Positions 1 to 64,000 of a DNA stretch of 64,000 nucleotides are shown here, piece by piece (within the stretch, counting starts at the first letter, position 1; each line of letters opens with the position of its first letter). The translations under genes were made by a program, and so were the position numbers. Location of the stretch: contig OY763927.2 of assembly GCA_963667665.2 (NCBI GenBank), positions 736,001 to 800,000 on the forward strand. The letters are read 5' to 3'. Below the pieces are notes generated by a model. The model saw only the letters and a list, made by a program, of their open reading frames with translations, was not told the DNA's origin and did no database searches. The DNA comes from Nitrosopumilus sp. Lineage in GTDB: Archaea > Thermoproteota > Nitrososphaeria > Nitrososphaerales > Nitrosopumilaceae.

Positions 1-248
1 ATAAATTTTTTGACTTCAGGAATTTTATGATTTCCTATATCATAACCATCACGTCTTAGAAATTTTAGTGTAAACTTGTAAATCAATTCATCATGATTTA
101 CTTGATCCAATATTTCAGTCCATAGAACTTTTTCATTCATATCAATTTGTTTTTTAAAATCAGGATTCATAGATTCAGCAATATCTCGACATTCTTCCAA
201 AGTTTTACCATTTTTGTAGGCACGAACACGTCTATCACAGCTCTCCAT
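1..248 (-). CDS. Hypothetical protein, runs off window start
   Basis: Manual translation from ATG at 248: MESCDRRVRAYKNGKTLEECRDIAESMNPDFKKQ..., open to position 1; not in ORF track. Confidence 0.7.
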   Translation of the reverse strand, partial: MESCDRRVRAYKNGKTLEECRDIAESMNPDFKKQIDMNEKVLWTEILDQVNHDELIYKFTLKFLRRDGYDIGNHKIPEVKKF

Positions 249-327
249 AATCAAATAGAATCAAGATTGTAAATAAATATAGTTTGAAGGTGTTTCAAAC
301 AAATACTAGAGGAGAAAAGTAGGAATA

Positions 328-585
328 ATGGGCATAAAAACGACCTTAGAATATGTAGATTTTTTCATTAATCTCAACATGGGAGAAAACGTTAGTCTAC
401 TATGTTTTGTTAATAATGAAAAACTAGTTTTAAAACAAAAACTGGAATACAAAAATTTAGAAAAAGGGCCAATTAAAAAAGGGATAGAGATTTTAGAAGG
501 ATTGGTAAAAGAAATTAACCAGATTGGAGAAAAAGCAATACTAGAGAAATATCAAAAACAATTTCATGGAAAAGACAATGAATAA
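328..585 (+). CDS. Hypothetical protein
   Basis: 85-aa ORF, overlaps next gene start, operon-like. Confidence 0.65.
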   Translation: MGIKTTLEYVDFFINLNMGENVSLLCFVNNEKLVLKQKLEYKNLEKGPIKKGIEILEGLVKEINQIGEKAILEKYQKQFHGKDNE

Positions 586-1138
586 AAATTTAGAAATAAT
601 TAGAACAGAAATTATCAGAATTCTTCATGAAAATGGAAAAATTCGTGGAGCAGATCTTGCCAAAAGAGTAATAGAAAAAGTAGGTAATGAGAAAATTGTT
701 TACAGAGAAATCAGTGCTCTAGTTGAAGCAGGAGAAGTTGAAAAAAAGGTACACAACAGATCCCACATAGAATACGAGTTGATCAATTTATCAGAATCAG
801 TGAACAAACAACTCAAAAACTTACACAAAGAAATTGATATTATTTTCGATGAAATTGTTAATTTTGACAATATTAGTAAAGAAGATAAATTATCCACACA
901 TGAAAGATTAAGTTCAGTTATTCAGAGCATACACATAGTACAGTCAACTGATGGAGTGATGAAACTATTGTCTTATTATCCTGCATTTAAAAAAGACAAA
1001 ATGTTTTCACAAATAAATAGGAAAATTAATGACTGTTGGGAGATAATCATGAGCACTATAGCACATCAACCAGAAGATAATTTTCTAAATAAAATTCTAG
1101 CAAACTTAAGAATATCGCAATTTGATTCAAAGAATTGA
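566..1138 (+). CDS. Winged-helix domain protein (putative regulator)
   Basis: N-terminal wHTH pattern IIRILHENGKIRGADLAKRV...YREISALVEAGEVEKK...IEYEL followed by helical domain. Confidence 0.6.
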   Translation: MEKTMNKNLEIIRTEIIRILHENGKIRGADLAKRVIEKVGNEKIVYREISALVEAGEVEKKVHNRSHIEYELINLSESVNKQLKNLHKEIDIIFDEIVNFDNISKEDKLSTHERLSSVIQSIHIVQSTDGVMKLLSYYPAFKKDKMFSQINRKINDCWEIIMSTIAHQPEDNFLNKILANLRISQFDSKN

Positions 1139-1139
1139 A

Positions 1140-1412
1140 TTAGAGTTTCTTTAATTTCTCAACAATAACCTTAAGAATTTCTTCATCATCAAGCAGAATT
1201 AGGGGAAAGTCATTCTCTTCACTTGCTTTACGAAATTCGGTATCTTTTGTGATTATAATCATGTCATTTTCTCGAGCATAGTTAATTATAGAATAATCAG
1301 AACCAAGTTTTTTTCCAGTAATTTGCAATTTTCGTACGCTATAGGCATCAAAACCTTGCTCTTTGAGTCTTTCATCCATACCATCTAGATTTTCATCGAC
1401 TAGAATTTTCAT
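1140..1412 (-). CDS. DUF5615/Mut7-C-type PIN-like protein
   Basis: MKILVDENL...SDYSIINYARENDMIIITKDTEF motifs; start moved to ATG at 1412. Confidence 0.8.
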   Translation of the reverse strand: MKILVDENLDGMDERLKEQGFDAYSVRKLQITGKKLGSDYSIINYARENDMIIITKDTEFRKASEENDFPLILLDDEEILKVIVEKLKKL

Positions 1413-1495
1413 ATCATTCCATGAATTTATTTCAATATTAGTGTAAACTGACATTTCAAATGACAAGTACTTATTTTCAATAAAACCATTAATTT

Positions 1496-1732
1496 TTGAT
1501 GGATGTGAAAGATGAAGACAAGTCTGAAGAATCAATGAAAAATCATATCTCATATTACAAATCATTAACCAAAGTGATCTTAGATATTCAAAAAGAAGCA
1601 AATTCTGGAGTAGATTCAATAATTAAAAATCATCTAGATGAAAGAATTGAAGCAGTTGAAAAAGATAGAAAAAGAATTAGAAAAATGTTTCCAGAAATTA
1701 GAGAAGAGGAATGGGATGACAACACCAACTGA
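1496..1732 (+). CDS. Hypothetical protein
   Basis: 78-aa helical, charged ORF. Confidence 0.6.
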   Translation: MMDVKDEDKSEESMKNHISYYKSLTKVILDIQKEANSGVDSIIKNHLDERIEAVEKDRKRIRKMFPEIREEEWDDNTN

Positions 1733-1922
1733 AAAAAATCACAATAAACACCTGGACTTACTTCAAGACTATAAGACACATTTGGTAAAATATATCCTGG
1801 AATTAGAAAAAATGGACAAGCAGTCAGAATTTGCAAAAAAATGGAATGAGACCACCATAAAAGAAAGAAAGAAAGAACTGCAAGTAATAGACAAGATTTT
1901 GAAAAATTTGATTAGATTCTAG
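1716..1922 (+). CDS. Hypothetical protein
   Basis: ATG at 1716 (MTTPTEKNH...) overlapping upstream stop. Confidence 0.6.
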   Translation: MTTPTEKNHNKHLDLLQDYKTHLVKYILELEKMDKQSEFAKKWNETTIKERKKELQVIDKILKNLIRF

Positions 1923-2266
1923 TGGTGATATTTCTGCGTCAAGTCATAAAGGTATGTACAAAATTCATCTACATGTTCAGTAGATACTCCATCAAACCAA
2001 GCAAGTTCTTTATCGATATTAAAACCCTGAAAATCAAACTTCGAATGTACGAACTCCATTTCAGTATGAATTAGTTTTTTGATTTCTTCTTGTTCTTTTT
2101 TTGATAGTACATAGTTACATGTCATCAAATCAATCTGAACATAGTAATTTTTATGACTAGGATTTATCTTTGCTTTGATAAAGGGTTTGTTTAGTTGCTT
2201 ACATTCCATGTAATGTTTTTCATACTCAAACATCTTAGAGTCTCCAAGATATTTATGAAATACCAT
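1919..2266 (-). CDS. Hypothetical protein
   Basis: 115-aa ORF, typical composition. Confidence 0.65.
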   Translation of the reverse strand: MVFHKYLGDSKMFEYEKHYMECKQLNKPFIKAKINPSHKNYYVQIDLMTCNYVLSKKEQEEIKKLIHTEMEFVHSKFDFQGFNIDKELAWFDGVSTEHVDEFCTYLYDLTQKYHH

Positions 2267-2302
2267 AATGTTTAGGAAAAAATAGCGTTATCTAAATTTT
2301 TT

Positions 2303-2683
2303 CTAGATAGCAATAGTAATTTTCTTTATTTTTGTAATCAATCTAATTTTTGTGTTAATTGGCATTTCAGGTTCCATTGAAAAGTAGACAATATTTCTTT
2401 TTGTGTAAATTACCATTTGAGATACTTTTTCACGTTCAACATGAACATATCTTACTTTACCAAGAGTTCTGTCAAATTCTTTTCTCATAGTTCTTCTTTG
2501 AGCAACTTGTTTACAGAAATGCTCTTCTTCTTTTTGGGATTCAAGACTTGTTTTTCCTGATTTCATAATTGCTTCTCGAATGTTTCCCTTTGGATCAATT
2601 ATTGCTGCAAATCTCATTTTTGAATCTAAATCAAGAATGTTTTGTACAATCTCAAGCAGATCAACTTGTTTCTTTGCAACCAT
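2303..2683 (-). CDS. Roadblock/LC7-like thaumarchaeal protein (DUF6659-like)
   Basis: ILDLDSKMRFAAIIDPKGNI...RKEFDRTLGKVRYVHVEREKV pattern. Confidence 0.7.
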   Translation of the reverse strand: MVAKKQVDLLEIVQNILDLDSKMRFAAIIDPKGNIREAIMKSGKTSLESQKEEEHFCKQVAQRRTMRKEFDRTLGKVRYVHVEREKVSQMVIYTKRNIVYFSMEPEMPINTKIRLITKIKKITIAI

Positions 2684-2786
2684 TCTAATTCAAAAATTTC
2701 AGCACTAAATATAAGCTATTGAAAGCATTTCAAATGAACATATGATCAAAGTCATGGTTAAATTATTTTAAAAATATACATTCTGT

Positions 2787-3404
2787 ATGAAAAGCTCAAT
2801 CTCCAGAGTACTTGAAGAGTTAGAAATACAGTCTACACGTGAGAAATCAAAGAAAGAAGATATTCCACATGAAGATAGGATGCTTGCCATAACAAAAGAA
2901 ACAGGAGAGTTACTCAACATGATTTTGCGTCTAAAAAATGCAAAAAATATGCTTGAGGTAGGCATGTCAACAGGATATTCCACAATATGGTGTGCAGAAG
3001 CCATTTCAGAACAATCAGGAAAAATTATCACAATTGAGCAAAATCCAAGTAAAATTAGAAGAGCAAGAGAGAACTTTCAAAAAGCAGGAGTTACAAATAC
3101 AATAATCATAAAGGAAGGATTAGCAATGCAAATACTTTCAGAATTAAGTTTACAGAAAAAATATGGTAATTTTTTTGATTTTGTTTTAATCGATGCAGAT
3201 AAAGAGAATGTGATAGAATATTTTGATTTAATTCTTCCAATGGTTACAATTGGGGGAGTAATTGTTACAGATAATATGTTGTATCCTGAAAGATTTAGAG
3301 AAGAGATGAAGAAATTTTCAGACTATCTCAAAGAAAATCCAAAACTCCACACCATAACATTACCTATTGGAAATGGAGAGGAAATTACAATAAAGATAAG
3401 TTGA
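2787..3404 (+). CDS. SAM-dependent O-methyltransferase (family 3)
   Basis: LEVGMSTGYS motif I, FDFVLIDADK, GGVIVTDN. Confidence 0.9.
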   Translation: MKSSISRVLEELEIQSTREKSKKEDIPHEDRMLAITKETGELLNMILRLKNAKNMLEVGMSTGYSTIWCAEAISEQSGKIITIEQNPSKIRRARENFQKAGVTNTIIIKEGLAMQILSELSLQKKYGNFFDFVLIDADKENVIEYFDLILPMVTIGGVIVTDNMLYPERFREEMKKFSDYLKENPKLHTITLPIGNGEEITIKIS

Positions 3405-3417
3405 TGTATTGAAAGAA

Positions 3418-4227
3418 TTAGATTTGTAGTTTAAATCTCTGACTCAGAACAATCATAGATACAATGGACACCCCAAGAATTGCCAAAGTCATTGTGCCAA
3501 ACTCTGGAACTATAAATGTTCCAACAATAGTTAAAATTTTTGAATCAGCAGTCAATGACATAAACAACACATTAAGATCTCCTTCTCGAATATTCTCAAA
3601 ATCTGAAATCTTTTCGCCGTCAACCCAGATTGTAAATGGGCCATCAATTAGTCCAGAAGGCAATCGAAGTTCTAAATCATGATTCTCAGATTTTGCATCA
3701 CCAATTATCTCAAAAGTAATTGATTTTTGTTCTTCATCAATTATTGCAGTAGATAGTAAGCGGCTAAAGTCATACTCTACATTAAAGAAGGTAGTACCGT
3801 CACCAACTTGTTTGCCTACATTTGGAATAATAGAATATCCAGATGTCACAATTATTGTACCCATCATCCAAGGATGCAATGTACAATAATATGGATAGTG
3901 ACCTATCTCTGAAAATTTGTAAGTAAATGATTTTCCAGGTGCAAATTCTTTACTATCAAAAAGGCCATCAAGACCATCAGCTTCAGAACCAGAAGTCACT
4001 GTATGGAATGCAGTATCTGCATTTTTCCAAACAATAGTGTCCCCAACGAGAATTTCAACAATACCTGTAGTTGAACCGTCTTTTACACTTTGCCAGAAAT
4101 ATGGAGCCTGTGGATCTGATGAACCAGTTGGCATCTTTACATCATAACTAGTCTGTGCAAAGGCATTAGTTGAAAACGGGATTGTAAATAATACTACAAA
4201 TGCTAGAAGGGTAAGGATTTCTCTCAC
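3418..4227 (-). CDS. Plastocyanin/azurin-family blue copper protein with PEFG-CTERM anchor
   Basis: Signal peptide, HTVTSG and YYCTLHPWM copper ligands, C-terminal VPEFG + TM helix + basic residues. Confidence 0.92.
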   Translation of the reverse strand: MREILTLLAFVVLFTIPFSTNAFAQTSYDVKMPTGSSDPQAPYFWQSVKDGSTTGIVEILVGDTIVWKNADTAFHTVTSGSEADGLDGLFDSKEFAPGKSFTYKFSEIGHYPYYCTLHPWMMGTIIVTSGYSIIPNVGKQVGDGTTFFNVEYDFSRLLSTAIIDEEQKSITFEIIGDAKSENHDLELRLPSGLIDGPFTIWVDGEKISDFENIREGDLNVLFMSLTADSKILTIVGTFIVPEFGTMTLAILGVSIVSMIVLSQRFKLQI

Positions 4228-4327
4228 AAAGATATTGATGATAATTTAATTAAAAGAGTTTACTGTGTTTATAAAGACACACATTTTAGTTATTGTTATT
4301 TATTAATTAGAAAAAATGAATTGAGAC

Positions 4328-4552
4328 ATGAGAACAGGGATAGTAGTTGTTATTATTGGAATTATCATGTTTGCAGTTGGATTAGTATTGTTTTATTCTA
4401 TAGAATTAGGCCAAACAGATCCTGTTTTGAGATTTATCAAGAACATAGGTACGTTTGTAGGTCTTAGTGGAATGGGCGTCACGTTGGCAGGAGTTTTGTT
4501 ATATCTATTAAGTAAAAATGAACCACCAATAAAAGAGAGTTTTGATGTATAA
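4328..4552 (+). CDS. Small two-TM membrane protein
   Basis: Two hydrophobic segments. Confidence 0.7.
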   Translation: MRTGIVVVIIGIIMFAVGLVLFYSIELGQTDPVLRFIKNIGTFVGLSGMGVTLAGVLLYLLSKNEPPIKESFDV

Positions 4553-4620
4553 ACTAACAATCACACAAATACCAAAATGGTAAACTAAATTATTAGAATA
4601 AAATAAATCAAGATTAAGAA

Positions 4621-5046
4621 ATGACTGAAAAGATCTGGATTGGGGCAATTTATCTAATAGATGAAGGAGGATATGAAATAGTTCTAAAATCTTTAAAACA
4701 TTACAAAAATCGATTAAAAACTATGGGTAACAGTCCAGAATTAAAAAATGCAGCTGCAATGTTTGCATCAGTTTTAAATCAACAGGCAATGAAAACAATT
4801 CCAAAAATTGAGGAAGTAATTAAAAAGGTTCAAGACAATCTTGGAGATATTCAATCAGCTAGTAAGTTAAGTGAAGATGTTCCATTTTTAGAGAAGGCAT
4901 TGTCATGTTATGAAGCAGATATTCACAAAGCAGAAGATATTGGGCATGAATATTTTGTGAAATTAGTTGGAGATATGTTAATTGCAAGAAATGATCTTAA
5001 AATCATCAAGTTAGCACTAGACAAAATAAAGCAATATTCAAAATAA
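4621..5046 (+). CDS. Hypothetical protein
   Basis: 141-aa helical ORF. Confidence 0.7.
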   Translation: MTEKIWIGAIYLIDEGGYEIVLKSLKHYKNRLKTMGNSPELKNAAAMFASVLNQQAMKTIPKIEEVIKKVQDNLGDIQSASKLSEDVPFLEKALSCYEADIHKAEDIGHEYFVKLVGDMLIARNDLKIIKLALDKIKQYSK

Positions 5047-5048
5047 TT

Positions 5049-5279
5049 TTACAATCCTTGCAGATACCAGTCAAAATATGGGATTAATGCTTTACATTGC
5101 TTCTTCTTTTCAGCCTCATCATTCACATCTAAGATTTTTTGGATTTTCCCTTGAAGATATTCCGAGATTAATTCATTTTTGAATTGGGGTTTTATCTGAT
5201 TTAGAATTTCAAAAATCTTCTCTGATGGTGTGTTTTCAAAATCATCTAAAACATGTTTAATTTTATCCGCTAAAGACAT
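5049..5279 (-). CDS. Hypothetical protein
   Basis: 76-aa ORF. Confidence 0.6.
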   Translation of the reverse strand: MSLADKIKHVLDDFENTPSEKIFEILNQIKPQFKNELISEYLQGKIQKILDVNDEAEKKKQCKALIPYFDWYLQGL

Positions 5280-5309
5280 AAAATTCTTGTAAAAACACCC
5301 ATTATTATT

Positions 5310-5540
5310 TTATAGAACATCCTCATCATCCCAAGTGAGACGGAATCTTCCAGTAACTCTAAACATCTGAAGTTTGCCACCTTCTTTGAAAGTTATTTTA
5401 TGAGATATATGTGAAGAATCCTCAATTTCTATAGTCACATTATCTTTGATTGTTTGGAAAACTATTGGATTATTTGAAATTTGATTCCACTCTTCTTCAT
5501 CAAAATCCATGTAGAATTTTGTATATAATAATCCCATCAA
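5310..5540 (-). CDS. Hypothetical protein
   Basis: 76-aa ORF. Confidence 0.6.
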   Translation of the reverse strand: MMGLLYTKFYMDFDEEEWNQISNNPIVFQTIKDNVTIEIEDSSHISHKITFKEGGKLQMFRVTGRFRLTWDDEDVL

Positions 5541-5581
5541 TTAATGATAAAATGTACCTGAATAAATAACTAGATAATATT

Positions 5582-6163
5582 CTAGTTATCAAACGAGTTT
5601 TTTGGAATTGTTATTCCAAGATAACTTACAATTGTTGGAAAAATGATCTCAAAGTCCTTGTCATGTCTAACTATCTCAAAGATTTGGTGAATTAGCTGTT
5701 GAATTGTCAGATGTTCATCTTTATACAATGTTTTTTTTGGATTTTTTGCTGAATCCAAAATAGTAAATCCATTGTCTGTATTCAATAGATTTCTTAGAAG
5801 TGAGTTTGCAATTATTATTTTTTCATCCACATCTTTATGGTGATAATCTGCATCTAGTTTTTTGATTTTTAATTTTAAGTCATGAAAAGAATTTGTTGTA
5901 CTACGTTCAATGTGTTGTTGTGATTTATGTTCATAGTTTTCAGTTGAATAATAGAATTTCATATTACCTCTAGTTCGTACTGAGATGATTTCTTTCTCAA
6001 GTAAAGAATTCCTAGTCTTCTCAAATGTTGTTTTTGCCATAAATTCTGGTACAATTAGTTTTAGTAACGCATTATGATGTAAATTTGGATTAGATTGTAT
6101 TCTCTCAAGTAGAATCCTTTCACGCTCATACATCACTTGGTTAGGCTCATATCGACTCATCAT
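5582..6163 (-). CDS. Winged-helix domain protein (putative regulator)
   Basis: ILLERIQSNPNLHHNALLK...KTTFEKTRNSLLEKEIISVRTRGNMKFY wHTH; same size and architecture as 566..1138. Confidence 0.6.
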   Translation of the reverse strand: MMSRYEPNQVMYERERILLERIQSNPNLHHNALLKLIVPEFMAKTTFEKTRNSLLEKEIISVRTRGNMKFYYSTENYEHKSQQHIERSTTNSFHDLKLKIKKLDADYHHKDVDEKIIIANSLLRNLLNTDNGFTILDSAKNPKKTLYKDEHLTIQQLIHQIFEIVRHDKDFEIIFPTIVSYLGITIPKNSFDN

Positions 6164-6181
6164 TACTAGGTCGACCTAGTA
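6164..6181. promoter_or_regulatory. Perfect 18-bp palindrome, putative operator
   Basis: TACTAGGTCGACCTAGTA abutting the start codon of the wHTH gene 5582..6163. Confidence 0.6.
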
Positions 6182-6408
6182 TATACAGGTCAACTATAAA
6201 TTAGTATCTAGAGAATAAAATAAGATAGAAAAGTCAGTCTTCAACATGAGCTAAGTCATTATCAAATGGATCTAGATAATTCATCCATCTTTCAAGTTCT
6301 CCAAGATCTCCATCGGATTGAATCTGTCCAGATGTATAACAATACTGTAATGAATCATGCCTAGAATTTGACCTAAAAATACACTATTTATCCACTAACA
6401 CATCCATC

Positions 6409-7286
6409 CAACTCATCCTAAAACAGATCATTTTGTAAACATTTGATGATAGTATGGATCTAACAATAACATCTATCAAATCATTTCTATGATTCATAAA
6501 GAACTAACAGACAAACAGTGGAAATCAATTATACCACATTTACCAAAACCTGCAAGAACAGGCAGACCAAGATGTGATGATAGAACAACAATTAATGGAA
6601 TTCTATTTGTTCTAACTGTTGGATGCAGATGGGAAGAATTACCAGAAAAGTATGGTTCCAAATCAACTACACATCTACGATTACAAGACTGGCAGCAAAA
6701 AGGAGTATGGAAAAAGATTCTTTCTGGAATAATGAAATCAGCTTACAAACAAAACAAGATTAATCTGCAAAAGATATCAGTTGATTCATCATCAATTTCC
6801 AATAAAAAAGGGGCAACGTAACTGGATATGATGGTTTCAAGAAGATTCTAGGTACAAAAATACATGTTGCCGTAGATAGTAATGGATTGCCAATATCAAT
6901 TGTATGCAGTCCTGCAAATCAACATGATAGTACGAAATTTATCGATGTCATGGAATCAATTTCAGATTTTGTAGATGATTCTATGATAGAAGAGATCGTA
7001 TCAGTGTATGCAGACAAGGGCTATGATGCAAAATACATCAGGAATTATCTGAGAAATCATTCTATCAGATGCTGCATTCCATACAGGAATAATTCCAAAT
7101 TCATCGTACCAAATAACATGCAGAATAATTACAACAAGACAAGGTTTGTTGTTGAGAGATTCTTTGCATGGTTGAAGAATGGATTTCATAGAACAAGAAT
7201 CAGATATGAGAAGAACTGTGATAATTATCTTGGGTTTGTGTATTTGGCATCAATTATGATGTACTGGAGAGTTTTAGGATAAGTTG
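6409..7286 (+). mobile_element. IS5-family insertion sequence (two-ORF, IS427-like group)
   Basis: 16-bp TIRs CAACTCATCCTAAAAC (6409-6424) and GTTTTAGGATAAGTTG (7271-7286), 15/16 match; no clear TSD. Confidence 0.88.
6489..7282 (+). CDS. IS5-family transposase, orfA+orfB joined by -1 frameshift
   Basis: orfA LTDKQW...GRPRCDDR...GCRWEELP; A6G4 at 6804-6813; -1 frame continues GNVTGYDGFKKILGTKIHVAVD...ADKGYD...RFVVERFFAWLK. Confidence 0.88.
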
Positions 7287-7333
7287 CAATTATGTTTCTG
7301 TGGTTTTTACCGACCTTTTTTTCCTTCTCATTA

Positions 7334-8342
7334 TGCTGTGTTTCCTAACATGACTAGTTTATCTGATTAATTTCATCACTCAAGCTTTAGATCAGAACAT
7401 TTTGTATCATTCCATGAGTAGAAACTGGAAAAAATACAACAAATCATTAGTTAGACGTGGTGAAATCATGCTGTCTTTTGATGCCATAGAATCATGGACA
7501 AAAGAACTCAAAGAAATGAATCGCAGAAAAGAAGGACACCAGTATGTTTATCCTGAATCATTCATGGAAGCACTGGGATACTGCCATGCATATCTGCATA
7601 TTCCATATAGACAAACTGAAGGTCTGATAAAATCACATCTCAAATCCAAGACAGAAACACCAACATATTCTGCCATCTGGAAAAGAGTAAACAAGCTTGA
7701 CATCAAGATGAGCCCAAAGCTGGGAAAAGACATTGTCATTGCAATAGATAGTTCAGGAATCAAGGTTGCAGACAGGGATGAGTGGATGAGACAGAAATGG
7801 CAGAAAAGAAGAGGATTTCTCAAGATTCATGTGGCAGCAGATGTAAAATCAAAACAGATTACAGGTTTGGAAATTACAGATGATCATTCCCATGATTCCA
7901 AATCTTTTGTATCACTAGTTGAGCAGTCAAAGCAATTTGGAAATGTGACTAAGACACTAGCTGATGGTGCATATGACACAAAAGATAATTTTTCATATTT
8001 GTACCATGGTAACATAATTCCAGGAATCAAGACAAGAAAGAACTCATCAGTTACTACTGATTGCTATCCAAGAAGAAAGGCAGTACTGGCCCAAATGTAT
8101 AATTATGATTTGCAGAAGAACAGCGTAAGCTATGGCGATAGGTGGATCGTAGAAGGAGTGTTTTCTGCATTCAAAAGAATGTTTGGAGAGCATGTCACAT
8201 CACACAAAAGAGAAAACATGATTCATGAGTTGAAAATGAAGGTCTGTCTGTACAATAAAATGATTGCAATGCAATAGAAAAATCAAATGAATTCAAACAA
8301 TTAGAGAATGTTAATGATTAGTTGGGGTTAGGAAACAAAGCA
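7334..8342 (+). mobile_element. IS5-family insertion sequence (IS903/ISH1-like)
   Basis: TIRs TGCTGTGTTTCCTAAC (7334-7349) and GTTAGGAAACAAAGCA (8327-8342), 15/16 match; no TSD. Confidence 0.85.
7414..8277 (+). CDS. IS5-family DDE transposase
   Basis: NWKKYNKSLVRRGEI, IAIDSSGIKV, ADGAYD, RWIVEGVFSAFKRMFG. Confidence 0.9.
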   Translation: MSRNWKKYNKSLVRRGEIMLSFDAIESWTKELKEMNRRKEGHQYVYPESFMEALGYCHAYLHIPYRQTEGLIKSHLKSKTETPTYSAIWKRVNKLDIKMSPKLGKDIVIAIDSSGIKVADRDEWMRQKWQKRRGFLKIHVAADVKSKQITGLEITDDHSHDSKSFVSLVEQSKQFGNVTKTLADGAYDTKDNFSYLYHGNIIPGIKTRKNSSVTTDCYPRRKAVLAQMYNYDLQKNSVSYGDRWIVEGVFSAFKRMFGEHVTSHKRENMIHELKMKVCLYNKMIAMQ

Positions 8343-8504
8343 AAGTACGGCAAAAGGTGGCGGATGAAGATTGTGTTCCTTGCATTCAAGCGGATGTTAG
8401 ACGAACACCTGTACTCGCTAAAGTGGAAGAACTTGGTGCAGAAAGTCAGAATCAAGGTGGTCACGTACAACAGGCTGATAGACATAGGAACAAGAGCGGT
8501 GTAG
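8343..8504 (+). pseudogene. C-terminal remnant of a second, related IS5 transposase
   Basis: YGKRWRMKIVFLAFKRMLDEHL...IKVVTYNRL aligns with YGDRWIVEGVFSAFKRMFGEHV...MKVCLYNKM; begins at the TIR. Confidence 0.75.
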
Positions 8505-8599
8505 TGCAAAACATGCAAGACCCATATATGTTCCAAGTGAGCAAGTTCCAAACTCATGATATTTGTCCTAGTTTGAAACTGTATATTATGAGTGATATA

Positions 8600-10669
8600 T
8601 CATACAAGGTTTGCAAAAAATGAATGCAACATTTTACCCAATATTGAAAACCATGAATCTTCAGATTTAGGATCCGCTGTTGGCTCTGCAATCACTTTGC
8701 AAATTCCATCAACTGTCTCAGTTCCAGGACCACATGTTGGCACTGCAATCACTTTGCAAATTCCATCAACTGTCTCAGTTCCAGGACCACATGTTGGCAC
8801 TGCAATCACTTTGCAAATTCCATCAACTGTCTCAGTTCCAGGACCACATGTTGGCACTGCAATCACTTTGCAAATTCCATCAACTGTCTCAGTTCCAGGA
8901 CCACATGTTGGCACTGAATCTGGTATTGGTTTAGGATCCGCTGTTGGCTCTGCAAGGACAGATGGTGATGAATAAACAGCAGTGTCAAATGATTTGTCAG
9001 CAGGCTGATTTAAGGTCTCGGAGCACAAAACACCACCGCAAACCCTAGAGTCTAAAGTATTGCCAGAACCTCCCCCTCCGGAAGATCTTGTTTTAGTAGA
9101 TTCAGAGGTTACTCCGGAAGATCTTGTTTTAGTAGATTCAGAGGTTACTGCGTCAGCTGCAATGGCATTGTTTATTTGATCATTTTGTTGAGAATCTGGA
9201 TGACATGTATTGTTTGTTTGTGTGTATGTGTTTGTACTCTGTGGATCAAGGATGTCATTTAGCAGTTTTGCCCTAGTACAGTCGGGGATATCATTTAACG
9301 TATTTTCCAAGAATGTTCCCAATTCAGGACTATCACTTCTATACCCAATACGTAACCCGTCATCGTTATCACTACCCACATACTCGAAGGAGTTTGATTG
9401 TACCACCTTTATCCCCAAAGTTGACGCATAGTATGAGCTAACAACAATATCAGATATAAACACATCAGCCTCGTTATTTGCCAAAGCCTTTATTGCTTCT
9501 AAATGATTGGAATATTCTGTGTAAGACACATCTGAAAAATACTCGTCAAGTATTGTGTGGTGTGAATAAGCATTAATTATTGCTACCCTATGCTCTGCTA
9601 GGTTTTCAGATGTAATATCTTTATGACCAATCGTTACAAAAACATCTTCGTCCAAAAACAGGATGGGGCTTGTAAATCTCATAAAGTTAGAACGTTCAGG
9701 TATATCCGATACCCAAAACATGACATCTGCGTCTCTGTTTTTAACAGCATTTAATGCAGCGTCAAAATCACCTGGAACAACTGTGACAAATTCGGCACCT
9801 GTAAGAGATTCAAATCTTTCAATGTATTTTCCAGTAAGGCCGCCCACATCATTGTTATCCTTATACACTTCAAAAGGCTCCCAACTCGGATCTAATGCTA
9901 CGCGGATAGGGTCGTTAATGTCAAATGGTACTGGTTGTTCCTTAAGGGAATAATCATCACCATATATTGTTCCATTGTATACCTGTATGTCAATATCATC
10001 AGAAAAGATATCTCCAGATGAATCCCTTACAATTAGACCAATAACAAAAGTATCAGTTGTTTTGGCATTAAGAGGAATTGTATGTGTTGGACCTGTAAGA
10101 ATTGGCGGAATTACTGTATGTTGTATATCGGTATTTTGTATACTCCAACGATATGACAAACCAGCATTATCGTCATAGCCATGACTTGTTGCATCCAAAA
10201 CAACTGTAATTGACTGATCCCAAATTGAACTATACTGTAAATCATCTCTGATTTGAGTGGTGCTCAAATATGCCTTTAATTCATCATAGCTTGCATATTT
10301 TGAAATTATAATGTCTCTACCTGCACTTAAAACAATTTTTTTCTTGTCAAAGAAAAAAGTATCATCACCTACAACAGTAGCATAAGAGGGAGAATATCCT
10401 TGTATTTCAATACCAAGTAAATCGCTACTTGCCTGTATAATTAACGATGTTTGATCAGCAGTAAGAATTTGTGTTGTAATGGATTTTAAGACGTACGAAT
10501 TTGCTTGTGGTTGATCTAGTATCACAAAGAAATCATCTTCTCCTGTGGGATGTGTTGCATACACAAAGTATAATGGCACACACAACATGAGCATCAGAGG
10601 TATGATTAGAAGGTTGTTTGTATAATTGAAGGTCAAATCAATCATCTGTACATATTGTTTGATAAGCAA
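8600..10669 (-). CDS. Secreted/membrane protein with type-2 solute-binding (SBP_bac_3-like) domain and CGPGT repeats
   Basis: N-terminal hydrophobic segment; IRVALDPSWEPFE...GLTGKYIERFESLTGAEF...AVKNRDADV; C-terminal PTCGPGTETVDGICKVIA x4; start uncertain. Confidence 0.8.
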   Translation of the reverse strand: MLIKQYVQMIDLTFNYTNNLLIIPLMLMLCVPLYFVYATHPTGEDDFFVILDQPQANSYVLKSITTQILTADQTSLIIQASSDLLGIEIQGYSPSYATVVGDDTFFFDKKKIVLSAGRDIIISKYASYDELKAYLSTTQIRDDLQYSSIWDQSITVVLDATSHGYDDNAGLSYRWSIQNTDIQHTVIPPILTGPTHTIPLNAKTTDTFVIGLIVRDSSGDIFSDDIDIQVYNGTIYGDDYSLKEQPVPFDINDPIRVALDPSWEPFEVYKDNNDVGGLTGKYIERFESLTGAEFVTVVPGDFDAALNAVKNRDADVMFWVSDIPERSNFMRFTSPILFLDEDVFVTIGHKDITSENLAEHRVAIINAYSHHTILDEYFSDVSYTEYSNHLEAIKALANNEADVFISDIVVSSYYASTLGIKVVQSNSFEYVGSDNDDGLRIGYRSDSPELGTFLENTLNDIPDCTRAKLLNDILDPQSTNTYTQTNNTCHPDSQQNDQINNAIAADAVTSESTKTRSSGVTSESTKTRSSGGGGSGNTLDSRVCGGVLCSETLNQPADKSFDTAVYSSPSVLAEPTADPKPIPDSVPTCGPGTETVDGICKVIAVPTCGPGTETVDGICKVIAVPTCGPGTETVDGICKVIAVPTCGPGTETVDGICKVIAEPTADPKSEDSWFSILGKMLHSFFANLV
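8686..8916. repeat. 60-bp coding tandem repeat (~3.9 copies)
   Basis: CTGCAATCACTTTGCAAATTCCATCAACTGTCTCAGTTCCAGGACCACATGTTGGCA repeated; bracketed by direct repeat TTAGGATCCGCTGTTGGCTCTGCAA (8667, 8931). Confidence 0.95.
9078..9149. repeat. 36-bp coding tandem duplication (VTSESTKTRSSG x2)
   Basis: GAAGATCTTGTTTTAGTAGATTCAGAGGTTACT occurs twice, 36 bp apart. Confidence 0.9.
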
Positions 10670-13600
10670 TATTCTGAGAGACTAGAGATCCTGGAGATAA
10701 CAGAGATTCAGCATGCTTAAAGTTCATCCTAAAAGATACCGTGATATCATCACCTGGTGCCAAGTTTGTTGTCAACTCTTTTTTGGCATTTAGCAGCTCA
10801 AAGGTATTATCCATTTGTACTTCAATTAGAGGGGAATAGGTTAAGAGACCATCAGAGTTTGATGGGAATACGTTAAGGCTTTCTATTGTTTTAAAACCAG
10901 TATTTGTGATGGTTTGCTGTTTTACACCAGTCAGTAAGGAATAGGCATTAGCCTTGCCAAAATTCAAAGAGGGGTATTCCAGTGATATGTTACAAGATGT
11001 ATCAGTGGCTTCAAATCCTCTATCTGCAAAATATGTGCCAACTCTCTCCCAACCTGTTTGGAATATTCCATATATGGCATAATTAGCTACGGCCAAGTCG
11101 CCATATTCATCAAGGAATACATTACCTAACGCTCCCTGATTTTTCTGCACAGCAGCGGGAATGCTACTTGCAACCTCTTCAAAAGAAGCATTCAAACCTG
11201 CCACATCCCTTGCAAGGCCTATTGCCCATATAGTATCATAAGAAGAATATGCGTAGACGCTAGGTGTCTCACCGGGGAATTTATACTCTAGATTGTTGCG
11301 CAAATCAACATATTTTGTAGATGTGTAGTCTGCATCAAATATGCGTGATGTAAAATTAACATCAACTAGGAAATCCTTTATCTCCGGATCATCAACAAGA
11401 CTAGAGCTGAGTACTTGTGCATCAGAGCCTACCCAAGATACAGTACGTAAAACAGGATACTTTAGTGATTCTTGTACAATGAGATCCAACTCAAAGCCAA
11501 CATACAAAATTGCAATCTCATCAGCGTCGTAAGGTGATGTACTAACAGCATCAGCTAGTTCACGTACCAAACCTTGGAGCTGACCATCACAGGTAATATC
11601 GGATTTGTCAGTACAGGAAGCATATGTTCTAGGGGCAGTATCAACTGTACCGCCAAGTGATTTAAATTCATTGCCAGTTGAAGTTGTTAACCCGAGGCCA
11701 AATGTATCATCAATGTGTAATGGGATCAATTGTCTTTTGCCATCATTATATATTAAATTGGCAATGACAATGCCGTGTTTGTCATCGCTTGCAGCTAGCC
11801 TGAATATGTTGTCAATCTCTTTGAGGGATGGAGCAGTAGAGCAACAGCTAACCAAGGACAAGTTTGCACCCTCAGATTCAATGAGGTCAGTCTTTATCTT
11901 TGTTAATCCAGATGATATTGATGGACCAGAGATAAAAGAGATGCCGTTTTCATAAAGTGTTCTAGCCGCAGCTAGAGACGCAGTAGGATTAACCTGGGAA
12001 TCCATAATATCTACGGATAGTCGCCAGTCTGCATTATTTTCTATCAGATATCCATTAAAGTCAGATACTGCTACAATGGTAGCATATTTTCTGTGGGCGC
12101 CAGCATTATCTTGCCTACCAGACTCTGGAACTATGGCACCAATATCAATTATGGTCTTGTCTGTTCTCTCCCAAATTGGATCTTGGTTATCGTTAGTTAC
12201 TATACTAAATGTGTGATAACTGTTAGGGGTATGTAAATCACCAACACTATCTAGAACATATTGTCCTAATGCGCCATTGTATGAATTTTCAGTATCATCC
12301 AAATGATCCTTTATGGACGTATAGTCCTCCGCATATTCAATTCCCAGGTTACCTAAAAGTGAGACTGTATCATATACAGGGTCGTGATATGAATGGTAAT
12401 TTACACCAAGTGAGGATAAGTTGTCTTTTAATTCCAGTGATATTATATTTGGCTCTATACCAAACGCAATAGAAGTAAAGTTTACTTGGTTAGCAAATTC
12501 AGATGCAGTCAAATGGTTTGGTATGGTGGAGTCACTTACAATGCCACCAGGTGTATACCATTCAATATCACGCAATATACTATTTGGATTAATATCAATA
12601 GACAAATTAATAAAATTAGAACTGCCACCAATGAGTAATACTGCTATATTTTTGGAATTAACGCCTTCATCAGATATCGTACTAACAGAAGATTCTAAAC
12701 TAGTTACCATGTCGGTATAAACTGTATCAGCAGTAATTACATGGATATTGGCATCAGGGACAGCAGGTCTAAAAGAGTCCGCATAGTTTCTGCCCCATTC
12801 ATCATTAAAATATACAATTATAAGGGATGTTTTTTCATCACGTGATAAAAGATCTATTAATGCTCGTTTTTCATGTTCCAGAGTTGGTTGCAGTCTGTAT
12901 ATGTTATCCTCTACGGCAAGTGATGTAGCAGTAGATGTAGGGGAGATTAAAATAGAATCAGTAGAGTCAAAAAAGGGCTTTGCATATATAATTGATTGGC
13001 TGACAGTAAGTCCTAGAAAATATTTCGTCTTTTCATCAATAATATATGCAGAAGCAAAAACCAAATCATCATGTAAGACAAACCATGCCCTTCTAGTCTG
13101 CTCTAGACCAGTTGCAGGATCTTCAAGTGTGTAACTTACCCAAGTGCCACCAGATTGCAAATCAGATAGAATCACTTCAGGGTGCCTGTCAGGTATACCA
13201 ATAGATAAAGAATTAACACCGATTCTAGAAGAGTCTTGGGCGTGTGCAACTATATCATAAGTGACAGAATCAATTACAAATGGATAAAACAAGTCAGTGG
13301 CTGGATCAAACGTACCGTCAATTCCTGCAAACTTGTCACCAATAGAGATACTATCATATGCGGTAATTGCTTCGTTAATTACTGCCTCTAAGTATGGCTT
13401 GTGACCATCATCTCCAATGGGAGGGTTGTAACCTGCACCAACAAGATATCCGGATTCCGCATGATACACTATCAAAGAACGTTTTATACCACTGCTGTCA
13501 GTTGCGACATTCTCAAACTCATACTGCCACCACATCTCACTAGGAGCAGTACTAGAAGTAAATCTATCATATACAAAAGAGAAATCCATGTCAGGATTAG

Positions 13601-15317
13601 TTATAACCAAATCAGCAGATGTTCCAACCAAACTAGGAACAGTGCCATGAGCTATAATCACACCTTTACTGTCTACAACAAATGGATAAGGGTCTTGTGT
13701 ATAAGTGCCATCTATTGAAAATCCATTTGTAGTAGTGTACCCATTGATGGCCTTTTCAATTTCAACTTTTAATGAGGAATAGTAATAGTCATCATATGTG
13801 CCATAGTATAGTGTATTTAATGCTGAAAAAGGTCCATTACTTGTGTTTATGGTGTGAAGGGATATGCTGTTATTATCATGATCATTATTAAAATCCTGAT
13901 TGGCTAGAGCCATAGTTACTGCAAAGTCATCATCATAAAACAGAATATTATCCAAGCTAAGCAATACACCGACATTTATGATATTTGTAGGATCATCATA
14001 TGTTACAATCAAACTGCCATCTGCATAATATGTAGCAATTCGCACCCAAGCACCATCCTCTATACCATATACTCCAAAGTCAGCAGTATCCAAATCGCCA
14101 TATTCATCTAGTGTGACATCACCTAGTGTGCCATCATCATTATTATTTATGGCAGTAACAAGATCCACATCATCATAGGTATAGCCGGAACCACCAGCTG
14201 ATTCTATTGCCAAGCCTATTGCCCATATACTGTCATATGCGGAATATACGTACTTTAATGGAGTCATACCAGGATATTGCTTATTCAACGCTGTTTGTAA
14301 TGATGTAAATCTTGCAGTGTCTGATTCAAACTCAAAGGTGTATGTTCTAAAGTTTGTATCAGATAAAAAGTCGGCAATATTTTTGTTATCTACAAGCTCT
14401 GGTTTTTGCACATCTGCATCAGAGCCTACCCATTGCACTAACCTGAGAGCAGGATACTTTGCAGATTGAGCTATAAAGGTAGGTGAGTCAAATCCTACAT
14501 AAAGAACAAAGATTCTGTCAGCGCCGTTTTGTTTGATTTGTTCTAATACAATATCATTTAGATCAGAGGCAATATCTGTGAATTGCCCATCACATGTAAT
14601 ATTGCCATTTCCAGGTTCATCAGCATTTTTATCTGTGCAATCTTTATAGGTCAATATGCCGCTACCTTTTTTATACGTTGCATCACTGTCAGACAGGGTT
14701 TGATATATTGCAGTACCTCCTAGTTTGGTAAACGTATCAGCAGTACTAGCAGATAAGCCGCGACCAAAAGGATCATCAACATATACAGGGATTACAACTG
14801 TCTTGCCTTCACCATACATTAGGTTTGCAATGACTGGTCCATGCTTTGCATCACTTGGAACCAAACGATAAATGAAATCAGGTAGAGCAAGGTCAGGTGC
14901 AGTAGAAGAATAACTGACTAGAGATAAATCTATAGTAGGATTTGCAGCAAGATATGTCTTTATTGCATCAAGAGAAGAGGAACGCGCAGGTCCGGAGATA
15001 AACTCTACGTTACCAGTTATGAGAGATTCTGTTTGTTCTAATGATGTGTCAGTATCAGATGCTGTATCTCTAATGTCTACCGCAAGACGCCAGTCTGCAT
15101 TCTTGTCAAAGAGATATTTGTTAAAATCATCTAGTGCCTGTTCTATTGCAAATTTTGCATGTACCCCAAAGAATCCAAGTGAGCCGGTTTCTGGAACCAA
15201 AGCCCCTATGAGTACCTCGTCCTGCTGCGCAGCAGCTGGATGCACAAAGGCCATACAAATTAAAACTAACATAGATGATATGAGGATAATATTCTTAGTC
15301 AACTGTGTTTTTGGCAT
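10638..15317 (-). CDS. Giant secreted protein: 3 type-1 (LivJ/ANF-receptor-like) solute-binding modules, 2 Cache-like domains, C-terminal beta-rich domain
   Basis: Signal peptide ending AAA; modules start IGALVPETG / VGVLLSL / IGAIVPESG with STAPxL...IYRL and YAYSSYD motifs; two YPFV(V/I)D...I(I/V)AH...W..Y Cache motifs. Confidence 0.85.
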   Translation of the reverse strand: MPKTQLTKNIILISSMLVLICMAFVHPAAAQQDEVLIGALVPETGSLGFFGVHAKFAIEQALDDFNKYLFDKNADWRLAVDIRDTASDTDTSLEQTESLITGNVEFISGPARSSSLDAIKTYLAANPTIDLSLVSYSSTAPDLALPDFIYRLVPSDAKHGPVIANLMYGEGKTVVIPVYVDDPFGRGLSASTADTFTKLGGTAIYQTLSDSDATYKKGSGILTYKDCTDKNADEPGNGNITCDGQFTDIASDLNDIVLEQIKQNGADRIFVLYVGFDSPTFIAQSAKYPALRLVQWVGSDADVQKPELVDNKNIADFLSDTNFRTYTFEFESDTARFTSLQTALNKQYPGMTPLKYVYSAYDSIWAIGLAIESAGGSGYTYDDVDLVTAINNNDDGTLGDVTLDEYGDLDTADFGVYGIEDGAWVRIATYYADGSLIVTYDDPTNIINVGVLLSLDNILFYDDDFAVTMALANQDFNNDHDNNSISLHTINTSNGPFSALNTLYYGTYDDYYYSSLKVEIEKAINGYTTTNGFSIDGTYTQDPYPFVVDSKGVIIAHGTVPSLVGTSADLVITNPDMDFSFVYDRFTSSTAPSEMWWQYEFENVATDSSGIKRSLIVYHAESGYLVGAGYNPPIGDDGHKPYLEAVINEAITAYDSISIGDKFAGIDGTFDPATDLFYPFVIDSVTYDIVAHAQDSSRIGVNSLSIGIPDRHPEVILSDLQSGGTWVSYTLEDPATGLEQTRRAWFVLHDDLVFASAYIIDEKTKYFLGLTVSQSIIYAKPFFDSTDSILISPTSTATSLAVEDNIYRLQPTLEHEKRALIDLLSRDEKTSLIIVYFNDEWGRNYADSFRPAVPDANIHVITADTVYTDMVTSLESSVSTISDEGVNSKNIAVLLIGGSSNFINLSIDINPNSILRDIEWYTPGGIVSDSTIPNHLTASEFANQVNFTSIAFGIEPNIISLELKDNLSSLGVNYHSYHDPVYDTVSLLGNLGIEYAEDYTSIKDHLDDTENSYNGALGQYVLDSVGDLHTPNSYHTFSIVTNDNQDPIWERTDKTIIDIGAIVPESGRQDNAGAHRKYATIVAVSDFNGYLIENNADWRLSVDIMDSQVNPTASLAAARTLYENGISFISGPSISSGLTKIKTDLIESEGANLSLVSCCSTAPSLKEIDNIFRLAASDDKHGIVIANLIYNDGKRQLIPLHIDDTFGLGLTTSTGNEFKSLGGTVDTAPRTYASCTDKSDITCDGQLQGLVRELADAVSTSPYDADEIAILYVGFELDLIVQESLKYPVLRTVSWVGSDAQVLSSSLVDDPEIKDFLVDVNFTSRIFDADYTSTKYVDLRNNLEYKFPGETPSVYAYSSYDTIWAIGLARDVAGLNASFEEVASSIPAAVQKNQGALGNVFLDEYGDLAVANYAIYGIFQTGWERVGTYFADRGFEATDTSCNISLEYPSLNFGKANAYSLLTGVKQQTITNTGFKTIESLNVFPSNSDGLLTYSPLIEVQMDNTFELLNAKKELTTNLAPGDDITVSFRMNFKHAESLLSPGSLVSQNIAYQTICTDD

Positions 15318-15418
15318 ATTGTATCAATTTAAATATTTATTTTTAAGGTTCTGTAAAGTTATAGTGATATGGAAATATGGATTTTATCCAGATTGAAAAA
15401 TCATACCTATATAGAATA

Positions 15419-15918
15419 CTAGAGTGTGGTTTGTTTTCCTTTAGGCTCTGGTTTTGATTGTGGAGCCTTAACAAAATCTTCCAAAGATGGAAGTTTTGGC
15501 ACAGTTCCGTCAAAATAATCCGATATTGAATAAATCTGTAATTTCGGATATTTTTCTCCCAACGGTGTATCGAATATTCCTGTCGTTGCAGCTGCCTCTT
15601 TCATCTTTCTTGTAGGCTCTCTAAGACAGATAAACACGCCTAGTTCTGCCTTTTCGCTGTCCATTGTTCCAACCAAATCCCTTACCATTCCCGGATTCAG
15701 ACTGTCACCATCCTTTACCGATACAATGACTTTGGCATCTATTCTTTTTCCGTCTTTGTCTTTTCCCAGTTGGATATATCCTACTCCGTCAATGCCCTTG
15801 TCTCCAACTTGTTTTCTGTTTGGCAATACATTTGGAATTAAGATGACAGCCCATGCCTCGAACTGTAATTTGTTTCGTCTTGCTAGGTCAACGGTAGATT
15901 CAAAGGAATTGGGTGTGC
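15419..15918 (-). pseudogene. 5'-truncated Mrr-like restriction endonuclease domain (likely C-terminus of a methylase-Mrr fusion)
   Basis: QFEAWAV...GDKGIDG...IVSVKDG...MVRDLVGTM...YPKLQI; recognisable sequence stops at IS-like end 15919. Confidence 0.7.
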
Positions 15919-15979
15919 TGTACTGTAAAGTTAGGGTGTCATAGCAATAATTCATTAAGATATGAAGATGTAAATCATC

Positions 15980-16111
15980 TCAAAAAAATTCAGGTTTACA
16001 GTAGTGTTTATGACAATAATCACAAACTATTCCATTTGGTTCTTTGATACGTTCGTCACAACTTCTACAGATAGTTTTACTGTCAAAATATCTAACACTA
16101 GATTCTTTCAC
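15980..16111 (-). CDS. Small Cys-rich zinc-finger-like protein (43 aa)
   Basis: Manual translation MKESSVRYFDSKTICRSCDERIKEPNGIVCDYCHKHYCKPEFF (GTG start); lay 2 nt after the stop of 17259..17918 before the IS inserted. Confidence 0.5.
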   Translation of the reverse strand: MKESSVRYFDSKTICRSCDERIKEPNGIVCDYCHKHYCKPEFF

Positions 16112-16119
16112 AACTAATT

Positions 16120-17256
16120 GAGACTTGGGCATAATCAATTCTAATTTTTAATCAATTTCTCAAATTATTGAAATGAAAAAAGCTAAGGATCTTTACAATA
16201 TTATTTCATTGCAACATGAATGTAAAAATCCCCAGCAATATTTTATTAGAATCATTTCTTATGGGTGTTTTGTATCTGGTTGGAACACTATCTCTGTATG
16301 AGGATGCAATTAGACGAGGACGACCATATGTCTATTCAACTGTTCTAATGGTACAGCTATACATCATAAAGTCATAGATGAGAATTCCAAGTAACAATAC
16401 ATTGCATTATTTTCTCTCCATCAAATGTACCAATGACAAACTACTCAAGGTTTGCAGATTAAATCAAATTCCTGACAGAAGAACAATTGACAGAAGATTT
16501 CAGAACCCTCCAACCTCTCAGATTGTTGGTACGATGGGAAATCTGTTTATATCTGAGAAATTAGTTGATGATACATCTGTATCAGTTGATAGTTCAATGC
16601 TAAAAGCAGATGGTCCAGTGTGGCACAAATCTGACATGAAGAATAATCGTTTACCAATTGCAGGAATTGATACAGATGCCAAGTGGGGATTCTCTAAATC
16701 AAAGGGCTGGGTATTTGGGTATAAACTGCACATGAGTTGTAGTACGGGAAGATTAATTGTTCCATTATCTGCTGATCTTACCACTGCAAATGTTCATGAC
16801 AGTAAACCATATGATAAATTGATTGATTCACTTACAGAATTAATCCAAAACATATTGTGTGATCCAGCATACGATGATGGTTCATTATACGAATCAACTA
16901 ACAATTATGCTATGAGATTAATTTGCCCAATCAAAAAGTATCCTCGTACTCCCCCAGATAGAATGAAACTAATAGAATTTTACAATTCTAAGAAGGGTCA
17001 AGAATTATACTCTCAGAGAAAGATATCAATTGAACCACTCTTTGAGATACTCAAAGACACGTTTAACATTAGAGTATTGCCAGTGAAAGGATTTGAGAAA
17101 GTGAAATCATTTGTATTGATTTGTGTTTTGGTGTATCAGTTGGCAGTTTATTACAATTGTATTGTTGGTAATGAGAATCCAAGGATTGTGAAAAGAATGT
17201 TTTGTTGTTAAAGAATCGTTTTGATTTTATTTTGTAAATCATTATGCCCAAGTCTC
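16120..17256 (+). mobile_element. Insertion sequence with DDE_Tnp_1-type transposase (IS4/IS5/IS982-like; family uncertain)
   Basis: Perfect 16-bp TIR GAGACTTGGGCATAAT (16120-16135, 17241-17256); 8-bp TSD AACTAATT (16112-16119, 17257-17264). Confidence 0.92.
16216..17211 (+). pseudogene. Transposase with in-frame amber stop
   Basis: Frame from ATG 16216 (RRGRPYVYS) interrupted by TAG at 16375-16377; VDSSML, DTDAKWG...GWVFGYKLH, DPAYD, RKISIEPLF. Confidence 0.85.
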
Positions 17257-17258
17257 AA

Positions 17259-17918
17259 CTAATTATCCATTTTTGTAACTTGATAAAATTTGATATTTCC
17301 TTTTTGACTTACAACTTTCAACCAACCCAAATGCACAAAAATTTGAAATGCAGATCTTGAAGGTAATCTATTGTTACCGCATGCTTTTTGTTCAATGTTT
17401 TCAATCCATTTTCTAATAAATGGTTTATCTTTGTTAATTTTTGAAACTTTTAGGGTAGCTTTCCATATTTTAGATATTCGTGAATCTTTTGCTTCCAGTG
17501 ATCCTAAAATAATTTTGTATGGTTTTACATTAGGTTTTGTTTTAATGAGTACAATCCAATCATTAGGATCATCAATTTTTGTACAAAAATAATAAAATCC
17601 TCTGTTTGGATATCCTCTACTACTTGCATCTTTGAATTCTTGGCGTAAATTCTTAAGATCTTTTTCATCAGGTTGAATCATATTTGATTTTGCTTCAAAA
17701 GGTTCATTCTTGATAATTGTTTGAATCTCTTGTCCTTTCTCTGAAAAATTTAATGTGTAAAATGGTAAAGGGTTGTCTCTATACTCTTCAATGATTTTAT
17801 CTGCTCTTAATTCCTCATAAGCAGTTTGAGTATTTCTTTCAAAATTACTTGTAAATGTTTTGAATAATTCATCTTCATTTCTTATTCTATAATTTGTACC
17901 TCTCATTTTTCGATACAT
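17259..17918 (-). CDS. Hypothetical protein, possible C-terminal winged helix
   Basis: 219-aa ORF; C-terminus SRSAFQIFVHLGWLKVVSQKGNIKFYQV. Confidence 0.65.
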   Translation of the reverse strand: MYRKMRGTNYRIRNEDELFKTFTSNFERNTQTAYEELRADKIIEEYRDNPLPFYTLNFSEKGQEIQTIIKNEPFEAKSNMIQPDEKDLKNLRQEFKDASSRGYPNRGFYYFCTKIDDPNDWIVLIKTKPNVKPYKIILGSLEAKDSRISKIWKATLKVSKINKDKPFIRKWIENIEQKACGNNRLPSRSAFQIFVHLGWLKVVSQKGNIKFYQVTKMDN

Positions 17919-17993
17919 GAAAAATTTTACAATTTTTCTTTTTCATTCTTCAACTGTAAACAACAATTAAGCTTTATCGATCCATTATATATT

Positions 17994-18051
17994 AATTGCC
18001 ACCATTGGCAATTTAATAGAGTAAATATGAGCTCTAATCGCCAAATTTGGC
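17994..18051. promoter_or_regulatory. Two GCCA-N4-TGGC palindromic operators in a divergent promoter
   Basis: AATTGCCACCATTGGCAATT (17994-18013) and GCCAAATTTGGC (18040-18051). Confidence 0.55.
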
Positions 18052-18084
18052 AAATCTTATATTATCTTAATTCTATAGTTATGT

Positions 18085-18414
18085 ATGGAAATATTAGAAA
18101 AAGAAGAGGATGTACAACTTCCGCTAACTCGATTATTTCCAACTGCAAATGCAAAAGTTCTAGACTTTCTTTTGACAAATGAAGGATTGCAATACACAGA
18201 AGATGAAATTTCAGAACTAACTGTAATTCCATCAAGAACTCTACAAAGAAGTATTCAAAACCTCCTTTCAGAAAAAGTGATAAAACGTGAAAAAAAGACT
18301 GGACGTACTTATTACTATACTGCCAATCTTTCAGCACCACGAGTTAGTAGTTTGTTAAGTTACATCAACTCTACAATGATGACTAGTTTGGATGAAGCGA
18401 TACAAGGAAAATAA
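18085..18414 (+). CDS. Winged-helix transcriptional regulator
   Basis: KVLDFLL...YTEDEISELTVIPSRTLQRSIQNLLSEKVIKREKKTGRTYYY. Confidence 0.85.
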   Translation: MEILEKEEDVQLPLTRLFPTANAKVLDFLLTNEGLQYTEDEISELTVIPSRTLQRSIQNLLSEKVIKREKKTGRTYYYTANLSAPRVSSLLSYINSTMMTSLDEAIQGK

Positions 18415-19339
18415 TCAATTCAGTTGATTTAGCTTCTTCTCTACTTCTTTGACTTTCTCAGTAATATTCTTTTTTTGTTCTGGGAAAGATGGTAATTGAA
18501 ATACATAATTTATGATATCATCATTTCTCACAGCAGGATAACTTGTACCTCTTTGAAGAGGATTAAGATAATGTTCAAATTGAACTGTTTGAACAAGATA
18601 AAAAATTAAACGATTAACAATTAAATTATTGCTTCTTAAAACACAGAATCCTGTAGATGCTAATTGGTTATCTAATTCTATAGGCACAATTCCAATATTA
18701 TGCAAATATGTTCTAACAGTTGAAAAAAGAATGTCGTTTACGTGAATCACTTGTCTTGCTCTTGATGGAGCATCCTTTCCAAGAAATTTTTTTGGACTAG
18801 TAATTTTTAATTCATTGTTATCAATTGAATCAATATCACAATACTGAAATTTTTGATCAGGATATTCTTTAGGATTAATTTTTAGTACTTTTTGTGTTAT
18901 ATTCTCTAGTTTACATTTTATCCATCCTCTAGGAAGATTATTTTTCTCAAAAACTAATTCCTTTTCAAAATCTCCACATATTTTCTTCAAAAGAATCTCA
19001 GAGGATTCGTCACTAGGATCTTGTGGAACTAACTTCCCTTCAAAAGCTTGTTTTAGTATAGATTGTTTAGATTTCTTTAACAAATTCTTTACAATTTCAA
19101 GTTTTTCTTTTCCTGCATCAATCTGTGCGAAGATTGATTCAAGCTTTGAGACAATTCTTTTTTGTTCGGGGGATGTGTTTAAGCTGTTTCTTTTTGAATA
19201 TACTTGATTTACTTGCATTTCACAAGAAAGAATTTCAGTCCACATTACCCTTTTCATTTTCTTCTAAAATTGATATTATTGCTTCTTGTTCATTTATTCT
19301 AGATTGAACAGTATGATTTTAAAATGGTCTGTACCAACA
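18415..19339 (-). pseudogene. hsdS: Type I restriction specificity subunit fragment
   Basis: PEQKRIVSKLE...KQSILKQAFEGKLVPQDP...LPRGW...ASTGFCVL...GTSYPAV; 5' part frameshifted and cut at 19339, 3' end aberrant. Confidence 0.85.
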
Positions 19340-19519
19340 TGTAGTGTCAAAGTATAATGTCATAGCAGATCTAATACTTGACTATTAAAAAATCAATTGT
19401 GTTTTTTCAATAAATAGACTCAAGTTAGACTATCTTTGTATCGGATCATTATTGCTTTCACTCGCATAATTCTTTGTAATGAATATCTGTTATAGGGTCT
19501 CTATAACTTAGCAGAACCC
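19340..19519. mobile_element. ~180-bp MITE-like IS6 deletion derivative
   Basis: Left end TGTAGTGTCAAAGTATAATGTCATAGCA (similar to 15919-15946); right end reverse-complements to GGGTTCTGCTAAGTTATAG. Confidence 0.5.
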
Positions 19520-19555
19520 ATATCTATATCACCATGACCCAACAGAACCCTATTT

Positions 19556-21748
19556 TTAATCTTTGTCGATAAAGTCAGTTATACGAGGAGGATCTGGAGC
19601 TAATCCTTTTCTTTTTCTAATATCAGATATTGCTTCTTGGAACAATGATTTTGGAACTTCAGTCCATGCCTTAAATGATGTATTCCATGTTGCACGTCCT
19701 GCAGTTTGACCTCTCATTGCTTCAGATAAAGTAAATGTTTCAGAAGCTGGAATTTCACCAATGATGATACTTGATGCACCTTTTTGTGACATGTCAAGTA
19801 CTTTGCCACGTTTGCCAGAAAGAACAGTTGCAACATTTCCAACTAAATCAGTTGGAACTCTAACTTCAATAGCTAAAGTTGGCTCTAAAACAGTAGTACC
19901 TGCAGTTAATAATGCACCCATACATGCTCTACGAGAAGCTGGACCTAATTGAGAAAGACCTCTGTGGGCGGTATCTTCGTGTGGAACAAAGTGAGTGAAG
20001 ATAAACTTGCAACCCCTCATCTGTTCTCTACATAGAGGACCTTCTTTCATTACCTCATCAAATCCAGTGCTAATAGAATCAGTTGACTCTTGAACAAACT
20101 GGACACCTTTTGTTCCATTAATCAAAACATTTCCACGTGAATCAAGCATCATTATTCTTTTAATTGTGTCAGTATCCCATCCTGCCTCTTTTAGCTTGTC
20201 TGCAACAAACTTCTTGTCTTTCATGTCGCTAATTTCACCAGTTCGAAGCATGTTTGCAATCTCTGGCTCTAATGGCTCTACTTTCATGAAGATCTTGTTA
20301 TGTCGGTTAGGAGACTTTGACATGATTGGTTCACATGTACCTTTTACAGTCTCTCTGTAGTTAATCAATGGCTCAGAGGTAATAATCTCAATTTTCGCAT
20401 CTTGTATACGATGAACTGCAACATCAAGGTGTAGTACACCCATTCCTGCAATAATAGTTTCACCGCTTTCCTGATCAATTTTTACGATAAGATTAGGGTC
20501 TTCAATTGTTAGTTGTTTTAGAAATTCAACTAGTTTAGGTAAATCCTTAGGATGTTTTGGCTCAATTGCAATTTGAACTACAGGTTCTGAAACATACTTC
20601 ACTCCTTCAAACATTTGAATACCTTTAACAGAAGACAGTGTGTTTCCTGCTCTACAATCAGTTAATCCTAATAATGCTGGAATATTTCCTGCTCCAAGTT
20701 CTTCTACTTGTTCTCTTTGGTTTCCCATGAAAAAGTTTACAGATTGAACTCTTCCTTCTCTTTTCTCATCAATTATGTTAATGGTTTGTCCATCTTTAAT
20801 TGTACCAGAAAATAATCTACCAATTGCAACAGGTCCTGCTGCAGGATCTAATACCATATTTACAACCATCATAATTGTCGGACCATCATCACTGCAAGCA
20901 AGCAATGCTTTTCCAACATCTGAATCCAAATCACCTTTCCAAATTTGCGGGATTCTATACTTTACTGCAACATGTGGTGGTGGATGATGTTTTACAACCA
21001 TACCAAGTATGGCCTCAGCTAATGGGGCTTTTTCTACAAGGTCTTCAACTTTTTCGTTTTGATAAGCATCAATGACATCTTTGAATGTAAGTCCTTTCTC
21101 TTTCATCAAATCAATGTTAATTGCCCATCTGTCCTTTGCAGAACCAAAGGTGACACTTGCATCCTGAATTGATACTTTCCATTTTTCTTTGTATTCAGGT
21201 TCTGCATATGTGTCAATTAGTTGGTTAAAGTTTGAAACAACTTCTGCTAGTTGTTGCTGCATTTTCTCAGGAGTTAATCTGAGTTCTTTGATGAGTCTGT
21301 CGACTTTGTTGATAAATAAAACGGGTCTTACTAGTTCTTCAAGCGCCATTCTAGTTACAGTCTCAGTTTGAGTCATGATACCTTCTGCTGCATCACAGAC
21401 TACGACTGCTCCATCAATTGCCCTAAGGCTACGAATTACCCTTCCACTAAAGTCTACGTGTCCAGGTGTATCAATCATGTTAATGACGTATTCTTTGTCT
21501 TTTTGAGTAAAGTGTAAAGTAACATTTGCCTGATAAATTGTAATTCCTCGTGCTTGCTCTTCTTTGTCAAAGTCCATTGCCAAAGCCTTACCTGCAGCAG
21601 ATGGAGCAATAATACCAGAATATGCCAAGAGACTATCACTCATGGTAGTCTTTCCATGGTCAACGTGAGCAATTACACCAAAGTTACGGATTTGATCCTT
21701 GTTCTTGATGATTTTTAGAACTTCACCTGTTGACTTGTATTTTACCAT
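19556..21748 (-). CDS. fusA: Translation elongation factor aEF-2
   Basis: AHVDHGKTT, RGITI, DTPGHVDF, NKVD, diphthamide loop HEDTAHRG. Confidence 0.98.
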   Translation of the reverse strand: MVKYKSTGEVLKIIKNKDQIRNFGVIAHVDHGKTTMSDSLLAYSGIIAPSAAGKALAMDFDKEEQARGITIYQANVTLHFTQKDKEYVINMIDTPGHVDFSGRVIRSLRAIDGAVVVCDAAEGIMTQTETVTRMALEELVRPVLFINKVDRLIKELRLTPEKMQQQLAEVVSNFNQLIDTYAEPEYKEKWKVSIQDASVTFGSAKDRWAINIDLMKEKGLTFKDVIDAYQNEKVEDLVEKAPLAEAILGMVVKHHPPPHVAVKYRIPQIWKGDLDSDVGKALLACSDDGPTIMMVVNMVLDPAAGPVAIGRLFSGTIKDGQTINIIDEKREGRVQSVNFFMGNQREQVEELGAGNIPALLGLTDCRAGNTLSSVKGIQMFEGVKYVSEPVVQIAIEPKHPKDLPKLVEFLKQLTIEDPNLIVKIDQESGETIIAGMGVLHLDVAVHRIQDAKIEIITSEPLINYRETVKGTCEPIMSKSPNRHNKIFMKVEPLEPEIANMLRTGEISDMKDKKFVADKLKEAGWDTDTIKRIMMLDSRGNVLINGTKGVQFVQESTDSISTGFDEVMKEGPLCREQMRGCKFIFTHFVPHEDTAHRGLSQLGPASRRACMGALLTAGTTVLEPTLAIEVRVPTDLVGNVATVLSGKRGKVLDMSQKGASSIIIGEIPASETFTLSEAMRGQTAGRATWNTSFKAWTEVPKSLFQEAISDIRKRKGLAPDPPRITDFIDKD

Positions 21749-21796
21749 ATTCGCAAGCCCTGATAATCAGCTATTAAATCTTAGCCTTACAAAAGA

Positions 21797-22702
21797 TCAA
21801 TAGATCATTTGATTGCTTACATTTCGAATTTTTTTTGCAGTTACAAAATGACAATCTTTTTTTCTTTTCTTTTTTGCTTCAAAAAGTGGAACTAGTTGAG
21901 AAAAGAATGTACAATATATCATCTGAGATATCTTCTGAGATGGCATATTTGGATGGATCACATTGATACCAACTTTCTTGAGATTCCGTCCAAGTTGTTT
22001 GTTGTAAAGATTTTTTTCCTCAAAAATTATCACAGTATCCCCTTTGTGAACTGAAAACAACTCCATGTGAGAAAACTGTTCTATTCTAGAATAATGCGCA
22101 TCATATCCTAAAATTTCATAAAACTTTGCAGCACAGTACATTGCTAAAGGGAATGTAAAGAAATTTCCAAGAATAAAGATTCTCTTTGATATTTTGGCTT
22201 TTTTTGCATCAGTTTTTGCTTTTAAAAATAGTTTAGAGCCTCGTGGAATTATTATCTTATCCACCAAAGAAATGCACGTTAATGCACTTTCTAAAAAGGA
22301 GATACTTCCTGCAGTAAAGACACCATTATTTGGAGCAGAAAGTAGAATAATTTCATCAGATGCCTTTGCCAGCCTACTTGTAGGCTGAGATGTTATGGCA
22401 ATAGATCTTTTTGCAATATTTGCAACCTTGATGTTTGTAATGGTATTTCCAGATATTGAAACAAAGTAGACATGTTTTGATTTGACTAATTTTTTGTTAT
22501 TGTATAGATCTAATGGATCCATTGCCTTTACCATTCCATATGAAAAAGACTCAGCTAGCATTGAAGATGCTAAAGAATCCCCACTTCCAGAAAAGAGTGT
22601 ATTTTTTTGTTGATTAGATGATAATGGTTTTTGTTTTCTAAATGATTTTAAAAAATCCAATTGAAGAACTATGTCTTTTTCAAATGCATCAATCGTATTC
22701 AT
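21797..22702 (-). CDS. SIS-domain (sugar isomerase) protein
   Basis: FSGSGDS, VSISGNT, EQFSHME two-SIS pattern. Confidence 0.8.
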   Translation of the reverse strand: MNTIDAFEKDIVLQLDFLKSFRKQKPLSSNQQKNTLFSGSGDSLASSMLAESFSYGMVKAMDPLDLYNNKKLVKSKHVYFVSISGNTITNIKVANIAKRSIAITSQPTSRLAKASDEIILLSAPNNGVFTAGSISFLESALTCISLVDKIIIPRGSKLFLKAKTDAKKAKISKRIFILGNFFTFPLAMYCAAKFYEILGYDAHYSRIEQFSHMELFSVHKGDTVIIFEEKNLYNKQLGRNLKKVGINVIHPNMPSQKISQMIYCTFFSQLVPLFEAKKKRKKDCHFVTAKKIRNVSNQMIY

Positions 22703-22785
22703 GACATCAAATGATTATGGGGATATATTAGAAAAACGATTAAAGACAGGTTTTGGTTTTTATTACGACTATTTAGCAAACAGTC

Positions 22786-23613
22786 ATGGAAATTTCTGTA
22801 GGGCATACTCCTGATTCAGATGACGCATTCATGTTTTATGGAATGTTTACGGGAAAAGTGCCATCCCCAGACTTTAAGGTAAATCATGTAATTGAAGATA
22901 TTGAAAAACTAAATCGTAAAGCAACTAATCCAGAGCTTGACGTTACAGCAGTTTCAGTTCATGCATGTGCATACATTCCAGGATATACAATTTTGAGAAG
23001 TGGAGGAAGTTTTGGAATCGGTTATGGTCCAATAGTTACTGCAAAAAAACAGATGTCAATTGATGAGATAAAAAAATGTAAAATTGCAATTCCAGGAAAG
23101 ATGACATCAGCATTTTTGTTATTACAATTAATGATTGGTAAATTTGATTATGTGGAGATGAATTTCAGCGATATTCCAGAAGCTATCAAAAGTGGAAAAA
23201 TAGATGTAGGACTTGTAATTCATGAGACCCAATTATCATATGAGCAAGAAGGAAACATCAAGATTTTAGATGTTGGTGAATGGTGGGACAAGACAACAAA
23301 TGGATTGCCAGTTCCACTCGGAATCAACGTAATGAAAACAGAATTAGGCATGGAGACAATCTGTAAATTCGACAAACATCTTCAAGCATCAATAGAGTTT
23401 GGATTAGAGAATCTAGAGGATGCATTAGAATATGCAATGCAGTATTCCAGAGGAAAACCACGTGATTTAATTGAAAAATTTGTAAAAATGTATGTGAACA
23501 AGGTTACTGTCAATATGGGAGATTCTGGTGAGGAATCAATTAGAAAATTATTCGAAATGGCAAAAGAGAAGAATTTAGTTCCAGACTTTGAGTTAAGTAT
23601 TGCCACCAAGTAA
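22786..23613 (+). CDS. mqnD: 1,4-dihydroxy-6-naphthoate synthase (MqnA/MqnD family)
   Basis: GHTPDSDDAFMFY, GGSFGIGYGP, GLVIHE, LPVPLG. Confidence 0.85.
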   Translation: MEISVGHTPDSDDAFMFYGMFTGKVPSPDFKVNHVIEDIEKLNRKATNPELDVTAVSVHACAYIPGYTILRSGGSFGIGYGPIVTAKKQMSIDEIKKCKIAIPGKMTSAFLLLQLMIGKFDYVEMNFSDIPEAIKSGKIDVGLVIHETQLSYEQEGNIKILDVGEWWDKTTNGLPVPLGINVMKTELGMETICKFDKHLQASIEFGLENLEDALEYAMQYSRGKPRDLIEKFVKMYVNKVTVNMGDSGEESIRKLFEMAKEKNLVPDFELSIATK

Positions 23614-23640
23614 TTATAGAACAAAAAAAATTTAGAAACA

Positions 23641-23931
23641 ATGGGAGACGGAATTGGTGGTGCAGTAATTGGAATTTTAACCAATAATGCATTTGAGTTA
23701 TTGGTAAGTCACACAAGAAAAGACAATCAAGATGATTATGGAAAAACTGAGAAAATAATCATTGGAAAGATAGATGATCCTAATGATCCACAATATGAAG
23801 AAAAAACAAAAGAAGATTTAGAACGTGCACTAAAAGGAAAATTTGTATCATGTAATGTTCAATACAGAGATTCAAAAACGGATGCGCTTGTTTGTAATGT
23901 ATTTGTTCAAAGACCTCCAGAGGGGTTCTAG
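23641..23931 (+). CDS. Hypothetical protein (possible SNase/OB-like)
   Basis: 96-aa ORF. Confidence 0.65.
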   Translation: MGDGIGGAVIGILTNNAFELLVSHTRKDNQDDYGKTEKIIIGKIDDPNDPQYEEKTKEDLERALKGKFVSCNVQYRDSKTDALVCNVFVQRPPEGF

Positions 23932-24029
23932 AATCTGAAATCTCAGATATTTTATTAAATTACATACAAACTAGAGATTCCAAATAAAAAATGTCCTTAG
24001 TTCTTATAATGGGGAAACTGCTTAAAATT

Positions 24030-24173
24030 ATGTCAGAAGACCGAAAAATGTATCCAATCAAATGTTCTGATTGTGGAACAGACTCAGAGGTACCTTTTGA
24101 GCCAGCAGCAGACAGACCAGTTTATTGTAAAGAATGTCTATCAAAACATCGATCTGGTGGACCAAAAGAATAA
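24030..24173 (+). CDS. CxxC-x17-CxxC domain protein
   Basis: CSDCG...VPFEPAADRPVYCKEC. Confidence 0.88.
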   Translation: MSEDRKMYPIKCSDCGTDSEVPFEPAADRPVYCKECLSKHRSGGPKE

Positions 24174-24298
24174 GCTAAATTTGTTTAGAGTTATTTAATC
24201 TAAATAGTTTATCTCTTTTTTTAATATTTCCAAAAAATAATTCAAAATTTTGTCAGTAATTAAAAAATTTAGAAATACAAGAAAACTATAGAAAAGAC

Positions 24299-24637
24299 AT
24301 GGGTGTTGAACTGAAAAAAACTATTTCAATAAATATAAAAAAATTGGACATGTTTCCAAATCACTTTTTTGGAATTGCTGAGATAAACAAACAAGACTAT
24401 AAAATCAACATTCAAGGCCAGAGTGTTTTGAGACAGAAATTAATCAAACTGCCAATAAAATTCAAAGATGAAAAGGCACTATTACGCTTATCAGGCATTA
24501 ATGGTACTTTGTTTGAAGATATTGTAAACTACAAAGGAGAATCAGAATGGATTGAAATTGATTCGGATGGAATATTGTATTATTTAGCAAATCACCAAGA
24601 TCAAATTAACACCATAGATATTCTCAGTAGATTCTAA
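24299..24637 (+). CDS. Hypothetical protein
   Basis: 112-aa ORF. Confidence 0.65.
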   Translation: MGVELKKTISINIKKLDMFPNHFFGIAEINKQDYKINIQGQSVLRQKLIKLPIKFKDEKALLRLSGINGTLFEDIVNYKGESEWIEIDSDGILYYLANHQDQINTIDILSRF

Positions 24638-24669
24638 ATTCTTGTGTTTGTAAAATAATTATATCAAGA

Positions 24670-25584
24670 TTATGGGTTTAATGATTGTGCGGCCTTCAAG
24701 CCTTTGTATCTATTTCTTATGGTAACTTCTGTAACACCTGCAGCTTCTGCAAGGTCTCGTTGAGTGATAGATACTCCGTTTTGAACACAAGAGAGGTATA
24801 ATGCAGTTGCTGCAAGTCCCATCGGATCTTTTCCAGCTGATTCTTTACGTTCTTGTGCTTCTTTGAGTACTTGGATTGCATATCGTTTTGTTTTTTCTGA
24901 GATCTCTAGTTTGCTTGAAATTCGTGCAATACATTGAATTGAATCAACAACAGGCATCTTTAGTTCTAATTCATGATGCAGTAATCTATAACATCTCGCA
25001 ATGTCTTTTCGTTTAACATTAGCTGCATCAGCAACATCTTTTAGTGTTCTAGGAGTTTCAGTATCTCTACAGGCAGCATAAAGTGATGCAGCAATCATTG
25101 CAGAAATAGATCTTCCACGAACAAGTTTTTTCTCCAATGCTTTTCTATACAGATAAGCAGCTTTTTCAAGAACATTTGCAGAAATGTTAACCTTGTCTTT
25201 TAGCTTGTTTAATTCACTAAGTGCCTGTCTCAAATTTCTATCAACAGGTTGATGAACTTGACTTCTACTATCCCAAGTTCGGAGTCTTTCAATTGTACTT
25301 TTCATAGATGCTGTAAGTGGTTTTCCAGTTGCATCTCTATTTTGAGGATTGATAACAGTAGATAATCCCATATCGTGTATTGTAAGTGATGATGGGGCAC
25401 CAGTTCTTGCTGGATCGGAGCCACCATCTTTTTGAAATGATCTCCATTCAGGGCCAGATGATTCTACTTTTTCAGAAATCACAAAACCACACTTTTCACA
25501 AAATTGTTCCCCTGTATCTTCATCAGTCAATAAAGAATTTTTTCCACAGCGTTGACAGCTAGAACTTGATTTGAAAGTTACCAT
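24670..25584 (-). CDS. tfb: Transcription initiation factor IIB
   Basis: Zn ribbon CQRCG...CEKCG, GPEWRSF, two cyclin repeats, VTEVTIRNRY. Confidence 0.97.
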   Translation of the reverse strand: MVTFKSSSSCQRCGKNSLLTDEDTGEQFCEKCGFVISEKVESSGPEWRSFQKDGGSDPARTGAPSSLTIHDMGLSTVINPQNRDATGKPLTASMKSTIERLRTWDSRSQVHQPVDRNLRQALSELNKLKDKVNISANVLEKAAYLYRKALEKKLVRGRSISAMIAASLYAACRDTETPRTLKDVADAANVKRKDIARCYRLLHHELELKMPVVDSIQCIARISSKLEISEKTKRYAIQVLKEAQERKESAGKDPMGLAATALYLSCVQNGVSITQRDLAEAAGVTEVTIRNRYKGLKAAQSLNP

Positions 25585-25593
25585 CCAAATACC

Positions 25594-25878
25594 CTATCCT
25601 GTGGTCCTTTTTAATGTAATTTCAATTGTTGATACGTCTCTGTTTCGTCCATCAGTCGATACAAGAGATTCTGAATTTATTTCAATATTTCCGACCATAA
25701 ATGCAGGATTAGTTTTACGTAATACTATTTGTACTACATCTACTGCAGGTCCAATACTAAACCCTCTGGCTTTAATTATGATTTTAGGCAGTGTTGCTAA
25801 TTGAATTATTGCAGCAGTGACATAAGTCATCAAAGGTTTTTTTCCAATGAATATTGTGTCTCTAATTTCGTTTGACAT
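25594..25878 (-). CDS. albA: DNA/RNA-binding protein Alba
   Basis: IFIGKKPLMTYV, IKARG, VSTIEITL. Confidence 0.93.
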   Translation of the reverse strand: MSNEIRDTIFIGKKPLMTYVTAAIIQLATLPKIIIKARGFSIGPAVDVVQIVLRKTNPAFMVGNIEINSESLVSTDGRNRDVSTIEITLKRTTG

Positions 25879-25983
25879 GCAAAATTAACTCTTATCGCTA
25901 ATTTAAACCGAGTATTATGCTCAGATTTACTCACAAGAAACAAGAAAATAGATAATATGTGATGAAATTCAAATAGTGTAAGA

Positions 25984-26262
25984 ATGGTTCTTGTTAACAA
26001 AAAAATGCTGATAGGGGGTCTTGCAATGGTAATTGTAGGAATAATACTTACAGTAAATATCAATGCCACAATGCCAGTAGGTCAAACAGGAATGAGTGAA
26101 GAAGAGATAATTGATTTGTTGATAGCACAACAAGAGACCAAAGATTACAACACACTATCTGGAATACTAATTGGAATTGGATTCTTACTAGTGTTGATTA
26201 GTTTTGGTGCTAGAAGAAAAAAGGGTAATGTAAAAAAAGAAGAGAAAAAGCCAGTAGAATAA
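25984..26262 (+). CDS. Two-TM membrane protein
   Basis: Two hydrophobic helices, basic tail. Confidence 0.7.
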   Translation: MVLVNKKMLIGGLAMVIVGIILTVNINATMPVGQTGMSEEEIIDLLIAQQETKDYNTLSGILIGIGFLLVLISFGARRKKGNVKKEEKKPVE

Positions 26263-26290
26263 TTCAAACCTTTTAATCTCAAATTATTAA

Positions 26291-26605
26291 TTGATACCAT
26301 TGATTCAAGCTGAAATTAGCATATATCCAATAGCAACAAGAACCACTAGCGCCAGTTTTTACATTGCAAAGGCAATAGAGTCAATTCAGAACACAGAAAA
26401 TTTAAGATATGAAATCAATTCAATGGGAACGGTTTTGGAATCAGATAGTATTGACATTATTTACAAGGCATCAAAGACTATGATGGAGACAGTTCACAAT
26501 CTAGGAATTGACAGAGTGGAAGTTATAATCAAAATTGATTCAAGACGAGATAAACAAGTAAAAATGGAAGAAAAGATAGATTCAATTAAAAAACAATTGA
26601 GTTAG
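26291..26605 (+). CDS. MTH1187/thiamine-binding family protein
   Basis: AEISIYP...YEINSMGTVLE...IKIDSRRDK. Confidence 0.85.
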   Translation: MIPLIQAEISIYPIATRTTSASFYIAKAIESIQNTENLRYEINSMGTVLESDSIDIIYKASKTMMETVHNLGIDRVEVIIKIDSRRDKQVKMEEKIDSIKKQLS

Positions 26606-27720
26606 AACTGTTTTAAGATTTTAAAGTGAGTATTCCTCTGAGCTGGAGTGCGCCCAATCTCTTTTACCATTGTCGCAAGTTCTTCAACAGATGATGCAGT
26701 TGGTTTTCCTGCAGCACGATAAATTTCTTCAGAAAATGCTGTTCCTACCAAGTCACTTCCACCATTAGATAGTGCAACTTGTGCAAATTTTTTGCCATAA
26801 GCCACCCAGTAAACTGAGATATTGTTTAACACATTTGCAAGCATTAGTCTAGATATTTCAATTATTTTTAAATCATATACAGATGAGCATTCATTGTTTA
26901 CCAAATGGTCTTGTTCAAGTTCAGTATTATCTAGACTAAACTTCAATGGAATTAATGTAAGGAATCCATGTGTCTTTTTTTGAAGTTCACGAATTTTTAT
27001 GAGATGATCAATTACATGTTCTGGTTTTTCTATATGGCCATAAAGCATTGTAACATTACTTTTAATTCCCATATTGTGTGCTTCTTCAATCACATCAAGC
27101 CATTCTTGTCCTGAACATTTTCCTCGAATTATCTTGTTTCTAATTTCTGGATGAAATAATTCTGCACCTCCACCTGGCATAGAGTCAAGTCCAGCATCTT
27201 TTAGACGAGACAAAATTTCTTTTGTAGAATTTTTAGTTAGTTTTGACAAATAAAATATCTCAGCTGCAGTCAATGCTTTGATGTTAAGTTCTGGATGGTT
27301 TTTTTTGATAATTTTCATCATATCCTCATAGTATTCTAGTGGAAGTTTTGGATGAAATCCACCAACAATATGAACTTCAGTTGCGCCCATCTGTTTTGCA
27401 ATTCCAACTCTTTGTTCTATTTCAGGCAGAGTTAGGGTGTATGCATCATCTGCACCATCTTTACGATAAAATGCACACATTTGGCAGCTAGCAGCACAGA
27501 CGTTAGTGTAATTCATGTAATACGATGCTGCAAAAGTTACAGTATCACCAACTAATTTCTTTCTTGTAGCATCTGCAACTGCACCAAGTAGATGGAGATT
27601 ATCATAATTCATCAGTTCTATTCCATCTTTGTAGGACAGTTCTTCTCCTGTAATTGCGCGATCTAAGGCTTGAGAATCTCCAACCAATTGCTCTAACATG
27701 TTATGTAATTTGTGTATCAT
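26602..27720 (-). CDS. mqnE: CofH-family radical SAM, probable aminofutalosine synthase
   Basis: NYTNVCAASCQMCAF, EVHIVGGFHP, IKALTAAEI, MPGGGAE, TMLYGHIE. Confidence 0.8.
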   Translation of the reverse strand: MIHKLHNMLEQLVGDSQALDRAITGEELSYKDGIELMNYDNLHLLGAVADATRKKLVGDTVTFAASYYMNYTNVCAASCQMCAFYRKDGADDAYTLTLPEIEQRVGIAKQMGATEVHIVGGFHPKLPLEYYEDMMKIIKKNHPELNIKALTAAEIFYLSKLTKNSTKEILSRLKDAGLDSMPGGGAELFHPEIRNKIIRGKCSGQEWLDVIEEAHNMGIKSNVTMLYGHIEKPEHVIDHLIKIRELQKKTHGFLTLIPLKFSLDNTELEQDHLVNNECSSVYDLKIIEISRLMLANVLNNISVYWVAYGKKFAQVALSNGGSDLVGTAFSEEIYRAAGKPTASSVEELATMVKEIGRTPAQRNTHFKILKQF

Positions 27721-27773
27721 GATATATTCCTTATAGTCTCAAGAAATAAGTAACCAGTCATACTATTACTAAT

Positions 27774-27947
27774 ATGGTACTTCCTTTAGTTGATGAACAC
27801 AAGCCAAAATGCTATTTGTGTCATGAAGGTTTTGAGAATATAAAAAAACTCAGAGAGCATCAAAGTACAGAACATAAAGACTTTTTTGAATCAAATGAAA
27901 AACAGGATAAGAGAGAACCAGCACCTGGCGATGTTACAGTGTTTTGA
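27774..27947 (+). CDS. Small C2H2 zinc-finger protein (57 aa)
   Basis: Manual translation MVLPLVDEHKPKCYLCHEGFENIKKLREHQSTEH...PAPGDVTVF. Confidence 0.75.
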   Translation: MVLPLVDEHKPKCYLCHEGFENIKKLREHQSTEHKDFFESNEKQDKREPAPGDVTVF

Positions 27948-28446
27948 TTTTATTTTCTTTAATTGATTTTAGCAATTCCTGAGCTGTTTTCTTTGAGATG
28001 CTTGCCAAATCATAGTGTTTATCAATGGATAATGCTTTTTTGAAATGTTTTATTGCATCTTGTAGTTTCCCCATTTCACCTAATGTAAGTCCCTTATATG
28101 CAAGTGCCATGGCACACTTTTTATCAATCCTCAAAGCCTCATCGTAACATCTTATTGCTTTTTGATATTTTTGATCTGAGTGAAATGCCGCACCTTTATT
28201 CAGTAACGCATCAAGATTGTCTGGAGAAATAGCAAGTGCCTTATCATATGTACGAATAGCAAGTTTTAATCGTCCCATATTTTGCAGAGTTGCTCCTTTA
28301 TCTACAAGCGCATTAATATTTTCAGGTTCTTTTTTGAGAATAGAATTATAGAGATTGAGGGCATCAGAATAATTTTTATCCTCTACATACTCATAGGCTT
28401 CTGCTAACATCATGTCTATTGTATTACTCATAATACCTGTTAACAT
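27934..28446 (-). CDS. TPR repeat protein
   Basis: Four 34-aa TPR units. Confidence 0.9.
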   Translation of the reverse strand: MLTGIMSNTIDMMLAEAYEYVEDKNYSDALNLYNSILKKEPENINALVDKGATLQNMGRLKLAIRTYDKALAISPDNLDALLNKGAAFHSDQKYQKAIRCYDEALRIDKKCAMALAYKGLTLGEMGKLQDAIKHFKKALSIDKHYDLASISKKTAQELLKSIKENKIKTL

Positions 28447-28485
28447 TTTGTTAATAATATAGATTAACTATTTGTCAATATAAAA

Positions 28486-28713
28486 TCAAGATGCATCTTT
28501 ATCTCGAGGGTCAATTTTTAATGATTTGTTAAAGCACTCCATTGCTTCCTCGTATCGTCCCAAGCTTCGAAGTGCTGTTCCTTTGTAGTTCCAAAGATCA
28601 GGATCATTCTGATTCAAAAGAAGAGCTTGCTCAAAGAAACCAAGAGCATCATTAAATTTTCCATCTTCTAGAAACAAGTGCCCCTTTGTGACAAGATTTT
28701 TGATTTCATCCAT
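28486..28713 (-). CDS. Small TPR protein
   Basis: LWNYKGTALRSLGRYEEAMECFNKSLKIDP. Confidence 0.88.
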   Translation of the reverse strand: MDEIKNLVTKGHLFLEDGKFNDALGFFEQALLLNQNDPDLWNYKGTALRSLGRYEEAMECFNKSLKIDPRDKDAS

Positions 28714-28835
28714 AAATTACTAGATAGAGGATTAGTATTAAATCTGAAAAAGTAAGAGCAAAAAATACTCAAAAAACTGTACAGATTTACAACTATTCAT
28801 TGAAAATTTAAATAAATTTTTCAATATCATAGTGT

Positions 28836-29279
28836 ATGAAGTTAGATGAAACAGATGAAAGAATTCTCAAAAATTTAATGGTTGATGCTAGACTATCAGC
28901 TAGGCAGCTTGCATTAAAACTTGGAATGTCAACTGTCACAATACTATCTAGAATCAAAAAGTTAGAAAAAGCAAAGATCATTTGTGGATATACTGCAATT
29001 ATTGACCATGAAAAACTAGGATATTCACTCACTGCAATTATTGAAATAATTGCCAAAAATGATAAAATTGAAGAAATTGAAAATGAGATATCAAAATTTG
29101 AAAATGTGTGTGCAGTTTACGACATTACAGGTTCTACAGATACAATAATTATAGCAAAATTCAAGGAAAGAGATGAATTAAGCAAGTTTGTAAAGGGTCT
29201 GGCAGATATCCCAAACGTGGAAAATACAATCACACACGTAGTTCTAAATACTGAAAAAGAAGATTTTAGATTAACATAG
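28836..29279 (+). CDS. Lrp/AsnC transcriptional regulator
   Basis: LDETDERIL...DARLS HTH, YDITGSTD. Confidence 0.95.
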   Translation: MKLDETDERILKNLMVDARLSARQLALKLGMSTVTILSRIKKLEKAKIICGYTAIIDHEKLGYSLTAIIEIIAKNDKIEEIENEISKFENVCAVYDITGSTDTIIIAKFKERDELSKFVKGLADIPNVENTITHVVLNTEKEDFRLT

Positions 29280-29289
29280 GTAAGAAAAA

Positions 29290-29844
29290 TTGAAACTATT
29301 CATTATTTTTATTATTTCAGCAATTATCTTTGGATCATTACAAACAACATATGCACAAACTGAGTCAATAATCATGGAGCTTGAAGTTTCTGATGAAGAA
29401 AAGATAATTCTCTTTGGAAGTTTTGCAATTGCAATAATTGCAATCTTTATGTTTTTAGCAAGAGACACAATACTTAGAAGAAAGACATCATATGACAAAG
29501 AGAATCTTGATTCAAAAAAAGACAAGACATATGAAAAATATCACTCTGATTGGGGAGATGATTATGAAGACATTGGAAGTAGAAGAAACACAAAACAAGA
29601 GAGAGAGTTTCGTGAAGCTGCAGTAAATGATGAACTCCCAAATTATTATGAAATTCTTGAAATTCCAAGAGATGCAACACAAGGAGAAATCAAAAAGAAG
29701 TTTAGAGAGCTTGCAAAAAAGACTCATCCGGATAAAACAAAAAAAGATTCTGAAGAAGCGATGGTAGAATTAAACAAAGCATATGAAGTGTTATCAGATG
29801 AGGTAAGTAGGAAAAAGTACGACAGATATCTGAAAGTGGACTAG
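29290..29844 (+). CDS. Membrane-anchored DnaJ-domain protein
   Basis: N-terminal TMs; NYYEILEI...HPD...AYEVLSD. Confidence 0.9.
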   Translation: MKLFIIFIISAIIFGSLQTTYAQTESIIMELEVSDEEKIILFGSFAIAIIAIFMFLARDTILRRKTSYDKENLDSKKDKTYEKYHSDWGDDYEDIGSRRNTKQEREFREAAVNDELPNYYEILEIPRDATQGEIKKKFRELAKKTHPDKTKKDSEEAMVELNKAYEVLSDEVSRKKYDRYLKVD

Positions 29845-30245
29845 ACAGATTCTAGTTTAACTATTATCATACTAAGTTCAATTGAGTCAGGAGTCTGTAT
29901 GCTGTTTGTAAGATTGGTAAAGACTTCAAGATTCATAGGTTTTCCATTAGATTCTATTTGAGTAGAGATTTTGAGTTCAGCAAATTCCGTGTTTGGCCCA
30001 AGCATCTTTTTAGTTAGTAATGGAACCACAGAAAGGCCTTCAATCACTCCTTTCATCTTATAAGCAAATTTTTCGGAAAAATATGCACCTCCACGAGTTG
30101 TTGGTTCATTAACAGGAATAGGAGAGTTTGTGATGGATACACAAGTGATTGGAAAAATATCATCATTTAGGTAAAGTTGGTACTGTGGAGAATTTTTTTC
30201 ATTAAATTCCATTAAAATTTTAAGCAAATCCAAGTTTACAGACAT
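29841..30245 (-). CDS. Conserved hypothetical protein
   Basis: 134-aa ORF, PTTRGGAYF. Confidence 0.7.
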   Translation of the reverse strand: MSVNLDLLKILMEFNEKNSPQYQLYLNDDIFPITCVSITNSPIPVNEPTTRGGAYFSEKFAYKMKGVIEGLSVVPLLTKKMLGPNTEFAELKISTQIESNGKPMNLEVFTNLTNSIQTPDSIELSMIIVKLESV

Positions 30246-30265
30246 CTAAAATTAGCCAAATCATA

Positions 30266-31012
30266 ATTCTATTGAGTGTTCCGTTAAAGAAAACAACATT
30301 CACAAACATTTTGTGGTAAATTTGATAAAAATTTTAGAATTGATAAAGAACTGAAAACTTTTTTGAAAGTTTTTGCATATCAGTTTAATCTCCTAAACTC
30401 TTCATTTTTTGTATTTTTTGTTTAACAGAATCTAAATTATTAATTCAGCTAAAACTATTCCTGCTAAACGAGATTAATGCGGCACGTTAAATTCACATTC
30501 GGGTTTGAGTACATTAGAGGGATGAGAACAATCTGGCCCACCCTCACAAGTTCCAACAAAGTCACCATGATCTAAATGAGTAGGAATTGCATTTATTGAA
30601 ACGTTGATTGTCTTTTTTTCGTTGTGACAAATGTCTACTTTTTCACCTCCGCCTTTGCCGGCAAATGCATCAGGAACATCAAGTACAAATCCTAGAGTTC
30701 CTGACAACAAAATTACTGAAATCATAATCGCTGAAAGTGTTAATATTTTTTTCATTATTTATGAAACAGTGATCTTGTAAGTAAATCTTTCATAACTAAT
30801 TTGAACAGTTGTTTAGTTATCTCATTGATTGGTGATGATATTCAGACCAGAGTTTAAAATTCTTATAGATGATCTTGAAATTTGAAAATGTTACAAATCA
30901 TCACTTACTCAAATCTCTCTGCAAAAAACTGGATTCTATTGAGTGTTACTCAAAAATAATTAACACTCACAGACAATTTAGACATAAATTGAGAAAACAG
31001 TTTAAAAACTAG
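30266..31012. repeat. Imperfect ~80-bp direct repeats flanking one gene
   Basis: ATTCTATTGAGTGTT at 30266 and 30933, each part of TGAGTGTT-N14-AACA(T/C)TCA. Confidence 0.65.
30474..30755 (-). CDS. Small secreted Cys/His protein
   Basis: Signal peptide to AFA; KVDICH...TINVSINAIPTHLDHGDFVGTC motif. Confidence 0.75.
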   Translation of the reverse strand: MKKILTLSAIMISVILLSGTLGFVLDVPDAFAGKGGGEKVDICHNEKKTINVSINAIPTHLDHGDFVGTCEGGPDCSHPSNVLKPECEFNVPH

Positions 31013-31510
31013 TTTATTCATCTTCTGATTCTTCATCACAATCAGGGTCAAGTATACCCAAATGATACAAAATGGAGTTTCTTTGTTTCATCTTCTTGTT
31101 ATTTTGTGAAATTTTCCGTTATTAAGATCAAGTGTGTGTAAAATGTTACACTACATTACTTTGTGTTGCTAGTGAAAATGCTTACAGTTCCCATTCTAAT
31201 CTAAGTAAATTGGCAAATACCCCATTTATTTTTGATAATTATTTCAGGTTTCATCTAATCACAGAATAAAAAAGAGGAAGAATTAATCCTCAAATTTTGC
31301 GAGTTCGTTCTTTAGTTGCTTGATTTGATATTCTACGACTCTTCTATGGACATTGTTTATGAAATTCATCTTTATGTTTTCTTAGAAAGACGGGAAAAGG
31401 AGACTAGAGAAGAAAAGTTGATCCTTTACTAAGTTCAAACTTCTCAAGGAAACGAGAAGGTGGATTTCTTATTGGTCTAGCTATTGTGATTAATTCTTTC
31501 AGGTTTCATC

Positions 31511-31744
31511 TTACCTTAACTCTGATTTCTTCTTATCTTGTCCTTCGATAACATTATGATGATTATCACAATAGATTGCAATGTTCTTGTAACTATTATT
31601 TTCAGAATTCCCATCTCTATGATGTAAGTTTAATTTTATACCATTTGCAGTTCTTCCACATTTTTCACATCTGGCTTTATTAACAGTAAATTGACCAAGA
31701 TATTTCAAAAGTTCAGTTTGACTGAAGTCTTTCCTATCACCCAT
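31511..31744 (-). CDS. Small HNH endonuclease-like protein
   Basis: CEKCG...LNLHHRDGNSENNSYKNIAIYCDNHH. Confidence 0.85.
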   Translation of the reverse strand: MGDRKDFSQTELLKYLGQFTVNKARCEKCGRTANGIKLNLHHRDGNSENNSYKNIAIYCDNHHNVIEGQDKKKSELR

Positions 31745-31888
31745 GCATTATTAGACTAAGACTAAGAATTAAGAATTTTAGGCAGTGATCCATGAAATGC
31801 TATTGAATCTTTCTAAGTAATACCTGCAAAAATCAAATAGATTTTCTAGTATGTTTAGGGCATCTTTAAAAACAATAATTATGATCGA

Positions 31889-33211
31889 TTGTTATTGCAA
31901 CAGATTGCAAACCCACATCCAATGCGAAAAGAGATTCTCAATTTGATGGTGCTGTATAAATTACATAATGATTGTTACACTGAAATGCTAGATTATACAA
32001 TTGACTTGTTTGAAAGTCAGGGTCTTGGTGCAGACTATTATGGATATCACAATATTAATCATGAATTAGAAGTAACATATGTTTCACTTTTAGCTGCAGA
32101 ACAAGGCAAAGTACAATTCTCAGATGAAGATATGAAATATCTATTCATTGCAGCATTGTTTCATGACTTTGATCCTGAAAAAAATGTAGACAAACCACAT
32201 GAGGAAAGAGTTATAAAATTTATTACAACTGACAAAAAACTTCTTCAATTAATCAACACTACAAATGTTGATTTAGATATTATCAAAGTGTTGATTTTAA
32301 GAACAACATATCCTTGGAGTGGAGAGTATAAAAAAAATGCAGAAGAGCAAATTAAAGAATGTTTTCAAAATTCAGATTTAACAAGAAACAATCAACAATA
32401 TCAACAACACATTATGGAAATAGGTCAATATCTATCAGTAGTAGACAGAATTAGTGGTTATGCATTAGGTGATTTTACAAAAGCAATGAGTTTGGCTAAG
32501 ATGAATGCACATGCACTTGCATGGAGGCCATCACTAATTATTAGAAGTGCAGTTGCATATTTTGAGGAATTATTAAACAAAGAACCAGATATGACAAAAT
32601 CTATTCTCAGAATTCTCCCAAAAGAAATGAGAAAGAATTTTTTTGATACTGTATTGTCATTTATGGAAATCAGGCAACAAGAAATCACAATTCAAGCCGA
32701 TTATGCTTATGAAAATCTAAAGTTAGTTCCAACAATAGAAAATATGGCAACAAGAAAAGATCCAAATTTTATCAAAACTCTATATGAGATCTTTTTGGAG
32801 CTTCCAACACCACTGCAATTTCAAAAAGAAAATTTTGAAAACTCTGTCAAAGATCCACAAATAATCATCAATACACTTAGACTAAATAACAAAAATGGAG
32901 AAATTGTAGGATTTGTAAAAGGAGGAGCACTTGAGAAATACAAACTGCGTGAGGAGATTAGAGATGAAAATTATGGATTAGGAAATACAGTATTTCTAGA
33001 ACCACTTGCATTGAAGATGGGATATTGGGGGTTAAAAGGCGGAAGTGAGATGCGCCATATGTTTATCATGCAAGCTTACTCTATGAAGTACAAATACATG
33101 ACAAGTTTTGCCTTACGAGATGTAATCAAAGCAAGAATAGACAAAGAACGTGCAGAGTTTGTTACACAATTTGATCCAGAAAGATGGGATTACTATAGAA
33201 TCAAAATTTGA
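31889..33211 (+). CDS. HD-domain protein with C-terminal GNAT-like region
   Basis: YHNINHELEV, AALFHDFD. Confidence 0.8.
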   Translation: MLLQQIANPHPMRKEILNLMVLYKLHNDCYTEMLDYTIDLFESQGLGADYYGYHNINHELEVTYVSLLAAEQGKVQFSDEDMKYLFIAALFHDFDPEKNVDKPHEERVIKFITTDKKLLQLINTTNVDLDIIKVLILRTTYPWSGEYKKNAEEQIKECFQNSDLTRNNQQYQQHIMEIGQYLSVVDRISGYALGDFTKAMSLAKMNAHALAWRPSLIIRSAVAYFEELLNKEPDMTKSILRILPKEMRKNFFDTVLSFMEIRQQEITIQADYAYENLKLVPTIENMATRKDPNFIKTLYEIFLELPTPLQFQKENFENSVKDPQIIINTLRLNNKNGEIVGFVKGGALEKYKLREEIRDENYGLGNTVFLEPLALKMGYWGLKGGSEMRHMFIMQAYSMKYKYMTSFALRDVIKARIDKERAEFVTQFDPERWDYYRIKI

Positions 33212-34671
33212 TTCAGCACATGAAAAAATCAATTCTAAAAACAATACAGTCAATAATTCAAGGTGATGTATATTCACAAAAAGAATTTAGAGAATTTTAT
33301 TCAGTTGATGCTAGTTCGTACAAAATTATTCCAAAGATAATAGTGGTACCAAAAAATGAAAAAGATGTAATCAATATAGTAAAAATTGCAAAAAAATTCA
33401 AAACATCAGTTACTGTACGTGGTGCAGGAACGGGTCTTGTTGGTAGTGCATTAAATAATGGAATCATACTTGAAATGAAAAATTTTGATTCACTCAAACT
33501 TTCAAATGAATTTGTCACGGTAGGTCCAGGCACAATTAAAGGTAAACTTGACAAGAAACTTGAAGAGCAAAAAAAGTTTTTCCCTCCAAACCCATCAATT
33601 GGTTCTTTCTGTTCCATAGGAGGAATGTTGGGAAACAATTCCAGTGGAAGTAGAAGTCTAAAGTATGGAAGTGTGATTGATAATGTAGCAGAAATTACAT
33701 TTATTGATGGAAATGGAGCAAAGATTACTCTTCCAAAAAATAAAAGTGTAGCAAAAAAGATTCTAAAGTTTGCAAAAAGAATTGATGAAAAAAGATTTCC
33801 AAATGTAACAAAGAATTCATCAGGGTATAGAATTGATAAAGTAAGATCAATCAATGATGCTCATAAAATTATTATTGGTTCTGAAGGAACTCTAGGAATT
33901 ATTTTATCAGCAAAATTAAAGATTAAAGATATCCCAAGAAAACGAATTCTATTTGTAATAGGATATGAATCAATTAAAGATGCAATAAAAAACTGTATTG
34001 AAATTAATAAAACAGGACCTTCTGCAATTGAATTTGTAGATAAAACGACACTTACTCAAATAAAATTCAAGTTTGATAAGAAAATTAAATGTCTACTCTT
34101 TGTAGAATTTGATGAGAGAATTGATTCAAGTGAAAAGAAGATAAAATCAATCATTACAAAGAAAATTATCAAGAAATTAAAAAAAGATTCAGATATTTCT
34201 AGATGGTGGAAATACAGAGATTCTTCATTACATTATAGCTTAAAATCAATAAAAAAAGAATGGATGATGCCCTTTGTCATTGAAGATGCAGCAGTTCCTT
34301 TGGAAAATCTTCAAAAATTATTTTCGGTTTTAAACAAGATAAATAAAAAATACAAGACAAGATCAATTGTATATGGACATGCAGGAAATGGAAATATCCA
34401 TATACGTTTAGTAGCAGATAGAAAAAAAATCAAGGTTATCAAAAATATTGCAGTTCAATACTTTGAGGAAGTAATCAAACTTGGAGGCACCATAACTGCA
34501 GAGCATGGAGATGGACTAGCACGATCAGAATTTATCAAAAAGCAATATGGTACCAAAAATTATCAAGTATTCAAAGAAATCAAAAAATTCTTTGATCCAA
34601 AAAATGTGCTCAATCCTGGTAAGATAATCACAAAGAAAAGCAGCATAATAGAAAACCTAGAAAATTTGTAA
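33208..34671 (+). CDS. FAD-binding oxidoreductase (GlcD/D-lactate dehydrogenase family)
   Basis: RGAGTGLVG, IGGMLGNNSSG, GSEGTLG, GHAGNGNIH, AEHGDG, LNPGK. Confidence 0.93.
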   Translation: MIQHMKKSILKTIQSIIQGDVYSQKEFREFYSVDASSYKIIPKIIVVPKNEKDVINIVKIAKKFKTSVTVRGAGTGLVGSALNNGIILEMKNFDSLKLSNEFVTVGPGTIKGKLDKKLEEQKKFFPPNPSIGSFCSIGGMLGNNSSGSRSLKYGSVIDNVAEITFIDGNGAKITLPKNKSVAKKILKFAKRIDEKRFPNVTKNSSGYRIDKVRSINDAHKIIIGSEGTLGIILSAKLKIKDIPRKRILFVIGYESIKDAIKNCIEINKTGPSAIEFVDKTTLTQIKFKFDKKIKCLLFVEFDERIDSSEKKIKSIITKKIIKKLKKDSDISRWWKYRDSSLHYSLKSIKKEWMMPFVIEDAAVPLENLQKLFSVLNKINKKYKTRSIVYGHAGNGNIHIRLVADRKKIKVIKNIAVQYFEEVIKLGGTITAEHGDGLARSEFIKKQYGTKNYQVFKEIKKFFDPKNVLNPGKIITKKSSIIENLENL

Positions 34672-34742
34672 ATAAATTTGAGGCAAAATCAAAAATATCA
34701 ACTCAGAAACGCTTTATTAGTAAAAAAATTGTCCAAGATATC

Positions 34743-35171
34743 GTGTTAGGTAAGGTTATTGGGTTAGTAGGAATTCTACTAGTATTTTCTATCAGTTTTG
34801 TTACAGCATTTGCATTAGATGAATTAGAAAGAGCTTCAATTAGTGACCCAAAATTAGTAAATGCATTTGGCATACCAATAGGAAATAATGTTAATGTAGA
34901 TCAACAAATTCAAATTTCAGCAGATGTTACAAATAATCAAGATAAATCTCAAAACTTTGTATATCTAGTTCAAATAAAAGACAAAAATAATTTTGTTGTG
35001 TCATTTGGATGGTTCAGTGGAAAGTTAAATCCACATCAAAAATGGAATACGTCAGTGTTTTGGATTCCAGACAATGCAGGAGAATTTACTGCAGAAATTT
35101 TTCTATGGGAAGCTCTGATAAATCACAGAGCATTAACAGAATACACTACATTGCAAATTAACGTTAGTTAG
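34743..35171 (+). CDS. Secreted Ig-like thaumarchaeal protein
   Basis: Signal peptide; QQIQISADVTN...YLVQIKD...W.P...GEFTAEIFLW. Confidence 0.75.
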   Translation: MLGKVIGLVGILLVFSISFVTAFALDELERASISDPKLVNAFGIPIGNNVNVDQQIQISADVTNNQDKSQNFVYLVQIKDKNNFVVSFGWFSGKLNPHQKWNTSVFWIPDNAGEFTAEIFLWEALINHRALTEYTTLQINVS

Positions 35172-35368
35172 AATTTTAACAAAATAATTTAGTTCATAAA
35201 TTTGCCAATTATTTAAAAAATTCGAATAATTTATTCCTAAATTGATCAAAAAAATGTCAAATAATAAAAAAATTTGCACATTATGCAATAATTGAGATCA
35301 AGGATTTGCTTAATAGTGTAAAAAATTCAACAAGTTCTCGCTAATATGACCTAGAGCCTAGTGCAATT

Positions 35369-35512
35369 ATGACAATAGGATATTGTGTAAAGTGCCGAGA
35401 TAAACGCGAAATTCAAGGCGCTGGACCATACACCATGAAAAATGGTAAACCTGCAATCAAGGGCACTTGCCCAACTTGTAGTACTGCCATTTTCAGAATC
35501 GGTAGAGGTTAA
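35369..35512 (+). CDS. DUF5679 zinc-ribbon microprotein (47 aa)
   Basis: Manual translation MTIGYCVKCRDKREIQGAGPYTMKNGKPAIKGTCPTCSTAIFRIGRG. Confidence 0.88.
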   Translation: MTIGYCVKCRDKREIQGAGPYTMKNGKPAIKGTCPTCSTAIFRIGRG

Positions 35513-35530
35513 ACTTTTCAATAGAGAAGT

Positions 35531-35776
35531 TTAGTACTGCCATTCATCACTAAGGCCATTCCATAGTGAACGCATTGGGGATGGATCTATTTCTTGTGTA
35601 ATTCTATTTTTTAATACAAAAGCAAAATTCTCCAAAGCATCAACTCCACCATCAGCATAAAGTTCATGGCCAATCTCTGTGATTCTTTTATGTTTTTCAG
35701 GCACATCTATAGAATCGGGATTTTGTAGACAAAACGTCATCAAGTCTATCAATTCTTCTTCAAACATAAAATCCAA
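35531..35776 (-). CDS. Hypothetical protein
   Basis: 81-aa ORF. Confidence 0.65.
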   Translation of the reverse strand: MDFMFEEELIDLMTFCLQNPDSIDVPEKHKRITEIGHELYADGGVDALENFAFVLKNRITQEIDPSPMRSLWNGLSDEWQY

Positions 35777-35829
35777 GTTACTTTATGCAAACTTTAAGTT
35801 GAATTTAGGTATTGAGATCAAAAAAGAAA

Positions 35830-36204
35830 TTATCTTAGACGTTTATAGAGTTCTTTGAATTCAATTGAAATGGTACATGACAAATTAAGCACGTGGGTAA
35901 GTTGATTCATAGATGTCTTGCCATGTGCTAGTTGTCTTAACAATGTCAAAGCTTTTTGTGGAGAATTAACTGTAAGATCACTCGTACCAGACCATGTCTT
36001 AAATGCCTCTTCAACATCCATGCAAAAATTCAGAACAAATTCTTTCCAATGTGGCATTGATTGTAATGCTTTTTCAGTTAAAAGTACTAATGATAATTCA
36101 CGAAATTCAATTACCCTATCCACATATAGCATATCAAGAGCTTGTTGGATTTTTTCGGGTTTGTATTCTGATGTGTTTAGCATATACATTCCAGCAATAC
36201 TCAT
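35830..36204 (-). CDS. Hypothetical protein
   Basis: 124-aa ORF. Confidence 0.65.
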   Translation of the reverse strand: MSIAGMYMLNTSEYKPEKIQQALDMLYVDRVIEFRELSLVLLTEKALQSMPHWKEFVLNFCMDVEEAFKTWSGTSDLTVNSPQKALTLLRQLAHGKTSMNQLTHVLNLSCTISIEFKELYKRLR

Positions 36205-36325
36205 GAAGTAATATTCTCATAATCAAAGATAAATCAGATTAATGATTCTCTTAAAATTTGTTAGAATTTTTAAATCAGAATTAACAAATGTACAGAATTC
36301 AAAAAAGAAAAAAAGAGATTAGATC

Positions 36326-37726
36326 TTATTGGAATGGATCAATAAATGGACAGTTAACGATATGGTCACTATCCATTGGACGTGCAATGCCAATGTCGAT
36401 CAAGCCAGCTTCTCTGTATGCGTTCATGTCATCTATGGTTTCTAGTAGTTGTGCCTCATCAGGATTATCCCAGCCTATCATGAAGATTCTCCACATTGGA
36501 GAATAGTTTACATCACCAGGAGCTCCTGCTGCTATTCCAGGTTGAAATCCTAGTGGACCAGTACCTTTTAGACCATTTTTGAACTGATACAAATCTACTG
36601 CTGCTGAATTTGCAATCAAGCTTGCAGATGAAGGTGCACTTACAACACCCATCATTCCGGCAGGACCACTTGGAGTAGCATCTGTTACAATGTAATAGAT
36701 TGTGCTACCATCAGGGCCCCATCCACGATGAGCAATGAAAGTTACAGTCATCTCTTCTGTATCGATATCAAGAACTTGACCACCACCATATGGTGTTTCA
36801 TCAGTCAAAGTTTTGTCTTCTTTGACCATCATCTGACCATCAGGCCAAATAATTTGTGGCATATTCAAAACTACATTAACTTCGGTTAAAGTAATTTCTT
36901 CGTTGTCAGCTGCATCCATTATCATTGCATCTGAATCAAGGACTCTTGGTGATTCACCTTCATTCCATGTAACATGTACATGAGAAGCCAATGCACTGTA
37001 CACATCTGCTTGTGCAGGTGTACTTGTAAAGACTTCACCTTGATATCCATGAACACCATCGCCAGTAATGCCGTTGGTAAACATGTAGGTTTTTGAAAGT
37101 GCTTCATCAGGAGCATTTGCCAATAAAGGTGCAAGTTCTACTTGCCAACCTTGATTTTCTGTAATGATTTCTGCATGTGTAGGATCACTAGAATCAGTGA
37201 TGATGAAGTATACATCGCCACCATCATAGTATCCTTGATGCATTGGAATGTCTGTTGGAACATTTGCTCTTGATAATCTAAGTACAGACCCCAAGTCTGC
37301 CTCAGTTACTTCCATCATGGCTTCTTTTTCCATCATGGCTTCTTTTTCCATCATGGCTTCTTTTTCCATCATGGCTTCTTTTTCCATCATGGCTTCTTTT
37401 TCCATCATGGCTTCTTTTTCCATCATGGCTTCTTTTTCCATCATGGCTTCTTTTTCCATCATGGCTTCTTTTTCCATCATGGCTTCTTCTTCAGCAACTG
37501 GCGCTACAGGTGTTGGTGTTTTTTGCTGTTCCATCCATGCAGCTTTACCGCCTGGAATTTCAGAACATAACTGTAATCCACAGATATTTGTACTAGAACC
37601 ATATTGTGAGTTTCTAGTGCCTTGGCTTTTGATAGCATCAGCATCTGTGAAATAGTCAGTTGTCAATCCCGTAGTAAACAAGGGAATAATTGCAAGAAAT
37701 GCAATGTATCTTAGACTCTTATTCAT
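36326..37726 (-). CDS. Secreted protein with duplicated domain and Met-rich linker
   Basis: Signal peptide, CGLQLCSE motif, (AMMEKE)x10, two homologous domains (YFIITDSS / YYIVTDAT, YSALA / YSPMW, VLNMP / IVNCP). Confidence 0.85.
   Translation of the reverse strand: MNKSLRYIAFLAIIPLFTTGLTTDYFTDADAIKSQGTRNSQYGSSTNICGLQLCSEIPGGKAAWMEQQKTPTPVAPVAEEEAMMEKEAMMEKEAMMEKEAMMEKEAMMEKEAMMEKEAMMEKEAMMEKEAMMEKEAMMEVTEADLGSVLRLSRANVPTDIPMHQGYYDGGDVYFIITDSSDPTHAEIITENQGWQVELAPLLANAPDEALSKTYMFTNGITGDGVHGYQGEVFTSTPAQADVYSALASHVHVTWNEGESPRVLDSDAMIMDAADNEEITLTEVNVVLNMPQIIWPDGQMMVKEDKTLTDETPYGGGQVLDIDTEEMTVTFIAHRGWGPDGSTIYYIVTDATPSGPAGMMGVVSAPSSASLIANSAAVDLYQFKNGLKGTGPLGFQPGIAAGAPGDVNYSPMWRIFMIGWDNPDEAQLLETIDDMNAYREAGLIDIGIARPMDSDHIVNCPFIDPFQ
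37310..37488. repeat. 18-bp perfect coding tandem repeat, ~10 copies
   Basis: TTCCATCATGGCTTCTTT units. Confidence 0.97.
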
Positions 37727-37777
37727 TAAAAAATAAATTGATTTTTTCTTTAAAAGAATTTGTCCAAATCAAACAGG

Positions 37778-38401
37778 TTACACAAAAAGTTCTGTGAATC
37801 TATTTTCCACGTAATCCCAGTTGATAACATTCCACCACGCCTTAACATAATCAGGTCTTTTGTTTTGGTATTTCAAATAGTATGCGTGCTCCCAAACATC
37901 CAACCCCAACAAAGGGATTTTTTGAAAGACCCAAGGACTATCTTGGTTCAAAGTTGTAATGATTTCAATTTTATTATATGTCTGATTAAAAACTAACCAA
38001 CACCAACCACTTCCCTGAATTGATATTGCCTTTTCTGAAAAAACTTTTTTGAAATTTTCAAAATTATTGAAATAAACATCAATAGAATCTTCTAGTTTTC
38101 CATCAGGATTACCATTACTGTTAGGAGTCATTGTTTCCCAAAACAATCTATGATTCTCAAAACCCCCACCAAAAAAGTTGATTGCACTTTGTCCAGATTC
38201 AGGAATTGATTTTAGATTAGCAAGAATAGATGAAACATACTGAGGATGTGATGCGCTACCAACTTGTTCAAGTGATTTGTTTAGTCCATCCACATATGCT
38301 TGATGATGTTTTTGGTGATGAATCTTCATTGTTTCAGTATCAATGAATGGTTCTAGTTCATCATATCCATATGATAATTTTGGGAGTTCATATCTAACCA
38401 C
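37778..38401 (-). CDS. sod: Fe/Mn superoxide dismutase
   Basis: HHQKHHQAYV, NH, GSGW, DVWEHAYYLKYQN. Confidence 0.96.
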   Translation of the reverse strand: MVRYELPKLSYGYDELEPFIDTETMKIHHQKHHQAYVDGLNKSLEQVGSASHPQYVSSILANLKSIPESGQSAINFFGGGFENHRLFWETMTPNSNGNPDGKLEDSIDVYFNNFENFKKVFSEKAISIQGSGWCWLVFNQTYNKIEIITTLNQDSPWVFQKIPLLGLDVWEHAYYLKYQNKRPDYVKAWWNVINWDYVENRFTELFV

Positions 38402-38450
38402 AAATCAAATTATTTGAATCCACATATATTCTTGGAGACCAATACAAAAT

Positions 38451-39065
38451 ATGAGAAAACTAGGAACAATTGATTTAGAAATTTTAGATTTAGCGATTAA
38501 AGAGAATGGGTTGTTTAATGAAAATAGTCTAGAAAATTCAGAGTTAAAGAGGTTAGGAGTTGGAAGAATTCTAGATGCACTTGCATCACTGAAAGACAGA
38601 AAGATGATATCATTAAATAGTGACGGTTCTTTTTCCATCACAGTTATTGCACGAGAGATTCTTTGGAGTAATAATATTCCAACATGGGCAAAAATTTTGC
38701 GTCTTCTTCAAATAAAGTCTTGTAGTATGGAACAAATTATTGACATTCTTAGAATATCTAAAGATAAACTAATAATAGATGTAGAAAAATTGAGAAAAAC
38801 TCAATTTGTTCTAATGTCACCGCAAAGACAAAAAGAAAAACTTGTCAAAATTTATGAAATTTTACCTGAAGGAATAGTGAAAATTGATAAAACAGAAACT
38901 GAAGGATTTGATAATACTAATTTTGATGAATCCAAATCAGAAGTTGAAATTTTGGAACTAATTGATGAAGTTATAAAAGAACTTAATGACTCTCAGATGG
39001 AACAACTGAAAAAAGATAGCATGACTGAAAAATTATCTAAACTAAAAGAAAAGTTAGAAATTTAG
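38451..39065 (+). CDS. Tandem winged-helix hypothetical protein
   Basis: Two wHTH-like segments. Confidence 0.65.
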   Translation: MRKLGTIDLEILDLAIKENGLFNENSLENSELKRLGVGRILDALASLKDRKMISLNSDGSFSITVIAREILWSNNIPTWAKILRLLQIKSCSMEQIIDILRISKDKLIIDVEKLRKTQFVLMSPQRQKEKLVKIYEILPEGIVKIDKTETEGFDNTNFDESKSEVEILELIDEVIKELNDSQMEQLKKDSMTEKLSKLKEKLEI

Positions 39066-39277
39066 GGCGAAGTTATTTTTTTCATTTCTAGACATTTAGA
39101 ATCATATTCATTCAAGAATTGTTTAGTGTTAATTTGAAGTTCTTGAATGTATAATTCACATGTTTTGTAATCTATCAATTTACTAGAATTTTGATCATTA
39201 GTCACATACTGTAATATTAGAATCCCTACAAGTACAATTATCAAAATAACAGGCACCCTTGTTGAATAAATATCCAC
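39062..39277 (-). CDS. Small membrane-anchored protein
   Basis: One N-terminal TM, Cys pair. Confidence 0.55.
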   Translation of the reverse strand: MDIYSTRVPVILIIVLVGILILQYVTNDQNSSKLIDYKTCELYIQELQINTKQFLNEYDSKCLEMKKITSP

Positions 39278-39326
39278 AAATTTTGCTATACAATTTTGAA
39301 CTTAAGCGTATTGGAAAATAAGGAGA

Positions 39327-41051
39327 TTATTTTGAGCGAATCTTGTCTTGTATCTGAGCTAAGATTAGTTCTGCTTTGTTTTTGTTTTCATAGTTATCAG
39401 CGGAGTCATCAATTATCGCATCAATCTCAAAACTCTTATCGACCAAAATGTTTGCAACATGATCATCAAGGGTTCCATTTCCAATCAAGTAATATGCAAA
39501 GACAGTGTTCTTCTGACCAATTCTGTGAAGTCTATCTTCTGCTTGTCTATGAATTGCAGGACTCCAATCAAGTTCGGCAAAGATAACATATTTTGCTCTA
39601 GTCAAATTGATTCCAACATTTCCTGCACGAAGACCTGCAATCATTAGTTTTGATTCTCCATTTTGGAATTTGTCAATCTGATCCTGTCTAAATGAATCTG
39701 TTTGCCCTCCAATTATAGCAACAGGAGAAAATTCCTGAAGACTTTGATGAAGTAATTTATGAATTACCTTATGATGGCAAAACACGACAACACTTTCTTC
39801 AATTTCCATAATGTTTTTTACAAAATTAATTACATGAGTAAGTTTTGCAATACCAGCTATCTGTCTTTCACTTTGAATTGCTCGTTGATATGATGCAGAT
39901 TTCGAAAATTCAGTTTCTGCAACTTTTTGTTCTTCTTCAAGCTTCTTCCAGATTTTATCAAGTTCTTCAAGATAATAATCAGTGTCTGCTGCAATGACTT
40001 CTTTGTAACGAACTTTGTCTTTGAGTTCTTTTAAGACATCAGACTTTTTCCGTCTTAGCATAACATGTTTTTGTAATTCATGTCTAAGCGATGCTCGTTT
40101 ATTTTCTAAAACAATAGCCTTGCCTTTTTCATTGACATAGCAAAAGTACTCACAAAATTCTTTAAAACTTCCAAGTAATCCTGGTTTTATGATATCAATA
40201 ATTGGCCAAATTTCTGAACCTCGATTGTATATTGGAGTACCGGAAAGACCGATTCTATACAATACAGAAGGAGGTGCAGCAAGTTTTTTGACTGCCTTGT
40301 ATTTTTGGGTAGTTTTTGACCTTAAATTATGCACCTCATCACAAACTATAGTCTTTAGTCCAAGTTTTGCTAAATCAGGATTTCGTTTGAAAAGTAATTC
40401 ATAGTTGATTACGTAAATGTCAGACTTTGGAAGTTCTTTTAATTTTCCAGTTCGAATTAATGTGACACTTGGAGATTTTGATTCTAGAATTCGTCCATTC
40501 CTACTCTTTTTCTTTAGAAACTTTGCAATCTCTCTCTTCCAGTTTTGTAATGTAACTAAAGGTGCAATAACTAGTACAGGAAATGTTTGTTTTTCAGTAG
40601 CTACATAAGATAATGTTTCCACAGTTTTTCCTAAACCCATCTCATCAGCTAGTAATGCATTACCAGAAGATTTTAGTAAAAAGTCTAATCCTTCTTTTTG
40701 AAAATTTAAAAGCTTTCCACGAAATTGTGCACCAGCTCTTGCGCGTTTCAGTTTATGTTTAATTGGAGGCAAAACAGGTTTTGGCGCATAAGTCTTTATG
40801 ATTTTTCTTTGCCATACATATTTTGATAAAATTTCAAGAGGATATCTATCCATAATTAATTTGAGTTGTTTTACATTTTCAATGCTGTCAGGAATGATTA
40901 CTTCATTTGCATTTTCACCATACCAAGCTTCAGGAACAAGTCTTGAGATCATGTTTACAGCACGATCACCAGTAATTTTCCAACTATAGATTTTTGAATA
41001 TTTATCAAGAACATATTCCAACGTACCGATGGTTTCTAGAGATGTTTCCAT
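39327..41051 (-). CDS. SNF2-family helicase/ATPase (HARP/SMARCAL1-like)
   Basis: LLADEMGLGKT, DEVH, LSGTP, QAEDRLHRIGQ. Confidence 0.95.
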   Translation of the reverse strand: METSLETIGTLEYVLDKYSKIYSWKITGDRAVNMISRLVPEAWYGENANEVIIPDSIENVKQLKLIMDRYPLEILSKYVWQRKIIKTYAPKPVLPPIKHKLKRARAGAQFRGKLLNFQKEGLDFLLKSSGNALLADEMGLGKTVETLSYVATEKQTFPVLVIAPLVTLQNWKREIAKFLKKKSRNGRILESKSPSVTLIRTGKLKELPKSDIYVINYELLFKRNPDLAKLGLKTIVCDEVHNLRSKTTQKYKAVKKLAAPPSVLYRIGLSGTPIYNRGSEIWPIIDIIKPGLLGSFKEFCEYFCYVNEKGKAIVLENKRASLRHELQKHVMLRRKKSDVLKELKDKVRYKEVIAADTDYYLEELDKIWKKLEEEQKVAETEFSKSASYQRAIQSERQIAGIAKLTHVINFVKNIMEIEESVVVFCHHKVIHKLLHQSLQEFSPVAIIGGQTDSFRQDQIDKFQNGESKLMIAGLRAGNVGINLTRAKYVIFAELDWSPAIHRQAEDRLHRIGQKNTVFAYYLIGNGTLDDHVANILVDKSFEIDAIIDDSADNYENKNKAELILAQIQDKIRSK

Positions 41052-41246
41052 AATTTGTGGTTAAGATATTTTTTTGCCTTATGAATCTTTCATGTTTCTT
41101 TCGATCAGTGAATAATGAATTAAAATCTACAAGAGTTAAAATATGGGAAATTATAATTAAAGTAAAAATTTAGATTAAATCTCTAGGCTCAACATAGCAC
41201 AGTTTAGAATAACAAATAATTAATCAATAAATCTAACTTTAGGCAT

Positions 41247-41693
41247 ATGGTTGAAGAAGGTTTTTCCTGGATTTATCTGATCTTTTTCTTAATTCCACTA
41301 GTAAGAATTGTTCCTAGGTTAGTAAGAAAATGGAGAAAGGGAAAAGGTACATTTGATGAAAACCAGTTTACACAAAGTAATCCAGAAATAGAGAAAATGC
41401 CTGGGTCATTTGAAAGAACAGAGTCATTTGAAAAGGTAGATTCATTTGAAAAGCCAAAGTCTTTTGATAAACCACAAAACAAAGAGATGCAAGTTTTAGG
41501 GGAATTAAACAAAGGGATAAAAGATTTCAATAAAATTCAAAAAAATCTGGGCATAAGTAATCAAGAGTTAGAGAATATTTTAAAAAATCTAGAAGATCAA
41601 GATTTAATGAAAGTGGTAAAGAGAGGAGGACTAACTGGAACTAAAGTAGAACTATATCCAACTGATAAAGGCTTCAAAAGATATTATACTTGA
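41247..41693 (+). CDS. Membrane-anchored winged-helix protein
   Basis: N-terminal TM, SFEK repeats, C-terminal wHTH ending PTDKG. Confidence 0.75.
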   Translation: MVEEGFSWIYLIFFLIPLVRIVPRLVRKWRKGKGTFDENQFTQSNPEIEKMPGSFERTESFEKVDSFEKPKSFDKPQNKEMQVLGELNKGIKDFNKIQKNLGISNQELENILKNLEDQDLMKVVKRGGLTGTKVELYPTDKGFKRYYT

Positions 41694-41753
41694 GAAGGAC
41701 TCACAAATTTTCAAGTTGCATATGTTTAAAATCGATTGTATTTTAGAAAAATT

Positions 41754-42433
41754 ATGGAGTTTACTCAAAATGAAGACCCAACTGTTGAAAAACCAATTAT
41801 TTTTGCAGCAATGCAAGACATGGGAAACGTTGGAAGTATTGTAATAAATTTTATCAATGATTCTTTGAGAACAAAAACATTCAGAATTGCAAAAAATCCA
41901 TATCCAACATATGTAGTTGATAGAGGGGATATATTGAACTTCCAAATGAGAGTTGGGAATACAAGTATACAGATGACATGATAGTATTTGGGGGAGGAAA
42001 AGGACAGCCAAAAAGTAATAGTGAGATAAACGCTTTGTGTCAGGATGTAATTGATGTTGCAAAAAAATATTCTGCAAAGTTCATCTATACGTTTGGAGGT
42101 TTTCACACTAACAGATTTTTAGATAATAATCCCAAAACATTCATCACTACAACATCTATTGAACTTACAAAACAAATGGAAGGGCTCAATGTAGAGATAA
42201 CTCCTCAAAAATCAATAATTACAGGATTCAACGGATTGATTCTAGGATTTGCAAAGAAAAATGGAATTCATGGAATTGGAATGTATGGAGAATTAAATGA
42301 ACCAGAGTTTCCACAGTATAGAGCAGCAATTAGCATAATCAAAATCCTTGAAAAATTAACTTACAGAAAGTTGGGAGATACAAGCCAGTTAGAAGCAATG
42401 GCACAAGATATTGAAAGAAAATTCAAGAATTGA
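41754..42433 (+). pseudogene. PAC2-family proteasome assembly chaperone, frameshifted
   Basis: QDMGNVG N-terminus; 1-bp deficit in G4 at 41925-41928; other frame continues GYIELPNESWEYKYTDDMIVFGGG...ITGFNGLILG. Confidence 0.8.
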
Positions 42434-42435
42434 GA

Positions 42436-42570
42436 TTAGTGAGATTTTCCAGTAGGATGAGGCGCTGTATTCTCATCATGGCAATCACAGGAACATAGAT
42501 GTGTTTTGTGATTATTCATGCAATCAATACACTCGAAGTGCTTTCTTGTCTCACATGCAGCGCAAATCAT
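42436..42570 (-). CDS. Cys/His-rich microprotein (44 aa)
   Basis: Manual translation MICAACETRKHFECIDCMNNHKTHLCSCDCHDENTAPHPTGKSH. Confidence 0.65.
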   Translation of the reverse strand: MICAACETRKHFECIDCMNNHKTHLCSCDCHDENTAPHPTGKSH

Positions 42571-42729
42571 CTACTAGTCATTAGATATAGGGTGTTTAAG
42601 AATTAGTTGGGATTTAACATATGACTTAGTTTCAAGTACAAAAATGAGTAAAATTACTCAAATTAAATTGAAAAATGGATAATTTTTCTTCATACTTTGT
42701 CTTAACAACAAAAATCAAAAGAATTTCAT

Positions 42730-43650
42730 GTGTTCAATAGCAAGGTAGTACTAATCGGATTATTCTCATTTTTGATGTTATTTTCATTCATTCCAACTTC
42801 AGAAGCAGAACTGTGGGAATTAGTTGTAGATGTGAATGTGGAGAAAGAAGCCATTCAGTACGGAGAAACACTGGTGATTTCAGGAACAATAGTTGACCAC
42901 GCATACAAACCAATGAGAGGTGTAGAAGTATTCATAAGAGCAGGATCAGATACCACGAAAGCATTTACTAATCCAGAAGGAGAGTTCAGAGGAGAAATCA
43001 GAGATTTTCAACGAATTTCAGGAATATACAAAGTTAATGTGATTGCATCATGGTATGGTATGACAGGATTAACAAGCACAGAATTTCGGGTAAATGGGGA
43101 TGTATCTCAAGTTTCTGCATTACAAGAAAAATTATCCACAGATGAAGCAAGAAAATATCTAAGCTCAAATGAAAGTGATTTTGAGAAAAATCCCATTGGT
43201 CAAACTTTATTCAAATACTATCATGGATTACTTGATGAATTAATCCAAGAACAGAAAGAAAGTAGAGAACTAATAGCAGAACAAATTTACCTAGAACAAC
43301 AACGAAGGATTGCCGAAGATCTAAGAAATCAAGCTATTGAATTCTACAATCCAAGTGCTGGAACATATAGCGGATACCAATATGAACAATACATTAACAG
43401 TCTTAATCCAGAAATTAGAGACCTAGTTGCAAGCCAACTCAACTTTACAAAGAACACATTTGAAGAAGCACAAAAAACCAGAGACGAAATTCTTGCCAAT
43501 GGTGGAACATATGAAGAAGCAAGACAGGTATTTCTTAACATGATTTCAATTCCAAAAGAAATGCTTGAGAAATTCAATCAAGAAAGCATAGAGGAAAAAT
43601 CAGAACAAAGTCAGGACGATAATCAAACTGAAGAAGGTTCAGAGAATTAA
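42730..43650 (+). CDS. Secreted protein (Ig-like + helical)
   Basis: Signal peptide to SEA; 306 aa. Confidence 0.8.
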   Translation: MFNSKVVLIGLFSFLMLFSFIPTSEAELWELVVDVNVEKEAIQYGETLVISGTIVDHAYKPMRGVEVFIRAGSDTTKAFTNPEGEFRGEIRDFQRISGIYKVNVIASWYGMTGLTSTEFRVNGDVSQVSALQEKLSTDEARKYLSSNESDFEKNPIGQTLFKYYHGLLDELIQEQKESRELIAEQIYLEQQRRIAEDLRNQAIEFYNPSAGTYSGYQYEQYINSLNPEIRDLVASQLNFTKNTFEEAQKTRDEILANGGTYEEARQVFLNMISIPKEMLEKFNQESIEEKSEQSQDDNQTEEGSEN

Positions 43651-43707
43651 TGAACGATTGATAAATTCTACGCGCGCCTTATATTCAAAATTCCATAACA
43701 TAATTTG

Positions 43708-43875
43708 ATGAAAATAGATATTCCATTACCTTGCCCATCTTGTGGCGGAAAAATGTGTTCTGTAAGTTACGAGTCAGCATTTGCAATTCTTAAGACAAGA
43801 AGTTGGCAAGTATGTAAAGAATGCAATTTCGAGAGAAATTCTGAAGATTTCAAAAAATCTATCTGCTGTGTATAA
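43708..43875 (+). CDS. Zinc-ribbon microprotein (55 aa)
   Basis: Manual translation MKIDIPLPCPSCGGKM...WQVCKECNFER...SICCV. Confidence 0.7.
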   Translation: MKIDIPLPCPSCGGKMCSVSYESAFAILKTRSWQVCKECNFERNSEDFKKSICCV

Positions 43876-43932
43876 CAGCATTTTTTATTTTTCTAAACAA
43901 TTTTTAAGCCATTTCAGGCACAAAAAAGGGAA

Positions 43933-44268
43933 TTGAAGATATATCACAAATCAACATGTATCACATGTAAAAAAGCAATCAGTACGATTAAGAGAATGAA
44001 TGCAGATATTGAAAAAAGAGACTTTTTCAAAGACCCATTTTCAGAAATAGAGTTAAAAAAGATCATCAAAATGACAGGAAAAAAGCCTTCAGAACTTCTT
44101 AGAAAAAGAGATAAAATGTTCAAAGAATTAAACTTGGAAAATAACAAAAAGACAGATTCTCAGATAATCAAATTAATGGTAAAATATCCAGGGTTAATTT
44201 TGAGGCCAATTGTAATTATAAAAAACAAAGCATTTGTTGGAAAGATAGATGTAAAGAGTCTGAAATAA
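43933..44268 (+). CDS. ArsC/Spx family protein
   Basis: IYHKSTCITCKKA...PGLILRPI. Confidence 0.9.
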   Translation: MKIYHKSTCITCKKAISTIKRMNADIEKRDFFKDPFSEIELKKIIKMTGKKPSELLRKRDKMFKELNLENNKKTDSQIIKLMVKYPGLILRPIVIIKNKAFVGKIDVKSLK

Positions 44269-44269
44269 T

Positions 44270-44515
44270 CTAAGATTGATTTTCTTGTTTGAAGATTCTA
44301 ATTGCTTCCAAGTGAGAGCAATTTGCCTTTAGCCCCTTACCATGATGAAACTTGTAGAAATTTTTGAACCCAAGACATTCACATGTATTAGAGGTTACAA
44401 AATATGACTGGTCAGGATTAGATGAAGATTTTATCTGAAACAAGTCATCTTCAATTTTAACAACACCACCACTTTCAACAAGTTTTTTTGCCTTTTTGAT
44501 AGTATTTGCACTCAT
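44270..44515 (-). CDS. SWIM zinc-finger protein
   Basis: CECLGF...CSHLEA. Confidence 0.8.
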   Translation of the reverse strand: MSANTIKKAKKLVESGGVVKIEDDLFQIKSSSNPDQSYFVTSNTCECLGFKNFYKFHHGKGLKANCSHLEAIRIFKQENQS

Positions 44516-44680
44516 AGTTAGACAAAGATCTTATCATTTTTTATTCTTTAATTTTTATGAATTACCTATTATTCATCATACAAAAATTAGTTCAAAACAG
44601 ATTAGAATATTCTAGTTTCAAATGAAGATATTTTCATAATTTCATAAAATACTTAAATGATATTATGCAGTACATTATTT

Positions 44681-44744
44681 AGACGAGAGGTTTGCTTTTC
44701 TGCCTAGAAGAGTGCCTAGAGTTCGTACGCTCCCGTCTTTTTTT
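44681..44744 (+). ncRNA. Candidate small structured RNA
   Basis: GC-richer 60 nt with closing stem AGACGAGAG/CTCCCGTCT, inner hairpin, upstream TTAAAT, downstream T7. Confidence 0.3.
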
Positions 44745-44797
44745 CTACAAAGTCAAATCTAAGTCATGTGCTAATTGTTATAAACTAATTTCATTAC

Positions 44798-45862
44798 TTG
44801 AGATTGTTGGGTCTGAAGAGATACGTAGCCACAAGAATGGTAACAATGTTTGGAGTTTTGATGATTACACTGCTGATTACAATCGCTCTTGTAGGTTCTA
44901 ACATGGATATAATACTGAAACAAGGAATTGTCTTCCAGGTAAGATCAGAGATAACGGAGGATCCAACTATAGCCCAAAGCTTTTCATCAGTTAAAGAGTT
45001 TGAAGCTTTTGTTCAAAGTCAGATAGATCAAAGAATTCAGATTTTGGGGTTAGATGAACCATGGTATTCTCCTCAAAGAATTGGCGTCACAATGTATAAA
45101 ATACTGCTTCTAGATTTTGGAAATGCAACATTTCTTATTAGTGATTCTGGTTCATCGGATGTCAAAGACATAATCTTAGAGAAACTTCCAAGAACAATTC
45201 TGCTTTTTACAACAGCCACAATAATTATCTCAATTATAGGAATATTTCTTGGCGCATTATCTAGCAGCAAGGTGGGCTCCATTGTGGATAGAGTAACATC
45301 AAGTTTTGCAATAATTAGTTCTAGTTTTCCTGTATGGTGGATTGGAATGTTAATGATATTCCTTTTTGCATTTACGTACCAGATATTTCCTGCAAGGGCA
45401 ACTCCAGATATTCCAGCATCAGATCCAGGATACATCGGTGCATTGTTGTATCACATGACACTACCATTAATTACAATTGTAATGATTGGTTTTGGTTCAT
45501 GGGCATACTTGGTAAGAAATTTCATGGTAGGAATTATGCAAGAAGATTTCATCATGGCAAAAAAAACAATTGGTATCAAGCAAAAAAAAATTATCTACAC
45601 TCATGCTCTAAAAAATGCAGCCCCGCCAATTGTAACAATTTTGGCACTTAGTTTATCAGGCTCACTTGGTGGTGCAATTATCACAGAAGCAGTCTTTGAT
45701 TGGCCAGGTATGGGAAGACTATACTTTGAGGCAATTACAGTAATGGACCTACCAATCATTATTGGCTCCACATACATTCTCACAGTATTTTTCCTTGTAA
45801 GCATATTCATTGCAGACTTACTTTACGGCTATTTTGATCCAAGAGTGAGGACAGGCCAATGA
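44798..45862 (+). CDS. Oligopeptide/dipeptide ABC permease (OppB/DppB-like)
   Basis: LLDFG, FPVWW, HALKNA, ITEAVFDWPGMG, DPRVR. Confidence 0.92.
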   Translation: MRLLGLKRYVATRMVTMFGVLMITLLITIALVGSNMDIILKQGIVFQVRSEITEDPTIAQSFSSVKEFEAFVQSQIDQRIQILGLDEPWYSPQRIGVTMYKILLLDFGNATFLISDSGSSDVKDIILEKLPRTILLFTTATIIISIIGIFLGALSSSKVGSIVDRVTSSFAIISSSFPVWWIGMLMIFLFAFTYQIFPARATPDIPASDPGYIGALLYHMTLPLITIVMIGFGSWAYLVRNFMVGIMQEDFIMAKKTIGIKQKKIIYTHALKNAAPPIVTILALSLSGSLGGAIITEAVFDWPGMGRLYFEAITVMDLPIIIGSTYILTVFFLVSIFIADLLYGYFDPRVRTGQ

Positions 45863-47226
45863 ATAGTATAAGTCCTCAGGAAATAAAACGAGAATTTCTA
45901 AAAAGTAAGATGGGGATTGCAGGAATTACGATTCTGTCAATACTCATTGTAACATCAATTATTGCCATTATTGCAATTCCACTTGAGACATTTCAAGAAT
46001 GGAACAATCCTGGTCATTGGATTTCATATCCAAAGGTTGCAATTCCAATTTGGGTGAACCTCTTTATGACAGAGAAAATTCCAGAGCATAAAATCTTAGA
46101 AACCCCAAATATTCAAATGAATTCTCAAGGAAATATTTTACTCACATCACACCAGTTTGGGTTGAATTATAATTATGATGAATTTCCAAATGATTTTATC
46201 TATGAATTTTCATCAGAATATTCTGGCTCTCCCTTATTACAAATGACAGTGATTAGGCCTGACGGTATTAAACTAGAATTGATAACAACATCTCTACCAT
46301 TCTCAAATTCAAAAACAATTCATAGTGAAAGAATTTTTTCAACAGATAATGCAATAAAGAAAAACTTGTCATTACAATCAGAACAATTTGCATTTACACT
46401 AGATAAGTTATCAGCTGAAGACATTGTTTTTTCAAAAACTCAAATAAATGAATCTCTAAAAGGAAACTATATTTTTTCAATTGACGTGTATTCAGTAAAT
46501 TCAGATGTACTTATTCCTGAATCAAAACTAATCATTGGAGGTAAAGCTTTTGGAATAATGGGAACTGATGAATTAAGACGTGATTTAGCGATAGGATTGT
46601 TGTGGGGTACGCCACTTGCATTGTTTATTGGCATTGTTGTTGCAATTGCATCAGTCGTTATGGGATTACTCTACGGAGTATATGCAGGATTCAAGGGCAA
46701 AAAAACAGATGAGACAATGATGAGATTTAATGATGTAATCTATGCATTGCCAGTACTTCCATTTCTCATCATACTTTCAGTGACAATTAGTAATAGCATA
46801 TTTGTGATGGTTGGATTTTTGATGATGTTTGGGTGGGTAGGAATTGCAAAAGTATCAAGAAGTATGTCACTTCAAATCAAGACTCGAGGCTATGTTGAAG
46901 CTGCAAACATGATGGGGCAAAAAGACTCCAAAATAATTCTCAAGCACATCGTACCACAATTACTGCCTTATGCATTTGCAAGTATTGCAATATCAGTTCC
47001 TGCTGCAATCACTACAGAAGCTGGTCTTAGTTTTTTGGGATTAGGTGATCCATCGTTTCCAACATGGGGGCAAATACTACATGATGCAAATACATTTGGT
47101 GCAGCAGCAAGAGGATTATGGTGGTGGATAATGCCCCCAGGAGTAATGATTGCCATTACTGGTCTTGCATTTGTCTTTATTGGTAATGCACTTGATGTAA
47201 TAGTGAATCCAAAGTTAAAACGATAA
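45859..47226 (+). CDS. Oligopeptide/dipeptide ABC permease (OppC/DppC-like)
   Basis: MGTDELRRD, YVEAA, EAGLSFLGLG, PTWG. Confidence 0.92.
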   Translation: MNSISPQEIKREFLKSKMGIAGITILSILIVTSIIAIIAIPLETFQEWNNPGHWISYPKVAIPIWVNLFMTEKIPEHKILETPNIQMNSQGNILLTSHQFGLNYNYDEFPNDFIYEFSSEYSGSPLLQMTVIRPDGIKLELITTSLPFSNSKTIHSERIFSTDNAIKKNLSLQSEQFAFTLDKLSAEDIVFSKTQINESLKGNYIFSIDVYSVNSDVLIPESKLIIGGKAFGIMGTDELRRDLAIGLLWGTPLALFIGIVVAIASVVMGLLYGVYAGFKGKKTDETMMRFNDVIYALPVLPFLIILSVTISNSIFVMVGFLMMFGWVGIAKVSRSMSLQIKTRGYVEAANMMGQKDSKIILKHIVPQLLPYAFASIAISVPAAITTEAGLSFLGLGDPSFPTWGQILHDANTFGAAARGLWWWIMPPGVMIAITGLAFVFIGNALDVIVNPKLKR

Positions 47227-47231
47227 TAAAA

Positions 47232-47549
47232 TTAGAGGTCAAATTTTCGAATTAATTCAATAGCACCATCATTCAATTTTATTGAATAGCAGAATGAATT
47301 TTCATCATTGAATGCTGCCAACTTGTTAGCAAATACTTTTTTGCTGTGACCGCCATATGATGCTGTGTCTGATTCATCAAAGCAAATAGTCATTTGTTTC
47401 ATTTTAAGATTATTTTTTAGAAGAAAAGCAATGAACTTTTTGTAATTTTCAGTAACAAACCAGTCTATATTTTTTTCTTGACTTGCTCCAATCCATATCT
47501 CAATAGAGTTTTGGTATAGAACCTTTTTTCTTAATTCTTCTAATGCCAT
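47232..47549 (-). CDS. Hypothetical protein
   Basis: Start moved to MALEELRKK (47549). Confidence 0.65.
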   Translation of the reverse strand: MALEELRKKVLYQNSIEIWIGASQEKNIDWFVTENYKKFIAFLLKNNLKMKQMTICFDESDTASYGGHSKKVFANKLAAFNDENSFCYSIKLNDGAIELIRKFDL

Positions 47550-47562
47550 CTTTCTTTCACAA

Positions 47563-47886
47563 TTAAAAATCAGCACGTTGCATCTTTGATCCACATCGTG
47601 GACAAGTACCGCCTTTGTGTTTGTTGTTACAAACTAGACAAACATATTTTACTTTACCAGAACCGTCTTGTGAACCCATTCCAAAGAACCCACCACCTCT
47701 TGTTTCAGAATCACCGCCATAACCACGCATACGATTCATGTATCGTCTTCTTAGAAATAATGGAAATGCAATAAAAATTCCTAGTGCAGCTGCTAAACCA
47801 TATGGAAATGGAAGAACCATTTGTAATCCAATACTAATAACTAGTGAAGCAGCTAAGAAAACCAAATAAGACTTGTAATTAAACAA
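47563..47886 (-). CDS. Membrane protein with C-terminal zinc ribbon
   Basis: Two TMs; CLVC...CPRCGS. Confidence 0.8.
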   Translation of the reverse strand: MFNYKSYLVFLAASLVISIGLQMVLPFPYGLAAALGIFIAFPLFLRRRYMNRMRGYGGDSETRGGGFFGMGSQDGSGKVKYVCLVCNNKHKGGTCPRCGSKMQRADF

Positions 47887-47955
47887 TTCATTAAAAGTAT
47901 CTTAAAAAAGGTTATAAAGCTTTGTCAGTATTTTTTGGATTTTTCATGAAGCATT

Positions 47956-48363
47956 TTACAAATTTTGTATAATTGAAAGAGGAATAGAATTTCCACTACT
48001 ATCCCATGCAAAAATTGAATCATCATCATATGGAGATTTTACAATTAGAGACACTAATCCAAAGAAATTATGCAAGTCAGTTACAGAAGGTTCTGCTGAA
48101 CCACTTGGGTGAGAATGAACAATTCCCAGATAGCTCATATCAAATGGTAAAAAAGAATGAGGAAATCCTGCAAATGTTGGACCAGTCTCACTAAAAGGAG
48201 GAATTACAAGTCCATCTATTTTTATTTCTCCATTTTTGGATTTACCTTTTAATATCAAGATTCCTTCGTTTGGATGTTTCATTTTACAATAAGATAAGAT
48301 ACTATCAAGTACATCTTTTTGTAGTGAGACTTTACGCTCAAATTTTTTCTTCTTGAAAATCAT
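47956..48363 (-). CDS. JAMM/MPN+ metalloprotease
   Basis: HPNEG and HSHPSGSAEPSVTD (HxH-x7-S-x2-D). Confidence 0.92.
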   Translation of the reverse strand: MIFKKKKFERKVSLQKDVLDSILSYCKMKHPNEGILILKGKSKNGEIKIDGLVIPPFSETGPTFAGFPHSFLPFDMSYLGIVHSHPSGSAEPSVTDLHNFFGLVSLIVKSPYDDDSIFAWDSSGNSIPLSIIQNL

Positions 48364-48394
48364 AGAAAGTCTTCAGTTTTCAACTAATTTAATT

Positions 48395-49675
48395 TTAAGG
48401 AGACATCACAGAATATTTTGTATTTGAGAATTGTCTTAGTTTATCTTCAATTTCAGATACAAGTTTTGGGATTTTGGAATCAATCTCATCTATTTCGCCA
48501 TGAAAAGTTTCTGATTTGAGTTTTGAGTCTTCCTTAAATGAGAGGTTTTTGGCTAATTCACGTTCCAAAGATACAAGTTCGCTAGGACTAAGTGAATCTA
48601 GATCATGTTTCATTTTTTTATATTCTTCTAAATATTCAGAAATCTGTTTTACAAATCCATCAATTGCTTCCTCAGTTTCTGTAATCAAAGATAACGATTT
48701 ATCAACATCTTTTACAGAAATAGAGCCAGAAGAAATTCCTTTTTTTACATTTTCTAAAATTAAAATAACAGAATCTTTAGTTTCAGGAAGAAGTACATTA
48801 AACGGATCCTTAACTAATTCTGCTAAGATATTTTTTTGGTCTTTGTCTAAAGAAGAGCCATATTCATATCTACTAAGAGGGCGAGAGATTTTTGTAAATT
48901 GTGTATCAATGCCATTTTTTATCTTTGATTTTTTAACACTAAACATATCTAAAGTATTTTTCAAATCAACATATTTTTTGTAATTATCAGAAGACTTTAT
49001 CTCTTCAATTGAATTCTGTAATGTTAAAATTTTTTCATCTAGTGATTGTTCAATCTGATTTGTATTTCCAATCTTTTGACTTTTTTCTAATTGGGTCTCC
49101 TTTAGAGTTTTAATTTGATTTACTGCATCAGTTATTTCATCAGAAGCAGATTTTATAGAATCATAGTTTTTGAGTAGTCTATGAATCTCATCTTGATTTT
49201 TGTTCATAACTTCAAGATTTACTTTTAATTGAGTTGCATATTTTTTTGCAAAAATATGAATTACTCTGGTTTGTCTTCCTAAAACATCACCTATTTTTTT
49301 GAGAATTTGATTTAGTGTAGAGTTTAGTTTTTTTGCATCATCAAACGATAAGATTTCTGGGAGATGTGTAACATCTTTTTTAATAACATCAATTACCTGT
49401 TTTTTACCTCTAACCACAATAGTTGCAAGATGTTTGTCAATATCATCAACATTGAGATTATCTTTTTCAAGAACATTTCCTATTTTCATCAGATCATCTA
49501 TCAGGGGTGCTGTATTGTTTCTCAGGTGTTTTATCTCAGTGAGAAGCTGAGATTGTCGTAATTGAATAAGATCAGTCACAATTTTTTGGACATCAGTAAG
49601 TTGTATCTCTTTGTTTTCAGGAGTTTCTACGATTGATTTTTCTTCTTGTTTCTTTTTCCCCCAGCCAAATACCAT
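48395..49675 (-). CDS. Coiled-coil hypothetical protein
   Basis: 426-aa heptad-rich ORF. Confidence 0.75.
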   Translation of the reverse strand: MVFGWGKKKQEEKSIVETPENKEIQLTDVQKIVTDLIQLRQSQLLTEIKHLRNNTAPLIDDLMKIGNVLEKDNLNVDDIDKHLATIVVRGKKQVIDVIKKDVTHLPEILSFDDAKKLNSTLNQILKKIGDVLGRQTRVIHIFAKKYATQLKVNLEVMNKNQDEIHRLLKNYDSIKSASDEITDAVNQIKTLKETQLEKSQKIGNTNQIEQSLDEKILTLQNSIEEIKSSDNYKKYVDLKNTLDMFSVKKSKIKNGIDTQFTKISRPLSRYEYGSSLDKDQKNILAELVKDPFNVLLPETKDSVILILENVKKGISSGSISVKDVDKSLSLITETEEAIDGFVKQISEYLEEYKKMKHDLDSLSPSELVSLERELAKNLSFKEDSKLKSETFHGEIDEIDSKIPKLVSEIEDKLRQFSNTKYSVMSP

Positions 49676-49752
49676 TTTCTTTTATTATTTTATGGGGATT
49701 AAAAATGGTTGTACAACTAAAATTTAAAATTCATTAGTTTTCAGGTATTCAT

Positions 49753-50214
49753 ATGACAAAAACTGTAAAAAAATCATCACATACAGGCTCTGTGAAAAAA
49801 ATAATTGTGATTAAAGCATCAAAAGATAAAGTTTGGAGAAAGATTAGCAATATTTCAGGATTGCCAACTTGGGTAGTTGATGTAAAAAAGACAGTTTATC
49901 TTTCTAAAAAGAAAAAGGGCATCGGGGCAATCAGGTTAATTACGTTTGCAGATGGAAGTAAAATAGAAGAACATGTTGTAGCATGGAAAGATAAAGAGTA
50001 TTTTACATATATTGCAACTGAAGGCTTGCCATTAAGGGCATATGTTGCAACAATTTCAATTAAAGTGAAATCAAAAAATCTGATTCAATTAACATGGCAA
50101 TCTTATCTCAACAGTAAAAAGATGTCTGAAAAACAATTCTTGGAGTTTCTTGCATTTATGGGTTCATTTTATGAAGCATCACTTGAAAATCTCAAAGCAT
50201 CACTTGGAAAATAA
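49753..50214 (+). CDS. SRPBCC family protein
   Basis: ASKDKVWRKI...LPTW...GIGAIR. Confidence 0.88.
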   Translation: MTKTVKKSSHTGSVKKIIVIKASKDKVWRKISNISGLPTWVVDVKKTVYLSKKKKGIGAIRLITFADGSKIEEHVVAWKDKEYFTYIATEGLPLRAYVATISIKVKSKNLIQLTWQSYLNSKKMSEKQFLEFLAFMGSFYEASLENLKASLGK

Positions 50215-50267
50215 TACTAAAAGATTTTCAAGCTAAAATGTAAATATGATAAATCGAGGAAAAAAAC

Positions 50268-50603
50268 ATGAGCGATATGCGATTTATTATGATTGGTGTT
50301 GTTTTAGTCTTTGGAGGATTTATTATTCTTGGGGTATTTGGACATAATTATCAAGCAGCTACACTAGAATCAAATGAGTTTGGAACATGTTACAAGTATT
50401 CTACAGATAATGCACCAGTTGAAATTGACTGTTCGTTTAAGATAATTGATCAGACACTATTCTTTACATTGATTATTGGATTTTTGGGGGCTGGAATCAC
50501 TGCTTTAGTTAAAGGAGTAAAAGGGAATTGGGACAACAAGGTAAAACCAGAAGATATGGTAGGTCCAGATAGAAAAGACAACGAAGATTCTGATAATGGT
50601 TAA
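50268..50603 (+). CDS. Two-TM membrane protein
   Basis: Two TMs around a Cys-pair loop. Confidence 0.7.
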   Translation: MSDMRFIMIGVVLVFGGFIILGVFGHNYQAATLESNEFGTCYKYSTDNAPVEIDCSFKIIDQTLFFTLIIGFLGAGITALVKGVKGNWDNKVKPEDMVGPDRKDNEDSDNG

Positions 50604-50784
50604 AGAAACGAGATTAAGAGGATCTTTTAGATTTTAGTTTTTCATAATCTTCAGGATTGTCTTCTTCCAATCTTTGAAAATATACTTCATCATATGGCAT
50701 TTTTATCAACATCTTATTGTAAAATTTGCAAAGCTAATGTTTTCAGTAAAATGATTTTAGAAAAGATAATGTTTTGTGCCTAAA

Positions 50785-51708
50785 TTATCTTCTCTTCAGA
50801 TGACTAGACATTATCTTATCTGCCATATCTATAACTTCAATTCCTTTTTTTGCAGCCAAACTACGTAATTTTCTTGCATTGCTCTTATTCAATAAAATAG
50901 TAACTTTTTGTTGGAGCAATCCGCTTTTTGCTTTTTTGAGTAGTTTAAGATGAGACGACTTTGGACCACGAGACAATACACGAAGATATTCTTTTCTGAG
51001 TTTCTGGTCCAAAGAAATTATTTTCTCTGCAACTTTGATTGCTTTTGATAAATTTGGCAATATCTGATAAAGTCTGGTTGCATCATCACGAGACAATTCC
51101 TTTGGAACATACTGTCGTAGTTTCTCTGGAACTGCTGCAAATCCAAGGTATTTCTTCAGGGTTACAGATGATATTCCCAGGGAACGAGCAGCCTTTGCCT
51201 TTCCAACTGATTCTGCCAAAAACACGCAGGCTGCTGTCATGTCTTTTGTGTTCATTTTGTTGCGATGCAGGTTCTCAACTACAGATGCTGCCTTTGCATC
51301 ATGAACATCATATTTTGTACTCTGAGTAAGTAATAGTACGGGAATCTTTTTTGCACCCAATCTTTTCAGTGCCACTAATCTTCTCTGGCCAGACATGAGA
51401 AGATATTCGTTTTTTCCACTTTTTTGGACCATTGGAGGATTCTGCAATCCTTCATTTTTGATGGATTTTGCCAATTCTGCGATTCCATCTCTGTCTAGTT
51501 TTCTTGCCTGCACATCCTTCCATACCTTGATGTATTTTATTGGAATTTCTCTTAGTCTGTATGCTATTGGGGAATTGTACTTTCTTTTTGTCGTAATGGA
51601 ATAAAGTAATCGATTTTTGTTAAAATGTTTAGTGGTAAATATTTGACAATAAAGTTTGCAATGCCTGATGGTTTTGATCGCAAGATATGACATGATGAAA
51701 ATATTCAT
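50785..51708 (-). CDS. ParB/Spo0J-like protein
   Basis: IAELAKSIKNEGLQNP, SGQRRLVAL, ENLHR, HTH; true start likely ~51600. Confidence 0.88.
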   Translation of the reverse strand: MNIFIMSYLAIKTIRHCKLYCQIFTTKHFNKNRLLYSITTKRKYNSPIAYRLREIPIKYIKVWKDVQARKLDRDGIAELAKSIKNEGLQNPPMVQKSGKNEYLLMSGQRRLVALKRLGAKKIPVLLLTQSTKYDVHDAKAASVVENLHRNKMNTKDMTAACVFLAESVGKAKAARSLGISSVTLKKYLGFAAVPEKLRQYVPKELSRDDATRLYQILPNLSKAIKVAEKIISLDQKLRKEYLRVLSRGPKSSHLKLLKKAKSGLLQQKVTILLNKSNARKLRSLAAKKGIEVIDMADKIMSSHLKRR

Positions 51709-51769
51709 CCAAAGATGATTTTATCTTAACTTGTGGTGTTTTTAGTCAGATAAACATTTGCAACAAACG

Positions 51770-52024
51770 ATGGCTGGCAAGAAAAAAACCAAAAGAAGAA
51801 AGGCTCCAAAGAGAAAATCAACTTCTAAGAGACGAAAACCAGTAGGAAAAGCCTGTCGCAATGCCAACATGACAGTAACCCGAAGAAAACATGACCACAA
51901 AAAGGCACTAGCTAAAATCAAATCACTCAAAAAGTCTCTCTGTCTTGCTGAAAAATCAGCTACAAAGAAGAGAGACGAAGTCCTAAAGGCACAAAAAAGA
52001 GCCAAAGATATTTGCAGTGGATAA
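51770..52024 (+). CDS. Small very basic Lys/Arg-rich protein
   Basis: MAGKKKTKRRKAPKRKSTSKRRK...; followed by T-tract. Confidence 0.7.
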   Translation: MAGKKKTKRRKAPKRKSTSKRRKPVGKACRNANMTVTRRKHDHKKALAKIKSLKKSLCLAEKSATKKRDEVLKAQKRAKDICSG

Positions 52025-52032
52025 TTTTACTG

Positions 52033-52049
52033 CTTTTTTTATTTTTTTA
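52033..52049 (+). terminator. Archaeal T-tract terminator
   Basis: CTTTTTTTATTTTTTTA just after stop at 52024. Confidence 0.5.
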
Positions 52050-52190
52050 TCTATATTTCAAAAGTGAGTTCAGGTTTGTTTTAATTTAAGAATTTCTTTG
52101 GAAAATACCAGAGCATACTCTCCAGGTCTCACTATGCCTTCCATTATATCATTATTTGATACATACAAAGTCATTCCAAGATCACGTGAA

Positions 52191-52703
52191 TTATTCACCA
52201 GAGGGCCTGTTTGTTTCATTCAAATTAAGTTTTGTTACGCCATCCAATGGATGTTCATCATAAAATTTATTCCATTTTTTATAATGAGACTTGTCTTTGT
52301 CAATTGCATTTGCATCATACATTTTTAATAAAAGTTCATTTGTTGAATTGTTGTTTAAAATTGTATCTAATTTGTCTTCATCACAAACAAAGGTATCTTG
52401 GAGATTATCTGTAAGAATTTTGGCACATTTTTTCTTGAACTGACTCTTAAAATTAAGTAGTTTTTTGGCATTAGGATAATTCAACATAAGTAATGTTTCA
52501 AGTTCTTCAAAGTAAATAGAAAATATGTTTTTATCAAATATGATCAACTCTTCTTTTCGTTTTTTTAATTTATCATTTTGAAATTCACCCACTATGTTTT
52601 GTTCATTTTCAGGAACAAGATATTTATCTATTTTAGCAAAAACAAATATTCGTTTTTCAAGAGTTTTAAATTGGAAACAATAGACATTGCTGGTTTTTTT
52701 CAT
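52191..52703 (-). CDS. Hypothetical protein
   Basis: 170-aa very AT-rich ORF. Confidence 0.6.
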   Translation of the reverse strand: MKKTSNVYCFQFKTLEKRIFVFAKIDKYLVPENEQNIVGEFQNDKLKKRKEELIIFDKNIFSIYFEELETLLMLNYPNAKKLLNFKSQFKKKCAKILTDNLQDTFVCDEDKLDTILNNNSTNELLLKMYDANAIDKDKSHYKKWNKFYDEHPLDGVTKLNLNETNRPSGE

Positions 52704-52910
52704 TTCTTTTATACTGGTAAGTGGTGACAGATCTTCCTGTGTTTCAGATTAATAAGATGGTTTCAACATCATATTGAATTCTTTTTTGTACATTTTTGTT
52801 ACTTTATCTGATGTGAATTTACCGCCAGTTGAGAATCCTCCTAGTTTGGAACAGTGTACTGGAAATGGTTCTGTAAACTCCGGGGTTGCTTTTTTATTTT
52901 TATTCCATTT

Positions 52911-53135
52911 TTAATGATATTTTGATTCCCAGCATTTTTTATGATATCTCTTTCTGCCATTCCTTGTGCTTGTAGTAGTATGAATTGTATCATTAAGGAC
53001 AAATGGCTTTCCGCATTTTACACATTTAGAATTTCTGAATTTTTTTAGTTGTGAATGATTTCTTATTACTGTGTCATTGGTTGCCATCAGTCTACTATGC
53101 CATGATTCAGCAGTATAACTTTGATGTTTAATCAA
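52911..53135 (-). CDS. Small zinc-finger protein (CxxC...HxxC)
   Basis: CVKCGKPF...RYHKKCW. Confidence 0.65.
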   Translation of the reverse strand: MIKHQSYTAESWHSRLMATNDTVIRNHSQLKKFRNSKCVKCGKPFVLNDTIHTTTSTRNGRKRYHKKCWESKYH

Positions 53136-53342
53136 AAATGATTAAAGTAAAAGACCATCAAAATGAAAACCAAACTTGAGGGGATGGTTAATTGGATACT
53201 GTGTGGCGGTCTTTTACTATACCATGAGTTATGTATGGATCAGATTTATGGTTGGCGATCAGCAATTCAATTCAATTTATGTCATCAATAAATTAAAAAA
53301 TCAAGTTTAAAAGAAAAAAATTCAACAAATAACAGATTTCAA

Positions 53343-53606
53343 ATGAGTAAAAACCAAACAATTTTTGCAGTCAAAATAAATGACATGTCAGCAGAACTGG
53401 AAATAGACAATTCCAAAATCAAATGCATCACTGGAAACACAGTTCATTTTGAAGCATTATTGAGTGATTTGAGGTCGTTTGTACATGTCAAATCAAACCA
53501 AATTTTGTTGAATTTTTACCAAAAAAACCAGCTAGTTCAATGTACCATTACATCAAAGCACTGTCTAAGTATAACCAAATCCATTGAAGAATTCACTCAA
53601 AACTAA
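53343..53606 (+). CDS. Hypothetical protein (possible PH-like fold)
   Basis: 87-aa beta-rich ORF with C-terminal helix. Confidence 0.5.
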   Translation: MSKNQTIFAVKINDMSAELEIDNSKIKCITGNTVHFEALLSDLRSFVHVKSNQILLNFYQKNQLVQCTITSKHCLSITKSIEEFTQN

Positions 53607-53977
53607 ATTTCTTGTTATTTTCTGTAATTATTGTAATGCTTGTACCTTGAATGGCAGGCTCTATTGCAATGATTTTTGATTGTGGTATGTCAGTTAATGA
53701 CTCAAGCGTATTGGTGTCATAAATGACATAACTCTCATCAGGATTTCCATCTATGAATAATTTTTTGATTATAATTGCATCTGTTCCTTGATTCATTACA
53801 TCTATTCGCAATACTGGATTTTCAATAATATCAATTAATTTTAATTGCTCTGAGGCGTATTTTTTCTGCATTTCAACTTTATCATACTGTGAAACACTTT
53901 CAACTTGTAGGGTATACAATACCAAATGTAACAGTAACCATTCCTGCAATTACTATCCATTCAAGTATTTGATTCAA
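53593..53977 (-). pseudogene. Frameshifted pilin/archaellin-like protein
   Basis: Hydrophobic leader MNQILEWIVIAGMVTVTFGIVY in one frame; IDVMNQG...IKKLFIDG body in another; shift near 53910. Confidence 0.55.
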
Positions 53978-54270
53978 AGTTCTGCCCCTTTGATGCAATC
54001 TGAGATATGATCTTGGTTTGATATTTCAAGAACCATCATTACATCATTTTCAGTAAAATCATCAATTTGAAATTCAATCTCAATGTATGCACCAGGTGCA
54101 ATTGTACCAATAGTCATTTCATTAATCGTAATGACATCATTAAACAAACTAAGGTCATAGTTTTCAATATCATAATCTCCATTGTTTATGGCTATTGCTT
54201 CTGTCCATAAATTATTTTTATCAACTGTATAGATTAATCCATTTTCAAAAACAAGATAATCAACTAAGAT
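53974..54270 (-). pseudogene. 5'-truncated gene fragment (beta-rich, surface-protein-like)
   Basis: Open frame VFENGLIYTVDKNNLWTEAIAINNGD...IAPGAYIEIEF...GAEL*, no start; stop overlaps the next TTG. Confidence 0.45.
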
Positions 54271-54395
54271 ATTGAAAAGTATCTCGAATAATACACGCGG
54301 TGCTAGAAGAGATCCCGGATGTACATAGTCGTCACACGATGATGATAATGATACAGAATGATCTGTTCAGTGTGCAGATGTTTTGTGTATGCTGA

Positions 54396-54937
54396 TTACT
54401 GCTGTATGATTGCAGGGTCTACAGGTATGATCCGCGGAGGGCGACATGGCCCGTTTTGATTTTTGAGGGCACCTTGCATGTATCCGAACAGTTTGACTAT
54501 GGGCACCTCCCCACTGTGCAACAGCTGCCTGATCCTCTTTTGCAGCTCATCTAACCCCCCCCCCCAAAAAAAAAAAAATATGTCTGCAACTGCGCGCCTT
54601 ATCTTGCTCCATTGTATCTCAGTTGGATTGTGCTGCAGGGTACTGGGAGGCAGAAACCACAAGACGACATCTTGGTGCTTTTGATATATTCGTCCATCTG
54701 TTTGCCGGTGTGGGCTGCCGCGTTGTCAAGTATTACGAACACTCTGCCATACCTGTATCTGAGATACTCCAAAAATGCAATTACGCTCTGGGCATCCGTC
54801 TTTTGATGGAACTGCATATCAAACGTACCCTGTCCCAGCGCCCCTATGATCTTTATGCTCTTTTTTGAAAAATTAATCTGGACCGTGTCCTTTCCGCCTT
54901 TTACACGTATGCCTCGCATCGATGAGGGCGCATCCAC
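54396..54937 (-). pseudogene. IS630-family transposase fragment
   Basis: VILDNAAAH, WFLPP...HNPTEIQW; frameshift near 54675; markedly higher GC; 5' half missing. Confidence 0.85.
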
Positions 54938-55991
54938 GGGGATTATAAGGTTTTTAGTGGTTGTTTGAGACCCAAAAAATTTCTAGATTTTGGGTTTTCA
55001 TAATCTCAATAACCATTTTGGGGATGAAAAGGGACGCAGATGAGTATAGAAATTGATTTTAAACATATGTTTAGGATGAAATTCCTTGACGAAAAAGAAA
55101 ATCATCATCAGCATATTTGTTGGAATTATTGCAATATTGGGATTAGACGCCTTTGTAATCGAACCCAACATGATCGAAGTTAATGAAATTAATATCTCAA
55201 ATACTGGAACTACAATGAAAATTGGTTTTATTTCTGATTTTCAAAGACAAAATTCTGATCCTGTATTTGTTCAACGTGTTGTAGATATACTAAATGCACA
55301 AGATCTTGATACAGTAATTATTGCAGGTGATTTTATAGATAGAAGTTTAGGTGAATTACCTTCACTGGATCCATTAGGGGAATTAGAAACAAGAAGTGGA
55401 GTATATGGTGTTTTAGGAAATCATGATTATAATGTATATTCTTTGAATCGTAATAATGCTAATTTTGAACTTGCAGAAACTGTAATAGAATATCTTGAAT
55501 CCAATGGTCCAATAGAAATTCTTAGAAATGAGAATGTTGTAATTAATGATGTTGTAATAATCGGTCTTGATTCTTACTGGGCAGGTTTAAGAGATTTAGA
55601 TAAAGCTTTTACAAATACTTCAAATGATTTCAAAATTTTATTTGCACATAATCAAAATGATTTAGAAATTAACAAAGAAATTGCAGATGTGTATTTATTT
55701 GGACACACTCATTGTGGACAAGTTAGACTTCCATATGTTGAATCCATACCAAAAATATTTGGATTTGAAGGGGATTATGACTATAGACATTATATTGTAA
55801 ATGATGCAGATGTCTATACAACATGTGGTTTAACTCCTGCACCAAGATTTTTCAATCCTCCAGAAATTACAATCATAAATTTGTTGGAATAACTGTTTTT
55901 CTTTTAATTGAAAATCAATATTCTATTAATTTAGGCTAAAATGAGCAAAAAGAAAATCCATGTGTCCACGGGGATTATAAGGTTTTTAGTG
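54933..55991. repeat. Perfect 27-bp direct repeat flanking one gene
   Basis: TCCACGGGGATTATAAGGTTTTTAGTG at 54933-54959 and 55965-55991. Confidence 0.92.
55086..55892 (+). CDS. Metallophosphoesterase (YkuE-like)
   Basis: ISD, AGDFID, LGNHD, AHN, GHTHCGQVRLP, RFFNPPEI. Confidence 0.92.
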   Translation: MTKKKIIISIFVGIIAILGLDAFVIEPNMIEVNEINISNTGTTMKIGFISDFQRQNSDPVFVQRVVDILNAQDLDTVIIAGDFIDRSLGELPSLDPLGELETRSGVYGVLGNHDYNVYSLNRNNANFELAETVIEYLESNGPIEILRNENVVINDVVIIGLDSYWAGLRDLDKAFTNTSNDFKILFAHNQNDLEINKEIADVYLFGHTHCGQVRLPYVESIPKIFGFEGDYDYRHYIVNDADVYTTCGLTPAPRFFNPPEITIINLLE

Positions 55992-56139
55992 ACTATTTTG
56001 GCACGGTATAAAAATATCAAATACTCTCAATGAACACTTCAAAAGTACCTCTGTTAAGGCATAATCATGTCATTTAAGAGATACAGTTTAACAATTCATT
56101 TAGTTTTACATGGTTTGTAATTGTCACAGTCAAAAATAT

Positions 56140-56754
56140 TTAGTCTATTTTATTCCAATTTAATTTTTCAGCAGTTTCAAGTAAAACACAAGCTAATTTT
56201 CCATTAGGTCTTTCAGCTAATAGCTGCAATTCATTTTTGCATTTGATTTCTTTGATATGAACATTGTTTTCTATTTGTATTTTTAAAGACAATCTAATTA
56301 TTTCAATTTCATTACAATCATTTACAATCTGTGTCACCGTTCTACCAGCAGCCATAGATCCTGAAATAATTTCTATTGCATCAGAATTTCTAACAGGAAT
56401 TACCAAATTATAAAAACAATCTGATTCGGATTGTTTAATTTCTAATCCAGAATGTCCATTAGATTGTTTAGCATGCAAACTAAAACCAAAATCCAAGTTG
56501 GTAGTTCTAGGCATTTCTTTTGGAATTTGTATATGAATAGTGTCAGTGATCACTTTATCAAATACAATTGTTCCTGTTGGTAAAACCCCATTACCCCAAC
56601 TAAGTTTGATATCAGCTACGTTTGAACTGTTTGTGGTTATTGTAAATCCATCTACATCAAAAGATTTTGTTTCTTCAGCATATGCTATAGGAATTAATGT
56701 CACAATTGCTAAAAGAGAAATTATTATTTTATTCATGATTATTTTTTTCATCAT
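56140..56754 (-). CDS. Secreted thaumarchaeal protein
   Basis: Signal peptide to AYA; C-terminal IKCKNEL...ERPNGKLACV...TAEKLNW motif. Confidence 0.75.
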   Translation of the reverse strand: MMKKIIMNKIIISLLAIVTLIPIAYAEETKSFDVDGFTITTNSSNVADIKLSWGNGVLPTGTIVFDKVITDTIHIQIPKEMPRTTNLDFGFSLHAKQSNGHSGLEIKQSESDCFYNLVIPVRNSDAIEIISGSMAAGRTVTQIVNDCNEIEIIRLSLKIQIENNVHIKEIKCKNELQLLAERPNGKLACVLLETAEKLNWNKID

Positions 56755-56918
56755 CAGTATTATTAGTTATTTAGGAATCTAAAGAAAAAAAAGATTAGAA
56801 GCCCCATGTAAGACCACTAAGATAGGTTGTGAATTTATCAGCTTTGACATAAACAGATCCAGTTGAATCATCAGGGTTTTTAGCTACCATAAATCCAAGT
56901 AATTCAGAACCACTTGAA

Positions 56919-57298
56919 TTGAATACGGGAATACGCCAAACGACAATTGGGCAATCATTTGAGTATCCTTCTAATCCTCCAAACATTGATGTTCATTTTA
57001 TTGAGATCTTACCTGGTGCAGAAAGTGGTTGGCATACTCATGACACGCCCTTGGTTGTAACTATTCTACATGGTGAGATTACAATTCATTATTGTAACGA
57101 AGAAATAGAAAATTCTGCAGATAAAGAACAATGTAATGATAAAGGAATTGTCAGAAATTTTCAAGCAGGGGATTCATTTGTTGAGGCAATCAATATAGAA
57201 CATAATGGAGTAAATGATGGAGTGATTCCTGTAAAATGCATGTAATTACGTTGAATCCAGATGAAAACTGGGAAGATATCTATTCTCCAGAGGATTAA
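56919..57298 (+). pseudogene. Cupin-domain protein, 5'-truncated and frameshifted
   Basis: ILPGAESGWHTH, AGDSFVE, EHNGVN; 1-bp deficit at ~57235, other frame continues MHVITLNPDENWEDIYSPED*. Confidence 0.7.
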
Positions 57299-57334
57299 TG
57301 AATGACTAAGATTAAGTGGTTATTTTAGGTACAA

Positions 57335-57545
57335 AATCATGCCAAGTTTTGATTGTAATTAACAAAAATTAGCAATAGAGTTAATGCTAGAATCTTAAAA
57401 TTATCATTGCAATTTCTTAACACTGATTAGCACGTAATGTTTTGCTAGGAATTGATTTTAGTACTTTTTTGTGCGTAACTTTTTTCGTTCCTAGTGCGTA
57501 ATAATTAGAGGTTAGAAATGCTAAATTCTATCAAATTATGCTAAT
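57335..57545. repeat. ~200-bp intergenic repeat, copy A
   Basis: Shares a 50-bp identical block (57436-57485) with copy B; two TAGCA-N10-TGCTA sites (57370, 57428). Confidence 0.9.
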
Positions 57546-57555
57546 GTTATTAATA

Positions 57556-58386
57556 TTACATCAAAATTTCACAGATTTCAATCCATCCACTTTGTTGATC
57601 AAATAGTGCATTTTGAAAGGTTCTTTCTTTTTCCATTGCTTTCATTTCATAATGAGTAAATAATTTTGCATTGATCTTTTTTAGATGTATCTTAATATCT
57701 TCAACATCATATCTTGTAATAGAAGATAGATTAGCATCACGTGAAATTAGATTAAATGGATACTCTGCTATTTCAAGCCATTCATTTGGAATTCTGTTTG
57801 CAGGAAGTAAATACTCTAAAACAACATGATTGTTTTGGTTTTCTGATTTAAACTCACCAATAATTCTCCATAGTTGATCTTCTGACAAATAGTAAGACAA
57901 GCCTTCAATAATTATTAGCGAGGGCATGTTCTTATTCCATCCATGTTTTATCAGATTTGGAATTATTTTATTTGATTCTGACAGATTGAGATCAATACAT
58001 GAAATAGAATCTACAAGTGATAAATGTACATCACGAATCAAATCTCTTTTTACATCCATGTTTTTAGCATCAATTTCAAAAACTCTGTATTTTTTTGAAT
58101 GTGAACATATTTCCAAGGATAATGCATCAAGACCAGCACCAAGAATTACTATCTGTTCAATCTTGTTTTCTAAGATATTATTTTTGGTTAAATCAAGTAT
58201 GCATGATTTTCTGTTCTTGAGAATTTCTGGATAATGTGGCCAAAGTTTTTTGCATTGTTCTAAAATTTCTCGTCCAGAATCTAAATTTAACATGCTAAGA
58301 AATTTCTGAGCAAAATGACTTGTATGAATTTCTCCATTTGTCCACAAAAGAACCAATGCAGAGGTGGAAGAAAGATCTGTCTTCAT
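57556..58386 (-). CDS. Class I SAM-dependent methyltransferase (LCM family)
   Basis: QIVILGAGLD, FEID, IIEGLSYYL. Confidence 0.9.
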   Translation of the reverse strand: MKTDLSSTSALVLLWTNGEIHTSHFAQKFLSMLNLDSGREILEQCKKLWPHYPEILKNRKSCILDLTKNNILENKIEQIVILGAGLDALSLEICSHSKKYRVFEIDAKNMDVKRDLIRDVHLSLVDSISCIDLNLSESNKIIPNLIKHGWNKNMPSLIIIEGLSYYLSEDQLWRIIGEFKSENQNNHVVLEYLLPANRIPNEWLEIAEYPFNLISRDANLSSITRYDVEDIKIHLKKINAKLFTHYEMKAMEKERTFQNALFDQQSGWIEICEILM

Positions 58387-58444
58387 TCTTGTAAATTACC
58401 TAGTTTAATTCTTAAATTTTTGTTCATATTCATTCTATTTTTAG

Positions 58445-58650
58445 AATCATGTAATTAATGGTCATAATTTAACAAAAAATTAGCAATAGAGTTAATGCTA
58501 TAATCTTAAAAATCATCATTACAATATTCTAGCACAGACTTACGCACAATGTTTTGCTAGGAATTGATTTTAGTACTTTTTTGTGCGTAACTTTTTTGTT
58601 TTGTTATACGTAAAAAATAAGGTAATGTGTTAGAATCTAGCAGTATTCTA
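58445..58650. repeat. ~200-bp intergenic repeat, copy B
   Basis: AAAAATTAGCAATAGAGTTAATGCTA and 50-bp block 58548-58597 identical to copy A. Confidence 0.9.
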
Positions 58651-58679
58651 TTATTTTTATAATATGTAATTAAAAAAAT

Positions 58680-60905
58680 CTAACTTAATTCAATTATGTC
58701 CCTTGCTAATGAATCATGATATTCTATTTGTATTACCATGAATCCTTTGAGAATATGTTTTGGTATTTCAATATTGATGTTACCGTATTTGTCATCATAT
58801 GACATTTGCTCATACATTCTTTTACCATCTTGATCAAAAATTGTTAAAAATATAGGTTCACGATATTCTACAAGTTTTGCAATCTTGCCAGTTATTTTTA
58901 CTGTACTATTAATTGCAGATGCATCTATGACAATTTCCGGTGATTGTATAGAGAGATATAATTTTATATTGTTTTTGAATTGTTGAATTGATTCTGTAGC
59001 AGATTGGATTTTTCCACCAGTGAGATCTTGTTTGATTTTATTTATGAGTAATTGAATTTTCCACAATTGTTTTTCAGAACCAGAATTAGTAAATTTCTTT
59101 ACAAAACTTTCTAGACTTTCAAACGTATTTGCTATTTCCATTATTGCAATCTCATCTGAATTAAAGATCATGCTTTGAAGATCATCATCTTGAATTGATA
59201 TTATCTGTGATTCTTTGGCAGAGCCATGATGTATTTCTGCAATATATAATCCAGATTTTATATCACTGTTCCACAAAATTTGAAAGTCACCATATTTTGT
59301 AGTACGTGAATTAAGTTCTACAATTTCATTATTCTGATTAAAAAGATAAAATGAAACCTTATCCCTTGAATTCAAAGAATGTTTGTATACTGCACCTTTG
59401 ATAGTTAGCAGGTTTGAATCAGAGTCATAGAGTATATCCATCATTATTCTGGGATCATGTGGTAAAAACTTCTGACTTGCAAAATCAATAATTTTGTAGA
59501 TTTTTTTATGACCTACCTCAAAATTCCCGTACAGGATGGATGCTTTAGATTCCCGTATTGATTTATGATATTTCTGATAATCTACAGAAGTATGGTTAAT
59601 GTTTAAACTACTCACCAATGTATCTATTTGTGAAATTTGGTTCAGATAGATCTGCTTTTTTTGTGCAGTTGAAATATCGTGTTGCTTGTAAATGGGCGTG
59701 TAATTTCTTATCTCAGGATAAAATCGCTCAAAGTTAATCCATTCCTGTTCTACTGCATCAAGTAATTGTTGTGCATACCTGAAATCATTTAATTCCAAGG
59801 CATTTTTAATGTTAGATACTCGCTTCAGAGTATTTTTTATTTTTGATTCAAATTCTGGCATTTTCTCTAAATGAGATTTGTCGTTTGCTTTATTTTGTAA
59901 TTGAATTACTTTTTGTTCCATCTGATTCTTGTTATCAAGATACAAGCTATATTCTTTGAGATCTGATTTTATCTTTAAATAATTCTGACTTATATTATGT
60001 AAAATTGCCTTTGACTGTACATCATTATCAAACGGATTTGAATTTTTTTCTATCTTTTTTACCATGTTCAAATTTTTGATGTTTTGTTCTATGAGCATAA
60101 GATCTTGAATATTTTCTTGTTTCTTAGCATCATTTTTGAGTGTTGTAATTTTTACTTCCCATTTTGATATTATTTTATCATCTATTTTACCTACTTTTCC
60201 ATGATACTTTGTTGCAATTTTTGTCATATCTGTTATGGATTGAGATTGTGACATTTCCTTTTTGAAATTATCCCATACTGATTTTACATGTGGATCAATT
60301 ATTATGAATACTGGAGAATGTGTATTTTCATTAATTCTTGAATTGTATTTTATTATTTTTCCCATGTTCTCAACATCTGTTTGAAATGATAAGACATCAT
60401 CAACTGTTTTTGATTCTTTTATTTTTGCATGTATTGGTTCCCATATGTAATGCAGGTATATTTTTGAATCCAGAATTTCATTATATCTTAGCATCTGTTT
60501 AATTTTGTTTGAAGAAATCAATATGTCAATTGATTGTTCTAGATATTTTATCTCATTTTGATATGTTGTGATCTGTTTCATTGTTTCTACCTGTCTCAGT
60601 GATGCCCTAAGATCTCTTAATGAATCAATTATTTCTGGATAGTTTTTTTGTTGGTAAATTTCTTCTAATCCATCAATAGAATTTAAGATATTTTTGACTG
60701 TGTATTGTTGTAATTGTGAAGTTGCATTCCAATTACCTTCTACGTCTGCTTTGAATTTATCTTTTAGAATTAGACTCAAAGAATCAATTTGTTCCAACAT
60801 TGCTACATATTGACTTGCATCTGTTGCATAGACGACATTAACTGGGATAAGAGTAACAAATCCAATTAAAAATATTATGATAATAGTAGATTTAGTATAT
60901 CTCAT
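58680..60905 (-). CDS. Large secreted coiled-coil protein with two C-terminal helical+Ig-like units
   Basis: Signal peptide to VYA; repeated P.I..D...(L/V).I.G...(R).....L.(L/I)F(N/D)Q...KYG...I.(A/Q)(E/I)..H units. Confidence 0.75.
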   Translation of the reverse strand: MRYTKSTIIIIFLIGFVTLIPVNVVYATDASQYVAMLEQIDSLSLILKDKFKADVEGNWNATSQLQQYTVKNILNSIDGLEEIYQQKNYPEIIDSLRDLRASLRQVETMKQITTYQNEIKYLEQSIDILISSNKIKQMLRYNEILDSKIYLHYIWEPIHAKIKESKTVDDVLSFQTDVENMGKIIKYNSRINENTHSPVFIIIDPHVKSVWDNFKKEMSQSQSITDMTKIATKYHGKVGKIDDKIISKWEVKITTLKNDAKKQENIQDLMLIEQNIKNLNMVKKIEKNSNPFDNDVQSKAILHNISQNYLKIKSDLKEYSLYLDNKNQMEQKVIQLQNKANDKSHLEKMPEFESKIKNTLKRVSNIKNALELNDFRYAQQLLDAVEQEWINFERFYPEIRNYTPIYKQHDISTAQKKQIYLNQISQIDTLVSSLNINHTSVDYQKYHKSIRESKASILYGNFEVGHKKIYKIIDFASQKFLPHDPRIMMDILYDSDSNLLTIKGAVYKHSLNSRDKVSFYLFNQNNEIVELNSRTTKYGDFQILWNSDIKSGLYIAEIHHGSAKESQIISIQDDDLQSMIFNSDEIAIMEIANTFESLESFVKKFTNSGSEKQLWKIQLLINKIKQDLTGGKIQSATESIQQFKNNIKLYLSIQSPEIVIDASAINSTVKITGKIAKLVEYREPIFLTIFDQDGKRMYEQMSYDDKYGNINIEIPKHILKGFMVIQIEYHDSLARDIIELS

Positions 60906-61140
60906 TTCATGTTTCTAATAGAATGTAAAAACATACAACTTAACGATTACGTAGAAATGATACGGAATGGTTATAACTTTTGATACAAATTTTACAACAT
61001 CTTTAACATCATAACACTCATCATAATGAGTTTTTGTTAAATAATTTATCATGCAAGTAATTTTAATCGCTCGTCACGACATTAAGAGATATCTATAACG
61101 TAGTTGCTTTTTTTCATTATGTCGTGACAAACTTTTCTTA

Positions 61141-61185
61141 TTTCAATTGCAATTAACAAAAGTTAGAATTAATGCTAGAATCATT
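61141..61185. repeat. Partial copy C of intergenic repeat
   Basis: AATTGCAATTAACAAAAGTTAGAATTAATGCTAGAATC matches the left part of A/D with an internal deletion. Confidence 0.65.
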
Positions 61186-61254
61186 GAGAACATTTTTCTA
61201 ATTATGTTTAATTACAGTTTGGTTAATATTTCGAAAGATTTGATTTCAGCATAG

Positions 61255-62055
61255 ATGACTACAGTGGACAATACTGCAATAATTTGGTCTGTTGTGATAG
61301 TTATCATTGCTGTAGGATTTACAACTCTAGGCAACACGGCAGAGCAGATTGAATCCAAAATTGTCACACCTACTCCATTTAATGTAAAACTTGATGTTGT
61401 AGAACCATCAATATCATCACAAATAACCGTAAAAACAGGCAAGGAGACATATCTCAAAAATGACAAAATCAAAGTTTCAGGTTTGGTAGATCCTGTATTG
61501 CCTGAGATTCAAGTGACCATGGTGGTTATTTCTCCAGAGGGTAATCTTATTGCAATTGCACAAACGGAACTTGATGATAACAAACAATTTTCTGAAACAA
61601 TTCTTACGAGTGGAGTATTATGGACTAGTGAAGGAGAATACTCTATAGAAATAATTTATGGAAAAACAAACACGGCTCAGATAACTTTTGAGTTTATCAT
61701 GCCAGTTGTTTCTGATTTAGTTGTAGAAAAAGTTGAAATTGAGAATTATGATTTACACTATGATATCACAAGTGGAATGGTTCATGACATTACGCTAGAT
61801 GATAATTGTAACTGCATGAATATAATTATTGATGCACAAGATAACGATGGTGTGTTAGCGTTATACCTGCCAAGAGGATTGATAGATGCAAAAATGAGTA
61901 ATGGTGAAGATGATATGTTTTTTATCTTGATGGATGGCGTTGAAATAGCTTATCAAGAAATTGACAGTACGGATTCAAACCGCACAATTGTAATAAAATT
62001 TGAACAAGGAACATCAGATATAGAAGTCATTGGAATTGATCCAAATTGGAGATAG
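61255..62055 (+). CDS. PEFG-CTERM-family surface protein lacking its anchor
   Basis: ITVKTGKETY...GNLIAIAQ...LPRGLIDAK...DDMFFILMDG...IEVIG; in-frame MVLPEF follows the TAG. Confidence 0.8.
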   Translation: MTTVDNTAIIWSVVIVIIAVGFTTLGNTAEQIESKIVTPTPFNVKLDVVEPSISSQITVKTGKETYLKNDKIKVSGLVDPVLPEIQVTMVVISPEGNLIAIAQTELDDNKQFSETILTSGVLWTSEGEYSIEIIYGKTNTAQITFEFIMPVVSDLVVEKVEIENYDLHYDITSGMVHDITLDDNCNCMNIIIDAQDNDGVLALYLPRGLIDAKMSNGEDDMFFILMDGVEIAYQEIDSTDSNRTIVIKFEQGTSDIEVIGIDPNWR

Positions 62056-62073
62056 ATGGTGTTACCAGAATTT

Positions 62074-62298
62074 TGTCAAGTTTTAATTACAATTAGCAAA
62101 AAATTAGCAGTCAGACTTAATGCTAGAGTCTTGGAAAAAGTCTAGCAAAATTATAGCACTCAATTACTCGACAACAAAGTGCTACAAACAATTTTAGCAT
62201 TAATTTGTGTGTAATTTTTTTTGTTTCTAGTGCGTAAAAAACAGAGGGTGCAAGTAGGATTCTGTCAAGATATGTCTTGTAATACTAGGTGATTCTAG
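62074..62298. repeat. ~200-bp intergenic repeat, diverged copy D
   Basis: CAAGTTTT...AAAAATTAGCA...TTAATGCTAGA.TCTT...TTTGTG.GTAA.TTTTTT...CTAGTGCGTAA collinear with copy A. Confidence 0.8.
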
Positions 62299-64000
62299 AA
62301 GGAAGGAGTATGCTATACTCCAGAATACATAACAAATTACATTTGTTTGAATACAATTATTCCTCATTTATCCAAATCAAATGCAACATCCATATCAGAA
62401 CTAATCAAAGAGTATGAAAATAACGTCGACGAACTAGAAAAAAAATTTAAAGAAATGAAAATTTTAGATCCAGCTTGTGGTAGTGGAGCATTTTTAGTAA
62501 AAGCAATCGACATATTACTTGAAATTCATAAAGAAATTCAAGATATAAAAGGAAAAAGTGAAAAACATTCAGAAAAACAGTTACAAATTACGCATGAATG
62601 GGATGAAAATAAAGAAGTCAGAGCAATTATTGAAAATAACATCTACGGGGTAGATATTAATCCAGAATCAATAGATATTACAAAATTAAGCTTATTTCTA
62701 AAATTAGCTTCTAACGAAAGAAAGCTGATTGGATTATCTAACAATATCAAAGTTGGGAATAGTCTAGTAGACGATAATACAATCGATTCACATGGTTTTC
62801 TTTATGATAAAGAATTTCCAGAGGTAATGGAACTTGGCAAATTTGATATTATAATTGGAAATCCTCCATACATCAGAGTACAAAGAATCAAACATGAAAT
62901 AATTGATTTTCTTTTAGAAAAATATGAGTGTGCACACAAAAAATTTGATATTTCATTAATGTTTTTTGAAAAAAGTCTAGAATTGATAAATGAAGATGGA
63001 TTAATAGGCTTCATCTCATCATCACAATGGCTTAACACAGATTATGGTGAAAAATTACGTGAGATGTTGTCAAAAGGTTTGATAAAAGAGATCATAGATT
63101 TTGGAAGTTTACCAATTTTTGAAGATGCTTCTACATATCCAGCCATATTCATTCTAAGTAAAGATATTCAGAAGAGATTACAATACAAAAAAATTAAAGA
63201 TCAATCAAAACTTTCCTTAGAAGGAATAACATCATCAAAAGGCATCCCAATGCAATATTCAAAATTTGGGAAAAAATCATGGTCATTTAATGAATTTGAT
63301 TTAATTTCTCACTTAGAAAAAAATAAAATAAATTGGAATTTACTCTCAACTCATGGTAATTTCTATTATGGAACAATTTCGGGTCAAGATGAAGTATTCA
63401 TTGTCAGTATTGACATAGTTCAAGCAAACAATCTGGAACAAAAATTTCTTTTTCCGTATGCATATCAAGGAAGAGAAGTTAAGAAATTTCTAAAAACAAT
63501 TCCATCCGAAATGATTATCTATCCATACAAATCAGATTCAGATGGAAAGGCAATTTTGATGAAAGAGGATGAATTGAAGTCCAAAGCGCCTAACATTCAC
63601 AATTATTTACTCAAACACAAACCAAAGTTACTTGAAAGAAAAGATTCTCGAAAATTTTATGCAAAAGGAGAGAATTGGTTTAAACTTGTTAGACAAGGAA
63701 ATTTTAACTTAATCTATCCAAAAAAACTTTTGATAAAAGGCATAGAAAAAGAATCAGTTGTAGGCTTTTTATCAGAAAATACTGCTTTTAGTGGGGCAAA
63801 TTCACCTGCATTCATACTTGAAAATGAGAAATATGACTGGAAGGTGTTCTTGTGCATTTTAAATTCAACATTAATTTCACAATATCTACAATCAATTTGT
63901 CCTGCAAAATTACACGGATTCTTTAGATTTAACACAAACAGTCTCAACACAATTCCAATACCTGAATATATTAACAAATCCGAGATTCAGGAATTGGAGA
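62299..64000 (+). pseudogene. 5'-truncated type IIG (Eco57I-like) R-M N6-adenine methyltransferase, runs off window
   Basis: Open frame after TAG 62296-62298: KEGVCYTPEYI...ILDPACGSGAFL...IYGVDIN...GNSL...IIGNPPY; first ATG at 62455; no nuclease N-terminus. Confidence 0.85.

What the first reader, a model, noticed from the sequence alone, without database searches (positions are those of the whole stretch)
57335..62298. Cassette-like array: unrelated genes separated by a co-oriented ~200-bp repeat with palindromic cores
Seen: copies at 57335-57545, 58445-58650, 61141-61185 (partial) and 62074-62298, plus a possible faint one at ~56064, all in the same orientation. They separate a cupin, an LCM methyltransferase, a 741-aa secreted protein, a PEFG-family protein and a type IIG R-M gene. 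A and B share 50 identical bp. The core AAATTAGCAAT-AGAGTT-AATGCTAGAAT can be read as an 11-6-11 imperfect palindrome, and A has a second TAGCA-N10-TGCTA 58 bp on. Copy D's edges coincide with two gene truncations. Established: 11-6-11 is Xer/dif geometry, and pdif modules and integron attC arrays shuffle single genes. On the minus strand A and B run TCTAAC...GTTAA(T/A)T after gene stops but span about 160-170 bp, longer than typical attC. Inference: an undescribed archaeal gene-capture or shuffling system acted on by a recombinase encoded elsewhere; a MITE or a conserved ncRNA are alternatives.
Basis: partly seen in the sequence, partly recalled or inferred. Interest (0 to 1): 0.8.

Follow-up and report, generated by a model that had tools for sequence, protein, structure and literature searches.

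The report
Leftover integration-site arms of mobile elements
The repeated 200-bp sequence between unrelated genes is most likely the conserved end piece of a family of integrating mobile elements that piled up and decayed next to one surviving integrase gene, a known kind of genome scar rather than a new gene-capture machine.

Summary
The repeat is real. There are three full co-oriented copies (A 57335-57560, B 58445-58670, D 62066-62298) and one partial copy (C 61141-61190). It occurs nowhere else in the 1.89-Mb genome. Among 151 genomes of the genus, only one other carries it, as a single copy.

It has no attC-like hairpin, no terminal inverted repeats or target duplication, and no Rfam match.

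In the other genome (G405), and as a remnant in copy A, the repeat continues leftward into a 45-nt motif "E". Two more E copies lie at 54933 and 55965. E is a 25-nt arm followed by the first 11 nt of the 3' end of tRNA-Val(TAC). E matches (85% over 72 nt) the integrase-distal end of an element integrated in tandem at tRNA-Val(TAC) in a third genome (G327). It is also an inverted copy of the arm in front of an intact tyrosine integrase that lies 2.4 kb beyond copy D, just outside the window.

I therefore read the repeat as the integrase-distal attachment-site arm of that element family. I read the "cassette array" as an accretion of decayed, integrase-less element remnants. Every junction I could test is broken, and B, C and D have lost both arm and core. 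An active integron-like platform is not excluded but is unlikely.

The parts
54477..54913 (-). Fragment of an IS630-type (DDE_3) transposase gene. It is the left flank of motif E1.
   Evidence: tblastn with the genome's intact 356-aa IS630 transposase matches residues 212-354 only, in two frames. No N-terminal partner was found anywhere in the genome.
54933..55010 (-). E1: an attR-type junction, read on the minus strand as distal arm, then TATA-like TTATAA, then the first 11 nt of the tRNA-Val(TAC) 3'-end core, then foreign flank.
   Evidence: 85% identical over 72 nt (E 4e-17) to the integrase-distal arm plus core of the tandem site in G327. This was the only significant non-self hit in 150 other genomes of the genus. 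Alignment; core.
55086..55892 (+). Metallophosphoesterase gene lying between E1 and E2.
   Evidence: Pfam Metallophos, E 1e-12.
55965..55998 (-). E2: a second attR-type remnant. It keeps the core and 23 nt of the arm and has a different flank.
   Evidence: 27 nt are 100% identical to E1. It matches the 16-nt tRNA-Val core with 2 mismatches.
56140..56754 (-). 204-aa ORF with no Pfam family.
   Evidence: DNA relatives at 67-78% identity occur in 6 genomes of the genus.
56931..57305 (+). Cupin pseudogene, 5'-truncated at 56931 and frame-broken near 57240.
   Evidence: 97% identical over 376 nt to an intact cupin gene in G274. The identity starts at 56931 and ends at 57305, about 7 nt after the cupin stop. 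Pfam Cupin_2.
57313..57560 (-). Copy A: an arm remnant (57315-57328) plus the ~225-nt body. The core is lost, and A is joined to the cupin end at 57305/57306.
57556..58386 (-). Leucine carboxyl methyltransferase-family gene. Its stop abuts copy A.
   Evidence: Pfam LCM, E 2e-18.
58445..58670 (-). Copy B: body only. Arm and core are lost.
58680..60905 (-). 741-aa ORF with no Pfam family. Its stop abuts copy B.
   Evidence: About 70% DNA identity in 4 genomes of the genus, and the identity begins at the stop codon, so the repeat is not shared.
61141..61190 (-). Copy C: only the ~50-nt core-proximal block of the body.
   Evidence: nhmmer E 0.026. Repeat families D4 and D12. Alignment.
61255..62055 (+). 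266-aa ORF with no Pfam family.
   Evidence: Its C-terminal ~170 nt has 68-78% relatives in many genomes of the genus.
62066..62298 (-). Copy D: body only. Its right edge is the truncation point of the restriction-modification gene.
62299..64000 (+). 5'-truncated type IIG restriction-modification gene. The methylase and TaqI_C specificity parts remain. It runs on to window-equivalent 64339.
   Evidence: Pfam Eco57I E 2e-41, MmeI_Mtase and TaqI_C. It aligns from its residue 2 to residue 433 of a 1110-aa paralogue. Homology starts at 62299 and no N-terminal piece exists in the genome.

Best explanation
The ~225-bp repeat is the conserved non-coding end of a family of small integrative elements of Nitrosopumilus-type archaea. 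It lies on the side of the element far from the integrase gene. These elements are moved by a tyrosine integrase that normally targets the 3' end of tRNA genes; for this subfamily the target is tRNA-Val(TAC).

**Shown**
- The attachment site of the free element is a short tRNA-like core flanked by two ~25-nt inverted arms (TAGTGACTG-N4-AGACCCAA).
- One arm sits just upstream of the integrase gene.
- The other arm sits at the opposite end of the element and is followed inward by the repeat body.

**Inferred**
- Each repeat copy marks the integrase-distal end of one element, or of an integrase-less derivative, that entered this locus.
- Repeated entries next to one another (accretion), followed by deletions, left a row of single-gene remnants that all point the same way. 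One intact integrase remains at the far end, at C1:800673-801953, integrated into a pseudo-site inside a DUF7482 gene.
- The body probably carries protein-binding sites for the integrase or an accessory factor. The candidates are the rare TTACGCAC boxes, two or three in A and B and one or two in D. This has not been tested.
- In its present state the array is largely dead: no copy in this genome has core, arm and body together.
For: 1. **The repeat joins motif E.** In G405 the repeat body is contiguous on its left with motif E (L044 9670-9830). Copy A keeps the arm part of E (57315-57328).
2. **E matches a true integration-site end.** An 81-nt query from E1 finds one significant non-self hit among 150 other genomes of the genus: G327:C7:31474-31545, 85% over 72 nt, E 4e-17. 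That site is the sequence immediately before the second copy of a 17-nt direct repeat of the tRNA-Val(TAC) 3' end. It lies between an integrase fragment and a second integrase gene.
3. **The resident integrase belongs to that family.** It is 81-86% identical over its first ~180 residues to the G327 integrase fragment. Its upstream 45 nt are nearly identical to the G327 tRNA-proximal junction, from GTGGGCCCA onward.
4. **The family targets tRNA genes.** In 8 of 10 fetched relatives a tRNA gene ends 6-15 nt before the predicted integrase start.
5. **E mirrors the integrase-proximal arm.** A degenerate 22-nt pattern hits only E1 and the integrase junction in the 1.9-Mb genome (the pattern was derived from these sites). 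A second family member, G403, has a 26-nt att direct repeat 8.85 kb apart, and by my own reading of the printed sequence (not scored by any tool) similar inverted arms.
6. **Crossover pattern fits integration.** E1 and E2 keep AATCCCCGTGG and then diverge. The integrase junction keeps GTGGGCCCA preceded by DUF7482 codons (KGTGPLG), which resemble the tRNA 3' end. This is the attR/attL pattern expected after integration at pseudo-sites.
7. **Same layout in G405.** Going right from motif E come the repeat body, a defence operon (Mrr, an unknown gene, SNF2), and then an integrase fragment on the opposite strand 8.7 kb away.
8. **Rare boxes are concentrated in the body.** The 7-mer TACGCAC occurs 41 times in the genome, and 5 of those are in A, B and D. 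The 10-mer TTACGCACAA also sits in the integrase-proximal arm of L111, and close variants (TCACGCACAA; TTACGTGC on the other strand) in L117 and L112, so 3 of 12 upstream regions carry such a box.
9. **Literature (passages read).** Thaumarchaeal integrated elements have short att sites (median 17 bp). 57% of them sit in tRNA genes and others in protein genes, and tyrosine-recombinase elements form arrays by re-using a site (PMC6563490). Integrase loss after integration and tandem integration are reported for archaea (PMC8371274).
Against: - No copy in G000 has core, arm and body together. The link between body and att arm rests on one contiguous copy (G405), the arm remnant in A, and a ~40-nt alignment of the inner part of E1 with the left end of A.
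- No integrase fragment is left between the copies: tblastn finds only chance hits, E >= 1.2. Decay of five to seven autonomous elements should have left some.
- The matching partner junctions are missing. There is no DUF7482 N-terminal piece and no transposase N-terminal piece.
- The body has no homologue at the distal end of the G327 or G403 elements. It is therefore specific to a small subfamily.
- It was found in only 2 of 151 genus genomes and in none of the other 263 family genomes sampled.
- No pattern hit in metagenome or viral contigs proved to be a true homologue.
- No excision product or empty site was seen. The one 'goes back' joint in a public run (62188 to 56931) does not lie at a predicted att site.
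Confidence: 0.6

Rival explanations
1. An integron-like or CIME-like platform. Integrase-less single-gene units, each ending in the ~250-bp arm plus core, are inserted and excised in trans by the neighbouring tRNA-Val-type integrase, so the row is a working or recently working gene-capture array.
For: - Five to seven co-oriented units of 1-2.5 kb lie next to one integrase, with no integrase debris between them.
- Cargo differs between G000 and G405 while the arm is homologous.
- Integrase-less units between two cores also occur at tRNA-Val(CAC) in G405 (3.46 kb), and a 1.25-kb unit occurs in G327.
- The cupin is 97% identical to a gene of another species, which points to recent import.
Against: - B, C and D lack arm and core, and A lacks the core.
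- E1 and E2 have no proximal-arm-like sequence on their flank side, so no complete attP-like site exists in the array.
- Junctions cut genes at 56931 and 62299.
- The strain differences seen in run X15 have breakpoints at 56931, 60977 and 64104, not at the repeats.
- Gene orientation is mixed.
- No hairpin is present.
Confidence: 0.13
2. The body is mainly a functional cis-regulatory or small-RNA module, for example an operator or promoter region or a ~90-nt sRNA ending in the T-runs. It travels with these elements, and its repetition reflects selection for that function.
For: - A and B share a 50-nt identical run inside copies that are 74% alike overall.
- Two T-runs on the + strand follow a modest stem.
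- The TTACGCAC boxes are rare in the genome and are repeated.
Against: - No Rfam family reaches gathering score. The only hit at E <= 1 is a 21-bit snoRNA match against a gathering score of 45.
- The fold z-score is -1.7 on the + strand and -0.6 on the - strand.
- The consensus fold is weak (-14 and -12 kcal/mol), with 4 of 41 and 3 of 28 pairs changed on both sides.
- The 50-nt block is not kept in D or G405.
- The position of the body relative to neighbouring genes is inconsistent.
Confidence: 0.1
3. Local segmental duplication, or homologous recombination between copies of one intergenic sequence, with genes later inserted between them. No site-specific recombinase is involved.
For: - The copies are confined to 5 kb.
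- Assembly graphs of public runs branch inside A, B and D.
- The literature proposes homologous recombination between tandem elements (PMC8371274, passage read).
Against: - The copies differ by 11-34% while the neighbouring cupin is 97% identical to another species' gene. The copies therefore predate their arrival here.
- A homologous copy sits in a different genome with different neighbours.
- The att arm is attached to the body.
Confidence: 0.07
4. A MITE or other non-autonomous transposon.
For: It is short, non-coding and repeated. Fragments of IS630-type transposase genes lie nearby.
Against: - There are no terminal inverted repeats or target duplications.
- All copies lie within 5 kb and none elsewhere in the genome.
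- The ends are heterogeneous.
- It shows no similarity to the IS630 copies.
Confidence: 0.02

Closest known systems
Integrated mobile elements of Thaumarchaeota (cryptic integrated elements; Krupovic et al. 2019, PMC6563490, passages read)
   Same: A tyrosine integrase, a short att core (here 11-17 nt), tRNA-gene targets with occasional protein-gene targets, and re-use of one site to form arrays.
   Different: Here most units have no integrase and hold a single gene. A long (~250 nt) conserved non-coding distal arm is what repeats. In the passages I read (a term search, not the whole text) I did not see such a long arm repeat described.
Accretion of ICEs with cis-mobilizable elements (CIMEs) in streptococci. 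The concept is recalled; the review PMC5704250 was seen only as a search listing and the start of its abstract.
   Same: Site-specific integration next to a resident element yields tandem units separated by att sites in direct orientation. There is one integrase at one end, and the integrase-less units keep att sites.
   Different: This is in bacteria with conjugative elements. There the internal att sites stay intact and the units can be mobilised. Here most internal sites are broken.
Integron cassette arrays (IntI, attI, attC); features recalled
   Same: A row of unrelated, mostly single genes separated by a recombination-site-related repeat, next to a tyrosine recombinase.
   Different: There is no attC hairpin. 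The repeat is ~225-270 nt with 66-89% sequence identity. Gene orientation is mixed. The integrase belongs to a tRNA-targeting element family. The junctions truncate genes.
Phage lambda-type attP with extended arms (recalled)
   Same: An attachment site of ~250 bp in which a short core is flanked by arms carrying several short protein-binding boxes.
   Different: Binding has not been tested here. The arms closest to the core are a 25-nt inverted repeat, which is closer to simple core-type sites.
Xer/dif sites and pdif modules (dif geometry from a passage of PMC8371274; pdif modules recalled)
   Same: Copy A contains an imperfect palindrome with roughly 11-6-11 spacing.
   Different: Only 7 of 11 positions pair. 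The palindrome is not kept in the G405 copy. The copies are co-oriented rather than alternating. The actual crossover core lies elsewhere.

Membership tests
attR-type end of a tRNA-targeting tyrosine-integrase element | A short core identical to the 3' end of the target tRNA gene at the outer edge | tested here: met
   E1 and E2 carry AATCCCCGTGG, the first 11 nt of the 16-nt 3' end of the genome's own tRNA-Val(TAC) at C1:1348100-1348176. The G327 homologue has the full 17-nt direct repeat. This feature is NOT met for copies A, B, C and D themselves.
attR-type end of a tRNA-targeting tyrosine-integrase element | Homology to the integrase-distal end of an element whose two ends are defined by att direct repeats | tested here: met
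   E1 against G327:C7:31474-31545 gives 85% over 72 nt, E 4e-17. This was the only significant non-self hit among 150 other genomes of the genus.
attR-type end of a tRNA-targeting tyrosine-integrase element | An integrase of the matching family at the other end, reading away from its own att junction | tested here: met
   A 426-aa tyrosine recombinase lies at C1:800673-801953 on the minus strand. It scores only 18-19.5 bits against Pfam PF00589 (below the cut-off), but it is 53-70% identical over most of its length to the integrase genes of the ten fetched loci, eight of which lie directly after a tRNA gene.
attR-type end of a tRNA-targeting tyrosine-integrase element | Physical continuity between the repeat body (the finding) and the arm plus core | tested here: inconclusive
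   The two are contiguous in G405 (1 copy). An arm remnant survives in A. Continuity is absent in B, C and D. E1 and E2 have arm and core but no body.
attR-type end of a tRNA-targeting tyrosine-integrase element | A partner junction on the same target (attL and attR flank one interrupted target) | tested here: not met
   No DUF7482 N-terminal piece and no transposase N-terminal piece exists. No close relative was available for an empty-site comparison.
attR-type end of a tRNA-targeting tyrosine-integrase element | Excision or integration activity (circular junction, empty site) | not testable with these tools
   Only contigs of public runs could be laid. No joint at predicted att positions was listed.
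Integron (attC array) | attC: a 57-141-nt imperfect palindrome that folds as a single-strand hairpin, conserved in structure rather than sequence (recalled definition) | tested here: not met
   The single-strand fold z-score is -1.7 on the + strand and -0.6 on the - strand (RNA parameters, because the DNA-parameter batch failed on a length slip). Consensus folds are -14 and -12 kcal/mol with little covariation. The unit is 225-270 nt long.
Integron (attC array) | Cassette ORFs co-oriented, each followed by its attC | tested here: not met
   Gene strands run +, -, -, +, + around co-oriented repeats.
Integron (attC array) | An IntI-type integrase with the integron-specific extra domain | not tested
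   No IntI-specific model was run. The protein's relatives sit at tRNA genes, as element integrases do.
Xer/dif or pdif module | A conserved 11-6-11 site present in every copy | tested here: not met
   The arms pair at 7 of 11 positions. The right half-site is lost in the G405 copy and the left half is deleted in C. The second palindrome occurs only in A.
MITE | Terminal inverted repeats, target-site duplication and dispersed copies | tested here: not met
Known RNA family (Rfam 15) | A match at or above the gathering score | tested here: not met
   No matches in the whole window. One chance-level match at E 1 in 53000-63000.

The most novel reading that the evidence does not exclude
The tRNA-Val-type integrase mobilises integrase-less single-gene units in trans. 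Each unit carries a ~250-bp arm plus an 11-16-nt tRNA-like core. This locus would then be an archaeal counterpart of integron or CIME gene capture, caught in a decayed state. The long arm would be the unit's recombination and regulatory site, with a TATA-like box at the arm edge that would drive the integrase only after circularisation or tandem joining.
Probability: 0.12. Interest if true: 0.75.

Novelty: new member of a known kind. Interest (0 to 1): 0.35.

Why it matters
- It explains a striking-looking "cassette array" as the footprint of a known process: repeated site-specific integration followed by decay. That saves it from being counted as a new system.
- It defines the attachment-site architecture of a widespread Nitrosopumilus integrase family. 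The family is found in 77 of 151 genus genomes at E <= 1e-20. The site is a tRNA 3'-end core flanked by 25-nt inverted arms, with the integrase start a few tens of bases from the core.
- It shows that such elements can land in a protein gene whose codons mimic the tRNA end.
- The arm and core motifs can be used to delimit integrated elements and their integrase-less remnants in ammonia-oxidising archaea, where att sites are short and hard to find.

Tried and rejected
- **DNA-parameter folding.** The batch of six strands failed on a one-base length slip and was not resent. I used RNA-parameter folds and consensus folds instead.
- **Family-wide DNA search.** Searching 301 genomes gave 42 genomes with E <= 0.01. 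Every non-self hit was 19-59 nt long (best E 1.5e-5). The two I inspected were short intergenic or coding look-alikes, so I treat them all as chance.
- **Pattern scans for the body's most conserved block.**
  - Genome contigs: 7 loci, of which 1 is real (L064).
  - Viral contigs: 3 loci, 0 real.
  - Metagenome contigs: 10 loci, 0 real.
- **Viral scans for the two arms.** These gave 0 hits and 1 chance hit.
- **Motif E as transposase sequence.** I first read E as part of an IS630 transposase coding sequence or an IS end. I rejected this after and searches showed it to be an att arm plus tRNA-like core.
- **A look-alike near C1:273,000** is an unrelated repeated end of another element's gene.
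- **Integrase remnants in the array.** None were found.
- **Missing partner junctions.** None were found.
- **Empty-site comparison.** No genome of the genus shares the right flank at useful identity. The best match to the DUF7482 piece is 68%.
- **Flanks of cargo-gene relatives.** The 13 loci are mostly +/-1.5 kb. They show no integrase, tRNA or arm, which is too little flank to count as evidence.
- **Public runs.** 20 rows from 10 studies hold the stretch, and no RNA holder is listed, so expression could not be examined. Parts without cover in the runs laid are not used as evidence of absence.
- **Tools and material not available.** Supplementary tables of PMC6563490, which list att sites and elements, could not be opened. 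They may already describe this integrase family.

Full report
**Observation**

The window is G000:C1:736001-800000 of a 1.89-Mb, 34% G+C genome. The one named relative record that carries the repeat is titled Nitrosopumilus sp..

The repeat is real. The repeat finder, MAFFT and a self-BLAST recover three full co-oriented copies: A 57335-57560, B 58445-58670 and D 62066-62298. They also recover a ~50-nt partial copy, C 61141-61190. By BLAST, A/B are 89% identical over 131 nt and A/D 70% over 183 nt. End to end the copies are 66-74% alike. A and B share an exact 50-nt run. An nhmmer profile finds only these four places in the whole genome.

- The cupin is 5'-truncated at 56931 and frame-broken when compared with an intact 97%-identical gene in G274.
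- The restriction-modification gene starts at 62299, at about residue 416-433 of a 1110-aa paralogue, and no N-terminal piece exists anywhere in the genome.

**What it is not**

- No Rfam family matches.
- Single-strand folds are unremarkable (z -1.7 and -0.6). The consensus folds of the three copies are weak, with little covariation. There is therefore no attC-like hairpin and no sign of a structured RNA.
- There are no terminal inverted repeats, no target duplications and no dispersed copies, so it is not a MITE.
- The 11-6-11 palindrome pairs at 7 of 11 positions and is not kept in the only foreign copy.

**Distribution**

- Among 301 genomes of the family sampled evenly, only short chance matches were found.
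- Among all 151 genomes of the genus held, only G405 has a homologue. It is one copy, 75% identical over 125 nt, E 4e-15.
- Pattern scans of species genomes, viral contigs and metagenome contigs gave 7, 3 and 10 hits. nhmmer confirms only the G405 record.
- The array itself is present almost unchanged in 20 public run rows from 10 studies.

**The lead: motif E and the integrase**

In G405 the repeat is preceded without a gap by a ~45-nt motif that I call E. The window has two more E copies, at 54933-54975 and 55965-55998. Copy A keeps the inner part of E at 57315-57328. The three complete E copies end at the same nucleotide on the left and have three unrelated flanks.

Just past the window end, a 426-aa tyrosine recombinase lies on the minus strand at C1:800673-801953. 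It scores below the Pfam cut-off. By eye it carries the catalytic Arg, His-x-x-Arg and Tyr pattern that I recall for this superfamily. Its start abuts a 5'-truncated DUF7482 gene. The 25 nt around the annotated integrase start are an inverted copy of the arm in E. A degenerate pattern built from these sites hits only E1 and this junction in the whole genome.

**Relatives of the integrase settle the meaning**

The integrase family is common: 77 of 151 genus genomes match at E <= 1e-20. I fetched ten loci. In 8 of 10, a tRNA gene ends 6-15 nt before the predicted integrase start.

In G327 the order is:
- tRNA-Val(TAC);
- a 16-17-nt core;
- an integrase fragment 81-86% identical to the one here;
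- 1.25 kb of other sequence;
- a distal arm;
- a second copy of the core;
- a second integrase gene.

An independent search with E1 as query finds exactly that distal arm plus core: 85% over 72 nt, E 4e-17. It is the only significant non-self hit in the genus.

This gives three readings:
- E is an attR-type junction. Read on the minus strand, it is distal arm, then core, then flank.
- The junction at the integrase is the attL type. It keeps GTGGGCCCA and the proximal arm, preceded by DUF7482 codons (KGTGPLG) that mimic the tRNA 3' end.
- E1 and E2 keep AATCCCCGTGG and then diverge. This is what integration of an arm-core-arm attP into pseudo-sites would leave behind.

The genome's own tRNA-Val(TAC) is unoccupied. 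Another family member, G403, has a 26-nt att repeat 8.85 kb apart and, by my own reading of the printed sequence (not scored by any tool), similar inverted arms.

**Placing the repeat**

The repeat body lies on the element-internal side of the distal arm. It is contiguous with the arm in G405. An arm remnant survives in A. The inner ~40 nt of E1 align with the left end of A.

G405 shows the same overall layout. Going right from motif E come the body, then a defence operon (Mrr nuclease, an unknown gene, SNF2 helicase), then an integrase fragment on the other strand 8.7 kb away.

The body carries copies of a box that is rare in this genome, two or three in A and B and one or two in D. The 7-mer TACGCAC occurs 41 times genome-wide, and 5 of those are in A, B and D. 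The 10-mer TTACGCACAA also occurs in the integrase-proximal arm of L111, and close variants in L117 and L112, so 3 of 12 upstream regions carry such a box. I infer protein-binding sites but have not tested this.

**How the array arose (inferred)**

Elements or integrase-less derivatives of this subfamily entered side by side. Deletions then removed cores, arms and integrases. Several observations fit this:
- All copies point toward one integrase.
- Junctions cut genes at 56931, at 62299, at the transposase fragment next to E1 and at DUF7482.
- Tandem sites containing a shrunken unit or an integrase-less unit exist in G327 (1.25 kb) and G405 (3.46 kb at tRNA-Val(CAC)).
- Passages read in PMC6563490 and PMC8371274 report short att sites, tRNA and protein-gene targets, tandem arrays and integrase loss in archaea.

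**What does not fit well**

- There is no integrase debris between the copies.
- No partner junctions exist.
- The body is absent from the G327 and G403 distal ends.
- No copy in G000 has all the parts together.

In public runs the order matches the reference in X8 and X16. X15 differs, with breakpoints at 56931, 60977 and 64104, none of them at a repeat. One X8 contig runs from 62188 back to 56931, and I cannot explain it.

**Verdict**

However, the array is most likely a graveyard of integrative-element ends, a new member of a known kind, and not a new capture system. I put the active, integron-like reading at about 0.12-0.13.

Noticed in passing
C1:801935-801975 (window-equivalent 65935-65975); window 36326-37726: The conserved KGTGPLG codons of DUF7482 genes, read on the opposite strand, resemble the 3' end of tRNA-Val(TAC) at 13 of 18 positions in the intact paralogue. 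This seems to have served as a pseudo-attachment site for the integrase-bearing element.
   Followed up: partly
window 54940-54950; L114 (G327) 11525-11536; upstream regions: The distal arm ends in TTATAA about 24 nt before the annotated GTG of the integrase (once joined across the core). In the integrated state the tRNA T-loop TTCAAAT occupies the same place. Either could act as a TATA-like box, giving joining-dependent integrase expression. The real start codon may be the conserved ATG (MKIEL) 12 codons further in.
   Followed up: no
C1:803683-804999 and C1:808019-809335 (L031 7684-9000 and ~12020-13336): Two 100% identical inverted copies of a 1.3-kb IS630-type element, plus a third full-length IS630 transposase at L031 15661-16731. 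Relatives at 91-92% identity occur in G287.
   Followed up: partly
L031 6180-6440 (C1:802179-802439): The truncated DUF7482 gene carries a long Met/Asp-rich tandem repeat (MMMDNMMED...). The intact paralogue at window 36326-37726 has an EAMMEK repeat at the corresponding place (75-nt repeat at 37310-37492).
   Followed up: no
window 54556-54580: A run of about 9 C followed by about 13 A lies inside the decayed transposase fragment, which is frame-shifted around this tract.
   Followed up: no
whole genome G000: There are 16 matches to the tyrosine-recombinase family PF00589 in a 1.9-Mb genome, 11 of them over the cut-off. They include an identical inverted pair at C1:1837351 and C1:1847351, each next to a tRNA-Cys gene.
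   Followed up: no
C1:272990-273310: Tandem ~233-nt repeats. Each contains the C-terminal part of an integrase-core (rve-like) gene and a shared end sequence that partly resembles motif E (12 nt).
   Followed up: partly
L120 oriented 5245-8832 (G405, tRNA-Val(CAC) site): A 3.46-kb unit without an integrase lies between the tRNA gene and a second copy of its 3' end (13 nt), followed by an integrase gene. This is another tandem site with an integrase-less member.
   Followed up: partly
window 56900-62400 in public runs: The array is held nearly unchanged by 20 run rows from 10 studies, among them runs labelled sponge metagenome. No run on record as RNA holds it.
   Followed up: partly
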